DNA of 64,000 bases from the NCBI GenBank assembly GCA_951406725.2, contig OX597823.1, positions 84,754,001-84,818,000 on the forward strand. Direction: 5' to 3'. The number at the start of each line of letters is the position of its first letter. Within the stretch, counting starts at the first letter, position 1. This document shows positions 1 to 64,000 of the stretch, piece by piece. Origin of the DNA: Octopus vulgaris (Eukaryota). The notes below the pieces were generated by a model. The model saw nothing but the letters and a program-made list of their open reading frames with translations. It ran no database searches and was not told where the DNA came from. Position numbers and translations under genes: made by a program.

Positions 1-590
1 GAATGACTTTATAGCTACAAACATTAGATCTTGTAATACACAAGCTCTTCTAGGATTATTTGCGGATGGAGGGGAATGAATATATCGAACATAGAATGGA
101 GATAAATCAGCGTGGAAACTTTGTCTAACACAACTTCCTAGAAATCGTGAATTGGGTGAAGAATTCATGGAATAAAATTACCGTCAGTTGCGTTGCCAAT
201 GCACTACGAGCAGGTTATTTGGGCAAAAAGCGTTCTTTTAAGGAGTTTTACATTGCCAAACATAAGAGATTGGGGTCCATGATTCTATAGGAAATGGATT
301 TGCAAGAAATTCTGTCTGAAATTCGGGGTTTGATGATTTATGACGATGTTCCAGAGGAGGACGAAATATTTGTACTTGACTAAAAACAATAAGCAAATAA
401 ATAAACATTCGATAACTAAAAACATGGATTTCCCTTTTACAATTTTTCCTTTCACACGAGGTCAAGAGACTATTTTGTCTTTCTTGGATTTTTACCGCAT
501 AAATATAAGACATCCCCGAACATAAGCCCTAGTGCATTTTTTGGATGCAAGATCAATATAAGACCGGGTCTTATTTTCGGGGATACACGG
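1..590 (+). mobile_element. pogo/Tigger-like DNA transposon 3' remnant (decayed DDE_1 transposase C-terminus plus right terminal repeat)
   Basis: Frame from base 3 reads MTL*LQTLDLVIHKLF*DYLRME...EIVNWVKNSWNKIT..CVANALRAGY, resembling the pogo DDE_1 T..LQPLD...K.FK motif, with in-frame stops. It ends in TAAGACCGGGTCTTATTTTCGGGGATACACGG followed by TA (591-592), a pogo-type terminus. Confidence 0.75.
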
Positions 591-872
591 TATGTACTAT
601 GTATAAAGCTCTCGTTGAAGCTTCTCACGCCTACATTCATTTAATACGCATTTAAAAATTATATAACAAAAAAAATACATTCTCAAATACTTTCCCTCAG
701 TTCTGTTTATCATGAATCGTGTTGCCAGTTCTCTATTATCTTCTACGTGCTTGTTCGAATTTTTAGAATTTGTAGCCAAGTTTCTCTGCCATATATTGAA
801 AAGGATTGGATATATAGAACAATACACCTTTAGATATACTCTTAAAGAGATAAGATAGCCATTGCTATCATG

Positions 873-1262
873 GAGGAAAGGAAGCACTCCGTCGGTTACG
901 ACGACGAGGGTTCCGGTTGATCCGAATCAACGGAACAGCCTGCTCGTGAAATTAACGTGTATGTGGCTGAGCACTCCACAGACACGTGTACCCTTAACGT
1001 AGTTCTCGGGGATATTCAGCGTGACACAGAGAGTGACATGGCCGGCCCTTTGAAATACAGGTACAACAGAAACAGGAAGTAAGAGTGAGAGAAAGTTGTG
1101 GTGAAAGAGTACAGCAGGGATCAGCACCATCCCCTGCCGGAGCCTCGTGGAGCTTTAGGTGTTTTCGCTCAATAAACACTCACAACGCCCGGTCTGGGAA
1201 TCGAAACCGCGATCCTATGACCGCGTGTCCGTTGCCCTAAACACTGGGCCATTGCGCCTCCA
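873..1262 (-). mobile_element. Full-length tRNA(Arg)-like SINE, family A, with 12-bp target-site duplication
   Basis: Minus strand begins TGGAGGCGCAATGGCCCAGTGTTTAGGG...GGTTTCGATTCCC (Pol III A and B boxes). It is flanked by the direct repeat ATTGCTATCATG (861-872 and 1263-1274). Homologous copy at 17322-17681. Confidence 0.9.
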
Positions 1263-1289
1263 ATTGCTATCATGATCATCATCATCAAC

Positions 1290-1608
1290 CCATAGACATC
1301 GATGTCTCGAGTCCTAGGATTCATGGGGCCTGTTACCATGAATGAGCGAGATCACAACATTCCGCCTTGATAGGACGCTAGCCCATCGTACGGTTACCAG
1401 GGCATATAAATGAAAGAGATCCCAACAATTCCTACTGAATGGGAAGCCAGTCCGTTACAGGCTTATTCACTTACAACTGAGTGGACTTGAGCAACGTCAG
1501 ATGGAGTGTTTTCCTCAAGAACATAACGCACTGCACAATACGGTAATCGAAACTACATTCTTGCGATCGTGTGAACAGCAGCATACCCGCTTGTCAACGA
1601 GCCTTCAC
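1290..1608 (-). mobile_element. Degenerate tRNA-derived SINE, family D
   Basis: Shares GAGTGGACT.GAGCAAC...GTGTTTT.CTCAAGAACA.AACGC...TCGAAAC.ACA.TCTT.CGATC with the 16758-17020 copy. Confidence 0.55.
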
Positions 1609-1647
1609 TCTATCGATAATATAGTTTTGTATATACTCTTAAGTATA

Positions 1648-2538
1648 CGCGGTTTGATCAATAAGTATCCGGACTGGTGTTATGAAAAACAAAACTACAA
1701 CACGTACCAATTTGGCATTTAATCTCCTTCAAAGAATTCCCCTTCGGAAGTCACACACGTAATTCAGCGCTGTTTCCATTGATGGAAGCATTCTTAGAAC
1801 TCGTTTTCTGGGATAATCAGCAGATGTCTCGTCGCATTCACTTTGAGTTCCTTGACGTCCTGAGATTTTTCCCTTTCAAGAGGGATTTGATTTTTGGAAA
1901 GAGGAAAAAGGGACGAGAAAGAGGAAAAAGGGACGAGAAAGAGGAAAAAGGGACGAGTGATTGTAGGACCTAGGAGATGCTGTGCTTAGCCAAAAACTGC
2001 TGCACAAGCTGCGCTGAATGGGCAGGTGTGCTGTCAGCTGAAAGAAGTTTTGACACAAGCTTGGCGGACACGCGTCTCTTATCTCAATTTTCAGTGATAA
2101 TGGACTGAACTGAACCGTAACTAATCTGCACATCGAATAACTCACGCATGGCGATTCGACGATTTCCCCTCACAGCTGGACGCACATCTGCGATGTTTTC
2201 CTCAGTTCTGTTGGTTGCGGGTCTCCCAGAGCCTTCATCCCTATCGACATTTTTTTCAGCTCAAACAATCCTCTCCATACACTTTCTGCAACTTTGCGTT
2301 GGCAGGAATCGCCAAGCTTTTGGCATAAGTTGACGCAGGTTCAAGTTCAATGTGACGATCACACGCTACACAAGTTCCTTCCAAGCGCTGCTGCAAGCAG
2401 CGGAAGTGAGCTAGAACGTTAAAATTTAGTGCACATGCACAGCAAATATCAAGGTCAATCTGTCCTAAGCGGCTTCAATCGGCGTTCTTTAACTTCGCTA
2501 CTATAGCAACAGTCCGGATACTTATTGATCAGACTACG
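1648..2538 (-). mobile_element. Internally deleted mariner (Tc1/mariner) element with terminal inverted repeats
   Basis: TIRs TGATCAATAAGTATCCGGACTG / CAGTCCGGATACTTATTGATCA, with TA on the left. The minus strand encodes a decayed mariner HTH region (KLQKVYGEDCLS...DEGSGRPATNRTEENIADVR...RRVSAKLVSKLLSAD). A 20-bp GAGGAAAAAGGGACGAGAAA unit is repeated about 3 times internally (1901-1957). Confidence 0.85.
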
Positions 2539-3404
2539 TTGCCATTTTACTTGTACTTTCGGCGGCATTCACCTGGGATGGGCAGAGTCGACTCTGACCA
2601 ATGCGTTCACTATGTCCCTCATAAATTCTGATGAACTGCTAATAGAAGAAACGTTAATTAAGCGGAGGTCTATACGACCAGGTTTAATTTGTGGCTGCAC
2701 AACATAAACAGCGCAAAACCAATTCACAGCAAAGTAATGTGGGACAGAAAAGATTTTAAAACAAATTACATAGGTCCCGAACATAGAGACTTACTGTAAA
2801 CTGCGAGCGCAAATCGATAGGGTGTTACAAACCATCGACCTTTGGACTCATTGATTGATTGATTGGTAATCAACCACACACACACGATCGATTTCTCCGT
2901 CTCCTCTCTCTCTCCCCATCATCTATTTCCCTCCTTTATATTTTGTTCTTTATGCGTCCGATATGTTGAAGAAAATATACATTAGAAAGAAAATAAAAAT
3001 AACAAAATAAACTAGATTTGAACTTAAAAACGAAAGAGGGCAACAACAACAACAACAACAACAACCATAGCAACAACAACAACAACAACCACAGCAACAA
3101 CAACAAAACAATAACAAGAATCATATCAAGAACAAGGAAAAAAAAGAAATCGAAGACATTTTCGTTTGTATGAAAATCTAAAAATAAATTAATGAAAATG
3201 TCTGAATAACAAATAAGAGGAATTTCGTTTTTAGATTATATTGAGCATTTATTGTCTTTCTAGTTGTGTTGTTAACGTTCCGGTAATTAAGTTTTCCATT
3301 CAGTTTCTTTGTGATTTGTAATAAATCCTATTTTCTTCCTCTTTCTCTATTTAGATTTCAATTTCTTTCCACCATTTTTCACCGCCTCATCCTCTTTTCC
3401 GCTC

Positions 3405-3561
3405 GTTTTCTCTCTCTCTCTCTCTTTCTCTCTCTCTCACCCTCTCTTTATCTATCTATCTAGCTATCTATCTTCGTCATCATCATCATCATCTTCATTC
3501 TCCGTCATCATCATCATAATCATCATCATCATCATCATTCTCCATCTCTCTCATTTCTCCC

Positions 3562-3592
<31 letters not shown>

Positions 3593-3859
3593 TTTTATCT
3601 ATCTATCTAGCTATCTATCTTCGTCATCATCATCATCTTCATTCTCCGTCATCATCATCATAATCATCATAATCATCATCATCATCATCGTCATTCTCCA
3701 TCTCTCTCATTTCTCTCTCTCACTCTCTCTCTATCTCTATCTCCGTCAACACCATCATCCTCATCCTCCTCCTCCTCATCATCATCATCATTCTCCATCT
3801 CTCTCATTTCTCTCTCTCACTCTCTCTATCTCTATCTCCGTCAACATCACCATCCTCAT

Positions 3860-3891
<32 letters not shown>

Positions 3892-4001
3892 TTCTTCATC
3901 TCTCTCATTTCTCTCTCTCTCTCTCACTCTCTCACTCTCTATCTCCGTCATCCTCCTCCTCCTCCTCCTCCTCATCATCATCATCATTCTCCATCTTCAT
4001 T

Positions 4002-4036
<35 letters not shown>

Positions 4037-4079
4037 ATATCCATCATCATCAACATCATCATCATCATTCTCCATCTCA

Positions 4080-4080
<1 letters not shown>
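3405..4080. repeat. Higher-order compound microsatellite: repeated (CT)n-(CTAT)-(CAT)n-TTCTCCATC modules
   Basis: The same module order recurs roughly 6 times with variable tract lengths. Confidence 0.7.
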
Positions 4081-5920
<1,840 letters not shown>

Positions 5921-6079
5921 GTGCATGTTCAGTACATGAAGGGTGAAAGTGGGAGGTGATCGATACTTATTCAGAAATGTTGCATTAAAATGCATGAATG
6001 AAAACCAATTACTCATAATATGAAAAAGAGAAATATATATACACACACACAAATACATACGCTCACTTCATGTATGCAT

Positions 6080-6183
6080 GTACCTGATGTGACCCAGACT
6101 GCACTGATCAATGCAAGACAATTGGATGCACAACATCGTACCCATGAGAACAGTCGCAGGTGGGGTCGAAACGATCGTAGTAC
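6080..6183 (+). ncRNA. Hammerhead-ribozyme-like motif (type I, long helix II, A9U core variant)
   Basis: GUAC-CUGAUGU-GACCC...GGGUC-GAAA-CGAUCG-UA-GUAC. Helix I is GUAC/GUAC, helix II is closed by GACCC/GGGUC, helix III is palindromic, and the cleavage triplet is GUA. Confidence 0.55.
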
Positions 6184-6239
6184 TGTATAAAGACTAATGC
6201 CAAATCCATCTTCCGTTTCAATCATTCATTATTATTTTT

Positions 6240-6747
<508 letters not shown>

Positions 6748-6748
6748 C

Positions 6749-6962
6749 TTTTCTACTCTAGGCACAAGGCCGGAAATTTTGATGGAGAGGTCCAGTCGAT
6801 TAGATCGACCGCAGTACGCAACTTGTACTTAATTTATATCGACCCCGAAAGGATGAAAGGCAAAGTCGACCTCGGCAGAATTTGAACTCAAAACGCAAAG
6901 ACAGACGACATACTGCTAAGCATTTCGCCCGGCGTGCTAACGTTTCAGCCAGATCACCGCCT
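6749..6962 (-). mobile_element. SINE family C monomer
   Basis: Same head and GCCTTTCATCCTTTCGGGGTCGAT core, with tail GGCCTTGTGCCTAGAGTAGAAAAGA. Confidence 0.85.
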
Positions 6963-7133
6963 TTCATTTATCAATATTATTATCTCAACTAACATAGTGG
7001 TATTCCTGAAGTAGATCCGGCGGAAATATACTCCAACTGCGGATGACACCTGCTAGCCCAAACTGAGAAGGTGCTTTACCCAACATACTAAGTGAAATAT
7101 ATCCATCGGATCTCCAAAATTATATACATACAC

Positions 7134-7164
<31 letters not shown>

Positions 7165-8111
7165 TGTATGTATGTATGTATACACAATTGTCTACCGCAC
7201 AATTTCCGTGAAAGAAACTCACTCACAAAGCATTGGTCGGCTCGAATTTATTCTGGAACTAGAAGCAGACACCAGAAGGTGCCTTGTAATGGGATTGAAC
7301 TGCGAATAATTTGGTTTCGGACCGAACTACATAGCAACACATCCACGTCTACTCACGTATATTTCAACATTGGATCGAGATCACTTTAACCTCACCGTTA
7401 TATTCCCACTTGCTGAAGCAGGCCACATCATGTAGAAATGTCAGAGAAGAATCGTCGTCTTTTATTGCATCGAAGCATGTTGAAACTTAGCAAAATATCC
7501 ATTACTTAAACAGGTTGAAGGCTTCAAATTCGCTGGAGAAGATAATCGGTTTATATAACTAACCACGCACTTAACTCATATTTCATTTCAGTGACACCGG
7601 AATGATTGAAAAAAGAAAAAGAAAAACAAACCAGAAACCGTTGACCTCGGTGATATTTGAACTCGCAACGTAAAGGGTCGCAATTAAATAACGTGCAATA
7701 TTCTGTCCAACCTTCTAACGTGCTTGCAAATCAAAACCACTGCTTTGACCTAAGCAAAACCTTGCAAAAGCAAATATGTCGTCGGTGATATCGTAGGCAG
7801 CTTTTGTCATAAGTGTATGGATGTATATGTGGTAGTGTATATGTGTATGTGTGTGTGTGTGTATATATTAATATATGTGTGTGTGTGTGAGTATGTGTAT
7901 GTGTGTGGATGTCTTTGTCGAGGTCGTCTTATCAAAATACTAATTGACTCTCAAGGGACTGGGTAGGGAAAGCCGTCTTGCGAAGGCATCCCCCAAAGAC
8001 TGCCGCACAAACAAACGTAAACATATCTTCTGTTCCAATCTGAACTTCTTTCGTAGATTACAAAGAAATCTCATATTGTTTCCGTCTTTGTGTGACTGTC
8101 TGTATGTCTGC

Positions 8112-8164
<53 letters not shown>

Positions 8165-8386
8165 GCCTGTCTGTCTAGCTGTCTGTCTGTTTCTTTCTGC
8201 CTGACTGTCTTTTTGTCTGTCTGTGTCTTTCTGTTTGTATGTCTCTCTCTCTCTCTCCTTCACACATACATACCATCTCTCCCTTTCTCTTTCTATCACT
8301 CACTCATTCTCACATTTGCTCTCTTTTTCTATCTATCTATCATTCTATCTATATATCTGTGTGTGTGTGTTTGTGTATATTTACCC

Positions 8387-8459
<73 letters not shown>

Positions 8460-8853
8460 CATTTCTAGTATAGAAAGTAGATCTATATCTTCATATATTG
8501 GTGTACACACACATGTATATATATAAATGTATGTATGCATGTAGGTAGGTAAATGTGGGTTGGTAGGTAAATGTGTGTAGATGGGTTGATGTCTGAGTAT
8601 GGACGTGTGTGCATATGTATGTATGCATACATACTTGAATATATGCCTGTGTGGGTGTTTCTATGTAAGTATATAGGTTTATTTGTGTGTATATAGATGC
8701 TTAAAAGTGTGTCTGTATGAATGGATTTATACGCTTGCGTATATCTATTTATACGTGTTTAGATATTCATAAGATTATACTGTTTCTTTTGAGCATACGT
8801 GGATATATAAACAATGTATAAAATAAAAGTAACACACACGCGCACACACACAT

Positions 8854-8928
<75 letters not shown>

Positions 8929-8992
8929 TATATATATATAGTCACACGCAAATACGCACGGACAACGCGAAATGTGTATGCATATCTATGTA

Positions 8993-9063
<71 letters not shown>

Positions 9064-9664
9064 ATATATATATATATAAACATATATATATATATATATA
9101 TATGGCACGCGTGTGTATGTGTGTGTGTGTGCGTGTGTGTGTGTCTGTCAGTCAGTCTGTCTGTCTGTGCGTATCCAAATATTTGACTAGAAAGTAAAAA
9201 CATGTCTGCAGCCGAAGAAGATTAATTCAGAATCATTAAGCGCAACCTTTTTAATCATTTCTGTTTGTCTAAACGTGGACTTGTGTTCATCAAAATATGA
9301 TAAATCTAATTTCGATTCACAAAGCCTGTTTTATTACGTTGACATTCGAAAACTAACACCAACACACAAAATCAAACTTTGACAACTTTTGCATACGATA
9401 ATACAACAGCTAGATGCAGATTTTTAAAGAAATATGAGAGTGTCCCTTCAGCGAAGGTTAGGCAGGTTTCTTCTCTAGCATTGTTGCTGTTGTTATTGTG
9501 GTCTGTGTTGTTGATTAGTCCCATATTAGCTCGTTTTCAGTAGATCTATAATCAGATGTATTCCAGCAGTATCGTCTGCCGCTTCTGTGTATTTACATTG
9601 ACTAGTTGTTTTCCTCTCTGAATACGTTCTGACTTGAAAAATAGCATGATAAAAGAGGCATATC

Positions 9665-9979
<315 letters not shown>

Positions 9980-9980
9980 G

Positions 9981-10025
<45 letters not shown>

Positions 10026-10537
10026 CTGTGTGTGTGTGTATGTGAGAATACATATACATACATATGTATGTATATACGAGGTGGGGGAGGCTGAAAAGTT
10101 GCTGGCTTTAAAGGTATCGCAACGGCAGTTGTCAGTATTTACAGGCTCAGGTTCTCTCCCACTGACGTGAAGTGATTTCTAGTTCGATCTCAATGCGCAA
10201 CATTTTTGAATGGTAACTCTTATAATACATTTTGAGTAATCTAAGCTCTGTGGTTGATACTGCGTGGCCGGAAATTGTAGCGAGAGTCTCTCAATACATA
10301 TTTTGGTTGGTGGGCTGTAGATGTTACAATGCCTTCATCTGCCCATTCCGTTTTATTAGGAGTTGACCCAAATCTCTTATAAACATTCAAACCAGGTGTC
10401 CGGCCATAATAATCAATTCCCAGTACAGATGTAGAACTTCTCATTACAGCAAAACACAACTTTTTGTTCCTAAACACATTTCTAAATATAATTAAAAAAA
10501 AAAAATTGTTACAATTAAGAGAAATAAATATCTTAAT

Positions 10538-10918
10538 AGTAAAGATTATTTGCCAACATAATGTAGCAATCCCGATCAGGACGAATGCCACTATTATTTA
10601 GCCCCAGGAAACAGCGTCTCCAGCTGGCTATACGACACACTATATGCGTCCTTTTTTCTTTTTTTGAACGAGGGAGTTTAGAGTTCCCACTCAGCACAAA
10701 GCAATATCTGCGTACCGCGATTTCTGTGTTATTTCCTGAAACCGCGGTATGCGGATATTCATTTAGAGATGAGTGGGGACTCTAAAATCCCTCGTTTAAA
10801 AAATATAAGGACACAGATAGTCGTATAACCAGCTGGAGACGATGTTTCCTGTGGCTAAATAATTGTGACATTCGTCCTGGCCGGGACTGACACATTATGT
10901 TGGCAAATAATCTTTACT
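10538..10918. mobile_element. Fold-back (MITE-like) element, imperfect palindrome with ~180-bp arms
   Basis: AGTAAAGATTATTTGCCAACATAATGT...GGAAACAGCGTCTCCAGCTGG is mirrored by CCAGCTGGAGACGATGTTTCC...ACATTATGTTGGCAAATAATCTTTACT, with a short central loop near 10725-10737. Confidence 0.8.
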
Positions 10919-11130
10919 CTAGAGTACTGTTACTGAATGTCTCTCCTTGAGAGATTTATAAATAATTTTTCTTTTTAATATTTTAATATATTGACGAGAA
11001 AGTTCATAAACAAACTCAAGGTGGTTTCGTAGATCCCACAAAATGATCTTGGGAACACCGTTCTACTCTGATCAAGTCTCCTGTTCTACTTCGAAATTTA
11101 ATTTATGCAAATTTACCAAAGGATGTCTTA

Positions 11131-11293
11131 CGCTACATATTTTCTCTCCTTGTTTCTTTCTGTGGAAGAGCGTAGGCTCGAAACGTTAAAACTTTTTCAC
11201 TTCCCGAGCGTTATACTAATACATCTGTTTGTTGTCTGCACCGCCTGACTTCGTTTTTGTTGGTTTTTTTTGGATTTTTTGTGAATTCTCCCT
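11131..11293 (+). repeat. Dispersed ~170-190 bp repeat (GAAGAGCGTAGGCTCGAAAC family), copy 1
   Basis: Homologous to 26490-26682 and 26870-27065. The copies abut TA-rich sequence. Confidence 0.75.
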
Positions 11294-11300
11294 ATATATC

Positions 11301-11342
<42 letters not shown>

Positions 11343-12474
11343 AAAAGGTATTTTTCATATGCTGGCCACTGATAAAATGTTTTAATAACATTTTATCATT
11401 ATATTAGTATATATATATATGTTCATTGACGCCTTCGTTTCCCCACCGTTTATATATATATATATATCTATATTCTTCTTATTTTTGATCTTCAGATTGT
11501 CCACCAGCATAAAAGCAGTAGCAATACCATATTCTGTATGTCTATAAGAGTCAAAAGCGTTCTCTGATATATATATATATATATATATATAGAATTACCT
11601 TCTCATAAAGCATTCTAATTAAATTCCCAATACTTTCTTTGGAACGTACAAATGGCGACAAGGTTGCCAAATACAGTCATTATTCAAGCAAAGAATACCA
11701 CGGTCCTATGACAAGTAGCCAATTATTATAGACATAAGTGAAAGTAGCAGCGTCCGCTTTGATAGCCACGCAAAAGAAAAAGACAAGGCATTCAGCTACA
11801 AACTTTTAACTCAACGCCAAAGACATACGAAATGATCTCTCAAGCATATTGTCATCCTGATATGTGTCTTGCTAAATATATTTTTCTTTCGCTTTCTTTT
11901 CCTTCGTCTTCTTACCGTAATGTTTCCCTTTTTACATTTTGTGCATGACATTTCAACATTTCAATAAAAAAAATCCAAAAACAAAACAAAAAACCCACAA
12001 AAGACAACAAGAGCAACAAAAAAAATCCTCTCACCTCCATATCAAATTAGACATTCATTTGTATGCATCTATCTTCATTGCACACACAATAACCACATTC
12101 CATTCTTTTTCCCGCTTTTCTTCAGTATCTTTCTTTCTCTCCCCTTCTCTGCCCTCTCACTTTCTCGTCACTCTCTCTCTCTCTCTTTCTCCCTCGCTTC
12201 CAAAATTTTTGTCTCCCTTTTTCATGTTCGATGATTCTTTCACGATTATGCTCTTACGTAATCTTCTTCTTCTTTTCTTCTTTTTCTTCTTCTTCTTCTT
12301 TTCCTTCTTCTTCTTCCCCTCCTCTTCCTACTCCTCCTCTTCTTCTTCTTGTTATCCAAATATATCTTTTCGAACTCCTCCTCCTCCCACTTACCCTGTG
12401 TGTGCGTGTGTACACACATATAGACGTACAGACACACATATACTTATAATATACAATGTATACATATGAATATG

Positions 12475-12495
12475 AATATAATAATAATAATAATA

Positions 12496-12567
<72 letters not shown>

Positions 12568-12597
12568 TTGATGATGATGATGATGATGTTGATGACG

Positions 12598-12628
<31 letters not shown>

Positions 12629-12650
12629 CAATAATAATAATAATAATGAT
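12475..12650. repeat. (AAT)n-(GAT)n-(AAT)n microsatellite
   Basis: Directly visible. Source of the poly-D/H/M/S ORFs. Confidence 0.95.
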
Positions 12651-13087
12651 AGTAACTATACATTAAATGTGGCTGCGTTGGATGCGTGCTGAGCCATATA
12701 AGCATTGATGTCGCGTTCAATCCCCAGAGGGTCAGTTCATCTTTTTTCAGTCAATTGTTAAGATTTAGATTTAGTCTCTCTAGTTTGGTGCATGTATTAT
12801 ATATTTTCCGTTCAAGTCAGTGATCGGTTATATATTGTTTAGAGGACACTCATTGATAGATCTAAGGTTAAAAGATACGGAGCTTGTTATTATTCTAATT
12901 TTTGTGTGATTGATCTTTGTATTTATTTGGAAGTCACGCTTACCTAGTCTCACTTCGTGTATTCTCATCCAAAATAGAAACGATTGGCCAACATACTGAA
13001 GTGGATCGCTTGAAGATTGTGTATTTTTCCATATGACACCATCGAATGCCTTTTTAATTCAGAAATAAAATTTAACACCTCCCCGCC

Positions 13088-13137
<50 letters not shown>

Positions 13138-13139
<2 letters not shown>

Positions 13140-13359
13140 CCAGCTTATAAACAAGGGCAAAAGAAATTTATTTCTACGCCAATATGCATATAATTCTGCA
13201 AAAATATACAAAAAAATTCTTTTGGCTAGCTTTCTTCGATTTCAGCGCAACGTACTTCTGTAGCGGGTATAATAATAAGTGGAAATTAACGATTTAAAAG
13301 TCTGTTATCAGCATATTGGCATAGAAATAATTTTCTTTTACCCTTGTTCATAAGTTGTT
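13138..13359. repeat. ~50-bp imperfect inverted repeat next to (TA)n
   Basis: AACCAGCTTATAAACAAGGGCAAAAGAAATTTATTTCTACGCCAATATGC versus GCATATTGGCATAGAAATAATTTTCTTTTACCCTTGTTCATAAGTTGTT. Confidence 0.7.
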
Positions 13360-13446
13360 TATAATTTTAACCTTCAAAGGTATTTCAATATGCTGCCACT
13401 TTTTTGATGAAATTTTTTTTCTGTAAAAAAATTTCATCCTATATTA

Positions 13447-13551
<105 letters not shown>

Positions 13552-13863
13552 CACATAAACACATACACAAACATATACATGCACACACATATTTATGTAT
13601 TTCTTTTAAAAGATTCTTGATGTGAAAACGTGTGTTGAAACGAATATTAAACACACGCACAGTTTAGTTGATCTTCACTTTAGCTTTTATTCTTATTACT
13701 TTCAGATTATACTCTTATCAAAGTTCTTTTATCACATATTATGTGACCTGATCAGTGACTCTCTGTCCTATACGCCTCTTCTTGTCCTGATATGTATGCA
13801 TTTATGTTTGTGTGCAAGTATGTACGTATATAGTCATGTATGTATGTTTGCATTTATGAGTGC

Positions 13864-13907
<44 letters not shown>

Positions 13908-14421
13908 GTTCTATTCCTTCATTTCTTGAGCTTCAATTATATTCATATAATATCCATTTCACTATTTCACAGCCAAGAATGTCAAATTTTATTCTCCTAG
14001 CAACACTACTGAGATTTGAGTTGTTGTTGTGGAACACCCAGATTTTAATAATTGCTTACTCGCAGTACACTTACGAGTAATATCATCCAAAAGAAAAAAA
14101 AAGAAAAGGAAAAGTGATAAAGCGCCGAATGCATCTATAATGCTCTCCTTACGATGCGGTTCACCCATCTTAAAAGGTCGGTAAGGGAGATGGAAATCGC
14201 ATCGTTAGGACTAATGACTTTCAGGTTTGTCATTTGTTGAAGATGTTGAGAGCCTTTCTATATTATACATTATTACTTTAATACTACACTTGAAATTTTT
14301 ACCTCATATAGGAGATGCATGTGTGAGCGTGTGTGTGTGTGTGTGGGGGTGTGTGCGTGTTTTTTGTGAGTGTTTGTGTGTGCTTGTGTGTACATATATG
14401 TACGTATATGTACACACACAC

Positions 14422-14466
<45 letters not shown>

Positions 14467-14848
14467 TATGTATGTATATATTCATATGCGTGTCTGTATG
14501 TACGTATGTATGTATATGTATGTATGTACATGCTGTGTGTATATATACGTATGTATGTATCTATGCATTTGTAAGTATATATATTCATAAATATATATAT
14601 ATACACACATACATACATGCGTACACACACACATATATACAGAGAGAGAGAGAGAGTTCTATGGTTTTATGCACAGGCATAGATTTATATACACACACAT
14701 ACAATCACACACACACACACATGTATACATATATAAAGATGTATTTATAGATTTATCCATTTATTTATGTATCTGTCAATGACTTTATGAATGCATACGT
14801 GTAAGTATGTATCTTTGCTTTGTATATTAATGTCTGCATGTATGTATG

Positions 14849-14882
<34 letters not shown>

Positions 14883-14891
14883 TGTATGTAG

Positions 14892-15165
14892 GTATCTTCT
14901 ATTTTGTAATTATTATAAATCTTCCACTGAGGAGGGGGCCGGTTTCCAACCAAGATACAAGACTCCATCTCTCGGATGTAGTTACCACAGACCAATTCAC
15001 ATTTGGAACTTGAGAAAAGTCTTGCATTATTTTACTGTTCCACTCACAGATTGGACTTGTAATGTAGCAATCAACCAGTCATTTTCTGTTTCTGAAAATC
15101 CAAGTTTATCAAGATTCTCCTTTAAGCATTTACTAACAAAACTTAAAATAGAAATATTAAATTTC
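14892..15165 (-). mobile_element. 3' fragment of an RLE-type (R4/Dong-like) non-LTR retrotransposon, ending at (CATA)n
   Basis: Minus strand encodes FVSKCLKENLDKLGFSETENDWLIATLQVQSVSGTVK*CKTFLKFQM*, homologous to the 24010 fragment. Both share the 3' UTR motif GGAGTCTTG.ATCT.G.TT.GAAACCGG. Confidence 0.7.
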
Positions 15166-15354
15166 TAAATGTCTCAGAAAGATATAAGCAGTGGTGGAAC
15201 GATAGAACTTAAGGTGACGGTCCCATGAAGGAAATCACACCACCACTATTTAGCCCTTGGAAGCATCAATGCTTCCTGTCGGCCTTGACACATTTCCTGT
15301 GTCCTTATGTTTATAAGGGGGAGACAAGCACCCTCATCCAGCTAAGATTATATT

Positions 15355-15392
15355 CAGAGACATGTTTCTGAGTTTTGTTCGTCATCAGTCTG
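15355..15392 (-). ncRNA. Minimal hammerhead ribozyme motif (Penelope-type)
   Basis: Minus strand reads CAGA-CUGAUGA-CGAACAAAACUCA-GAAA-CAUG-UC-UCUG. The core is intact, helix I is CAGA/UCUG, helix III is the palindrome ACAUGU, and the site is GUC. Confidence 0.6.
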
Positions 15393-15467
15393 GAGGAGCA
15401 TGGCTTGCTAGCTGGCTGCAGATACCTGTCTAGACCTTGTAAACATATATAATTTCAGTGAAGTAAC

Positions 15468-15800
15468 TTTGACGAACCGCTAATTTATTTTAACGACACG
15501 TTTGATGATCGTTATGTTATTTTATCGATCTCCTTTGGCGAACCGCTAGGTTATTTTATCGAAATCCTTTGGCGACCTACTAATTTATTTTATCGGATAG
15601 CTTTTGCAAATCACTAAGTTATTTTATGGAATCCCTTTGGCGAAGCGCTAAGTTATTTTATCCATCTCCTTTGGCGAACCGCTAATTTATTTTATCTATC
15701 ACGATTGACGAACCGGTAAGTTATTTTATAGATGTCGTTCGGCGAAGCGCTAAGTCATTTTATCGATCACGTTTGGCGGACCGCTAAGTTATTTTATCGA
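15468..15800. repeat. Minisatellite, ~34-bp unit x ~10, derived from SINE family B
   Basis: The unit CGCTAAGTTATTTTATCGATCTCCTTTGGCGAAC is a circular permutation of the SINE segment TATTCTATCGGTCTCTTTTGCCGAACCGCTAAGT (51961-51994). Confidence 0.85.
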
Positions 15801-16519
15801 GAGAGATAGAAAAAGATTGAGTGTAAGACAATGCGCTGGAGAGTCCGAGAGAAAGTAAGAGTAAGAGAGTGGGAAAGTGAAAAAGAAAGGAGAGAAAAAC
15901 AAAGAGGGAGAATGTGGCGATAAGAAACAGAAAGGAAGCAGCAGCAGAAAGTAACAACCACATCCTCACCCTCGCATAGAGCGGATCACCTTAAATAGTC
16001 TATCTATACACACACACACACATGCACACATATATAGATATATTGATATATACATACATACATATTCATAACTATAAATATATTTGTATGTAAGTGTGTG
16101 TTCTTGCGCGCGCGCGTGTGCAGATAAGACGAGCCTCCGTCCTCAAAGATTCCATCTTTGAACTTCTCTGTAGTAAAATCTGAAATGTAAAACCATCTCT
16201 ACCGTGATAACGGAGCCTCGTCTAATCCAATGCTGATTATAACCATTACGTTCACATACTCTGATGAATCTCACCTACCAGCATTGTCATCGATACCTGA
16301 GCTTCCAGAAACAGCTGTTGGATTTATAACCGCTTTCTTCCACCGCTTTAATTTTCTTTGCCCCTTGTACTCTGGGTAAGTTGGACTTATTAATAATATA
16401 AATATCTATATAGTTATACTTAAAAATTTATATTCTGAAAGTCCCCATTTTTTGCTTTCTCTTGTCTTGTGTGTATACACATATATTTAATATATGTAAT
16501 TTGTTTATCCGCATAATTG

Positions 16520-16555
<36 letters not shown>

Positions 16556-16603
16556 TATATATATATTAACATGTCGTATGTCCAAATTTGGACAAATTCG
16601 TTT

Positions 16604-16653
<50 letters not shown>

Positions 16654-16757
16654 GAGGCAAATTTTTATTCTCATAGTGTTTCCTGCAACCGTGCGTTTTC
16701 TTTCTTTTTCATTTTAATAAGCATTCACAATTTCAGAGTTGTTCATATTTAACAAAT

Positions 16758-17020
16758 AAAAAATAATAAATGCACCCTTTTAAAGCCTAACCAGGCTCAT
16801 TGGGCTGGTTTCCCGGTTTCTATGGTGTATGTGTTCCCCAGTTGGACGGAACACCAGTCCATCGCAGCGTTAATCATTTTTGCCAGTTGAGAGTGAACTG
16901 GAGCAACCTGAAATGAAGTGTTTTGCTCAAGAACACAACGCGTCGCTGGGTCCAGGAGTCGAAACCACAATCTTACGATCATGATGCTGACACCCTAGCC
17001 ACTAAGCCACGCGCCTCCAC
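16758..17020 (-). mobile_element. tRNA-derived SINE, family D (V-domain-like core), with TSD
   Basis: Head GTGGAGGCGCGTGGCTTAGTGG...GGTTTCGACTCC and core TGCGATGGACTGG..TCCGTCCA. Flanked by ATTTAACAAAT / ATTTGACAAAT. Confidence 0.8.
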
Positions 17021-17321
17021 ATTTGACAAATGGCTAGGCTTATATTTCTCAACTGCAACTGACACTGCACCATGGTGAAAAACGTCATGAATGACATTTA
17101 AAACATGCACGCACACACATCACACATCACATACACACATAGACACACACACATATCCTCTCACATTCGTTATTGATTTATTCATTATTTGATAGCTTTG
17201 TGTATTATAATTTATCAACACATTCCATCGAATATCAACAGCATTGTAATGTGTCAAGGACCTGGTCGTAGATTTACGTGGAAACATTTCTGTTACTATG
17301 TAATATACATTACCGAGTAAT

Positions 17322-17681
17322 GTGGAGGCGCAATGGCCTAATGGTTAGGGTAGCAGACTTGCGGCCGTAGGATCATGGTTTCGATTCCCAAACCGGGCGT
17401 TGTGAGTATTTATTGCGAGAAATTACCTTAGGCTCTGGCACTATCTCTAAACCATGCTGTATCCTTTATCTCACTCTTTCTCCCTGTTTCTGTTGTATCT
17501 GTATTTCAAAGGGCCAGCCTCGTCACAGTCTGTGTCACGCTGAATCTCCCCGAGAACTACGTTAAAGGCACACGTGTCTGTGGAGTGCTCAGCCACTTGC
17601 ACGTTAATTTCACGAGCAGACTGTTCCGTTGATCAGATCAGCTGGAGCCCTCGTCGCCTTAGCCGACGGTGTGCCACGACA
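17322..17681 (+). mobile_element. Full-length SINE family A
   Basis: TGGCCTAATGGTTAGGG...GACTTGCGG...GGTTTCGATTCCC resembles tRNA-Arg. Collinear with 873-1262 and flanked by a short GAGTAAT direct repeat. Confidence 0.85.
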
Positions 17682-18296
17682 GAGTAATAAATCACATGTG
17701 TGTGTGTGTGTGTATTGTTGCTATTATGCAAAAGAGTCGCAAGTTCAAACGGTTTTATTTTTTACAGAAAACGAAAAGATAGTTTCACCATTCCATTGCA
17801 AAACCGTTGTAAAAAATTTGACAATTTTGATATCTTAGCAGCTGAAGCAGTTAGAAAAATACGATAGCTTGACCGAAAGAACCAGTTATTGCAAGTAAGA
17901 ATAAACATTGAAATAAAAAAAAAACAAATTTGGACATACGACATTTTAACATAATAGCAAAAAATTATTATTTTTTTTCTTTTTGGATGCGTATCCTATC
18001 TTACAGCCAAGAAACCAATATTTCGGACGCTGTGTGGCCGTGGAAACAGAATATAGATTGGGTATTTTTACGCCTATATGACGGAAAATGTTGTCTGCAG
18101 CAAGCCACAGACCTCGAACCCGCTCCTCCCAAATACTGAGTGCGCACTCTTCCAATTAAGCTAAACTGCCTGCTAACTACGTATTCTGCCTAATCAATGT
18201 AAATATATAACTTCTTTTGAAATGCATCAACATATATAAATATATATATGTGTGTGTGTGTGAGGGAGAGAGAGAGAGAGACAGATAGATAGATAA

Positions 18297-18353
<57 letters not shown>

Positions 18354-18374
18354 AAGACAGAAAGTATCCTTTAT

Positions 18375-18592
18375 CTCTTTTATGTTTCTGTCATTAGACT
18401 ACGGCTACGCTGGAGCACTGCCTTGAAGAATGTTCGTTAAACGATCTGATCTCAGTATTTGTTACTTATTCTATTGATTCATTTGGGCGAACTACTAAGT
18501 TATGGGAAGGTAAACACACCAACAACAGTTGTCAAGCGGAAGTAGGGGACCGAAACACAGGGCCGCGTGCGCAGGCGCGCTCGCACACACAA

Positions 18593-18674
<82 letters not shown>

Positions 18675-18868
18675 TGAAGAGCTTCTTTCAGTTTCTGTCT
18701 ACCAAATCCACTCACAAGGCTTTGATCGGCCAAAGATTATAGCAGAAAACTCTTGCCCAAGGTGACATGCAAAGAGTCACATAAAGTGCCGTGTAAAGTG
18801 CCACGGAGTGGCACTGTACCCGGTCCCAAGTATTTCGGAAGCGAACATTTTACCACTCAACCAAATCC
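18375..18868 (-). mobile_element. SINE family B (tRNA-like head, internal (CA)n/(TA)n tract)
   Basis: Shares the GTCTACCAAATCCACTCACAAGGCTTTG and GCTGGAGCAC blocks with many other copies. Confidence 0.75.
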
Positions 18869-18940
18869 ACACACACACACACACATACACATAAACACAA
18901 ATATATATATATATATATATATTATTATTATTATATATAT

Positions 18941-18973
<33 letters not shown>

Positions 18974-19057
18974 GAGCGAAAGAGAGAGAGAAAGAAAGAG
19001 ATAAGATGAAAAGCACAGAAGATTTGTTTTACAGGATTTAAGAGAATATTAGAGCCA

Positions 19058-19472
19058 TTCTTTTATTCTTTTATTCTTAAATTTGTTTCAGTCATGTGAC
19101 TGTGGACATGCTGGAGCGCCACCTTTTAGTCGATCAAATCGACCCCAGGACATATTCCTTGTAAGCCTAGTACTTATTCTATCGGACTCTTTTTGCCAAA
19201 CCGCTAAGTTACGGGGACGTAAACGCACCAGCATCGGTTGTCAAGCGTATTTGGGGGCACAAACACAGGCACACAAAAACACATACACACACACATATAT
19301 ATACATATATACGGTAGAATTCTTCAGTTTCCGTCTACCAAATCCACTCACAAAGCTTTGGACGGTCCGAAGCTATAGTAGAAGACACTTGTCCAAGGTG
19401 CCACGCAGTTGGACTGAATCCGGAACCGTGTGGTTGGTAAACAAGCTACTTACCACACAGCCACTCCTGCGC
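19058..19472 (-). mobile_element. Full-length SINE family B
   Basis: Minus strand reads GCGCAGGAGTGGCTGTGTGGTAAG...GGATTCAGTCC..CTGCGTGGCACCTTGGACAAGTGTCTTC...GTAACTTAGCGG...CTCCAGCATG..CAGTC..ATGACTGAAAC, followed by an (AATAAAAG)n tail. Confidence 0.88.
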
Positions 19473-19517
19473 TTATTTTCTTTTTACCCAAAGCCAGGAA
19501 CTTTTCAGCACCCCTAC

Positions 19518-19757
19518 ATACCTATTTCTTTACTACCCACAAGGGGCTAAACGCAGAGGGGACAATCAAGGACAGACAGACGGATTAAGTCGATTACATC
19601 GACCCCAGTGCGTAACGGGTACTTAATTTATCGACCCCGAAAGGATGAAAGGCAAAGTCGATCTCGGCGGAATTTGAACTCAGAGCGTAACGGCAGACGA
19701 AATACGGCTACGCATTTCGCCCGGCGTGTTAACGTTTCTGCCACCTTTCCGCCACCT
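19518..19757 (-). mobile_element. SINE family C
   Basis: Family C core and tail, ending in the AAAGAAATAG|GTA junction. Confidence 0.8.
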
Positions 19758-20139
19758 TCCAGCACTCCTACATACCATCTATCTGAAATATAGCTATGAG
19801 CACAACCGTACGGTCGTAGTACCCAGGTAGCAGCATTTGTGACATACCAACAAGTGAGAAATATTTTCTAGTTGCTGTCTATGTTTCAGGCGAAAATGAA
19901 GATATGTCAGCCTTGTTAATATAAACAACTGAGGGTTGCATCGAACGATCTCTACCAAATTCTTAGACTCTTGAGTAGGTTTCGATTCAGGTTAAGAGAT
20001 TTTATCCTCTCATGAGCACGGTTATGTAAAGCTTGTTGCCATACTCATACAAGGACATATATAATATTCATACACACATTCACACATATGTGCACGTATA
20101 ATATATATACATACGTATAGATATGCATTTATAAATAGT

Positions 20140-20200
<61 letters not shown>

Positions 20201-20257
20201 AATATATATATATATATATATATATATTTGCTGAACATATACATATACATATACATG

Positions 20258-20335
<78 letters not shown>

Positions 20336-20525
20336 CATATATATACATGTATATGTTCAGCAAAATCTTTTAATTAAATGGACGATGTACATTTTTATAC
20401 TTATTTCATTTACCAACATTACAATGAGGGTAGATATATAGACAAAGAGGTTAATTTCATTATTAAAAACATGGTAGTAGAAGGAAGTTCGCCATCTTTA
20501 GATTTTATATATATATATATGTATG

Positions 20526-20556
<31 letters not shown>

Positions 20557-20837
20557 TCACAAACACGCGCGCGCACACAAAAACCCTCAAACACACTTAC
20601 ATATACATTAGGTAATTCTTATTCTTTGAAGAGAATGGAGTTGTACCAACATCCTCCTTATTAATTCTCTCCAATTGAATACTTCACTCTCAGATATGCC
20701 TCTAAGTTTCCAACGATAAACTTTAAACACATTTCCCATCTACTATCGTTTATTTCTTTTGCCTTTAAATTCATTTAATTTTTTTTTCACCAGTTTTCCA
20801 CATCTTGTGCTGTTTGATTAATTATCTAATTTACTTT

Positions 20838-20868
<31 letters not shown>

Positions 20869-21501
20869 TTGTGTTCTTTTTTTTCTAAATATTATTAACC
20901 ACGATGAATAACCCAGATAAGCATTCTATTGTTATGATTTGTTAAGAATTGGTCTCGTTCTTTCATTGCTAATGACAGCTTCAAAGAATAGTTTGTTGGG
21001 AGTAAACTGAGGGACAAAAGGCGGGGTATTATGAAGGCGGGAGAAAATTTCAATGGAAAACCGCGATTGAAATATAAGAAGATTGCTTCCGGTGATACAT
21101 GTCAGATGGGCGCTGAAGTTACATATGCGCACACTTTCACGCAGCACGTACATACGCTCACGCACAAAAGTATCTATGCACTTACGAAGCTGAGCCGTTA
21201 CATAGATATAAAACGTCTTTATAAAACGGCAATGAGAAAGGTCGGTGCGTGGGGCTTGGGAAAGAAAAAATAAGAAATAGTAAAAAAAAATATAAATGGA
21301 GATAGGGAGCGCAAAATAAATATAAGGTCTTTATAAACAATTAAGAAAGCCCCTAAATAGGTTTGAGGGCATTGACAAGCAAATCTGGCTTGTCATTTGC
21401 AGGCGAATGTATAAACTAATGGTGATTTTTCGTTGTGTTTGTATGTTTTTAATTCTTTTTTCCTTTATCCGATATTCTTTAGATAAGCTTCACCGACACC
21501 T

Positions 21502-21533
<32 letters not shown>

Positions 21534-22501
21534 ATCAACACCAATATACACACGACCATTAACACATCCACCATCAACCACCATCACATTAATGCCATTC
21601 ACTCACACACACAAAAAAGAAAAGAAAAGAAAAGAGAAAAGGAGGGAAAAAACAATAAGGTACGAGATAAAGAAAACTCGTGTGGGTGAGGGCTGGGGAT
21701 CTCGCCTTTTCCGCTTTTTTTCTTCTTCATTGGTGATTATCATTATTCTGCATAAAAAGTTAATTCTGTTGTTACTAACTCTGCTGGAAGGCCAAGGAAT
21801 CATTCCTTAATCTAGTCCTGAATATCTAATCCAATTCTCAATTAAACTTTACTCCTTGTATACATATATATTTGTTCGATTCTTCGCTGTTTTTTGTTGT
21901 TGTCAGTTTTAGTTAAGTTATTTTTGTTTTACACCATTATTTTTTGTTCTCTTTCTAATCTCACCCAAACAATGCCATTATTTCGTTATTCTTTCATTCC
22001 ATTATTCCCAAGTCAAGAGAACAAAATTGAAACATCATGTCGTTCACGAAAACCAATACCAAAATTGGTCGCGAAATAAAGGGATTCTTTGGTAGGGTGT
22101 GTTGAATGGATTGGAGTGTCCTGAATTAAATAGAAGTTCCATGACAAAGTAGTGTATGTTTAACGAATATCTGTATGTGAATCAGATTGCAATTTTCTGT
22201 GTATAATTATATGTGTGCGAATGTGTGTGTGTGTATATGTGTGTGTGTGTGGTGGGGATAGACACGTTTATGTACAGCCGTGTGCATGAGTATATATATA
22301 TAAAATGATTATATACTATGTAAAGCTGTATGCGGTAGCGTTTGTGAATATGTATGTGTACAGACATCACGATTATATATAAATTGAATACGAGGATTTG
22401 CAGTACATGTATACACACACATACATACATACTTACAGACAGACAGACAAACATACACTAGCACCAGCAAAATTATAATTTGTAAAAACTAAAATCAGTT
22501 T

Positions 22502-23252
22502 CGACGACGTGGGTTCCAGTTGATCCGATCAACGGAACGGCCTGCTCGTGAAAGTAACGTGCATACGGCTGAGCATTCCACAGACGCCCTTAAAATAGTC
22601 CTCGGGAAGATTCAGTGTGACACAGAATGTGACAGGACTGGCCAATTTCTAATCGAGATGGGTGCAGGGGTGGCTGTGTGGTAAGAAGCTTGCTTCCCAA
22701 AGGCGATGAGCTGGCAGAAACGTTAGCACGCCGGGCGGAATGCTTAGCGGTATTTCGTCTGCCGTTACATTCTGAGTTCAAATTATGCCGAGGTCGACTT
22801 TGCCTTTCATCCTTTCGGGGTCGATTAAATAAGTAGCAGTTACGCATTGGAATCGATATAATCGACTTAATCCGTTTGTCTGTCCTTGTTTGTCCTCTCT
22901 GTGTTTAGCCCCTTGTGGGTAGTAAAGAAATAGGTATCTCGTCTGTCTTTACGTTGAGTTCAAATTTCGCCGAGGTCGACTTTGCCTTTTATCCTCTCGG
23001 GATCGATAAATTAAGTACCAGTTACGCACTGGAGGCGATGTAATCAACTTAACCTCTTTGTCTGTCTTTGTTTGTCCCCTCTATGTTTAGCCCCTTGTGG
23101 GCAATAAAGAAATAAGGAGCTTGCTTCCCAACCACATGGTTCCGGGTTCAGTACATCCGCGTGGTACCTTCGGCAAGTGTCTTCTACTATAACTTCTGGC
23201 CGACCAATGCCTTGCGAGTGGATTTGGTTGACAGAAACTGAAAGAAGCCCGT

Positions 23253-23309
<57 letters not shown>

Positions 23310-23368
23310 TGTGTGTCTCTTATTGTCCCCCCATCATTGCTTGACAACCGATACTGGTGTGTTTATGT
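22502..23368. mobile_element. Nested SINE cluster: family A 3' fragment (-), then family B (+) interrupted by a family C dimer (+, 22701-23117)
   Basis: The family C dimer is bounded by the 14-bp TSD AGCTTGCTTCCCAA (22687-22700 and 23118-23131), which lies inside the family B head. Confidence 0.88.
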
Positions 23369-24007
23369 TTTTAAGAAAAAAATAGTTATTTAACGGTACA
23401 AAGCATTCAGCCGGTATCTGAGAGGCATTGGGTTCGATTCTCTGTACTCGGCAGCTAGCAAACTTTTTCAATTATAATTGACATGGTTTGCGCAGAGCCA
23501 GTCCTCTTTTCCCGTCCTTCAAATTTGTATTGGCCGGGTGCAACATCCAGTAGTTATCAAGATGTAGGATTTTTATGCGATTGCCTTCTCTTACAGCTTA
23601 AAATCTGAAGGCCCTCACCCACTCCAGGGTCGTTTGGTTGTCTGTCAGTGAGATCCTTCCTGGGGCAATTGCGCGACATAATAATTAACCACAGATAGGA
23701 CTATGACAAGTGCAACTGCTCCGGGTCTGAGTAGACTTCAAAACAACAATGGCTTAGGTAATGGGACCCTGTTTCCTCAACCGAAACAGGGCCCCATTAC
23801 AAGGATTAGTTTGAAGTCGTGCTCGGGACAATGAGGGACCCCACTATCGAGGGGTCCCACTACGTGGTTATTCCCTCAACTAGAAATAGCAAAACCATGC
23901 CTTAATCTTGTGTGTGTGTGTGTGTGTGTGTATGTGTGGTTGTACATATGCATTTGTGTCTTGTGTCTGTGTTCGTCCCATCACCACCACCACCACCACC
24001 ACCACCA

Positions 24008-24520
24008 GAGTTGAAGATCAGTGAAATAGAGAACAGTTACGCGGAGCAATTGAGAAGCCTGCAGGTACTCTATCCAGATTACAAGTTCAGGTTTATACCT
24101 GTAATTATTGGGGCACTGAGATATGAAACACACTGCCTAAATGTCAATCTTGAGAAATTAGGCTTCTCAAAACCAGAAAGGAGAAAGCTAATTTGAAGAC
24201 TACAGATCCAATCCGTCATTGGAGGTGTAAAAATCTGTAAAATTTTTCAGAAGTTCATCATTTAAGTATATATGAGCATGTATAGATATGCAACTATATG
24301 CATGAGAATATATACCTAAAACATACAATTCTGCACATACATACATACATACATACATACATACATACATACATACATACATACATACATACATACATAC
24401 ATACATACAAACAAAAATGCCCTGTTGTTGATGTTGAAATTCCAATGAAGGAGTCTTGAATCTAGATTAGAAACCGGCTCTGTCTCTATTGGCAAGAAAT
24501 CTTGAAATAAAACTGAACGA
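24008..24520 (+). mobile_element. 3' fragment of an RLE-type (R4/Dong-like) non-LTR retrotransposon
   Basis: ELKISEIENSYAEQLRSLQVLYPDYKFRFIPVIIGALRYETHCLNVNLEKLGFSKPERRKLI*RLQIQSVIGGVKICKIFQKFII* resembles the K..Y..L......P(I/V)(V/I)IGALG C-terminus of restriction-like endonuclease LINEs. The 3' UTR contains (CATA)n and is followed by (CATA)n. Confidence 0.75.
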
Positions 24521-24927
24521 TGATATACATACATACATACGTACATACATACAAACAAACCAGAGAGACAAAGACGTAAGATGCCTCGTAACTAGAATGA
24601 ATCGAGGACCATGTTGTAACTAACGTAAAGTTTCATAAACGTACAGCAAATATGATAAACTCAGTCATATATCTCTAACGACATAGCTGTTTTCTTCTGT
24701 TTCGGCGTTGCTTTGCCGTCGTGTGAATGGGTGCAGACGTGGGTAAACGTGTGTATGTATGTGTGTAAGTGTGTGTGTGTGTTAGTTTATGCATGTTAAT
24801 TCTGTATCAATACGTATATTTACATGTGTGCATACATCTATATGCTTTGCTTGTGTATATATATATCAGTCTATCTACCTCCTCGGTTACGCTGTCATTC
24901 TTCCTCGCCCACTTTCTATTTCCCTTC

Positions 24928-24958
<31 letters not shown>

Positions 24959-24966
24959 TCATTCAT

Positions 24967-25026
<60 letters not shown>

Positions 25027-25234
25027 CCTGCATATAAATAATATAACTTAAAATGTTATATGCTATACTATAAACATCAATAATATATATACGTATATTC
25101 ATGTGTGAACATATATATATATATACACATATATATACAGATATATACATATACATATATATATATATATATTTATATTTATGTATATATATATGTATAT
25201 ATATATACATATATATATACACATACATATATAC

Positions 25235-25273
<39 letters not shown>

Positions 25274-25742
25274 CACACATACACACACACATATATGTAT
25301 ATATATGTTGATGCGTGTGCAAGCATATGCACTGACGGATGCATGTGATTTTGCATGTGTATGCTTGTGACATGAGTAAGAAAAGAGGATGACTCCCTTT
25401 ATCAGTAGAGAACATTGTTAAAAATGACATTTGAGAGAATAACTTTCGTTTTGATGTTGTATTAATCTTAATAAAGAATAACATTTAGCATTCTGATCAT
25501 TATGAGAGGAAATAAAACCAGAAGAACACACAAAAAAAAAAACTTATGAACAAAATATAGAAAATACCTGACTAATTAGCTCGGAGAATGAAAGAAATTA
25601 ATGAGACGAATGAACGAGAAATACAGTACGCTCATAGAAGCACGTAGAGAGATACATACGTGCGATACCATACGTACATACATGCATACATACAGGCAGA
25701 TACACGCACGCACACACACATATATATATATATACATGCATA

Positions 25743-25791
<49 letters not shown>

Positions 25792-25996
25792 TTATTTAGT
25801 ACATCCATACATACAGCCATTCATCTACACATACAGACTGACAAACACCTATATATATAGCTGTATACTTACGTAATTTCATATATACATACACATATAC
25901 ATCTAACCATCGAAAAACCAATTCTTTTATACTTAAGTATATTCATACAAACACATACATACATACGTACTTACATACATACATACATTCATACAT

Positions 25997-26049
<53 letters not shown>

Positions 26050-26143
26050 ATATAGATATATTATTTGCTTATATACATACACACATAAATACATACATAC
26101 ATACATACATACATACATACATACACACACACATATATGCATA

Positions 26144-26195
<52 letters not shown>

Positions 26196-26489
26196 TGTAT
26201 GCGTACGTGCTGTTTCCACTCTCTGATAATGATTTCTCAATATAAGTGAAGTTGAATTTCAAAGAGATTCTCTCCCTTTGAGTAGCAATTCCCTTGAATT
26301 TCACCACGTGTGTGCATATGTATATAGTTTATGGATGTGAGGCAAATATTCTCCGTACACATATGTATAAATGTATGGATGCGCATGTATTCTTACATAC
26401 ATACGTAAGCGCACCATAGTTTTGGGATCACCACTACTTTATTATCTCCCCTTCTTCCTAGCTCTTCTCTGTGGCCCCTCTGTCCGGCA

Positions 26490-27065
26490 TTCGCTATGAT
26501 AGATCGCTAGGCACTAAACCATTTAAAAAATTTTCTCTCCCTGTCTATTTCTGTGCTCCTTTCTGTCGAAGAGCGTACGCTCGAAACATAAAAGACTTTC
26601 TCACATACCGAGCGTTAAACTAATACATCTGTTTATTGTTCACGCATCCGTCTTTTGGGTGTTTTTGTGTAAATTCTAACTATATAAGGAGTGGCTGCGT
26701 GGTAAGTAACTTGCTTACTAGCCACATAGTTCTGGGTTCAGTCCTACTGCGGGGCACATTGGGCAAGTGTCTTCTACAATAGCTTCGGGACGACCAAAGC
26801 CTGGTAAGTGGATTTGGTAGATGAAAACTGAAAGAAGGCCGTCGTATATATGTATGTATGTATATATATTCGCCATGATAGATCGCTAGCCACTACACAT
26901 TCTTTATTTTCTTTCCTTGTTTCTTTTTGTGTTCCTTTCTGTGGAAGAGCTTAGGCTCAAAACGTTAAATACTTCTTCACTTCCCGAGCGTTAAACTAAT
27001 ACATCTGTTTGTTGTCTACACCATCTGTCCTCGTCTTTTGTGTGTTTTTTTTGTGAATTCTTCCT
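26490..27065 (+). repeat. Two copies of the GAAGAGCGTAGGCTCGAAAC repeat flanking a family B SINE head (26687-26847)
   Basis: CGC.ATGATAGATCGCTAG...TTTCTGT.GAAGAGC...CCGAGCGTTAAACTAATACATCTGTTT occurs twice. Confidence 0.75.
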
Positions 27066-27085
27066 ATATATATATATGTTTCTGC

Positions 27086-27127
<42 letters not shown>

Positions 27128-27188
27128 GTGTAGATAGATAGACAGATAGATAGATAGACAGATAGATAAATAGATAGATAGATATATG

Positions 27189-27252
<64 letters not shown>

Positions 27253-27822
27253 TAGGCGCAGGCGCGGCTGTGTGGTGAGAAGTTTGCTTCCCAGCCACAT
27301 GGTTTCAGATTCAGTCCACTCCGTGGCACCTTTGACACACGTCTCCTACTATAACCTCGTGCCCAGCACAGCTTTCTGACTGGATTTCAGAGACGAAAAC
27401 TGGAAGCCCGTTTTATATATATATATATACTAGCAGTATCGCCCGGCATTGCTCGGGTTTGTAAAGGAAATAACTATATAAGCATTTTTAGAGAGTTATA
27501 GCCAAAAAATAGCAAAAGAATGCATTAAAAATGGAAAAAAAGGATAGTAATTTTTTTTTAAATCGTTGACTCATCGTAGACATTTTTAGAGAGTTACTTC
27601 CCTTATATAATAGCGAATAAATGCATTAAAATGGAAAAAAATTATGATAAATTTTTTTTAAAATCGCAGACTCATCGTAGACGCGCGCTAATACCCAGAA
27701 GGGCTCGATATGAATCACGACTATAAGATACCCGGTTTTGGTTAAACTGCACCGCAAAATGTGGGAGTAGTTAGGAATCTAAATCGTAGGAGACAGACAC
27801 AGAACTTCTCTTTTATATATAA

Positions 27823-27870
<48 letters not shown>

Positions 27871-28222
27871 GATCTGAAAAGCAACAGTGGATGACAAAAC
27901 ATTCAGACAGTTAGACGATACAAAGACGGACAAGAGAAACAACATTGAGAAGGACAGGGGGAAAAAGGGTAGTCCATTCGTGGCCTTCTTTCATCGGTCA
28001 AGTGTATGTTTTATATGTACTTTTGTCCTCTATCACTGTTTGTGAACTGGTGCTGGTGTGTTTACATCCCCATAACGTAGCGGTTCGGTAAAGGAAGTTG
28101 ATAGAAAAAGGACGGAACTTTAAAAACACACAAGCTGTGGGAGCAATTCAATTACATGAAATTCTTCAACGCGGTGCCCCCGCATGATCGCTATCCAATG
28201 ATTGAACCAAGTATTATATAAA
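27253..28222 (+). mobile_element. SINE family B, split by insertions into its internal (TA)n tract
   Basis: Head at 27253-27410 and 3' half at ~28010-28222. Confidence 0.7.
27430..27825 (-). mobile_element. Non-autonomous Helitron
   Basis: Minus strand starts TC(TTTATATATAAAAG) and ends with the hairpin CCCGAGCAATGCCGGG followed by CTAG. It is inserted between A and T in a (TA)n tract with no TSD and has an ~100-bp internal direct repeat. Confidence 0.85.
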
Positions 28223-28996
28223 CGATAAAAGATACTGCACGACATCAATGATTGCTAGAAATAAGAGCCAAGATTTCTTATTGGAACATTATGCTCACAT
28301 AACTTAGTAAAACCCCCATGAAAATAAGTCGTGAAAAGCACATGAGACGTACCGACCTTATGACTACAGGCTAAACTCCTCAAAGTCATTACTTTGCACG
28401 AGCTAACCTAAACTTAATAACATTAGCAGCAACAATAATAACAACAAGAGCAATAGTAATAAGAAACACAACAAAGCAAGAAAAGTATTCTTCTTTCTCT
28501 ATATTCTGCATTTTTTAGTGCGAAATAATTGATCCTGTTTCTATATATCGTAATGACAATTTTTTTTTGATAAAAATAAAAGCTGCAATTATTAATATTA
28601 TTTGTAATTGCGTTATTAGCTGCTGCAGTTTTATTCCTCCTATGAGTTCATCTGACGAGAAACAAAAGGAGAACTAAATATCTCTTCAGAGATAATAGTA
28701 AATCTGAAAAATATATCATTTGTTTCGTCATGGGTAGGGGGTTTATACAGTGACAATGGCTAGAGGAAACATTCTTGTGCTAATGAATGGTTGAATAGTC
28801 AATAATGAAAGATTTATAATAGAACGTAAAGAAAGACGTTTAGAGATTCCTTCCAATAGAACGGATCAATACAAGATATATCTGTGTACGAGTGTGTGTG
28901 TATTCATAACTATATATCTACATATATATATATGTGTGTGTGTGACTGTATGTGTGTGTGTGTATGTATGTATATATATATGTATATATATATATT

Positions 28997-29099
<103 letters not shown>

Positions 29100-29129
29100 A
29101 GTATATATATATATATATATATATATATG

Positions 29130-29550
29130 TAATTTATTATATAGAAGGAGCTTCTACAGGACTAGTACTGTTTCATTCAAGAGAAATCTTCAGGAAGCTA
29201 TTTAACAAGAATTGTATTAGCATTTATACATTTAGGCAGGTTTAAAGGAGTGGTGGTGGGGGACTTTTTTGGGGGTAGGCATAGCGCAAAATATCATACT
29301 TGGGGGAGTGGTCAAGGAGTCAGTGGTAAGTTAGATGAAAGAATAGATAAATAAAAAAATAAAAAAATAAAATAAAAAAATAAAAAAATTATAAAATAAT
29401 AAAAAAATAAAAAATAAAAAATATATATAAAAAATATATATATAAAAAAATATATATATATAAAAAAAGGGGGGATAGAGTTATAGGTAAATAAGGAGAT
29501 TCTCACTTATACCTATACACATATATATACGTATATACACACATATATAT

Positions 29551-29605
<55 letters not shown>

Positions 29606-29896
29606 CACACATACATACATATCTACATACACACATACATACACCCGCCCACATATACAAATTTATACACATGCACATGCATATACCTGTCTACACATAC
29701 ACACACGTATATATGCATACACTCACTCCCATGCATGCACGCATACACACATGTATATATATACCCACGACCACACATACATATATACACAGAAAAATAT
29801 ATATTCATACGCACATACACTCATGCACACACAACACACCTAGTTCCCTATATACACATATTTACACCTATATATACATACACCCACATACACATA

Positions 29897-29940
<44 letters not shown>

Positions 29941-30041
29941 CACGCATACATATATATACATGTGTGCACATACATACATATACACATATACATACACATA
30001 CACATACACATGTGTACCTATACATACCTACACATACACAC

Positions 30042-30092
<51 letters not shown>

Positions 30093-30484
30093 CCAATACA
30101 GGCCCATTCCCTAATTTTAATTTTATTATCTTCATTTATTACTTTTGTTATCTTTGATCGCTAGAGCTAAGGATCCTGGCTATGGCAGCATGTCCATTTG
30201 TCTGTCTACTAGAAGGCAAGTACTCATTCCCGCACGCACACTCATTAGCACGTACATTCACCCATTCGTACACTCATACACATACACGTACGCACGCGTT
30301 ATATTCATACATACAAACATCTACATACTTTCACGTATATACACATACGTACTCGTACCTACAGATTCGTGTCTACACTTTAGGAGGCTAGTCTATACAT
30401 ATACACCAATAAATATACATATATATATATATATACACATATACATACACATACACACATATACTCCTACATACAGATACATAC

Positions 30485-30517
<33 letters not shown>

Positions 30518-31241
30518 CATACACACACACACATATATATACACACACATACATACACATATATATACATACACAAACATATATACACACATATATATAT
30601 ATATATACACACATACACACACATACATACATATACACATACAAACACATACATACGTATACATACATACATACATCCATACATCCATACTTACATGCAT
30701 TTATACGCATACACACACCCATCTCTATATATATATATATATATATATACACACTCACACATACATATACAAATATACGCACACACATACATACATACAC
30801 GTATACACATACACGCACATACACATATACATGCGTACCCATACACGTGCACACACGCACGTGCATCCATATATATACACACACACACATATATACACGT
30901 GTGCAAGCATACATACATACTCATACACGCACACATACTTACATATACATATATGCACACACTTACACACATATATACATACACATATACATGCATACAT
31001 ACATATATGCATACATACACATACACGCACATACACATATACATGCGTACCCATACACGTGCACACACGCACGCGCATCCATATATATACACACACACAC
31101 ATATATACACGTGTGCAAGCATACATACATACTCATACACGCACACATACTTACATATACATATATGCACACACTTACAGACATATATACATACACATAT
31201 ACATGCATACATACATATATGCATACATACACACACGCGCA

Positions 31242-31287
<46 letters not shown>

Positions 31288-31458
31288 TACATACATACAC
31301 ATACATATACATACACATATACATATACATACACATACACATACATACATATATATACACATATATACACATATACACATACATATATACACATATACAT
31401 ACATATACATACACACACACATACATATATACTTATACACTGATACACATACCCATAC

Positions 31459-31489
<31 letters not shown>

Positions 31490-31609
31490 TATACACATGC
31501 ATATACTTATATCTCTACATACTCACATATAAACATATATATATATACACACATATATATATACATGTACATAAACATACATATATATATATATATACAT
31601 ATATATACC

Positions 31610-31643
<34 letters not shown>

Positions 31644-32284
31644 TACATATACACATATACATGTATACATACGCAATAATGATACACATATATACACATA
31701 CACACACATAGACAGATGCATATACATACATATATATATAAATTACATATCTATATAAATACATACATAATACACATATACACACACATATATATACATG
31801 CATATACATATACAAATATACATACACATACATACACACACACGCGCACACATACATATACACACACACATATATACAAATACATACATACACACATACA
31901 CACACACACATATATACATACATGTACACATATACATATATATATATCAACAAGGGAGGGTAAAGTTAATTAGTTATAAATCAATTTCACCAAGTATTCA
32001 GTATGTAAAGGGACCATTATTATTTTGAGTAAACAATGTTAGAGGAAAAAAATTCTCTAAGTAGTGGAAGAGGCTAAAAAACTTTATTGGCTGCTATTTC
32101 TAGAAAGTTTAGTATGTGGCAAAGTAATTTATTTTATTTTACTAAGCCCTAATTATATAATATTTTATACATACATACACATACATAAACACATACATTT
32201 ACACATACATATGCATATACGTATATACACATATACATACAGACACATATACATATATACACACACACACACATATACACAAGC

Positions 32285-32316
<32 letters not shown>

Positions 32317-32378
32317 GCAAATATATATACATATATATATTTTTACATGCATACATACACACACACACACATAATACA
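29130..32378 (-). repeat. Left arm of ~3.25 kb inverted repeat (inverted copy of the Penelope-like element's 3' region, 33887-37135)
   Basis: Unique islands match in reverse complement, giving identical N-terminal ORF translations at 30145+/36132-, 32064+/34197- and 29506-/36759+. The arms differ by microsatellite lengths and a few substitutions. Confidence 0.95.
29149..29199 (-). ncRNA. Hammerhead ribozyme (inverted copy)
   Basis: Exact reverse complement of 37066-37116. Confidence 0.8.
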
Positions 32379-32837
32379 AGGGATTCATTTGGTTTGTGGT
32401 ACGGGTAATAAAGTGAGGTTTTTAAGTCGAGGGTGACATCGAGGAAGTTAGCCTTTGTTAAGTTGGATTCTAGGGTAATCCTAAGGCCTAAGTTTTTAAA
32501 GAAGGTGTGAAGATTTTTCCGGAACCCATCCGTGGTCCTGGGGTTTATATTGTGGAGGGCGAAAAGGCCGTCATCTCGGTAAAGACCACCGGAGAGGCTG
32601 AAAACCCTATTCACAGGCCTCTCCGGTGGTCTTTACCGAGATGACGGCCTTTTCGCCCTCCACAATATAAACCCCAGGACCACGGATGGGTTCCGGAAAA
32701 ATCTTCACACCTTCTTTAAAAACTTAGGCCTTAGGATTACCCTAGAATCCAACTTAACAAAGGCTAACTTCCTCGATGTCACCCTCGACTTAAAAACCTC
32801 ACTTTATTACCCGTACCACAAACCAAATGAATCCCTT
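32378..32837. repeat. 221-bp perfect inverted repeat with 18-nt loop at the 5' break of the retroelement
   Basis: 32378-32598 is the reverse complement of 32617-32837. Both arms encode LSGGLYRDDGLFAL...YYPYHKPNESL. Confidence 0.93.
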
Positions 32838-33711
32838 AGATATATAGATATCAATTCCAACCACCCCAAAAATATATTAGATAACCTAGTAAAAAGTGTC
32901 TCAATTAGAATCTCTAGCCTGTCCGCCACGGAAGATATCTTTAAGGCCGCAGCCCCCTATTACAACGAGGCCCTGGCCCGCAGTGGTTTTAAAGATAAGA
33001 TTACCTACACTAGTATAGCCCCACGCCAACCCAGGAAAAATAGACGAAGACACATTAGCTGGTACAACCCCCCTTCAACCGTGAGGTCGCTACACCTGTA
33101 GCTAAGATCTTTTTCACTCTCCTACAGAAACACTTCCCCACCCAACATAAGTACTACACTATCCTAAATAAGAACACTATTAGACTCTCCTACTCTACGA
33201 CGCCCAATCTAGCCAGGAACCTAGCCAACAACAATGTGAAAAAACTTAACATATCTACTTTCTCCGGGGCCCATCCAACGTCCGATAGCAGTTGCAACTG
33301 CCATGATAAAACCACCTGCCCCCTCAACAACAACTGCCTACAGAGGGACCTAGTATATAAATGCGAGGTAAGATCAGGCCTTGACGATAAAAGTAAATCC
33401 TACATTGGAATGACGTCAAACAGCTTTAAGACCCGCTGGTACGCACACACACACTCGTTCCGGCGACAGGATAAATCCAACCAAACTACCCTCGCCGCCC
33501 ACATCTGGTACCTTAAAAGGAACTCAATCCCCTTCAAGACCAAGTGGAAACTACTACAGAAGGCGCGCTCGTACACAGGAGGACATACCTGCTGTGACCT
33601 ATGCATATCAGAGAGCCTCTCCTTAACAAATTTTCAGAACACTCCCCAAATTGCATGCATAAGAAGTATGCGAACTACAGGAACTATAGACCTACCCGGC
33701 AACCTGATTGA
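32617..33711 (+). pseudogene. 5'-truncated Penelope-like (Naiad-like) ORF: RT C-terminus/thumb plus GIY-YIG endonuclease, with two frameshifts
   Basis: GLYRDD RT catalytic motif, NFLDVTLDL, SNHP, WYNP(P/F)..KHFP, CNC-x5-CPL-x3-C, LVYKC...YIGMT...FKTRW..H, CCDLCISE, then LNKFSE..CMHKK..TGA in a shifted frame. There is a -1 frameshift in the C run at ~33068-33073 and an apparent small deletion near 33620. Confidence 0.9.
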
Positions 33712-34618
33712 TGACAACCCCCCTACAACCCCCCTACAACCCCCCCCCAACCCCACTGTTCCCCTAGCACCCCCGATTACCTTTTCTCCTAAGACCTTTC
33801 ACATATTGTATGTGCACGCTTGTATATGTGTATCGTATGTATGTATATATGTATAGAAATGCATGGGTACAGTAGGAATATACGCATGTATTATGTGTGT
33901 GTGTGTGTATGTATGCATGTAAAAATATATATATGTATATATATTTGCATATATATATATATATATATATATGTATGTGCTTGTATATGTGTGTGTGTGT
34001 GTATATATGTATATGTGTCTGTATGTATATGTGTATATACGTATATGCATATGTATGTGTAAATGTATGTGTTTATGTATGTGTATGTATGTATAAAATA
34101 TTATATAATTAGGGCTTAGTAAAATAAAATAAATTACTTTGCCACATACTAAACTTTCTAGAAATAGCAGCCAATAAAGTTTTTTAGCCTCTTCCACTAC
34201 TTAGAGAATTTTTTTCCCTCTAACATTGTTTACTCAAAATAATAATGGTCCCTTTACATACTGAATACTTGGTGAAATTGATTTATAACTAATTAACTTT
34301 ACCCTCCCTTGTTGATATATATATATGTATATGTGTACATGTATGTATATATGTGTGTGTGTGTATGTGTGTATGTATGTATTTGTATATATGTGTGTGT
34401 GTATATGTATGTGTGCGCGTGTGTGTGTATGTATGTGTATGTATATTTGTATATGTATATGCATGTATATATATGTGTGTGTATATGTGTATTATGTATG
34501 TATTTATATAGATATGTAATTTATATATATATGTATGTATATGCATCTGTCTATGTGTGTGTATGTGTATATATGTGTATCATTATTGCGTATGTATACA
34601 TGTATATGTGTATATGTA

Positions 34619-34654
<36 letters not shown>

Positions 34655-34774
34655 GGTATATATATGTATATATATATATATATGTATGTTTATGTACATG
34701 TATATATATATGTGTGTATATATATATATGTTTATATGTGAGTATGTAGAGATATAAGTATATGCATGTGTATA

Positions 34775-34805
<31 letters not shown>

Positions 34806-34978
34806 GTATGGGTATGTGTATCAGTGTATAAGTATATATGTATGTGTGTGTGTATGTATATGTATGTATATGTGTATATATGTATGTGTATATGTGTATA
34901 TATGTGTATATATATATGTATGTATGTGTATGTGTATGTATATGTATATGTGTGTGTATATGTATGTGTATGTATGTA

Positions 34979-35030
<52 letters not shown>

Positions 35031-35756
35031 TGCGCGTGTGTGTATGTATGCATATATGTATGTATGCATGTATATATGTATGTATATATGTGTGTAAGTG
35101 TGTGCATATATGTATATGTAAGTATGTGTGTGTGTATGAGTATGTATGTATGCTTGCACACGTGTATATATGTGTGTGTGTGTATATATATGGATGCGCG
35201 TGCGTGTGTGCACGTGTATGGGTACGCATGTATATGTGTATGTGCGTGTATGTGTATGTATGCATATATGTATGTATGCATGTATATGTGTATGTATATA
35301 TATGTGTGTAAGTGTGTGCATATATGTATATGTAAGTATGTGTGCGTGTATGAGTATGTATGTATGCTTGCACACGTGTATATATGTGTGTGTGTGTATA
35401 TATATGGATGCACGTGCGTGTGTGCACGTGTATGGGTACGCATGTATATGTGTATGTGCGTGTATGTGTATACGTGTATGTATGTATGTGTGTGCGTATA
35501 TTTGTATATGTATGTGTGAGTGTGTATATATATATATATATATATATAGAGAGATGGGTGTGTGTATGCGTATAAATGCATGTAAGTATGGATGTATGGA
35601 TGTATGTATGTATGTATACGTATGTATGTGTTTGTGTGTATATGTATGTATGTGTGTGTATGTGTGTATATATATATATATATGTGTGTATATATGTTTG
35701 TGTATGTATATATATGTGTATGTATGTGTGTGTATATATATGTGTGTGTGTGTATG

Positions 35757-35793
<37 letters not shown>

Positions 35794-36184
35794 TATGTAT
35801 CTGTATGTAGGAGTATATGTGTGTATGTGTATGTATATGTGTATATATATATATATATGTATATTTATTGGTGTATATGTATAGACTAGCCTCCTAAAGT
35901 GTAGACACGAATCTGTAGGTACGAGTACGTATGTGTATATACGTGAAAGTATGTAGATGTTTGTATGTATGAATATAACGCGTGCGTACGTGTATGTGTA
36001 TGAGTGTACGAATGGGTGAATGTACGTGCTAATGAGTGTGCGTGCGGGAATGAGTACTTGCCTTCTAGTAGACAGACAAATGGACATGCTGCCATAGCCA
36101 GGATCCTTAGCTCTAGCGATCAAAGATAACAAAAGTAATAAATGAAGATAATAAAATTAAAATTAGGGAATGGGCCTGTATTGG

Positions 36185-36231
<47 letters not shown>

Positions 36232-36330
36232 GTGTATGTGTAGGTATGTATAGGTACACATGTGTATGTGTATGTGTATGTATATGTGTATATGTATGTA
36301 TGTGCACACATGTATATATATGTATGCGTG

Positions 36331-36370
<40 letters not shown>

Positions 36371-36661
36371 TATGTGTATGTGGGTGTATGTATATATAGG
36401 TGTAAATATGTGTATATAGGGAACTAGGTGTGTTGTGTGTGCATGAGTGTATGTGCGTATGAATATATATTTTTCTGTGTATATATGTATGTGTGGTCGT
36501 GGGTATATATATACATGTGTGTATGCGTGCATGCATGGGAGTGAGTGTATGCATATATACGTGTGTGTATGTGTAGACAGGTATATGCATGTGCATGTGT
36601 ATAAATTTGTATATGTGGGCGGGTGTATGTATGTGTGTATGTAGATATGTATGTATATGTT

Positions 36662-36714
<53 letters not shown>

Positions 36715-37065
36715 ATATATATGTGTGTAGATACGTATATATATGTGTATAGGTATAAGTGAGAATCTCCTTATTTACCTATAACTCTATCCCCCCTTTT
36801 TTTATATATATATATTTTTTTATATATATATTTTTTATATATATTTTTTATTTTTTATTTTTTTATTATTTTATAATTTTTTTATTTTTTTATTTTATTT
36901 TTTTATTTTTTTATTTATCTATTCTTTCATCTAACTTACCACTGACTCCTTGACCACTCCCCCAAGTATGATATTTTGCGCTATGCCTACCCCCAAAAAA
37001 GTCCCCCACCACCACTCCTTTAAACCTGCCTAAATGTATAAATGCTAATACAATTCTTGTTAAAT

Positions 37066-37116
37066 AGCTTCCTGAAGATTTCTCTTGAATGAAACAGTAC
37101 TAGTCCTGTAGAAGCT
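37066..37116 (+). ncRNA. Type I hammerhead ribozyme in the element terminus
   Basis: AGCUUC-CUGAAGA-UUUCUCUUGAAU-GAAA-CAG-UACUAGUC-CUG-UA-GAAGCU. Helix I is 6 bp, the CUGANGA/GAAA core is intact, helix II is UUC/GAA, helix III is ACAG/CUGU, and the cleavage triplet is GUA (cut after 37110). Confidence 0.85.
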
Positions 37117-37199
37117 CCTTCTATATAATAAATTAATTTTACTCTGCTATGTATTGAGTACCTTACTTACTGTGGTTAACCCCGAATCAACCCGGGACC

Positions 37200-37252
<53 letters not shown>

Positions 37253-37282
37253 GTATATATATTTATGTATATATAAATATAT

Positions 37283-37721
37283 CCTTTTATTCTTTTGTTT
37301 CAGTCATTTGAATGAGGCCATGCTGGAGCACCGCCTTCAGGCGAACAAATCAACCCCAGGACTTACTTTTTGTAAGCCTAGTACTTATTCAATCGGTGTC
37401 TTTTGTCGAACTGCTAGATTACGGAGACGTAAAAACGCTAACATGGGTTGTCAAGAAATGGCGTAGGGAAGAAGCACACGCGGAGTAAATAAAACAGGGG
37501 ACAACTGATGAAGGGAATGTTCTTTATGTTGCATGTCTTGTTTCTTTGTTTGTTTATTTCGTTGTACAAAAGAAGTTCGTTTTCTATGTTTTCGCTTTTT
37601 ATGTTCTTGTTTCTCATTCTGTGTACGTTTCTTTGATGTCCTATATGTGTATGTATATATACATATATATGTAGGTATGTACATATATGTATGTATATAC
37701 GCATATATTTATATATTATTC

Positions 37722-37778
<57 letters not shown>

Positions 37779-37935
37779 TACAGGCTTCTTTCAGCTTCCG
37801 TCTACTGAATCCACTCAGGAGTCTTTGGTCGACCCGAGGCTATAGTAGAAGACACTTGCCGAAGGTACACGCAGTGAAAATGAACCCGGAACCATGTGTT
37901 TGGGAAACAAGCTTCTTCCCACTCAACTCTTGCGT
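37283..37935 (-). mobile_element. SINE family B with an unrelated insert (~37467-37640) in its middle
   Basis: 3' half at 37283-37460 and head half at ~37780-37935. Confidence 0.7.
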
Positions 37936-38261
37936 CTAGATGCATATATATATATTTTCGAAATCCATTTCAGAAAAGCTTCACGAGCAACAAAGGTTGT
38001 GCCATTAAACACTCTAGATCGAAGTGGCTCAAAAATTGCAACACAAAATAATTTATACTTTGTGGGAGACACGATACCGGGACACATGACATGCTGTCCA
38101 TAGAATGGACTTCAGTCACCATCAATGAGGGTGGTTTGACTGGGTGTGCTTGCTTAAGTTCACTAGTTGCTGATCGCACGATAGAAACCCGGTACTTCGT
38201 TAGTAAGACCAGTAACGAGGTCGTCAACACTGGAAATCTGTTCACTCCATTCGTATTTTTA

Positions 38262-38690
38262 TCTTTTATCTTTTGTTTCACTCATGTAACTGCAGCCATG
38301 CTGGGGCACTGAATTGAGAAATTGTTTTAGTCGAATAAATCGACTCCTGTACATTGTTTAAAAGCGCGGTACCTTTTCTGTCAGTTTCTTTTGCCGAATC
38401 GCTAAGTTCCGGGGAAGTAACCACACTAACGGAAGTTGTCAAGCGGTGGTGGGACAAATAAAGGCATACGAACACATACAACCACAAACACATACGCTCG
38501 CGCATGCGGGTGTGCTCACACACATACACATACGACAGGCCTCTTTGAGTTACTGTCTACCCAACCCTCTGAAAAGGATTTGGTCGACCCGATGCCACAG
38601 TAAAATACACTTGCTCAAGTTCCGCGCATTGGGAATGAACCCGGAACCTTGTGGCTTGAAAGCAAACTTCTTACTATACATCCACGTCTG
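38262..38690 (-). mobile_element. SINE family B, degenerate
   Basis: Collinear with 19058-19472. Confidence 0.7.
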
Positions 38691-38876
38691 GGTCTATCTC
38701 TAAGATTGCTTAATGTCGAGGTATTCCGTTACTAATTTTCCTGTATTTTATTGATAGTTGCTGTGATGGTTAATTGTTACTGTGAAGACTCAATTCCACC
38801 TCAGCAACCACCAAACAAATAAAACACAAGAAATACAGCTCCGTAACACACCGTTCCTTCTAGAGAAATGCCTTAA

Positions 38877-39732
38877 AAGGCGGCAAGCTGGTAGAAACAT
38901 TAGCACGCCAGACAAAATGTTTAGTGTTGTTTCATCTGTCTACGTTCTGAGTTCAAATTCCGCCGAAGTCGATTTTACCTTTCATCCTTTCGCGGTCGAT
39001 AAATTGGGTACCAGTTGTGTACTGGGGTTGATCTAATCGACTGGCCTCCCCACCCTAGAAATGATGTGTCGTGTGTCTAGTGTAGAAGAGAATATCTAAG
39101 GAGTGAAAAGCGGTGAGCTGGTAGAAACGTTAGCACGCCGGGCGAAATGCCTAGCAGTATTTCGTCTGCCGCTACGTTCTGAGTTCAAATTCCGCCGAGG
39201 TCGACTTTGCCTTTCATCCTTTCGGGGTCGATTAAATAAGTACTAGTTACCCACTAGGGTCGATGTAATCGACTTAATCCGTTTGTCCGTCCTTGTTTGT
39301 CCCCTCTGTGTTTAGCCCCTTGTGGGTAGTAAAGAAATAGGTATTTCGTCTATCTTTACGTTCTCGGTTCAAATTCAGCCGAGGTCGACTTTGCCTTTCA
39401 TCCTTTCGGGGTTGATAAATTAAGTACAAGTTGTGTACTGGGGTTGTTCTAATTGACTGGCCCCCTCCCCGCAAAATTCGGGTCTTGTGCCTAGAGTAGA
39501 AAAGAATATATAAAGAGTGAAAGGCAGCGACTTGGCAGAAACGTTAGCACGCCGGGCGAAATGCTTAGCAGTGCTTCGTCTGTCTACGTTCTGAGTTCAA
39601 ATTCCGCCGAGGTTGATTTTGCCTTTCATTCTTTCAGGGTCGATAAATTAAGTGGCAGTTGCGTACTGGGATCGATCTAATCGACTGGTCCCCTCCCCAA
39701 AAATTCGGGCCTTGTGTGTAGAGTAGAAAAGA
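38877..39732 (+). mobile_element. Tandem cluster of SINE family C (monomer, dimer, monomer)
   Basis: Heads at ~38878, ~39109 and ~39521. AAGAATAT.TAA.GAGTGAAA flanks the central dimer as a probable TSD. Confidence 0.85.
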
Positions 39733-41725
39733 AATTCCTTAAGTATCTCGGAGCAGTAATTGGAAGAATCTTAGCATTCTGGCAAATTTTAAGTAACATT
39801 TCCCAGAAAGTTAAAGAGGAAGTTACTGGACAGGAACTTAGCCGAACATGAGAAAAAAAAAAGAAAAAGAAAACGAAAAATGAGACCGAAGATCACCGGG
39901 GTGTTTTCCATTTGTCTTCGATATCTTTATCATTTTGTTGTTTCAGTCGACAGACTGTGGCCATGCTGGAGCACAGCCTTAAAGAAATTTTAGTTGAATG
40001 AATCGAACCCAGGATCTATTCTCATCTCTTTAAGGCTGGTACTTACTCTATCAGTCTTGTATGCTAGAGCGCTAGATGTAAAAACCCTAACACCGGTTGT
40101 CAAGCGGAGATGAAGACAAACACACACACACATGCATACACACACACACAGACACACACATACACATACACACAAAATGGGCTGCATTCTAAAAAATCTA
40201 CTCGCGTGGCTTTGGTCGGCTCGAGGTTGTACCAGAAGACACACGCCCAAAGAGCCATCCAATGGGGCTGAACCCAAAGCTATGAGGTTGGGAAGCAAAC
40301 ATCTTACCACACAACCACAACAGCACCAATACATGTTTGGATGAAACCAATCAATAATCTATATTATATCTATTTATATATATTGCGATTGTAGGGACCA
40401 TGTACTAAGAACATCCCTACTATACACATGCTGTTGCATTACTGAATATTGGGCACGAATAACGGGGCGTAGCATTCATACAAATAAATTCGAATTCTAA
40501 GTAAATAATTATGGGTTATATCCGATGCAAAAAATTTATTTTTTAATGATAAAATGTAAACATAAGTGCAGGCGTGGGTGTGTGATAAGAAATTTGCGTG
40601 CTAACCACATGACTCCGAGTTCAGTCTCACTCCACGATACCTTAGGAAAGTGTCTTTTAATATATCCTCAGGCCGACCAAAGCCTTTGAGTAGATTTGGG
40701 AGACGAGAAATTTGATAGAAGCCCATCGTGTATGTATGTATGTATGTATGTATGTATGTATGTATGTATGTATGTATGTATGTATGTATGTATGTATGTA
40801 TGTATGTATGTATGTATATATGTATGTATGTATGCATGTATGTATGTATGTATATACATATACATACATGCATACATACATACATACATATATACGTATA
40901 TATATGGAGGCGCAATGGTCCAAACATGTATTGGTGCTGTTGTGGTTGTGTGGTAAGATGTTTGCTTCCCAACCTCATAGCTTTGGGTTCAGCCCCATTG
41001 GATGGCTCTTTGGGCGTGTGTCTTCTGGTACAACCTCGTGCCGACCAAAGCCACGCGAGTAGATTTTTTAGAATGCAGCCCATTTTGTGTGTATGTGTAT
41101 GTGTGTGTGTGTGTGTATGCATGTGTGTGTGTGTGTGTGTGTGTGTTTGTCTTCATCTCCGCTTGACAACCGGTGTTAGGGTTTTTACATCTAGCGCTCT
41201 AGCATACAAGACTGATAGAGTAAGTACCAGCCTTAAAGAGATGAGAATAAATCCTGGGTTCGATTCATTCAACTAAAATTTCTTTAAGGCTGTGCTCCAG
41301 CATGGCCACAGTCTGTTGACTGAAACAACAAAACGATAAAGATATCGAAGACAAATGGAAAACACCCCGGTGATCTTCGGTCTCATTTTTCGTTTTCTTT
41401 TTCTTTTTTTTTTCTCATGTTCGGCTAAGTTCCTGTCCAGTAACTTCCTCTTTAACTTTCTGGGAAATGTTACTTAAAATTTGCCAGAATGCTAAGATTC
41501 TTCCAATTACTGCTCCGAGATACTTAAGGAATTTCTTTTCTACTCTACACACAAGGCCCGAATTTTTGGGGAGGGGACCAGTCGATTAGATCGATCCCAG
41601 TACGCAACTGCCACTTAATTTATCGACCCTGAAAGGATGAAAGGCAAAATCAACCTCGGCGGAATTTGAACTCAGAACGTAGACAGACGAAGCACTGCTA
41701 AGCATTTCGCCCGGCGTGCTAACGT
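39541..41725. repeat. ~800-bp inverted duplication (39541-40341 / 40919-41725) with ~577-bp spacer
   Basis: The reverse-complement match spans SINE C, unique DNA and SINE B, with only a handful of substitutions. Confidence 0.95.
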
Positions 41726-41993
41726 AAGATCGCGGCTTCGATCCCCAGACCAAGCGTTGTGAGTGTTTATTGAGGGAAAACCTCTAAAATCTCCACGAGG
41801 CTCTAGCAGGGGGTGGTGGAGATCCATGTTGTAACTCTTTCCCCACAATTTCCTCTCACTCTTTCTTCTATTGGCCAGCTCGTTTAGCCAGCGGGGTGGC
41901 GTCATTTGAAGGCTAAAACAATGCGAAGCGCCCTGTGACCAGCGATGTGTAGCAACATCTGATAGCCTGGTCGGTCACGGTGGTCACGGTGAT
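40905..41993 (+). mobile_element. SINE with family A head and alternative tail, interrupted by the inverted duplication
   Basis: TGGAGGCGCAATGG at 40905-40918 resumes as AAGATCGCGGCTTCGATCCCCAGACC at 41726. Confidence 0.8.
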
Positions 41994-43069
41994 ACATACA
42001 CACACACACACGCATACACACACACACATACATATATATACACATATGTGTGTGTGTCTTTGATTCCCACTATCGCACGACAATCGGTGTTGGTGGTTAT
42101 TTCGCTGTAACTTAGCGGTTCGACAAAAATAAAAAATAGAAGAAATACCAGACTTCAGAAATACAAAAAGACAGTACCGGGACCGATTCTTTCGACTAAA
42201 ATTCTTCAAGGGGGTGCTGCAGCATGGCCGCAGTCTAATGACTGAAACGAGCAAAAGATAAATGATTTGCTCTGATTACCAATAATGAGAGTGATTGCTC
42301 TGTTCTCACCTTCACAGAGGACACCACACAAAAGGAACACCATCATGCGCGCAAATCAAATATTATTATTCACATGATTGAATCAAATTGTCGCTGGTTA
42401 TATGTTTTCAACAGGACAATCATTGATTGAGAATATCTCTGAAAGCGAGAGCGACACGAAAGCGTCTGCGACTCGGGACTTCGTTCGAAGATCACCGGCG
42501 TGTGCTATATCCGTATCCGATATCCAGATTGTTGAATGAAATCAATTAATATTCTATAGAGGTTATGTATATTGTGCGTTTTGTCTGCTTCAATAAAACT
42601 ACTTTCCAATAATTATCGTATCATAGAAATAGTGAACAAAAGCATGCGGTGAATCCTTTAAATATTGCCATGAAAGGTCAATAACTTATTTAAATAGCAT
42701 AATGGCTTTGAAAGTAGGGAGTCTTCTGCCCAGTGATGTACGCACAACATTTTTCAACTATTAAAATTTCCTCTTTCTTTGCTGTTGCAGAAAGTAAACA
42801 AACTCAAAACTCAAATAGAAAAAGAACTAGCGAAAATTCTTTGAGACTCTTAAAGGTAAGGCGTGATAATTCTTATAAATGATGAATATAATGCTTTAAA
42901 AATATGTACCTTGCTGACAAGGTCTCATAAGTCGGAAACGTCTACAGCTGTAACCTGTAAAGGAGTCAATCGAGGTACGAAACGTGTTTATTTTCATTCT
43001 GTTAATGTCACTTAACAAAGGCAGTTAAATTACTGATATCAATTGCAACTATTTTCTATGAATCTATTA

Positions 43070-43463
43070 CTTTATTGCCCACAGGGGGCTAAACATAGAC
43101 GGGACAAACAAGGAAAAAGGGATTAAGTCAATCGCATCGGCCCCAGTGCGTAACTGATACTTATTTTATCGACCCCGAAAGGATGAAAGGTAAAGTCGAC
43201 CTCGGCGGAATTTGAACTGAGAATGTAACAGCGGATGAAATACCTATTTCTTTACTACCCACAAGGGGCTAAACACAGAGGGGACAAACGGATTAAGTCG
43301 ATTATATCGACCCCAGTACGTAACTGGTACTTATTTAATGGACCCCAAACGGATGAAAGGCAAAGTCGACCTCGGCGGAATTTGAACACAGAACGTAACG
43401 GCAGACGAAATACGGCTACGCATTTCGCCCGGCGTGCTACCGGTTCTGCAAGCTCGCCGCCTT
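43070..43463 (-). mobile_element. SINE family C dimer
   Basis: A headed unit joined to a headless unit at AAAGAAATAG|GTATTTC. Confidence 0.85.
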
Positions 43464-44539
43464 CATATTTTCTATGTATCATTGCATGGAAAAATAACAA
43501 TGTGACAATGATAGTGTGAGGCGTTACTATAGACACCGAACTTGTATGATAGAGGACATTTATGATTATATATATAAGGTGGAAAGCTGGCGGAATCGTT
43601 AGCACGACGGACAAAACGCATACTAGCATTTCGTCAGTTTTTAATTTCTGAGTTCAAAACACGTCGGTGGGTGGGTTCGACTTTGATAAGCCCCAGTTGA
43701 ATGCCGGTGTCGATGTAACCGAATTATTCCAATTTCCAACCCAAACACCACCAGCACAATACACACACAAACAAGAAATTGCTGGCCTTGTACCAAAATT
43801 TGAAACCATTATGACTACGTAATGCCAAAATAATGACCATTTTTAGCTAGACGTTAAAAATCACGCATGTAATCAGCATTTTAATGCTGAATAGGATATC
43901 ATTTAGATTTTTTTTTTATTTAGTATTTAGCGTTGAGAAATTTTGCGTGGGAAGGCACTGCATTCCTCATTTACTGACGAACATATATATATATATATAT
44001 ATATATATACATTGTTAACACGTTCATATATATATTTACAAGCACATGCATATACAAAATCTCACATACACAAACGTGTATTCATATACAAATTCTCGCA
44101 CATTTACACACACATGTTATAAATATATACTGGTACATGCATTTATACATTTGTCGTATACAATGTGTTTGTGGGCCTCACTGCCGAAACATCAATATCT
44201 ATGTATGTATGTATGTGCGTATGTACGTACATACGTATGTATGTATGCGTGTGTATGTATCTATTTATGTATGTATATGTGTGTATGTGCGTATGTGCGT
44301 GTATATGTATATGTGTATTTCTATGTATGCATACATATACACACAAGCGTACATATGTACTTGCACGTACATACATAGTTCTATACATAAGCACGTATAT
44401 TCGTACTATATGTAAAATGTAGTTCTGCGTGTATGCAAGTATATATGTATGTGTGTTTGTTTGTTTGTCTGTCTGTCTGTATATATGTATATATATATAT
44501 CAATATATGCATAAATATATCTATTTACACATATAAGTG

Positions 44540-44581
<42 letters not shown>

Positions 44582-44676
44582 TATATTTATATAAAATAAT
44601 ATATATGTGTGTATATATGCATGCATATATAATATTGCATATGTGTAAACGTCTGTGAAGTTACATACACATGCAC

Positions 44677-44711
<35 letters not shown>

Positions 44712-44728
44712 GTATATATATGTATATA

Positions 44729-44773
<45 letters not shown>

Positions 44774-45284
44774 GTTAGTGCACCCACGTATCCCTATCAC
44801 TACGCATGCGTAAATCTGGATATGTATTGCTATCTCTCTCTCCCTAGCTTCCTCTCTCATCTCTCTCTCTCTATATATATATATGCACACATGTACATAA
44901 ACATATATATACACACACATATATACATATATATGCATATACATACACATAGACATATATACATTTATATATATGCATATATATATATACATATATACAT
45001 ATATATATATATATAAACACATATATAAGCATGCATGTATGTATCCGCATATGTGTGCGCATGTGCATGTTTGTGTGTTTGTGTATGTGTGTGTGTGCAT
45101 CGACGCTCATGCGTGTGCGTTGATGCATTGCTGTTAACTTAGCTGCTGTCTTTTGTGAAGCCTGATTTCTGTTGCCAATGTCAAACAAAGGAATTACGAG
45201 CCAAAACATTGTAAACACGTTCATTTACATATTGCTGACCGGTGAATAGCTTCAATGGATGTCTGAATGACTTGAATGAATGAC

Positions 45285-45476
45285 TAATACTAACAACAAT
45301 AGCCTTAACAATAACAAGAACAATACAAATCCCAACAACAATAATAATGATAATAATAATAATATTAATAATGATAATACTAATAATAATAATAATGATA
45401 ATAATAATTATAATAACCATAATGATAATAATAATAATAATAACAATAATAGTATTAGTAGTAGTGGTAGTTGTAA

Positions 45477-45514
<38 letters not shown>

Positions 45515-45585
45515 GTAGTAGTAGTAGTAGTAGTGGTGGTAATAATAATAACAACGATAATAGATTCTACTAAATAAGCATAACA

Positions 45586-45652
<67 letters not shown>

Positions 45653-46460
45653 TGATGATGATGATGATGATGATAATAAAAATAATAACAACAATCAAAT
45701 AATTATAATATTTTCCATAATAAAAAGTATGGCAATAGCAATCATAATAACAATAATAATAGTAAATTATATTAATAATAAATTATAATAATAATAACAG
45801 AACACAAGCGGTGGTTTTTTTTGTGGTGGTGGTGGTGGTGTTGGTGTTGGTGGTGGCGATTATGTTGACGGAGTTGGTGTGGAAGGTGGTAATAGTGATG
45901 GTTACGATGGTCGTATGGTGGTGGTGGTGGTGGTAGTAATTTTACTGGTGAATACGTGTATTGGGGGTAAAGATTATAGTGGTGATGATGATTATGTTGT
46001 TGTTGATGATGATGATGATGAGGAGGAGGAGGAGGAGGAGAATAAGGAGGGAAATAGGGATCATGATCATGATAATGCTATTGACAATGATGATGATGAT
46101 GATGACGATGATGAGGAGGATAACGATGATCATGATCATGATGATGCTACTGATAATGATGATGATGACAACGACGATGAAAATGACGACGACGATCACG
46201 ATGATGATGATGAGAATGGAAATGATGATGGTGTCTTTTTGTTGATGTTTATGCTGATGTTGATGATGTCGATGTCTTTGATGTTGTTCTTGATGCTGCT
46301 GCTGCTGCTGCTGCTACTGTGATTTCCTTGATGATGATGATGATGATGATGATGATAATAATGATGGTGATGATGGCATTACTGATGATGATCATAATGA
46401 TGATGATTATAATCATGATGATTATAATTATGCTGATGATGATCAGGATGATTATGAAAA
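45285..46460. repeat. Trinucleotide mosaic: (AAT)n, (TAT)n, (TAG)n, (GGT)n, (GAT)n, (GAG)n, (GCT)n
   Basis: Directly visible. Confidence 0.93.
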
Positions 46461-46880
46461 CAAATATGGAGGGTCGTTAGATCAGAACGGGAGCAAATTA
46501 GTGAACGCTCTGAGAAACAGTTTTTTGAAAAGAGAAAAGATAGTAGAGTGAGGAAATAATGTCCGTGTAGGGAAAGAAAGATGGTTACGTGAGGAAAAGA
46601 AAGATGGACGATGGTCACGTGTGCGCAACGAGAGAGAGAAAGAAAGAAAGAAAGAGGGGAGAGTGAGAGAAAAAATGAAAGAGGAGAGAGAGAGAGAGAA
46701 ATTTGTGAGAGCAACTGACTTTGAAGACTCATATTGTCGTTGAATGCTCGAAATGACGATTAGATCGACAGCCGACAACTGCTGAACGGTCCTTTCTTTG
46801 TGTTTAGTTGTTTTGTTTTCCATTTTTTCTTGTTGTTTACGTATTTCCTGCTGTTTGAACCGTTGTGACATTCTATACCC

Positions 46881-46946
<66 letters not shown>

Positions 46947-47299
46947 ATGTGTGTATCTATATATACACACCGTTATTGTCAACCCATTTCATGATACCTT
47001 CTGGTGCTCATTCTACTCCTTCAGTTTGTTGAGTTTTCCGTCTCGTCGGGAACTACTTCCCTGTTGAGATTTGTTTTCAAACTACAATTCGAAGGGGTAT
47101 ACTTTCTCAAGAATTCTTTTAAGCATTTTGAAAGCCTGCTTATAAAGTGTTCAGACCGTTGTCTCCGCAAAAAAACTCACTGTAATGTTTACGAGAAATT
47201 TTGACCTTCCTTTCTAATTTGTTTACACATGTGTACGAAATCCGTAGAAGACTTAAAGGCAACGACCTTCAGAAAAAAAAACAACTATTTATAATATTA

Positions 47300-47681
47300 C
47301 TAGCTTAAAAGCCGCATTCATTGCGGACTTTTAGTCTAGTTCGTATGGAGGGATAATTGGGCCTGCGGCCCAAAACTAGACGGATCAATGAAAGTAAAGC
47401 ATTTATTGGTACCCTACCAATATGATATTACTTTAAATCCAGTTTAAATTAGAAACTTATAAATAGTTAAAATTTAAAATTTCAATTGTTAGAATACAAC
47501 AAATCCCCATCCAGACCTGATCCCAATGCTGGAGGGTAAAGAACCAAATGAAGGGCAGATTTTCAATCCTAGGTTTATCCTGATTTCAAAAAGTTATAAT
47601 ATGTCTATGCCCAGCGAATGTATATTGAGATACAGGGGTCCAGGGTGGACAACAGGATTTCGCATTTATTATTATAGAAGA
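47300..47681 (-). mobile_element. Non-autonomous Helitron (second family)
   Basis: Minus strand starts TC(TTCTATAATAATAAATGCG) and ends with the CCGCAATGAATGCGG hairpin, then CTTTTAAG and CTAG. Inserted between A and T. Confidence 0.8.
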
Positions 47682-48195
47682 TCACACAACAAAAAGAACA
47701 AAAAGAAAAGAGAGAAAAGACAACGCAAAATATAAGAAGCTAATAACATTGAAAAAGCACGAGAAAAATAATGAGTTTGTGACAGAAAACTCTGAGAAAT
47801 TTTCATCGAAACATTTACAGCGTAAAGGCAAAAAGCAATGGCGAGAACAATGTTTAATGACCATTTGACTGCAAAACAGTTTCTTCCGGCATTTCTTCCG
47901 GCATGGTAACGATTCAACCAGCTCGCCGCCGTAACGATCTTAATAATGGTTTCAAATTTTAGCACCAATCCCAGTAGCTTTTGAGGGGATGGGCCAGTAT
48001 TTATCTGGCATTTATCTTATATAAACCTGGAAAGAAATGGAAGGCTGTGTCGATCTCGGTGGCATTTAAACTCGGAAAGTAAAGACAGATGAATTACCGC
48101 TAAACATTATATTCGGCGCGCTAACGACTCTTCCAGCTGCTTTTAACGATTATTAATTATTAAACAGAAACAACCAGGCCTGACTGAAACAATTA

Positions 48196-48743
48196 TTGGG
48201 TTGCTCGGAAAGTTCGTGCCGATTTTTAAAGGAAAGAAAAAGGTCAATAAACACTTGCCATTACATTTTCAATCTACCAAATATGAACCATTCTGTTGCA
48301 CAATGCGTCTCCATCTTTCCCTTAACTTGAAAATACCCTCTTCTCAGAATTGAGGTAGTTTCATGGCCAAGAATTCATCAAAGTATCTTTTTACGTCATC
48401 CAAGGAATTTAAATTTTTACCATTAAAACTATTCTTCAGAGACCTGAATAAGTGGAAATCTGAAGGAGCAATATCTGGTGGATATAGAGGGTGAGGTTAC
48501 ACTTCCCAGCCGAGCTGCAGCAATTTTTGTCTAGTTCCCAAAGCATCAAAGGCCGAAAATGAATATTCTTATCTTCCATTTTAAAGGGTTACAAAATTAA
48601 CACAGGTTATAGGAACATAAACCTACTTCCACGAAAAGATAGCTTAAACTGTGCTCTAAATGGAGGTGTAGTCAAATCCTATTTTATGGACTCAACCATG
48701 TTCAAGCTACTATAAATCGGCACGAACTTTCCGGACAACCCAA
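48196..48743 (-). mobile_element. Internally deleted mariner element with TIRs and TA TSD
   Basis: TIRs TTGGGTTGCTCGGAAAGTTCGTGCCGATTT / AAATCGGCACGAACTTTCCGGACAACCCAA, with TA on both sides. The minus strand encodes QKLLQLGWEV*PHPLYPPDIAPSDFHLFRSL...RWRRIVQQNGSYLVD (mariner YSPDLAPSD motif). Confidence 0.92.
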
Positions 48744-49145
48744 TATATTTCGAAAATAAGCCTTAATTTATGTTATCTAAATTAAAACTGTTTTGCAATA
48801 AAATGGCCATTTAAACATTTGATGTTACTGATCATTTTGTTCCTTTTGCTTCAAAAGGTGAAACAGTACGATTTGTTTAATAGATAAACGAGAGATTATC
48901 TATCATGTTTGATCTTTATAAATTCAATCAATCTTTGTACTGAGGACATTTTGAATTAATCCTCTTTTACAAGCTGCTGATTCGTGTGTTGTCTCTCATC
49001 GGATAAATATTTATGTTGTTGTTTACATCTCAAAGACTGCGACGTTTTGGACGGTATTAGAAATATGAAATGATAAAATAATGTTCCATTCAGTGGTTTG
49101 TTCCGAGGATATTGGAGAAATAACCTTAAAAATAAGACCATATAA

Positions 49146-50128
49146 TTTTTTCTACTCTAGGCACAAGGCTCAACATGTTTTTGTGGGGGAGTCAATTAGA
49201 TCAACCTTAGTAAGCAACTGGTACTTAATTTATCGACCACATCGGCGGAATTTGAACTCAGAACGTAAAGACAGACGAAATACCTATTTCTTTACTATTC
49301 ACAACGGGCTAGACACAGAGGTGACAAACAAAGACAGACGAACGGATTAAGTCGATTACATCGACCTCAGTGCGTAACTGGTACTCATTTACTTGACCCC
49401 GAAAAGATGAAAGGCAAAGTCGACGTCGGCGAAATTTGAACTCAGAACGTAGCGGCAGACGAAATACCTATTTCTTTACTACCCACAAGGGGCTAAACAC
49501 AGAGAGGACAAACAAGACAGACAAACGGATTAAGTCGATTATATCGACCCCAGAGCGTAACTGGTACTTAATTTATCGACCCCGAAAGGATGAAAGGCAA
49601 AGTCGACCTCGGCGGAATTTGAACTCAGAACGTAACGGCAGACGAAATACGGCTACGCATTTCGCCCGGTGTGCTAACGATTCTGCCTGCTCCCCGCCTT
49701 GTTAAAGTAAAAATATTCCTTTCTTCACTAGGAACAAGGTTCGAAATTCTATACTAGGAACAATGTTCGGGGTACGGTAGATTAGATCGACCCCAGTACG
49801 TAGCTCGTACGTAATTTATCGACCCCGGAAGGATAACAGACGAAGTCAGCCTCGGCGGAATTATAACTCAGAACGTAAAGACAGAAGAAATACCCATTTC
49901 TTTACTACCCACAACGGGCTAAACACAGAGGGGACAAACAAGGACAGACAAACACATTACGTCGATTATATCGACCCCAGTGCAAAACTAGCACTTATTT
50001 AATCGACCCCGAAAGGATGAAAGGCAAAGTCAACCTCGGCGGAATTTGAACTCAGAACGTAACGGCAGACGAAATACGGCTACGCATTTCGCCCGGTGTG
50101 CTAACGTTTCTGCCAGCTCGCTGCCTTA
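49146..50128 (-). mobile_element. SINE family C trimer (49146-49700) and dimer (~49745-50128)
   Basis: Repeated ~183-bp headless units joined at AAAGAAATAG|GTATTTCG. Confidence 0.87.
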
Positions 50129-50284
50129 AAATGACAATATTATAACTAATGCATTATTATCCGCTTCTAATTTTGATATAATAATAACTTATAATGACGA
50201 ACAGACTTCAAAAGTTAATAGCAGGATGAATTTCCTAGAACGATACATGATAAATATTGATTTATGGTATTCTTTTTAATTTTT

Positions 50285-50637
50285 TTTTATTTGTTTCAGT
50301 TATTTGACTGCGGCCATGCTTGAGCACCGGCTTTAGTCGAACAAGTCAATCCCAAGACTTATTCTTTGTAAGCATAGTACTAATTCCATTGGTCTCTTTT
50401 GCGTAACCACTAAGTTACGCGGTCGTAATCACACCAGCATAGGTTGTCAAGCGAGGGTGGAGTGGGGTGCAAACACAGACACAAACACAGACATATATAT
50501 TCGACTGGATTCTTTCAGTTTCTGTCTACCGAATCGACTCACAAGGCTTTGGCCGGCCCGAGCCTATAGTAGGGGACACTTGCCCAAGCTGCCTTGCAGT
50601 GGGACTGAACCCAGAACCATATGGTTGGTAAGCCACT
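50285..50637 (-). mobile_element. SINE family B
   Basis: Collinear with 19058-19472. Confidence 0.8.
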
Positions 50638-51229
50638 CTTAATTTAAGATTGTTTCCGATTTGGTTACAAAGTCAGCAATAGGGGTGGGGTGTTTGTTGA
50701 TTTCATCGACTCCAGTTCTCGTCTGATACTTTATTTATCGACCCAGTGATGATGAAATGCGAATTTGATCTCGGTAGTAGTTGAACTAGGAACAAAGAGT
50801 AGGAAGAAATGCTGTTAAATATTTTTGTGCGACACACCAGAGATTTTATTTGTTCACCGACTTTGTTAAGTTTTAGCACAGTGCAAGAGATTTTAGGGTG
50901 GGGGTTAGTCGATTATACCCCACTCCCCGGAAGTGATGAAAGGCATAGTTAACCTCGGCGAAATTTGGACTCAGAACGTAAATGACTCTTTTTAATCCGA
51001 AGAGCAAATGATACTGCCAGCTGACCGTCTTAACACTTAATTTATTGAAGTGAGCGAAAACACACGCAACATTTGCATACGTGCTGGTTTGCGACGTTTA
51101 TATTACATGAGCGAAACAGTAGAAACCAAGGAAGGTACTGTCTGAAGTTGGTGGCATCGTGATTATGGGTTCTCGGACACATTGTGCTTTGGTTCACTCC
51201 GTTTGGATTTGAAAGCCGCACATAAGAAC

Positions 51230-51845
51230 GTGCAACGTTGTCTTATTCGATAACTTATGCTTTACTCGTTCGATCTGGGCCATAAACGCCGTGGGATGTA
51301 ACGAAAAACATTTGTCGTGCGAAAGGTGAAGGTACAGTTGATCGTACAAGAAATTTTGCTCGGCTTGCAAGAAACTCGACGATCAGGTAATGTCAGGTAG
51401 GCATAAAACCGTGGACTTTGAGGCTGTGCTCCAAGCCATAAAGGTAAATCCGGCGAGTAGCACTCGGCGAGTATCAAGTGAACTCGGTGTCTCGCAATCT
51501 GGTGTAGTTTGCTATCTTCATGACCTCAGCAAAAGCTCTTCTGCATCAAGACAGCGAAGACCTCTTACTGCTCGAACGACCCGGAATATACTTCAGGAAC
51601 TTGGGAGAATCGAACCATGTAGTTCGGACCTAGTCAACTCGAATTATTACTTGTCCTGATCCATGACTCACTTTTTGCGCTCGCGATGCTTCATCAACCG
51701 AAAAAAAGTGGAAACTTCAGTGAAAGAGATTTCATTGCTACGAAGGACAAAAACTGGTATCAGCGTAGGATCAAAGAACTGAGGACAGAAAGGCGGCTTC
51801 AGGCAGTGCAACACAACGGTCTCTACTTACTTTGAATGCCAGGCT
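51230..51845 (+). mobile_element. Decayed mariner transposase remnant
   Basis: LMLYSFDLGH..KNICRAKGEGTVDR...LDDQVMSGRHKTVDFEAVLQAIKVNPASSTRRVSSELGVSQSGV..YLHDL (HTH), followed by RPLTARTTRNILQELG..PCSSDLVNSNYYL (decayed YSPDLAPSDY motif). Confidence 0.75.
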
Positions 51846-51854
51846 GCTTTTACT

Positions 51855-52225
51855 ATTTTACTCTTTTATTTGTTTCAGTCAATTGACTGTGGCCATGCTA
51901 GAGCACCACCTTTAGTCGAACAAATCGACCCCAGGATTTATTCTTTGTAAGAATAGTACTTATTCTATCGGTCTCTTTTGCCGAACCGCTAAGTTACGGG
52001 GATGTAAAGTTACGGGGATGACAAGCACAGACACACAAACATACGCATACACACAGACAGACAGACATATATACATATATATGACAGGCTTCTTTCAGTT
52101 TCTGTCTACCAAATCCTCTCACAAGGATTTGGTCGGCCCGAGGCAATAGTAAAAGATACTTGCCCAAGGTTCCAAGCAGTAGGACTGAACCCGGAATCAT
52201 GTGGTTCGTAAGCAAGCTACTTACC
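51855..52225 (-). mobile_element. SINE family B
   Basis: Collinear with 19058-19472. Confidence 0.83.
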
Positions 52226-52952
52226 TACGCTTTTGTTGTAACTTATCGAATAAAGCAAATAAATTACCAAAATATTGCAGAACATTTGACTCAACACATC
52301 AAATAACAATAAGTGTTTTATCTTCTTGGTTTAGTTTAACGATAGAATGAATAGAACCGGAGCTCGTAGCTGCTCCTTTAGACATACGTAGTTGTGGTGC
52401 CGTTTACTGTATTCTATTCTGGTGTCACCTAATGTATTGTATATTTCTCCAATATACTGTACCATATAAAATTTCAAAGCAACAGGAAAGTGCTGAAGCA
52501 TTTTGAACGCTGCCAATGGGACCCGATTATAATTTTGACGAAAATTTTAAAAATCTGGATTCGGCATACATTAAATTGGTGATGGTAGTACTAACGAAAT
52601 TCAATCACTCATAAAATCTGATATCAATATATTTTGAATTAAACAATTCATCGATAATGGTCGGCTGGAAAATTAATATTGAAGACGAACATCTAAGTGA
52701 ATAATGGATGCAACGTGATGCAATTATCATGGGAATTAAGTAATGTTTTTGTTCAATTTTCCTAGCATTATTATTCTGAAAATAATACAAAATAGAAAAT
52801 GTTTCACTCGACCATATTGAAGTCATTGAAACCTGAATACAACAAATGAGTCATCGAAAGTGTGGTTGGTCAAAATGTACAATCCCAGATAGATACGTTT
52901 GTAAAACCATGTCCGATTTATCTATCACTTGATAATGTACCCGATGAAGAAT

Positions 52953-53422
52953 ATTGGTTTCAAATTTCGGGAGAGTGGGGACGAGTCGACTTTACCGGAC
53001 CAAAGTGATCAACTGGTGGTTATTTTGTCGACACCCTAAAGATGGAAGGCAAAGTCAACTTCGGTGGAATTTGAACTCAGAACGTAAAGGCAGACGAAAT
53101 GACCGGCTTGTTAACGATTCTGCCAGCTGGCTGCCTACAGTTGCAGTAATATTGATTTCAAATGTGGGCTCAATGCTAATAATTTTGTGGGAAGAGGAGA
53201 GAGGGTAAGTCAATTACATAGACCCAGTATTCAACTGGTACTACTTTTCTAATGTTGACACAAGGCCAGCAATATAGGGAAGAGAATTAAGACGGTTACA
53301 TGGAACCCTGTATTCAATAGGTGCTTATTTCATCGCTCCTGGTACGATGAAAGGTAAAGACGACCTCAGCGGAATTTGAACTCAGAACGTCAAGACAGCT
53401 AATCATTTTTGTCGACATGCTA
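52953..53422 (-). mobile_element. Degenerate family C SINE copies
   Basis: GGAATTTGAACTCAGAACGT and AACGATTCT.CCAGCT blocks recur. Confidence 0.65.
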
Positions 53423-54957
53423 ACGATTCTACCAGCTTGCCATAAATGTGTCATTCGACCGGATTGAAATCATTCAAACTAGAATACAATATATATACAA
53501 AATGTAACTTGCCGAAAGGGAGAATTCTTGATAGATACGATTGTAAAATTATGTCTCGTGTATCTATCTTTTGTTTATGTACCTTTATACACTTGTTAAA
53601 TAATATTATGAATAACCAAAATATATCTGGACATGTCATCGATTACGACAATCTATTTTGGGAGAGGATTTAATTTGTCATTAATTTATTCTTGAAATTT
53701 CAGTTCTGTTGCATTGTAAACGCCACCAATTACTAACCTAGCGGTGGCAATGTTCTGTAAAATTTTCACCTTTCAAGGACAAGTTGAAACAATTATAATT
53801 CGAAAATAAACCCCAATTTAAGAGAAAAAATCTAAATTTAAATTATTTTGCAGTCATACGGCCATTTAAACGTTTGACGTCATCAATTTTCCGTCTCGCT
53901 TCAAGTAATGAAGTAGAACGCTTTGTACAAATTTTCACTTAGGGAATTCAAGGAAGGACAATCAATTTTCTTTTTTATTTCAATTCTCATATCACAGTAG
54001 CGTTGGGTAGTAAAATCACCTCTAAAATACAACACAAACGGTAGCCACATACGGTGATGTCATTATTCTTAACGCCATAAGGCAGCGAGCTGGCAGATTC
54101 GCTAGCGTACCAGGTAAAATGCTCAACAGCATTTCTTCTGGTTCTACGTTTTGAGTTCAATACCACCGAGGCTGACCCTGCCTTTATCTTTCATCCTTTT
54201 GGAATCGATAAAATAAGTAGAAGTTGAATAATCCGGCTGATATAATCGACTTTTTTACCTCTTAAAACATTTCCGACCTTGTTTCAAAATGAGAAGGAAA
54301 TATTGTTACCACCATACTAAGATCAAATGGAGGACAAAGAGAGAAACAGATGCACCACAATTTTGATTAATTGGACGAGAAGTTTTTGTTTGAGGTTACA
54401 CACAAAAAATTGCTTCTGTGACCCACTTGCGAGGAAACTTGGTCCAATGGCAGGTATGGTTTAAAGAGGCACAAGCCAATGGAAACCGCAGTAGAATCAG
54501 ATTCGGTTAAAAGATATTCCGGTGCCGTTGTCGATCAGATCTCCTCATTGAGAGAATTCGATGGCTGATTGTTACGTGATGTTCATTCAACTACATTTCC
54601 TACGCGACTTGCTTTTCGGTGAGGCACAATCCTTTCTACAATTGCCATAAACGGTCCCACAAAACTGCGTAGATGTACCAGGTTGCAAAAAGTACCGATG
54701 GGATTCACTCTGTTGTGAAATAAAAGACCAAGATATTCTGATTTTAAATTCTAGGTGTTTTCCAGTTGTAAATGTTTGCTTCCATATTACATTGATTCCC
54801 TTTCAGTGTATTGAGTAGCATCTTAGGCAAGGTACTTCAACTACAGTCCCGGGCTGACTAAAGCCTTATGAGAGGATTTGGTAGACTGTAAATGCAAAAG
54901 GCCTGTCGCGTGTATAGATATTCATATACGAATATATATGTATATCTATCTATCTAC

Positions 54958-55037
<80 letters not shown>

Positions 55038-55127
55038 ATGCACACACATATACATACATACACGCACTCACACACACATATATATATACATATAAATATA
55101 TATATATATATATATATATCGATCTAC

Positions 55128-55196
<69 letters not shown>

Positions 55197-55292
55197 TTAT
55201 TTATTTATATATATATATATTTGTTGAAGGTTAATTACTGAACCCTCATTCATCGTCTTCGATGAGAGAATCCACCATATATAGATATATAG

Positions 55293-55365
<73 letters not shown>

Positions 55366-55677
55366 TATGCGGGTGTGTGTGTGTGTGAGCGTGTACCCAT
55401 GTGTGTCTATATTTATGTTGGTGTTTGTCCACCACCCCGGCTTAACAACTGGTGAAGATTTTTTTTATGTATCATTAACTTAGCGGTTTGGCAAAAGATA
55501 CCGATAGAATAAGTACCGGGCTTAGAAATATCGATCTGTTTAATTAAACCCTTCAAAACTGTGCCCCAGCCTGGCCGCATTATAATAACTAAAATCTGTA
55601 AAAGACAAAATATATGTAATAGCTAATAATTATATACAAATATTATACATAGCTTTTATTATTTCTATGTTGCTCTA

Positions 55678-55908
55678 AGGAGGTGAGCTAGCAGAGTGTT
55701 GAGCACGCCGGTCAAAGTGCTTGGCGGTATTTCGTCTACAGCTACGTTGTGAGTTCTAATTCCACAGGGGCGAAATTTGCCTTTCATCCTACGGGGTCGA
55801 TAAATTAAGTACCATTAATGTAATCGTCTAGTCCCCTCACCCAATATTTCAGGCCTTGTGCCTTAGTAGAAAGGATTATCATCATCATCATCATTATTAT
55901 TATTATTA

Positions 55909-55975
<67 letters not shown>

Positions 55976-56950
55976 CATTATTATTATTAATATGAGGCGG
56001 CGAGCTGGCAGAATCTTTACCACGCTGGGTAAAATGCTTTGCGACATTTCTTCTGTCTTTACGTCCTGAGTTCAAATTCCGCCGCGGCCGACTTTGCCTT
56101 TCATTCTTTCGGGGTCGACAAAAATAAGTACCCTCCGAAATTGCTGCCCTTATGGCAAAATTTGAAACCATTATTATTATTGAGTGTGAGAACTGTGCAA
56201 GCCATCAAAGGGAGACTGGGGTAAAATACACGAAGCCCAGTATATCCATCATGACTGCCCGTCTAGGTACACTAGACACATGTATCACAACTATATGTGC
56301 TCGAAACGGTGATCCCATATCAAGATAAACAGCGCATGACCTCGCAGGTGAGGCTTAGAATTTTCTTCCCGCTCAAAAGGTCCCTGAATAAGGGCTGTTT
56401 GAGAATTTTACCCCTCGGTTCCAAAAGCGTATTATCCAAACCTCAAAGAAGTCCTCTCAGCACATGGATATGATGCTCCCCCACTACTTCTACTCGTGAT
56501 CAGTGATGCACATATTGTCAGCCACCAAGAGACATGCTCAACTGGTTAAGGTCAAACAACTGACAAGCAAAATGTGATATCGAGAAGCATATTTGCTGTA
56601 GCCCATCTTTTATACCAAGGTAAAACAATGTATATGATAACACTTCCGATCAGTTAAGATCAACATCCATGAAAGCCACTGCTTGGTGCTGCATCAGGGC
56701 ATTTTATTATTATTATTATTATTCCGCTAAGAAGGCGGCGAGCTGACAAATTCATCAGCACGCTAGACAAAGTGCTGAGTGGTATTTCGTCCGTCTTTGC
56801 GTTCTGAGTTCAAATTCCACTGCACACATCTTGCCTTTCATCCTTTCGAGGTCGATAAAATAAGTACCAGTTGTGTACTTGGCTTAATCTAATCAACTTA
56901 ACTCTCTACTTCAAAATTGCTGGCCGTGTGCCAAATGTTGAAACCATTAT
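55678..56950 (+). mobile_element. Three family C SINEs separated by (TAT)n tracts and an unclassified ~520-bp insert (56182-56701)
   Basis: Heads AGG.GG.GAGCT at ~55678, ~55995 and ~56733. Confidence 0.7.
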
Positions 56951-57167
56951 TTCTATGATCGTCTAAAAAGACAGTATATCTACGACATTTCACCTATGTA
57001 CATGCACAGACTATTTAGAACTACATTAACCTTGGTGTTCCAACTTTTATTCAGCTGTTAGAATATAACTTGAGGGTGATATCACCCATGGCCTTCATGC
57101 ATTTTCCCGTGTGTTGGGTCCCTTCACATTAGAAAAAGTGGATAGATAGACATTTTATTTTTATTAG

Positions 57168-57783
57168 TCCGGGCGTGGCTGTGTAGTAAGAAGTTTAGTT
57201 TCCAGCCACATGGTTCTAGGTTCAATCTCCCTGCGCTGCACCTTAGGCAAATATCCTCTACTATTGCCTTGGGTTGACCAAAGTCTTGTGAATAGATTTC
57301 GTAGAAGGAAGCTGAAAGAAGCCCATCGTATAGATGTGTATATGTATATATTTGTGTACTTGTGTTTGTCCCCCACCTCAATATCGCTTGCCAACGAATG
57401 TTGGTGTGTTTACGTCCCTGTGACTTAGCGGTTCGGCAAGGCGACTGATAGAATAAGTACTAGGCTAAGGCAGCGAGCTGGTAGAAACGTTTGTACGCCG
57501 GGCGACATGATTAGCCGTATTTCGTCTGTCTTTACGTTCTAAGTTCAAGTTCCGCCGAGGTCAACTTTGCCTTTCATCCTTTCGGGGCCTATAAGTTAAG
57601 CACTAGTTTCGTACTAGAGTCGATCTATTCAACTGGCCCTCACCTCCCCCAAAATTTCGGGCCTTGTGCCTAGAGTAGAAAAGAATAAGTATTAAGCTTA
57701 CAAAGAATAAGTCCTGAGGTTGATTTGTTCGACTAAAACCCCCTAATGGGCGTTATCAAATGAGTGAATCAAATAAAAGAATA
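57168..57783 (+). mobile_element. SINE family B with nested family C (57467-57681)
   Basis: ~17-bp TSD AGAATAAGTACTAGGCT / AGAATAAGTATTAAGCT. Confidence 0.85.
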
Positions 57784-58568
57784 TGATGTAATTTGAAATA
57801 GACTTGGTTACTATTTCCAGCAGAACAAATGAACTCTTACAGGCTCTCTTAATGACTTACATCAGCGGTTTAGTGGTTGCTGCTGCTGTTAAATTCTAAG
57901 TCAGCTCAATCGAACCGACGTGCGATCTAACATGATATAACGTGGGCCAGCTCTAGCCATCTCATATATGTTTTCCTATCTGAAAAGAACCCACGACCAC
58001 TTTATCCAACGTTTCAAAATGGTCGAGTGCAAAGAGAGGGAGAAATATGGCGGTTGCTGTTACTACCAGGTCAAATGACCTGTTCGGAGCTCTCTCATTG
58101 GTCCATTTCATTTAATGCTTAACATAACGGTGTTTGTTTCTCTTTATAATACCACCAACAATAAGATAAGCTGCCAAATCATTTAACACCGAACAAATTG
58201 TTATTATTACGTTTTCTCATTTATTATATCTATTATATTGTATTATATCTTATTTTTTCTTAGGCACAATAAATTCTTCAGCTGGGGTCATAGATTGACC
58301 TTCTTTATAGTTTAATGCCATAGTTTAATCCCTTATTTGTTTTGTTCCTTTGTTTCTTTTTCTATGGTGTTTATTATGTTTGTTTGTTACAATCCGTTGT
58401 TACTGCGGTTTTTATTTGTTTGCTTTTCTTGTTTTCATATTTATAAATTCCATTGTCGGGTAATTAATTTTATATTTCTTTCTGGAATTTCTTTCCTCGC
58501 ATATTAGCACTCATATACTCATATGTACGTATTTATATAAATATGAATATAAATATGAATATAAATAA

Positions 58569-58629
<61 letters not shown>

Positions 58630-58691
58630 CACATATATATACATATATGCATGTATATGTGTATATATGTGTCTATTTGTATGTATGTATG

Positions 58692-58728
<37 letters not shown>

Positions 58729-59137
58729 ATACATACATACGTACGATATACATGTATACGTAATTGCCACACAAGCATTGTCATACACATGCAAATACAC
58801 GTATAAATTCTTACATATTAGTACTGATATATATGTATGCACATATATACACTAACTGACATACACGTATGCATTTTTCATTTGTACTTACGTTACGTAC
58901 ATACGTTCTTAATTATGCGTATATACACACACTTCATGCACTCACGAGTCCCAAGCACATATACATACATGTACAGACATACATTTATATATACTTATGT
59001 ATGCATATGCATACGCTTCCATACATACGTATATATGTACGTAAAGACCGATATGTATATATGCATACATAATTATATATAAATGTATGTCTATACATGT
59101 ATGTATATATATATATATACTGGCGCAGAAGTAGCCA

Positions 59138-59690
59138 TAGGCACAGGAGTATCTGTGTGGTAAGTAGCTTGCTTACTGACCCACATGGTTCTGGGTTCAG
59201 TCCTACTGCGTGGCACTTTGGGCAAGTGTTTTCTACTACAACCTCGGACCGCCCAAAGACTTGTGAGAGGGTTTGGTAGGAGGAATCTCAGAGAAGCTCA
59301 TCGTATATATATATATATATATATAAATTCAAATTATGATGAAAAGAAACAGACAAACGAAGTTTGCTTTAGAAGCATTGAGATGTCTTAGAAAGTTAGT
59401 GATTTTAAATTATCAAACGCAGAATAAAGCTAATAATATAGCTTGAACAGGATAAACTACTCCTATTTTGCAGAAAAAAGTGTTGGCAACCAGTCTCGTA
59501 GCTGGCTGCAAAATAGGGGGAGTTTTTTTTACTTGTTCAGGCTGTCGCTGTAACATAGAGGTTCAGTAAATGCTATTGATAGAATAAGTACTGGGCTTAC
59601 AAAAGAATTACTCCTGGGGTCGATTTATTACCCTAAAGGCGGTGCTCCAGCATGGCTACAGTCAAATGACTGAAACAACAGAATAAAGGA
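59138..59690 (+). mobile_element. SINE family B head (59138-59305) and tail (~59550-59690) pieces
   Basis: AGGCACAGGAGT..CTGTGTGGTAAG head and GGTGCTCCAGCATGGC..CAGTCAAATGACTGAAAC tail. Confidence 0.7.
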
Positions 59691-60329
59691 ATACATACAT
59701 ACATACATACATACATACATACATACATACATACATACATACATACATACATACATACATACATACCTATATACATACACACACACACACATATATATAA
59801 ATAGATAAGCACATACATATATGCTCAGAAGCGTATATGCCCATTCAAATACATTTATATACGTATATGTATGTACATATATTCACTTATGCATACATGA
59901 AATTCTGTTAACGTCTCAGATAGAAACTCATATATATATGTATGAAAGTATCCATGTAGATGAGCGAGCTCACGCGTGAACAGAGTGCAGCCATATACGA
60001 GAAACACATAGGCAGGTATCCATTTCCGCAGACACACATATCGCATGTGGACATGCACAGATAATCACGTACACATTGACCCAAGTAGACAAACATACAC
60101 ATCCATATCTATTTGTCTGTCTATCAGCCAATCCCCCTGTATATTTCTTTATCTTTCTCCCTATCTCTCTTTGTATCAATCTCTCTCTCTCTCTCAGTAT
60201 CTATCTACTTAGTTATCTTTCTATCTATATATATAGATAGATATAAACATACGTATATACACATATATTACATATATTTATATAAACATATATATACACA
60301 TACATATCAATACACACACACACACACTC

Positions 60330-60456
<127 letters not shown>

Positions 60457-60605
60457 GGTAAACAGTAAAAATAATTACAGACATGGACAAGAACATGAAA
60501 CGCCACAGAGACGACACAAGAACCACAGGACGGGACATTCGAAGCCCTCAGTCATCAGTCAAGAACCAGATCATCTTAGCAATGTGTGTGTGTGTGTGTG
60601 TTTTT

Positions 60606-60636
<31 letters not shown>

Positions 60637-60850
60637 CATATATATGTATGTATATATATATTTATGTGTGTATATATATGTATGTATATATATATTTATG
60701 TGTGTATATATATATATATATAGAGAGAGAGGAAGCGAAAAGGAAAGAGAGAGAGAGAGAGTTGTAGAGAAACAGATGGATACATCTACATACATTTGAA
60801 CGCACTTTCACAAAAGCCCACACACCTACACACATGCATGTATATGAATA

Positions 60851-60927
<77 letters not shown>

Positions 60928-61320
60928 ATATGTACTCCACGGTTCTTTTTCATTTTACTTTCTCCGTCACTTCACTGTATTTTGATATCTGTTTCATTTC
61001 CTATCTCTCCTTCTCTCTCTCTCTCTCTCTCTCTTTCTCTTTCTCTTTCGCTCTTTTCTTTTGTTTAAGTATTTCTTTGACTCTATCTCCTAGATTATCC
61101 CTTCTATCTTCTTCACTCACCCATCTAACTCTCTGTTGCGTACATTCTGTCTGTCTCCTTCTCTGTGTTTCTCTCTCTCTCTCTCTCTCTCTGTCTTTCT
61201 CTTCCCTCTCTTTTTTTTTTTTCGTTTTTCTCCAACACCCACCATTTTACTTAATTATTAACAATCATTTCTTAGATGTTGATTGGCGTGAATACCCGCC
61301 TAGATCATAAACGGCTTTTG

Positions 61321-61510
<190 letters not shown>

Positions 61511-62357
61511 TCTTTTCAGCTTTAGTAAGCAGATCAATATAGCAAAACAAAAAAAAAAAACAACGCGAAAAAAGCAAAACAGAGAAAACGAAAAGAACGA
61601 ACGGTTGAGAGAGCAACTGAGCGAGTGAGCTCTCTCTCTCGAGAGAGAAATAGAAAGCGAGATAGATACAGATATACACAGAATATATTATAAAAGGAGA
61701 GATAAAAAGAGAGAGAAAGTGGCTGAGAAGAGGCTGGATGAACAAATAATACAAAAGATTTCGTTGGTGATTGTAACTATAGAATAGCTTTAATGATATT
61801 AACACGTTGGTGTTAATATCGTGTTTACATCAGATTGCTTTTGTTACTATGTGACAAATTTGATAATTTAGCTATTTAAGTTGAACAGCTCAGCTATTCA
61901 GGATGATTCATAGTTATCTACCGACCACAACCCCATTCACCACCACCATGAACAATCATGAAGAATAAAATTAAAAACAAAATAAGAAAACACGAACAAA
62001 AATGAACAAAAAAAGCACGCAATGTATATATATATGTATTGATAAGTAAATATACAATAAAAGGGAGATTATTAGATAAGTAAATATATAAATAAAAGGG
62101 AGATAAATCAAATCATAAAAAAATATGATATGAGTATGTAACAAATAAAAAAAATAAATGAATAAATAAAAGAAAGTAATAATATTAATAAATATGAAAG
62201 ATAAAGAATAGGACACGGTAAATAGATTAAGGAAGATAATTATATAATTAATACCCTAATAGAGAGCAAATTTTAGATTTCAACAATGAATATCTTTAAA
62301 GTTGTTAGTCTTTATTTCGCTTGAGTTGTTGCTGCCGGTGTTGTTGTTGTTAATTGA

Positions 62358-62358
62358 T

Positions 62359-62397
<39 letters not shown>

Positions 62398-62434
62398 GTT
62401 GTCGTCGTCGTCGTCATCGGTTCCACTTTTATCC

Positions 62435-62522
<88 letters not shown>

Positions 62523-62560
62523 CATTATTATCATTATTATTTTAATCATTATTATCACTA
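62358..62560. repeat. (CAT)n-(CGT)n-(TAT)n microsatellite
   Basis: Directly visible. Confidence 0.95.
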
Positions 62561-64000
62561 TTGCTATTATTAATGGATTGCAGAATGGGAACGTGTCTGG
62601 TAATATATCCTGCGGTATCTGACCTAGCTCCATCTCGTTGTCAGTTCGATACGGTCTTTCATTTTCGGTGGGTCGATGTCTATAGAATAAGTACTAGTCA
62701 AATACTCGGGTTATTTCATTCGACTACGTAACGTAGCTCGGGTTATCAATGGCCTGAGTCGGGTGGAGGACTGGGCAATGACAATTTTAGCGACCCTTCA
62801 TCTACATCACACATTAATTAAGAAGCCAAATAAACTAGATGAAATTTTACGCCTCATGCGGCTTTTCCTTTCTGCTTCTTCGTACATCTCTAAATCGACT
62901 AAACTCTTTCTCACAATTTGTGTCCAGCTAAATCTTCTCTGTGGCATTTGCCTCTTGTTATAAGAAGCTTGTTTCACAACCACATGCTTCCGGTTTTTGT
63001 CCCACAATAAAAATATAAAAAGTAATTGTCAGAGTTTGATCGGAACGTTAATGCGTCAAATAAAACATGTGAAACGAATTTTAATGGAGGGTTTCAGTTA
63101 CGTGCAAAAGTTTCAGAAACCTATTCAAGCGGTTTCGACTATATGAGAAGTATTGATAGGATTCATAGGATAAACTAGCGTGGAATTGAACAGATTGTAC
63201 TAGAAAATGCAGACTCGTACGTTGTTGATATATTAGGTAGCGTGATGTGTCGGTTATTACTGCACGGTCTACGCTTGATCCAAGACAGCCGTTCGGTCAA
63301 ATCGCGCTGACGTGCAGAAACACGTATCGGACGGATAACGATCGAAAAATATTTACCGCCATTGCTGTCCAGGATCTTTACTGATGTACCAGCTTCAGCG
63401 CGTACGCGCACATCGTTTGTGGTACAGGAAGAAGTAGACGAGGGTTTAAGTGAAACAGAAAATGTCTGTACTTAATCATGCCACTTCTGCTCAACTCGCG
63501 AGGTCGTGGTTCCATTCCTGGAGCAGGCAGTACGTTGTGTTATACTGCAAAACACATCATCCCACGTTGCTATGCGATCACTTCGATACTTGACGAATGA
63601 TACGCCGTGTACCTGTCCAAGCAATGTCGATTTGATGGAGGGAGTGAGCTAACATACCCACATACCTTTGATCACTATTAACAAATCATTTGTGCAGATT
63701 TTTCTAGGACTACAAGAAACTACCATCATCATTACTTATCAATGTCATTCGATAATAACAAAAGTCTTTATATTCTATAAAGAAACCAGTGACAAAAATC
63801 TTCCTTCTTTCTTTCCTTCCTTCCTTCCTTCCTTCCTGTCTTCCTTCCTTCCTTCTTTCATTCCTATATTTCTTTCTTCCTCTCTCTCTCTCCGTTTGCT
63901 ACGCCTACACGTGTTTCTGTTCATGAACCTTCGTATCCTACACCCAATGTTCATACCTTTTGGGGGGAAAGTCACAGAAATGATTCTCTCGTTGACTTCA

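Follow-up and report, generated by a model that had tools for sequence, protein, structure and literature searches.

In a 64,000-nt stretch of the Octopus vulgaris genome (assembly GCA_951406725.2, contig OX597823.1, positions 84,754,001 to 84,818,000, forward strand; hereafter the window), a broken Penelope-like element (PLE) with Hydra-clade motifs lies in a (TA)n tract, head to head with its own 3' region in inverted form, and this arrangement was probably laid down in one recent integration event with priming at both target ends. The geometry, the domains, the breaks and the multi-copy family are observations, while the integration steps are our reconstruction.

The left (TA)n target tract (28963..29129, by TRF and sequence) is followed by the inverted 3' region (29130..32378, minus strand), i.e. 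the mirror of 33887-37135 without the 65-nt tail. In self-BLAST and global alignment these outer arms, each of 3,249 nt, share 3,223 matches and differ by 8 substitutions and 13 gaps (about 99 % identity). At the left-arm junction J1 (32378), position 32837 is fused to 33887 with one T common to both sides, i.e. a 1-nt overlap, and the left arm is without 1,049 nt (32838-33886) of the right copy. The inner arm (32378..32598, minus strand) is the inverse of 32617-32837 in the region of RT motif C, with all 221 positions identical, and is separated from it by J2, an 18-nt loop (32599..32616, plus strand) made up of the element's own sequence where its 5' end was truncated, as judged from the alignment and a family contig. 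On the plus strand, the right copy exceeds the left mirror by 65 nt (37136..37200) before entering the right (TA)n tract (37201..37280). The 8-kb nested palindrome described by the first-pass annotation, with its arms, loop, overlap, 65-nt asymmetry, (TA)n on both sides and one hammerhead per strand, was thus recovered in full.

Such a structure might be a fold-back read or an assembly artefact mirroring one real copy. The complex arm sequence (874 nt plus the inner arm) shows no substitution in 1,095 nt, and all 8 substitutions sit in error-prone, microsatellite-like tracts making up 65.5 % of the arm, with a chance of 0.034 if substitutions were evenly spread; since all of them lie in microsatellites, arm divergence is useless as proof against an artefact and was dropped. 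Likewise, no contig spanned J1 or J2 in the four runs compared (out of 24 listed), with 32599-33945 as the only reference; contigs drop single-copy variants and the microsatellite needed for J1 was skipped, and therefore the missing joints do not mean absence. On the other hand, the mirror terminates 25 nt past the hammerhead cut site, a plausible element end, and the flanks outside the (TA)n tracts share only three short mutual matches (71-174 nt, 72-77 % identity), so the mirror ends where the element does. Moreover, a mirrored read would give one junction and would carry flank, whereas here a second junction with the 1,049-nt skip and a one-sided tail are present, and the layout agrees with published PLE insertions. 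An artefact is therefore an unlikely source of the palindrome, and we assign it very little probability.

The right copy begins with an RT remnant (32599..33068, plus strand; identified by sequence, fold and contigs) that holds the YRDD motif, found in 14/14 long relatives, together with the downstream palm and the thumb, and matches relative P0001 at 42 %. At about 33067 the frame is lost within a run of C, as seen against family contigs in all four runs compared. Next come a linker with CxCx5C (about 33293-33319) and, at the C terminus, a GIY-YIG remnant with CxxC-E and N-CxH (33059..33711, plus strand; motifs, profiles and fold), which lacks around 22 nt at about 33617, a gap visible as loose ends in runs X2, X9 and X14, and ends in a stop codon at 33709-33711. 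A single relative of 352 aa aligns with the two pieces in the same order, i.e. RT followed by a C-terminal GIY-YIG in one ORF. Pfam returned no RT or GIY-YIG match for the three window pieces (a VtrA_C row below its cut-off was taken as chance) and nothing relevant for six long relatives or P0001, and neither P0009 nor alignment A1 had a significant match by sequence in the PDB. The GIY-YIG piece had Atlas matches at 0.94-0.95, 28-50 % of whose members carried PF01541, and 8 of 43 alignment members matched PF01541 when Pfam was run on the relatives. In Foldseek neither model had a match at E 0.001; the top rows for the RT piece were reverse transcriptases, albeit weak (E 0.07). The best three structural matches of the GIY-YIG model were I-TevI (Z 5.5, rmsd 2.3, 70 aligned), T4 EndoII and Hpy188I. 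Despite the weak RT fold match, the RT and GIY-YIG remnants reported by the first-pass annotation are borne out by the relatives, YRDD, Atlas, Pfam on relatives and the fold. The copy is 5'-truncated with the inverted copy adjoining, as indicated by the alignment and by a 633-nt contig of run X2 that covers 32599-32741 and runs 490 nt further upstream.

Judging by its motifs rather than by a tree, the locus probably represents a 5'-truncated, broken PLE of the Hydra clade. The CxCx5C motif (residues 79-87 of 33059-33616) occurs in 106/150 relatives, CxxC..E in 120/150 and E..N..CxH in 108/150; in the locus copy, CDLC precedes E185, while N and CMH lie in the downstream frame. CCHH is absent, with a single Cys between the two tyrosine motifs, as is the CX2-5CxxC linker that together with CCHH marks Neptune and Nematis, and which was found in only 12/150 relatives. 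The N-terminal region, where the Hydra clade carries RWK and DKT motifs, was lost from the locus copy; among 14 relatives of at least 590 aa (about 35-41 % identical), DKT was present in 11, DKG in 1 and RWK in 3. The Naiad and Chlamys clades were rejected, as they have an N-terminal endonuclease and no canonical hammerhead, whereas the element here has a C-terminal endonuclease and does contain a hammerhead. The C-terminal GIY-YIG, CxCx5C, lack of CCHH, CxxC-E/N-CxH, insertion in (TA)n and hammerhead near the 3' end are all shared with the Hydra clade (Craig et al. 2021, PMC8557442). No direct repeat (pseudo-LTR) was found in the locus copy by self-BLAST, as expected after 5' truncation, and Hydra-1_Obim too is listed as 'no pLTR'; the listed hammerhead sequence of the latter differs from ours, and the two therefore belong to different families. 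Taken together, the RT/GIY-YIG order, the hammerhead, (TA)n and the Hydra motifs support a Penelope-like origin.

The element belongs to a young, multi-copy family: 20 of the 24 listed runs, from eight studies, contain at least half of its sampled words, and many near-identical contigs of it were present in each of the four runs compared. Against these family contigs, the locus copy has only two private substitutions in around 1.1 kb, which together with the near-identical arms points to a young insertion. There were no RNA runs among the matches listed in the run search, which says nothing on expression.

Between the stop codon and the hammerhead lie 3,358 nt, and the non-coding spacer (33712..37065, plus strand; 3.4 kb by tandem-repeat and sequence analysis) is mostly TA/TG-type microsatellite with a few complex blocks, among them 34102-34308 and 35871-36181, and a 212-214-bp internal tandem duplication. 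While Hydra elements are generally below 3 kb (PMC8557442), a general rather than diagnostic figure, the direct copy alone (32599-37200) measures 4.6 kb, and the nested arms reach 3.25 kb. The spacer may not be family-wide, because other copies leave the locus sequence after 33854-33869 (four runs, reference 32599-33945). If it were, the element would be a vehicle spreading simple repeats. The 65-nt extension occurs once in the window. By analogy with the two adjacent reverse-transcription start sites described in PMC11167929, it is likely to be the PLE 'tail' between such sites, although one-sided tails of 30-40 nt are given in the literature (PMC8557442).

A predicted type I hammerhead of Hydra-PLE style (37066..37116, plus strand; predicted cut after 37110) sits in the 3' terminal region, as in EN+ PLEs, and its exact reverse complement forms the mirror copy (29149..29199, minus strand; predicted cut at 29155). 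These were the only two descriptor matches in the window, against none in 100 locally shuffled windows. The core is intact, with a 6-bp stem I, a 3-bp stem II and a palindromic helix III, and the pattern was checked visually against the Hydra HHR table (PMC8557442 File S2). Rfam gave no hammerhead family, either at gathering score in the window or at E up to 10 in 36900-37300, where only TA-repeat noise appeared, and the folding energy is unexceptional (z 0.34 and -0.17); ATGs nearby open short frames only. The descriptor and shuffle results nevertheless uphold the hammerhead identification. At 89 and 154 nt, its distances from the element's end fall within the 87-210 nt seen in 23 of 24 listed Hydra-clade families.

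It had been proposed that the two ribozymes set the 3' ends of a read-through dsRNA of about 3.2 kb, the locus being a retained silencing device that supplies siRNA/piRNA precursors or an ADAR substrate directed against the family. The 99 % identical arms and the intact hammerhead core fit this proposal. In Drosophila, observed siRNAs matched the inverted stretches of Penelope copies that had been rearranged (PMC3681739, PMC3136932), and the siRNA idea, already published there, is plausible. However, those siRNAs did not efficiently silence Penelope. Ribozyme-set RNA ends are unlikely, because in a read-through RNA the hammerhead, which lies inside the arm, would face an exact antisense counterpart: the duplex has -92.9 kcal/mol, against -7.3 kcal/mol for the hammerhead fold, which makes up 2.4 % of the monomer ensemble. 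PLE hammerheads are reported to be weak and to depend on dimers or protein, and in anole no RNA ends were found at the cut site (PMC11167929). In addition, TA/TG microsatellite accounts for around two-thirds of the long stem, the double-stranded part of the ORF would be limited to 221 bp, and the insertion looks too young for selection to show. A functional silencing locus is thus highly improbable. Read-through RNA would form a long duplex, likely trapping the hammerhead, and may incidentally enter RNAi or serve ADAR, but nothing points to selection for such use; a title search of the cephalopod ADAR literature gave nothing specific. The palindrome is likely a by-product of insertion rather than a purpose-built device.

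Nor is it supported that the symmetric ribozymes make the architecture unusual, as had been suggested. PLE insertions typically show an inverted 5'-truncated copy and a tail on one side only (PMC8557442), head-to-head copies with palindromes at the junction being the most frequent form (PMC3846280), and siRNAs from long Penelope inverted repeats, with inverted segments proposed to give dsRNA, are known from Drosophila. Two-strand hammerheads are an automatic consequence of inverting the 3' end; they are listed for Penelope-13_HM, which also has a 5'-truncated inverted copy (966 nt; PMC8557442), and occur in Schistosoma PLEs. Pen1 and Pen2a of Adineta vaga (PMC3846280) share the head-to-head inverted copy, junction palindrome, one-sided tail and microhomology deletions, and in Pen1 captured host DNA forms a spacer of 0.9-1.5 kb ahead of the 3' pLTR; both differ in clade, in their repeats of around 200 bp, in shorter spacers and in target-site duplications of 8-10 bp, compared with at most a TA here. 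Poseidon PAc of Anolis carolinensis (PMC11167929) resembles the locus, as reconstructed here, in that its protein cuts and extends both strands at AT-rich targets, with two neighbouring start sites delimiting the tail and the hammerhead upstream of them; it differs in its Penelope/Poseidon clade and 30-40-nt tail. Our locus is a further example of an already described layout, and since that layout is textbook for PLEs, it changes little. Less ordinary are the 3.4-kb microsatellite-rich spacer before the hammerhead, the 65-nt tail and the junctions, which fit two-end priming with hairpin self-priming.

Under two-end priming, cleavage of both strands at the (TA)n site by the element protein would allow two cDNAs to be primed, one per target end, their start sites (37200 and 37135) lying 65 nt apart. 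Synthesis of the right cDNA would proceed as far as 32599, where the strand would loop back on a short, imperfect hairpin and duplicate 221 nt of its own sequence (32617-32837). At a 1-nt overlap it would then jump to the end of the left cDNA, whose synthesis had halted at 33887. The 'skip' of 32838-33886 would mark where two cDNAs were joined rather than a deletion, and the second hammerhead would be a passive copy. J2 offers a hairpin of -3.9 to -4.7 kcal/mol with a 4-bp self-complementary pair (32599-32602 with 32610-32613); this, the junction geometry and published PLE layouts support the earlier suggestion of fold-back or template switching at integration.

The near-coincident 5' ends (32599 and 32617) need a fold-back in any model, and thus a single fold-back plus deletion also explains J1: a lone cDNA would have turned back on itself at 32599 to copy the element in full, and the left arm would later have lost 32838-33886 by microhomology-mediated deletion, relieving a 4.5-kb perfect palindrome. 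Self-priming has been put forward for head-to-head palindromes of PLEs, whose copies often carry microhomology deletions (PMC3846280); the arms are near-identical, as from a single template, the ORF has another deletion at about 33617, and the 65-nt tail exceeds the 30-40 nt published, a point against two primers. Yet such a course leaves the left end at 37135 unexplained, while one-sided tails map to two RT start sites (PMC11167929), and it would have spared the most unstable part, the 221-bp perfect hairpin. We regard it as a rather unlikely alternative to two-end priming.

How tandem and inverted PLE structures form is named as an open question in PMC8557442, and a search by title outside subscription papers, for Penelope with twin priming or fold-back, returned no title on PLE mechanism. 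The locus is a clean, young fossil of a single integration, in which three pieces are joined, the tail is one-sided and the target symmetric, and its high-copy family gives many junctions for comparing two-ended priming with fold-back plus deletion. It is tempting to speculate, though we hold this only tentatively and consider it improbable as it stands, that a young high-copy Hydra family with 3.4-kb microsatellite cargo routinely integrates by two-end (TA)n priming, hairpin self-priming and template switching. Each event would then deposit kilobases of new TA/TG repeat, i.e. new target sequence, and often leave a multi-kb palindrome, making the family an amplifier of host microsatellites and a natural junction library for the formation of PLE inverted structures.

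In a single contig of run X1, with fewer than 31 letters on that side, one 25-nt loose end leads from inverted spacer sequence (36145-36169) into the ORF at 32675, the two sides overlapping by 2 nt and resembling the joint at other coordinates; as an asymmetric inverted joint without an inner hairpin, it speaks weakly against fold-back plus deletion.

The first-pass annotation mapped the palindrome at 29130-37200 accurately, its order being reproduced by self-BLAST and trimmed arm alignments, with the outer inverted pair as the strongest non-self BLAST match in the window and the inner pair as the third. Trimmed to 33887-37135 on the right and 29130-32378 (inverted) on the left, the outer arms span 3,249 nt each; their alignment has 3,223 matching positions, with 8 substitutions and 13 gaps. 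The inner arms, 32617-32837 and its inverted counterpart 32378-32598, show no difference over 221 nt and enclose a loop of 18 nt (32599-32616). In the left arm, 32837 is joined to 33887 at position 32378 with a single T in common, and the right copy extends 65 nt beyond the mirror of the left arm (37136-37200) before entering (TA)n. Outside the (TA)n, the flanks have only three short matches in common (72-77 %).

The feature is real, and the element is a new family member within an established clade, arranged in a way already described. From an artefactual mirrored read one would expect the flank and one junction, whereas the palindrome has two junctions, a one-sided extension and dissimilar flanks on either side, and the actual mirror stops 25 nt beyond the predicted hammerhead cut site, which makes a mirrored-read or assembly artefact unlikely. 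The arm divergence is poor evidence for or against an artefact, since all 8 outer-arm substitutions lie in microsatellite, i.e. in 65.5 % of the arm (chance 0.034). Substitutions are absent from the 1,095 nt of complex sequence in the arms (the upper 95 % limit being about 0.27 %), suggesting that the insertion is likely young. The spacer, the non-coding stretch between stop codon and hammerhead (33712-37065), contains a tandem duplication of 212-214 bp (35031-35539 and 30735-31242; 2.4 copies, 91-92 % matches), which predates the insertion since it is found in both arms; four of the 8 arm substitutions are located within it or at its edge.

The ORF remnant starts just upstream of the YRDD motif of the reverse transcriptase (RT), stops at 33709-33711 and occupies three frames, its two main pieces aligning in order to one database protein (42 % and 40 %). 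With scores of 0.94-0.95, ESM Atlas clusters of GIY-YIG type are similar to the endonuclease piece; PF01541 is present on 28-50 % of the members of the named clusters and matched by 8 of the 43 aligned members of the endonuclease alignment, and a Pfam search gave no PF01541 match for the window's own piece. The top structural match of the endonuclease model (pLDDT 84) was I-TevI (Z 5.5, rmsd 2.3, 70 aligned), followed by T4 EndoII and Hpy188I, with UvrC ranked sixth; we take all four to be GIY-YIG nucleases, partly from entry titles and partly from general knowledge. The RT model (pLDDT 91) matched reverse transcriptases weakly (E 0.07). The remnant harbours a CxCx5C linker, a CxxC before the conserved E and a CxH after the conserved N, lacks the CCHH motif, and lies in an element inserted into (TA)n, as in the Hydra clade, which the accessible text of PMC8557442 defines by these motifs and (TA)n targets. 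The motifs thus point to the Hydra clade of Penelope-like retroelements (PLEs), a motif-based assignment. The host looks like an animal rich in microsatellites, and its short repeats suggest an octopus-like cephalopod. Among the best 150 of 5,905 relatives at E 0.001, CxCx5C was found in 106, CxxC..E in 120 and E..N..CxH in 108, and among those of at least 590 aa (n=14) DKT was present in 11, DKG in 1 and RWK in 3.

A type I hammerhead descriptor matched once per strand, i.e. at 37066-37116 (+) and at the exact mirror, and had no match in 100 locally shuffled windows; an Rfam search left the hammerhead undetected, and its folding energy is ordinary. The predicted ribozyme is Hydra style as tabulated in the available part of File S2 of PMC8557442. 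Its distances to the two element ends are 89 and 154 nt, compared with 87-210 nt in 23 of 24 tabulated families (a count that omits Penelope-18_HMa and, for Penelope-13_HM, the antisense row). The claim that transcript ends are set by self-cleavage turned out to be the weakest part of the first-pass annotation. Dimers can form through the palindromic helix III (computed -15.2 kcal/mol), the monomer fold reaches -7.3 kcal/mol (2.4 % of the ensemble) and pairing with the antisense copy -92.9 kcal/mol (both computed). Because the antisense copy is transcribed first in a both-arm transcript, the hammerhead would likely be caught in duplex during read-through. According to the accessible text of PMC4209133, which also notes opposite-strand pairs 100-700 bp apart, metazoan PLE hammerheads showed no activity as monomers and little as dimers; the anole PLE hammerhead requires protein, with no RNA ends found at the cut site (PMC11167929, in part).

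The same part of PMC11167929 describes how the anole PLE protein cleaves AT-rich DNA on both strands and extends each of them, with reverse transcription beginning at two adjacent sites that bound an optional tail; this fits the element ends at 37200 and 37135. The palindrome was probably formed by two-ended priming, a hairpin and a template switch: two cDNAs, one per target end, would start at 37200 and 37135, a cDNA hairpin near 32599 would self-prime to give the 221-nt inner arm and the loop offset, and a switch at the 1-nt overlap would lead onto the second cDNA, stopped at 33887, yielding the full order without deletion. The antisense cDNA end near 32599 could fold into a stem of 4 bp, which would grow to 7 bp with a bulge should three further bases be native (computed -3.9 to -4.7 kcal/mol). 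One full fold-back would instead have to be followed by a 1,049-nt deletion, and seems rather unlikely, even with self-priming proposed for such PLE palindromes and microhomology deletions reported in PLE copies in the accessible text of PMC3846280. For the two-primer-plus-hairpin model in PLEs, no statement was found in the openly accessible literature, judged by titles. Outward of both element ends lies an identical TA-CATATA (29120-29131, 37199-37210), which may reflect a symmetric target, as would be seen if the empty site had formed a short palindrome within the (TA)n tract, one TA being duplicated or shared.

Of 24 listed runs, 20 (from 8 studies) contained 50 % or more of the words sampled from 32340-34320. 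Four of these from 4 studies (X1, X2, X9 and X14; X1 may be the source sample) were compared by contigs over 32599-33945, and each yielded numerous contigs, several of which match the window exactly. Set against the family contigs of all four runs, this copy has lost 1 nt in a C run at about 33067, which breaks it; a second break is a gap of about 22 nt near 33617, seen as loose ends in X2, X9 and X14, and two substitutions (33199 and 33680) are private to the copy. Upstream of 32599, a 633-nt X2 contig continues for another 490 nt, which shows that this copy is 5'-truncated and that its loop consists of native sequence. No joints were listed in the contigs of the four runs over 32599-33945, a comparison that skipped the microsatellite on which detection of the 32378 junction depends. 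A single 25-nt X1 loose end, from the 24 listed of 133, joins inverted spacer (36145-36169) to ORF position 32675 with a 2-nt overlap, a weak hint that a further head-to-head copy exists, likewise with the spacer. Contigs in X2, X9 and X14 part from the window after 33854-33869, and X1 and X9 contigs differ for 133 nt after 32992, likely reflecting subfamilies or copies with other spacers. Together with zero depth over 33724-33813 in X9, the departures after 33854-33869 suggest that spacer content may differ from copy to copy.

Typically, an inverted 5'-truncated PLE copy lies beside the 5' end, and one of the ends carries a tail of 30-40 bp (PMC8557442, in part), whereas the tail here is 65 nt; compared with described layouts, the palindrome is larger in scale, with 3.25-kb arms and nesting. 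In the accessible supplement of the same paper, Penelope-13_HM has a 966-nt inverted copy with hammerheads on both strands, and the hammerhead of an Octopus bimaculoides Hydra family differs from that in the window. Hydra elements are generally <3 kb in its accessible text, whereas here the distance from stop codon to hammerhead alone is 3,358 nt; a long spacer is known from rotifer Pen1, with 0.9-1.5 kb captured before the 3' repeat (PMC3846280, in part). As the accessible text of PMC13282606 gives 329 recently active Penelope insertions in Octopus vulgaris (1.8 Mb, about 5.5 kb each), long copies of recent origin are present in such genomes. In Drosophila, siRNAs were reported to arise from long Penelope inverted repeats, without silencing the element efficiently (PMC3681739 and PMC3136932, both in part); the available part of a 2026 retrozyme preprint holds nothing on inverted PLE layout. 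It is a speculative and somewhat doubtful reading that a high-copy family spreads microsatellite cargo, its junctions recording the integration mechanism.

A second large inverted repeat, at 39541-40341 and 40919-41725, predates the PLE palindrome. Its arms, 801 and 807 nt long and separated by a 577-nt spacer, align with 792 matching positions, 9 substitutions and a single gap, and are mosaics in which complex sequence is combined with short repeats common in the window; an ORF and a hammerhead were looked for in it and not found, and it may have arisen as an inverted duplication or be an element of the foldback type. Short dispersed repeats, presumably SINE/MITE-like, occur by BLAST in many copies of 75-92 % identity, several tandem or nested (6238-6985, 19057-19753, 22699-23368, 38876-39733, 43064-43467, 49140-50633 and 55677-57784). 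The window also contains a 34-bp minisatellite of about 10 copies (15467-15800) and, by BLAST, an imperfect MITE-like palindrome of 380 nt with 81.5 % identity (10538-10918).
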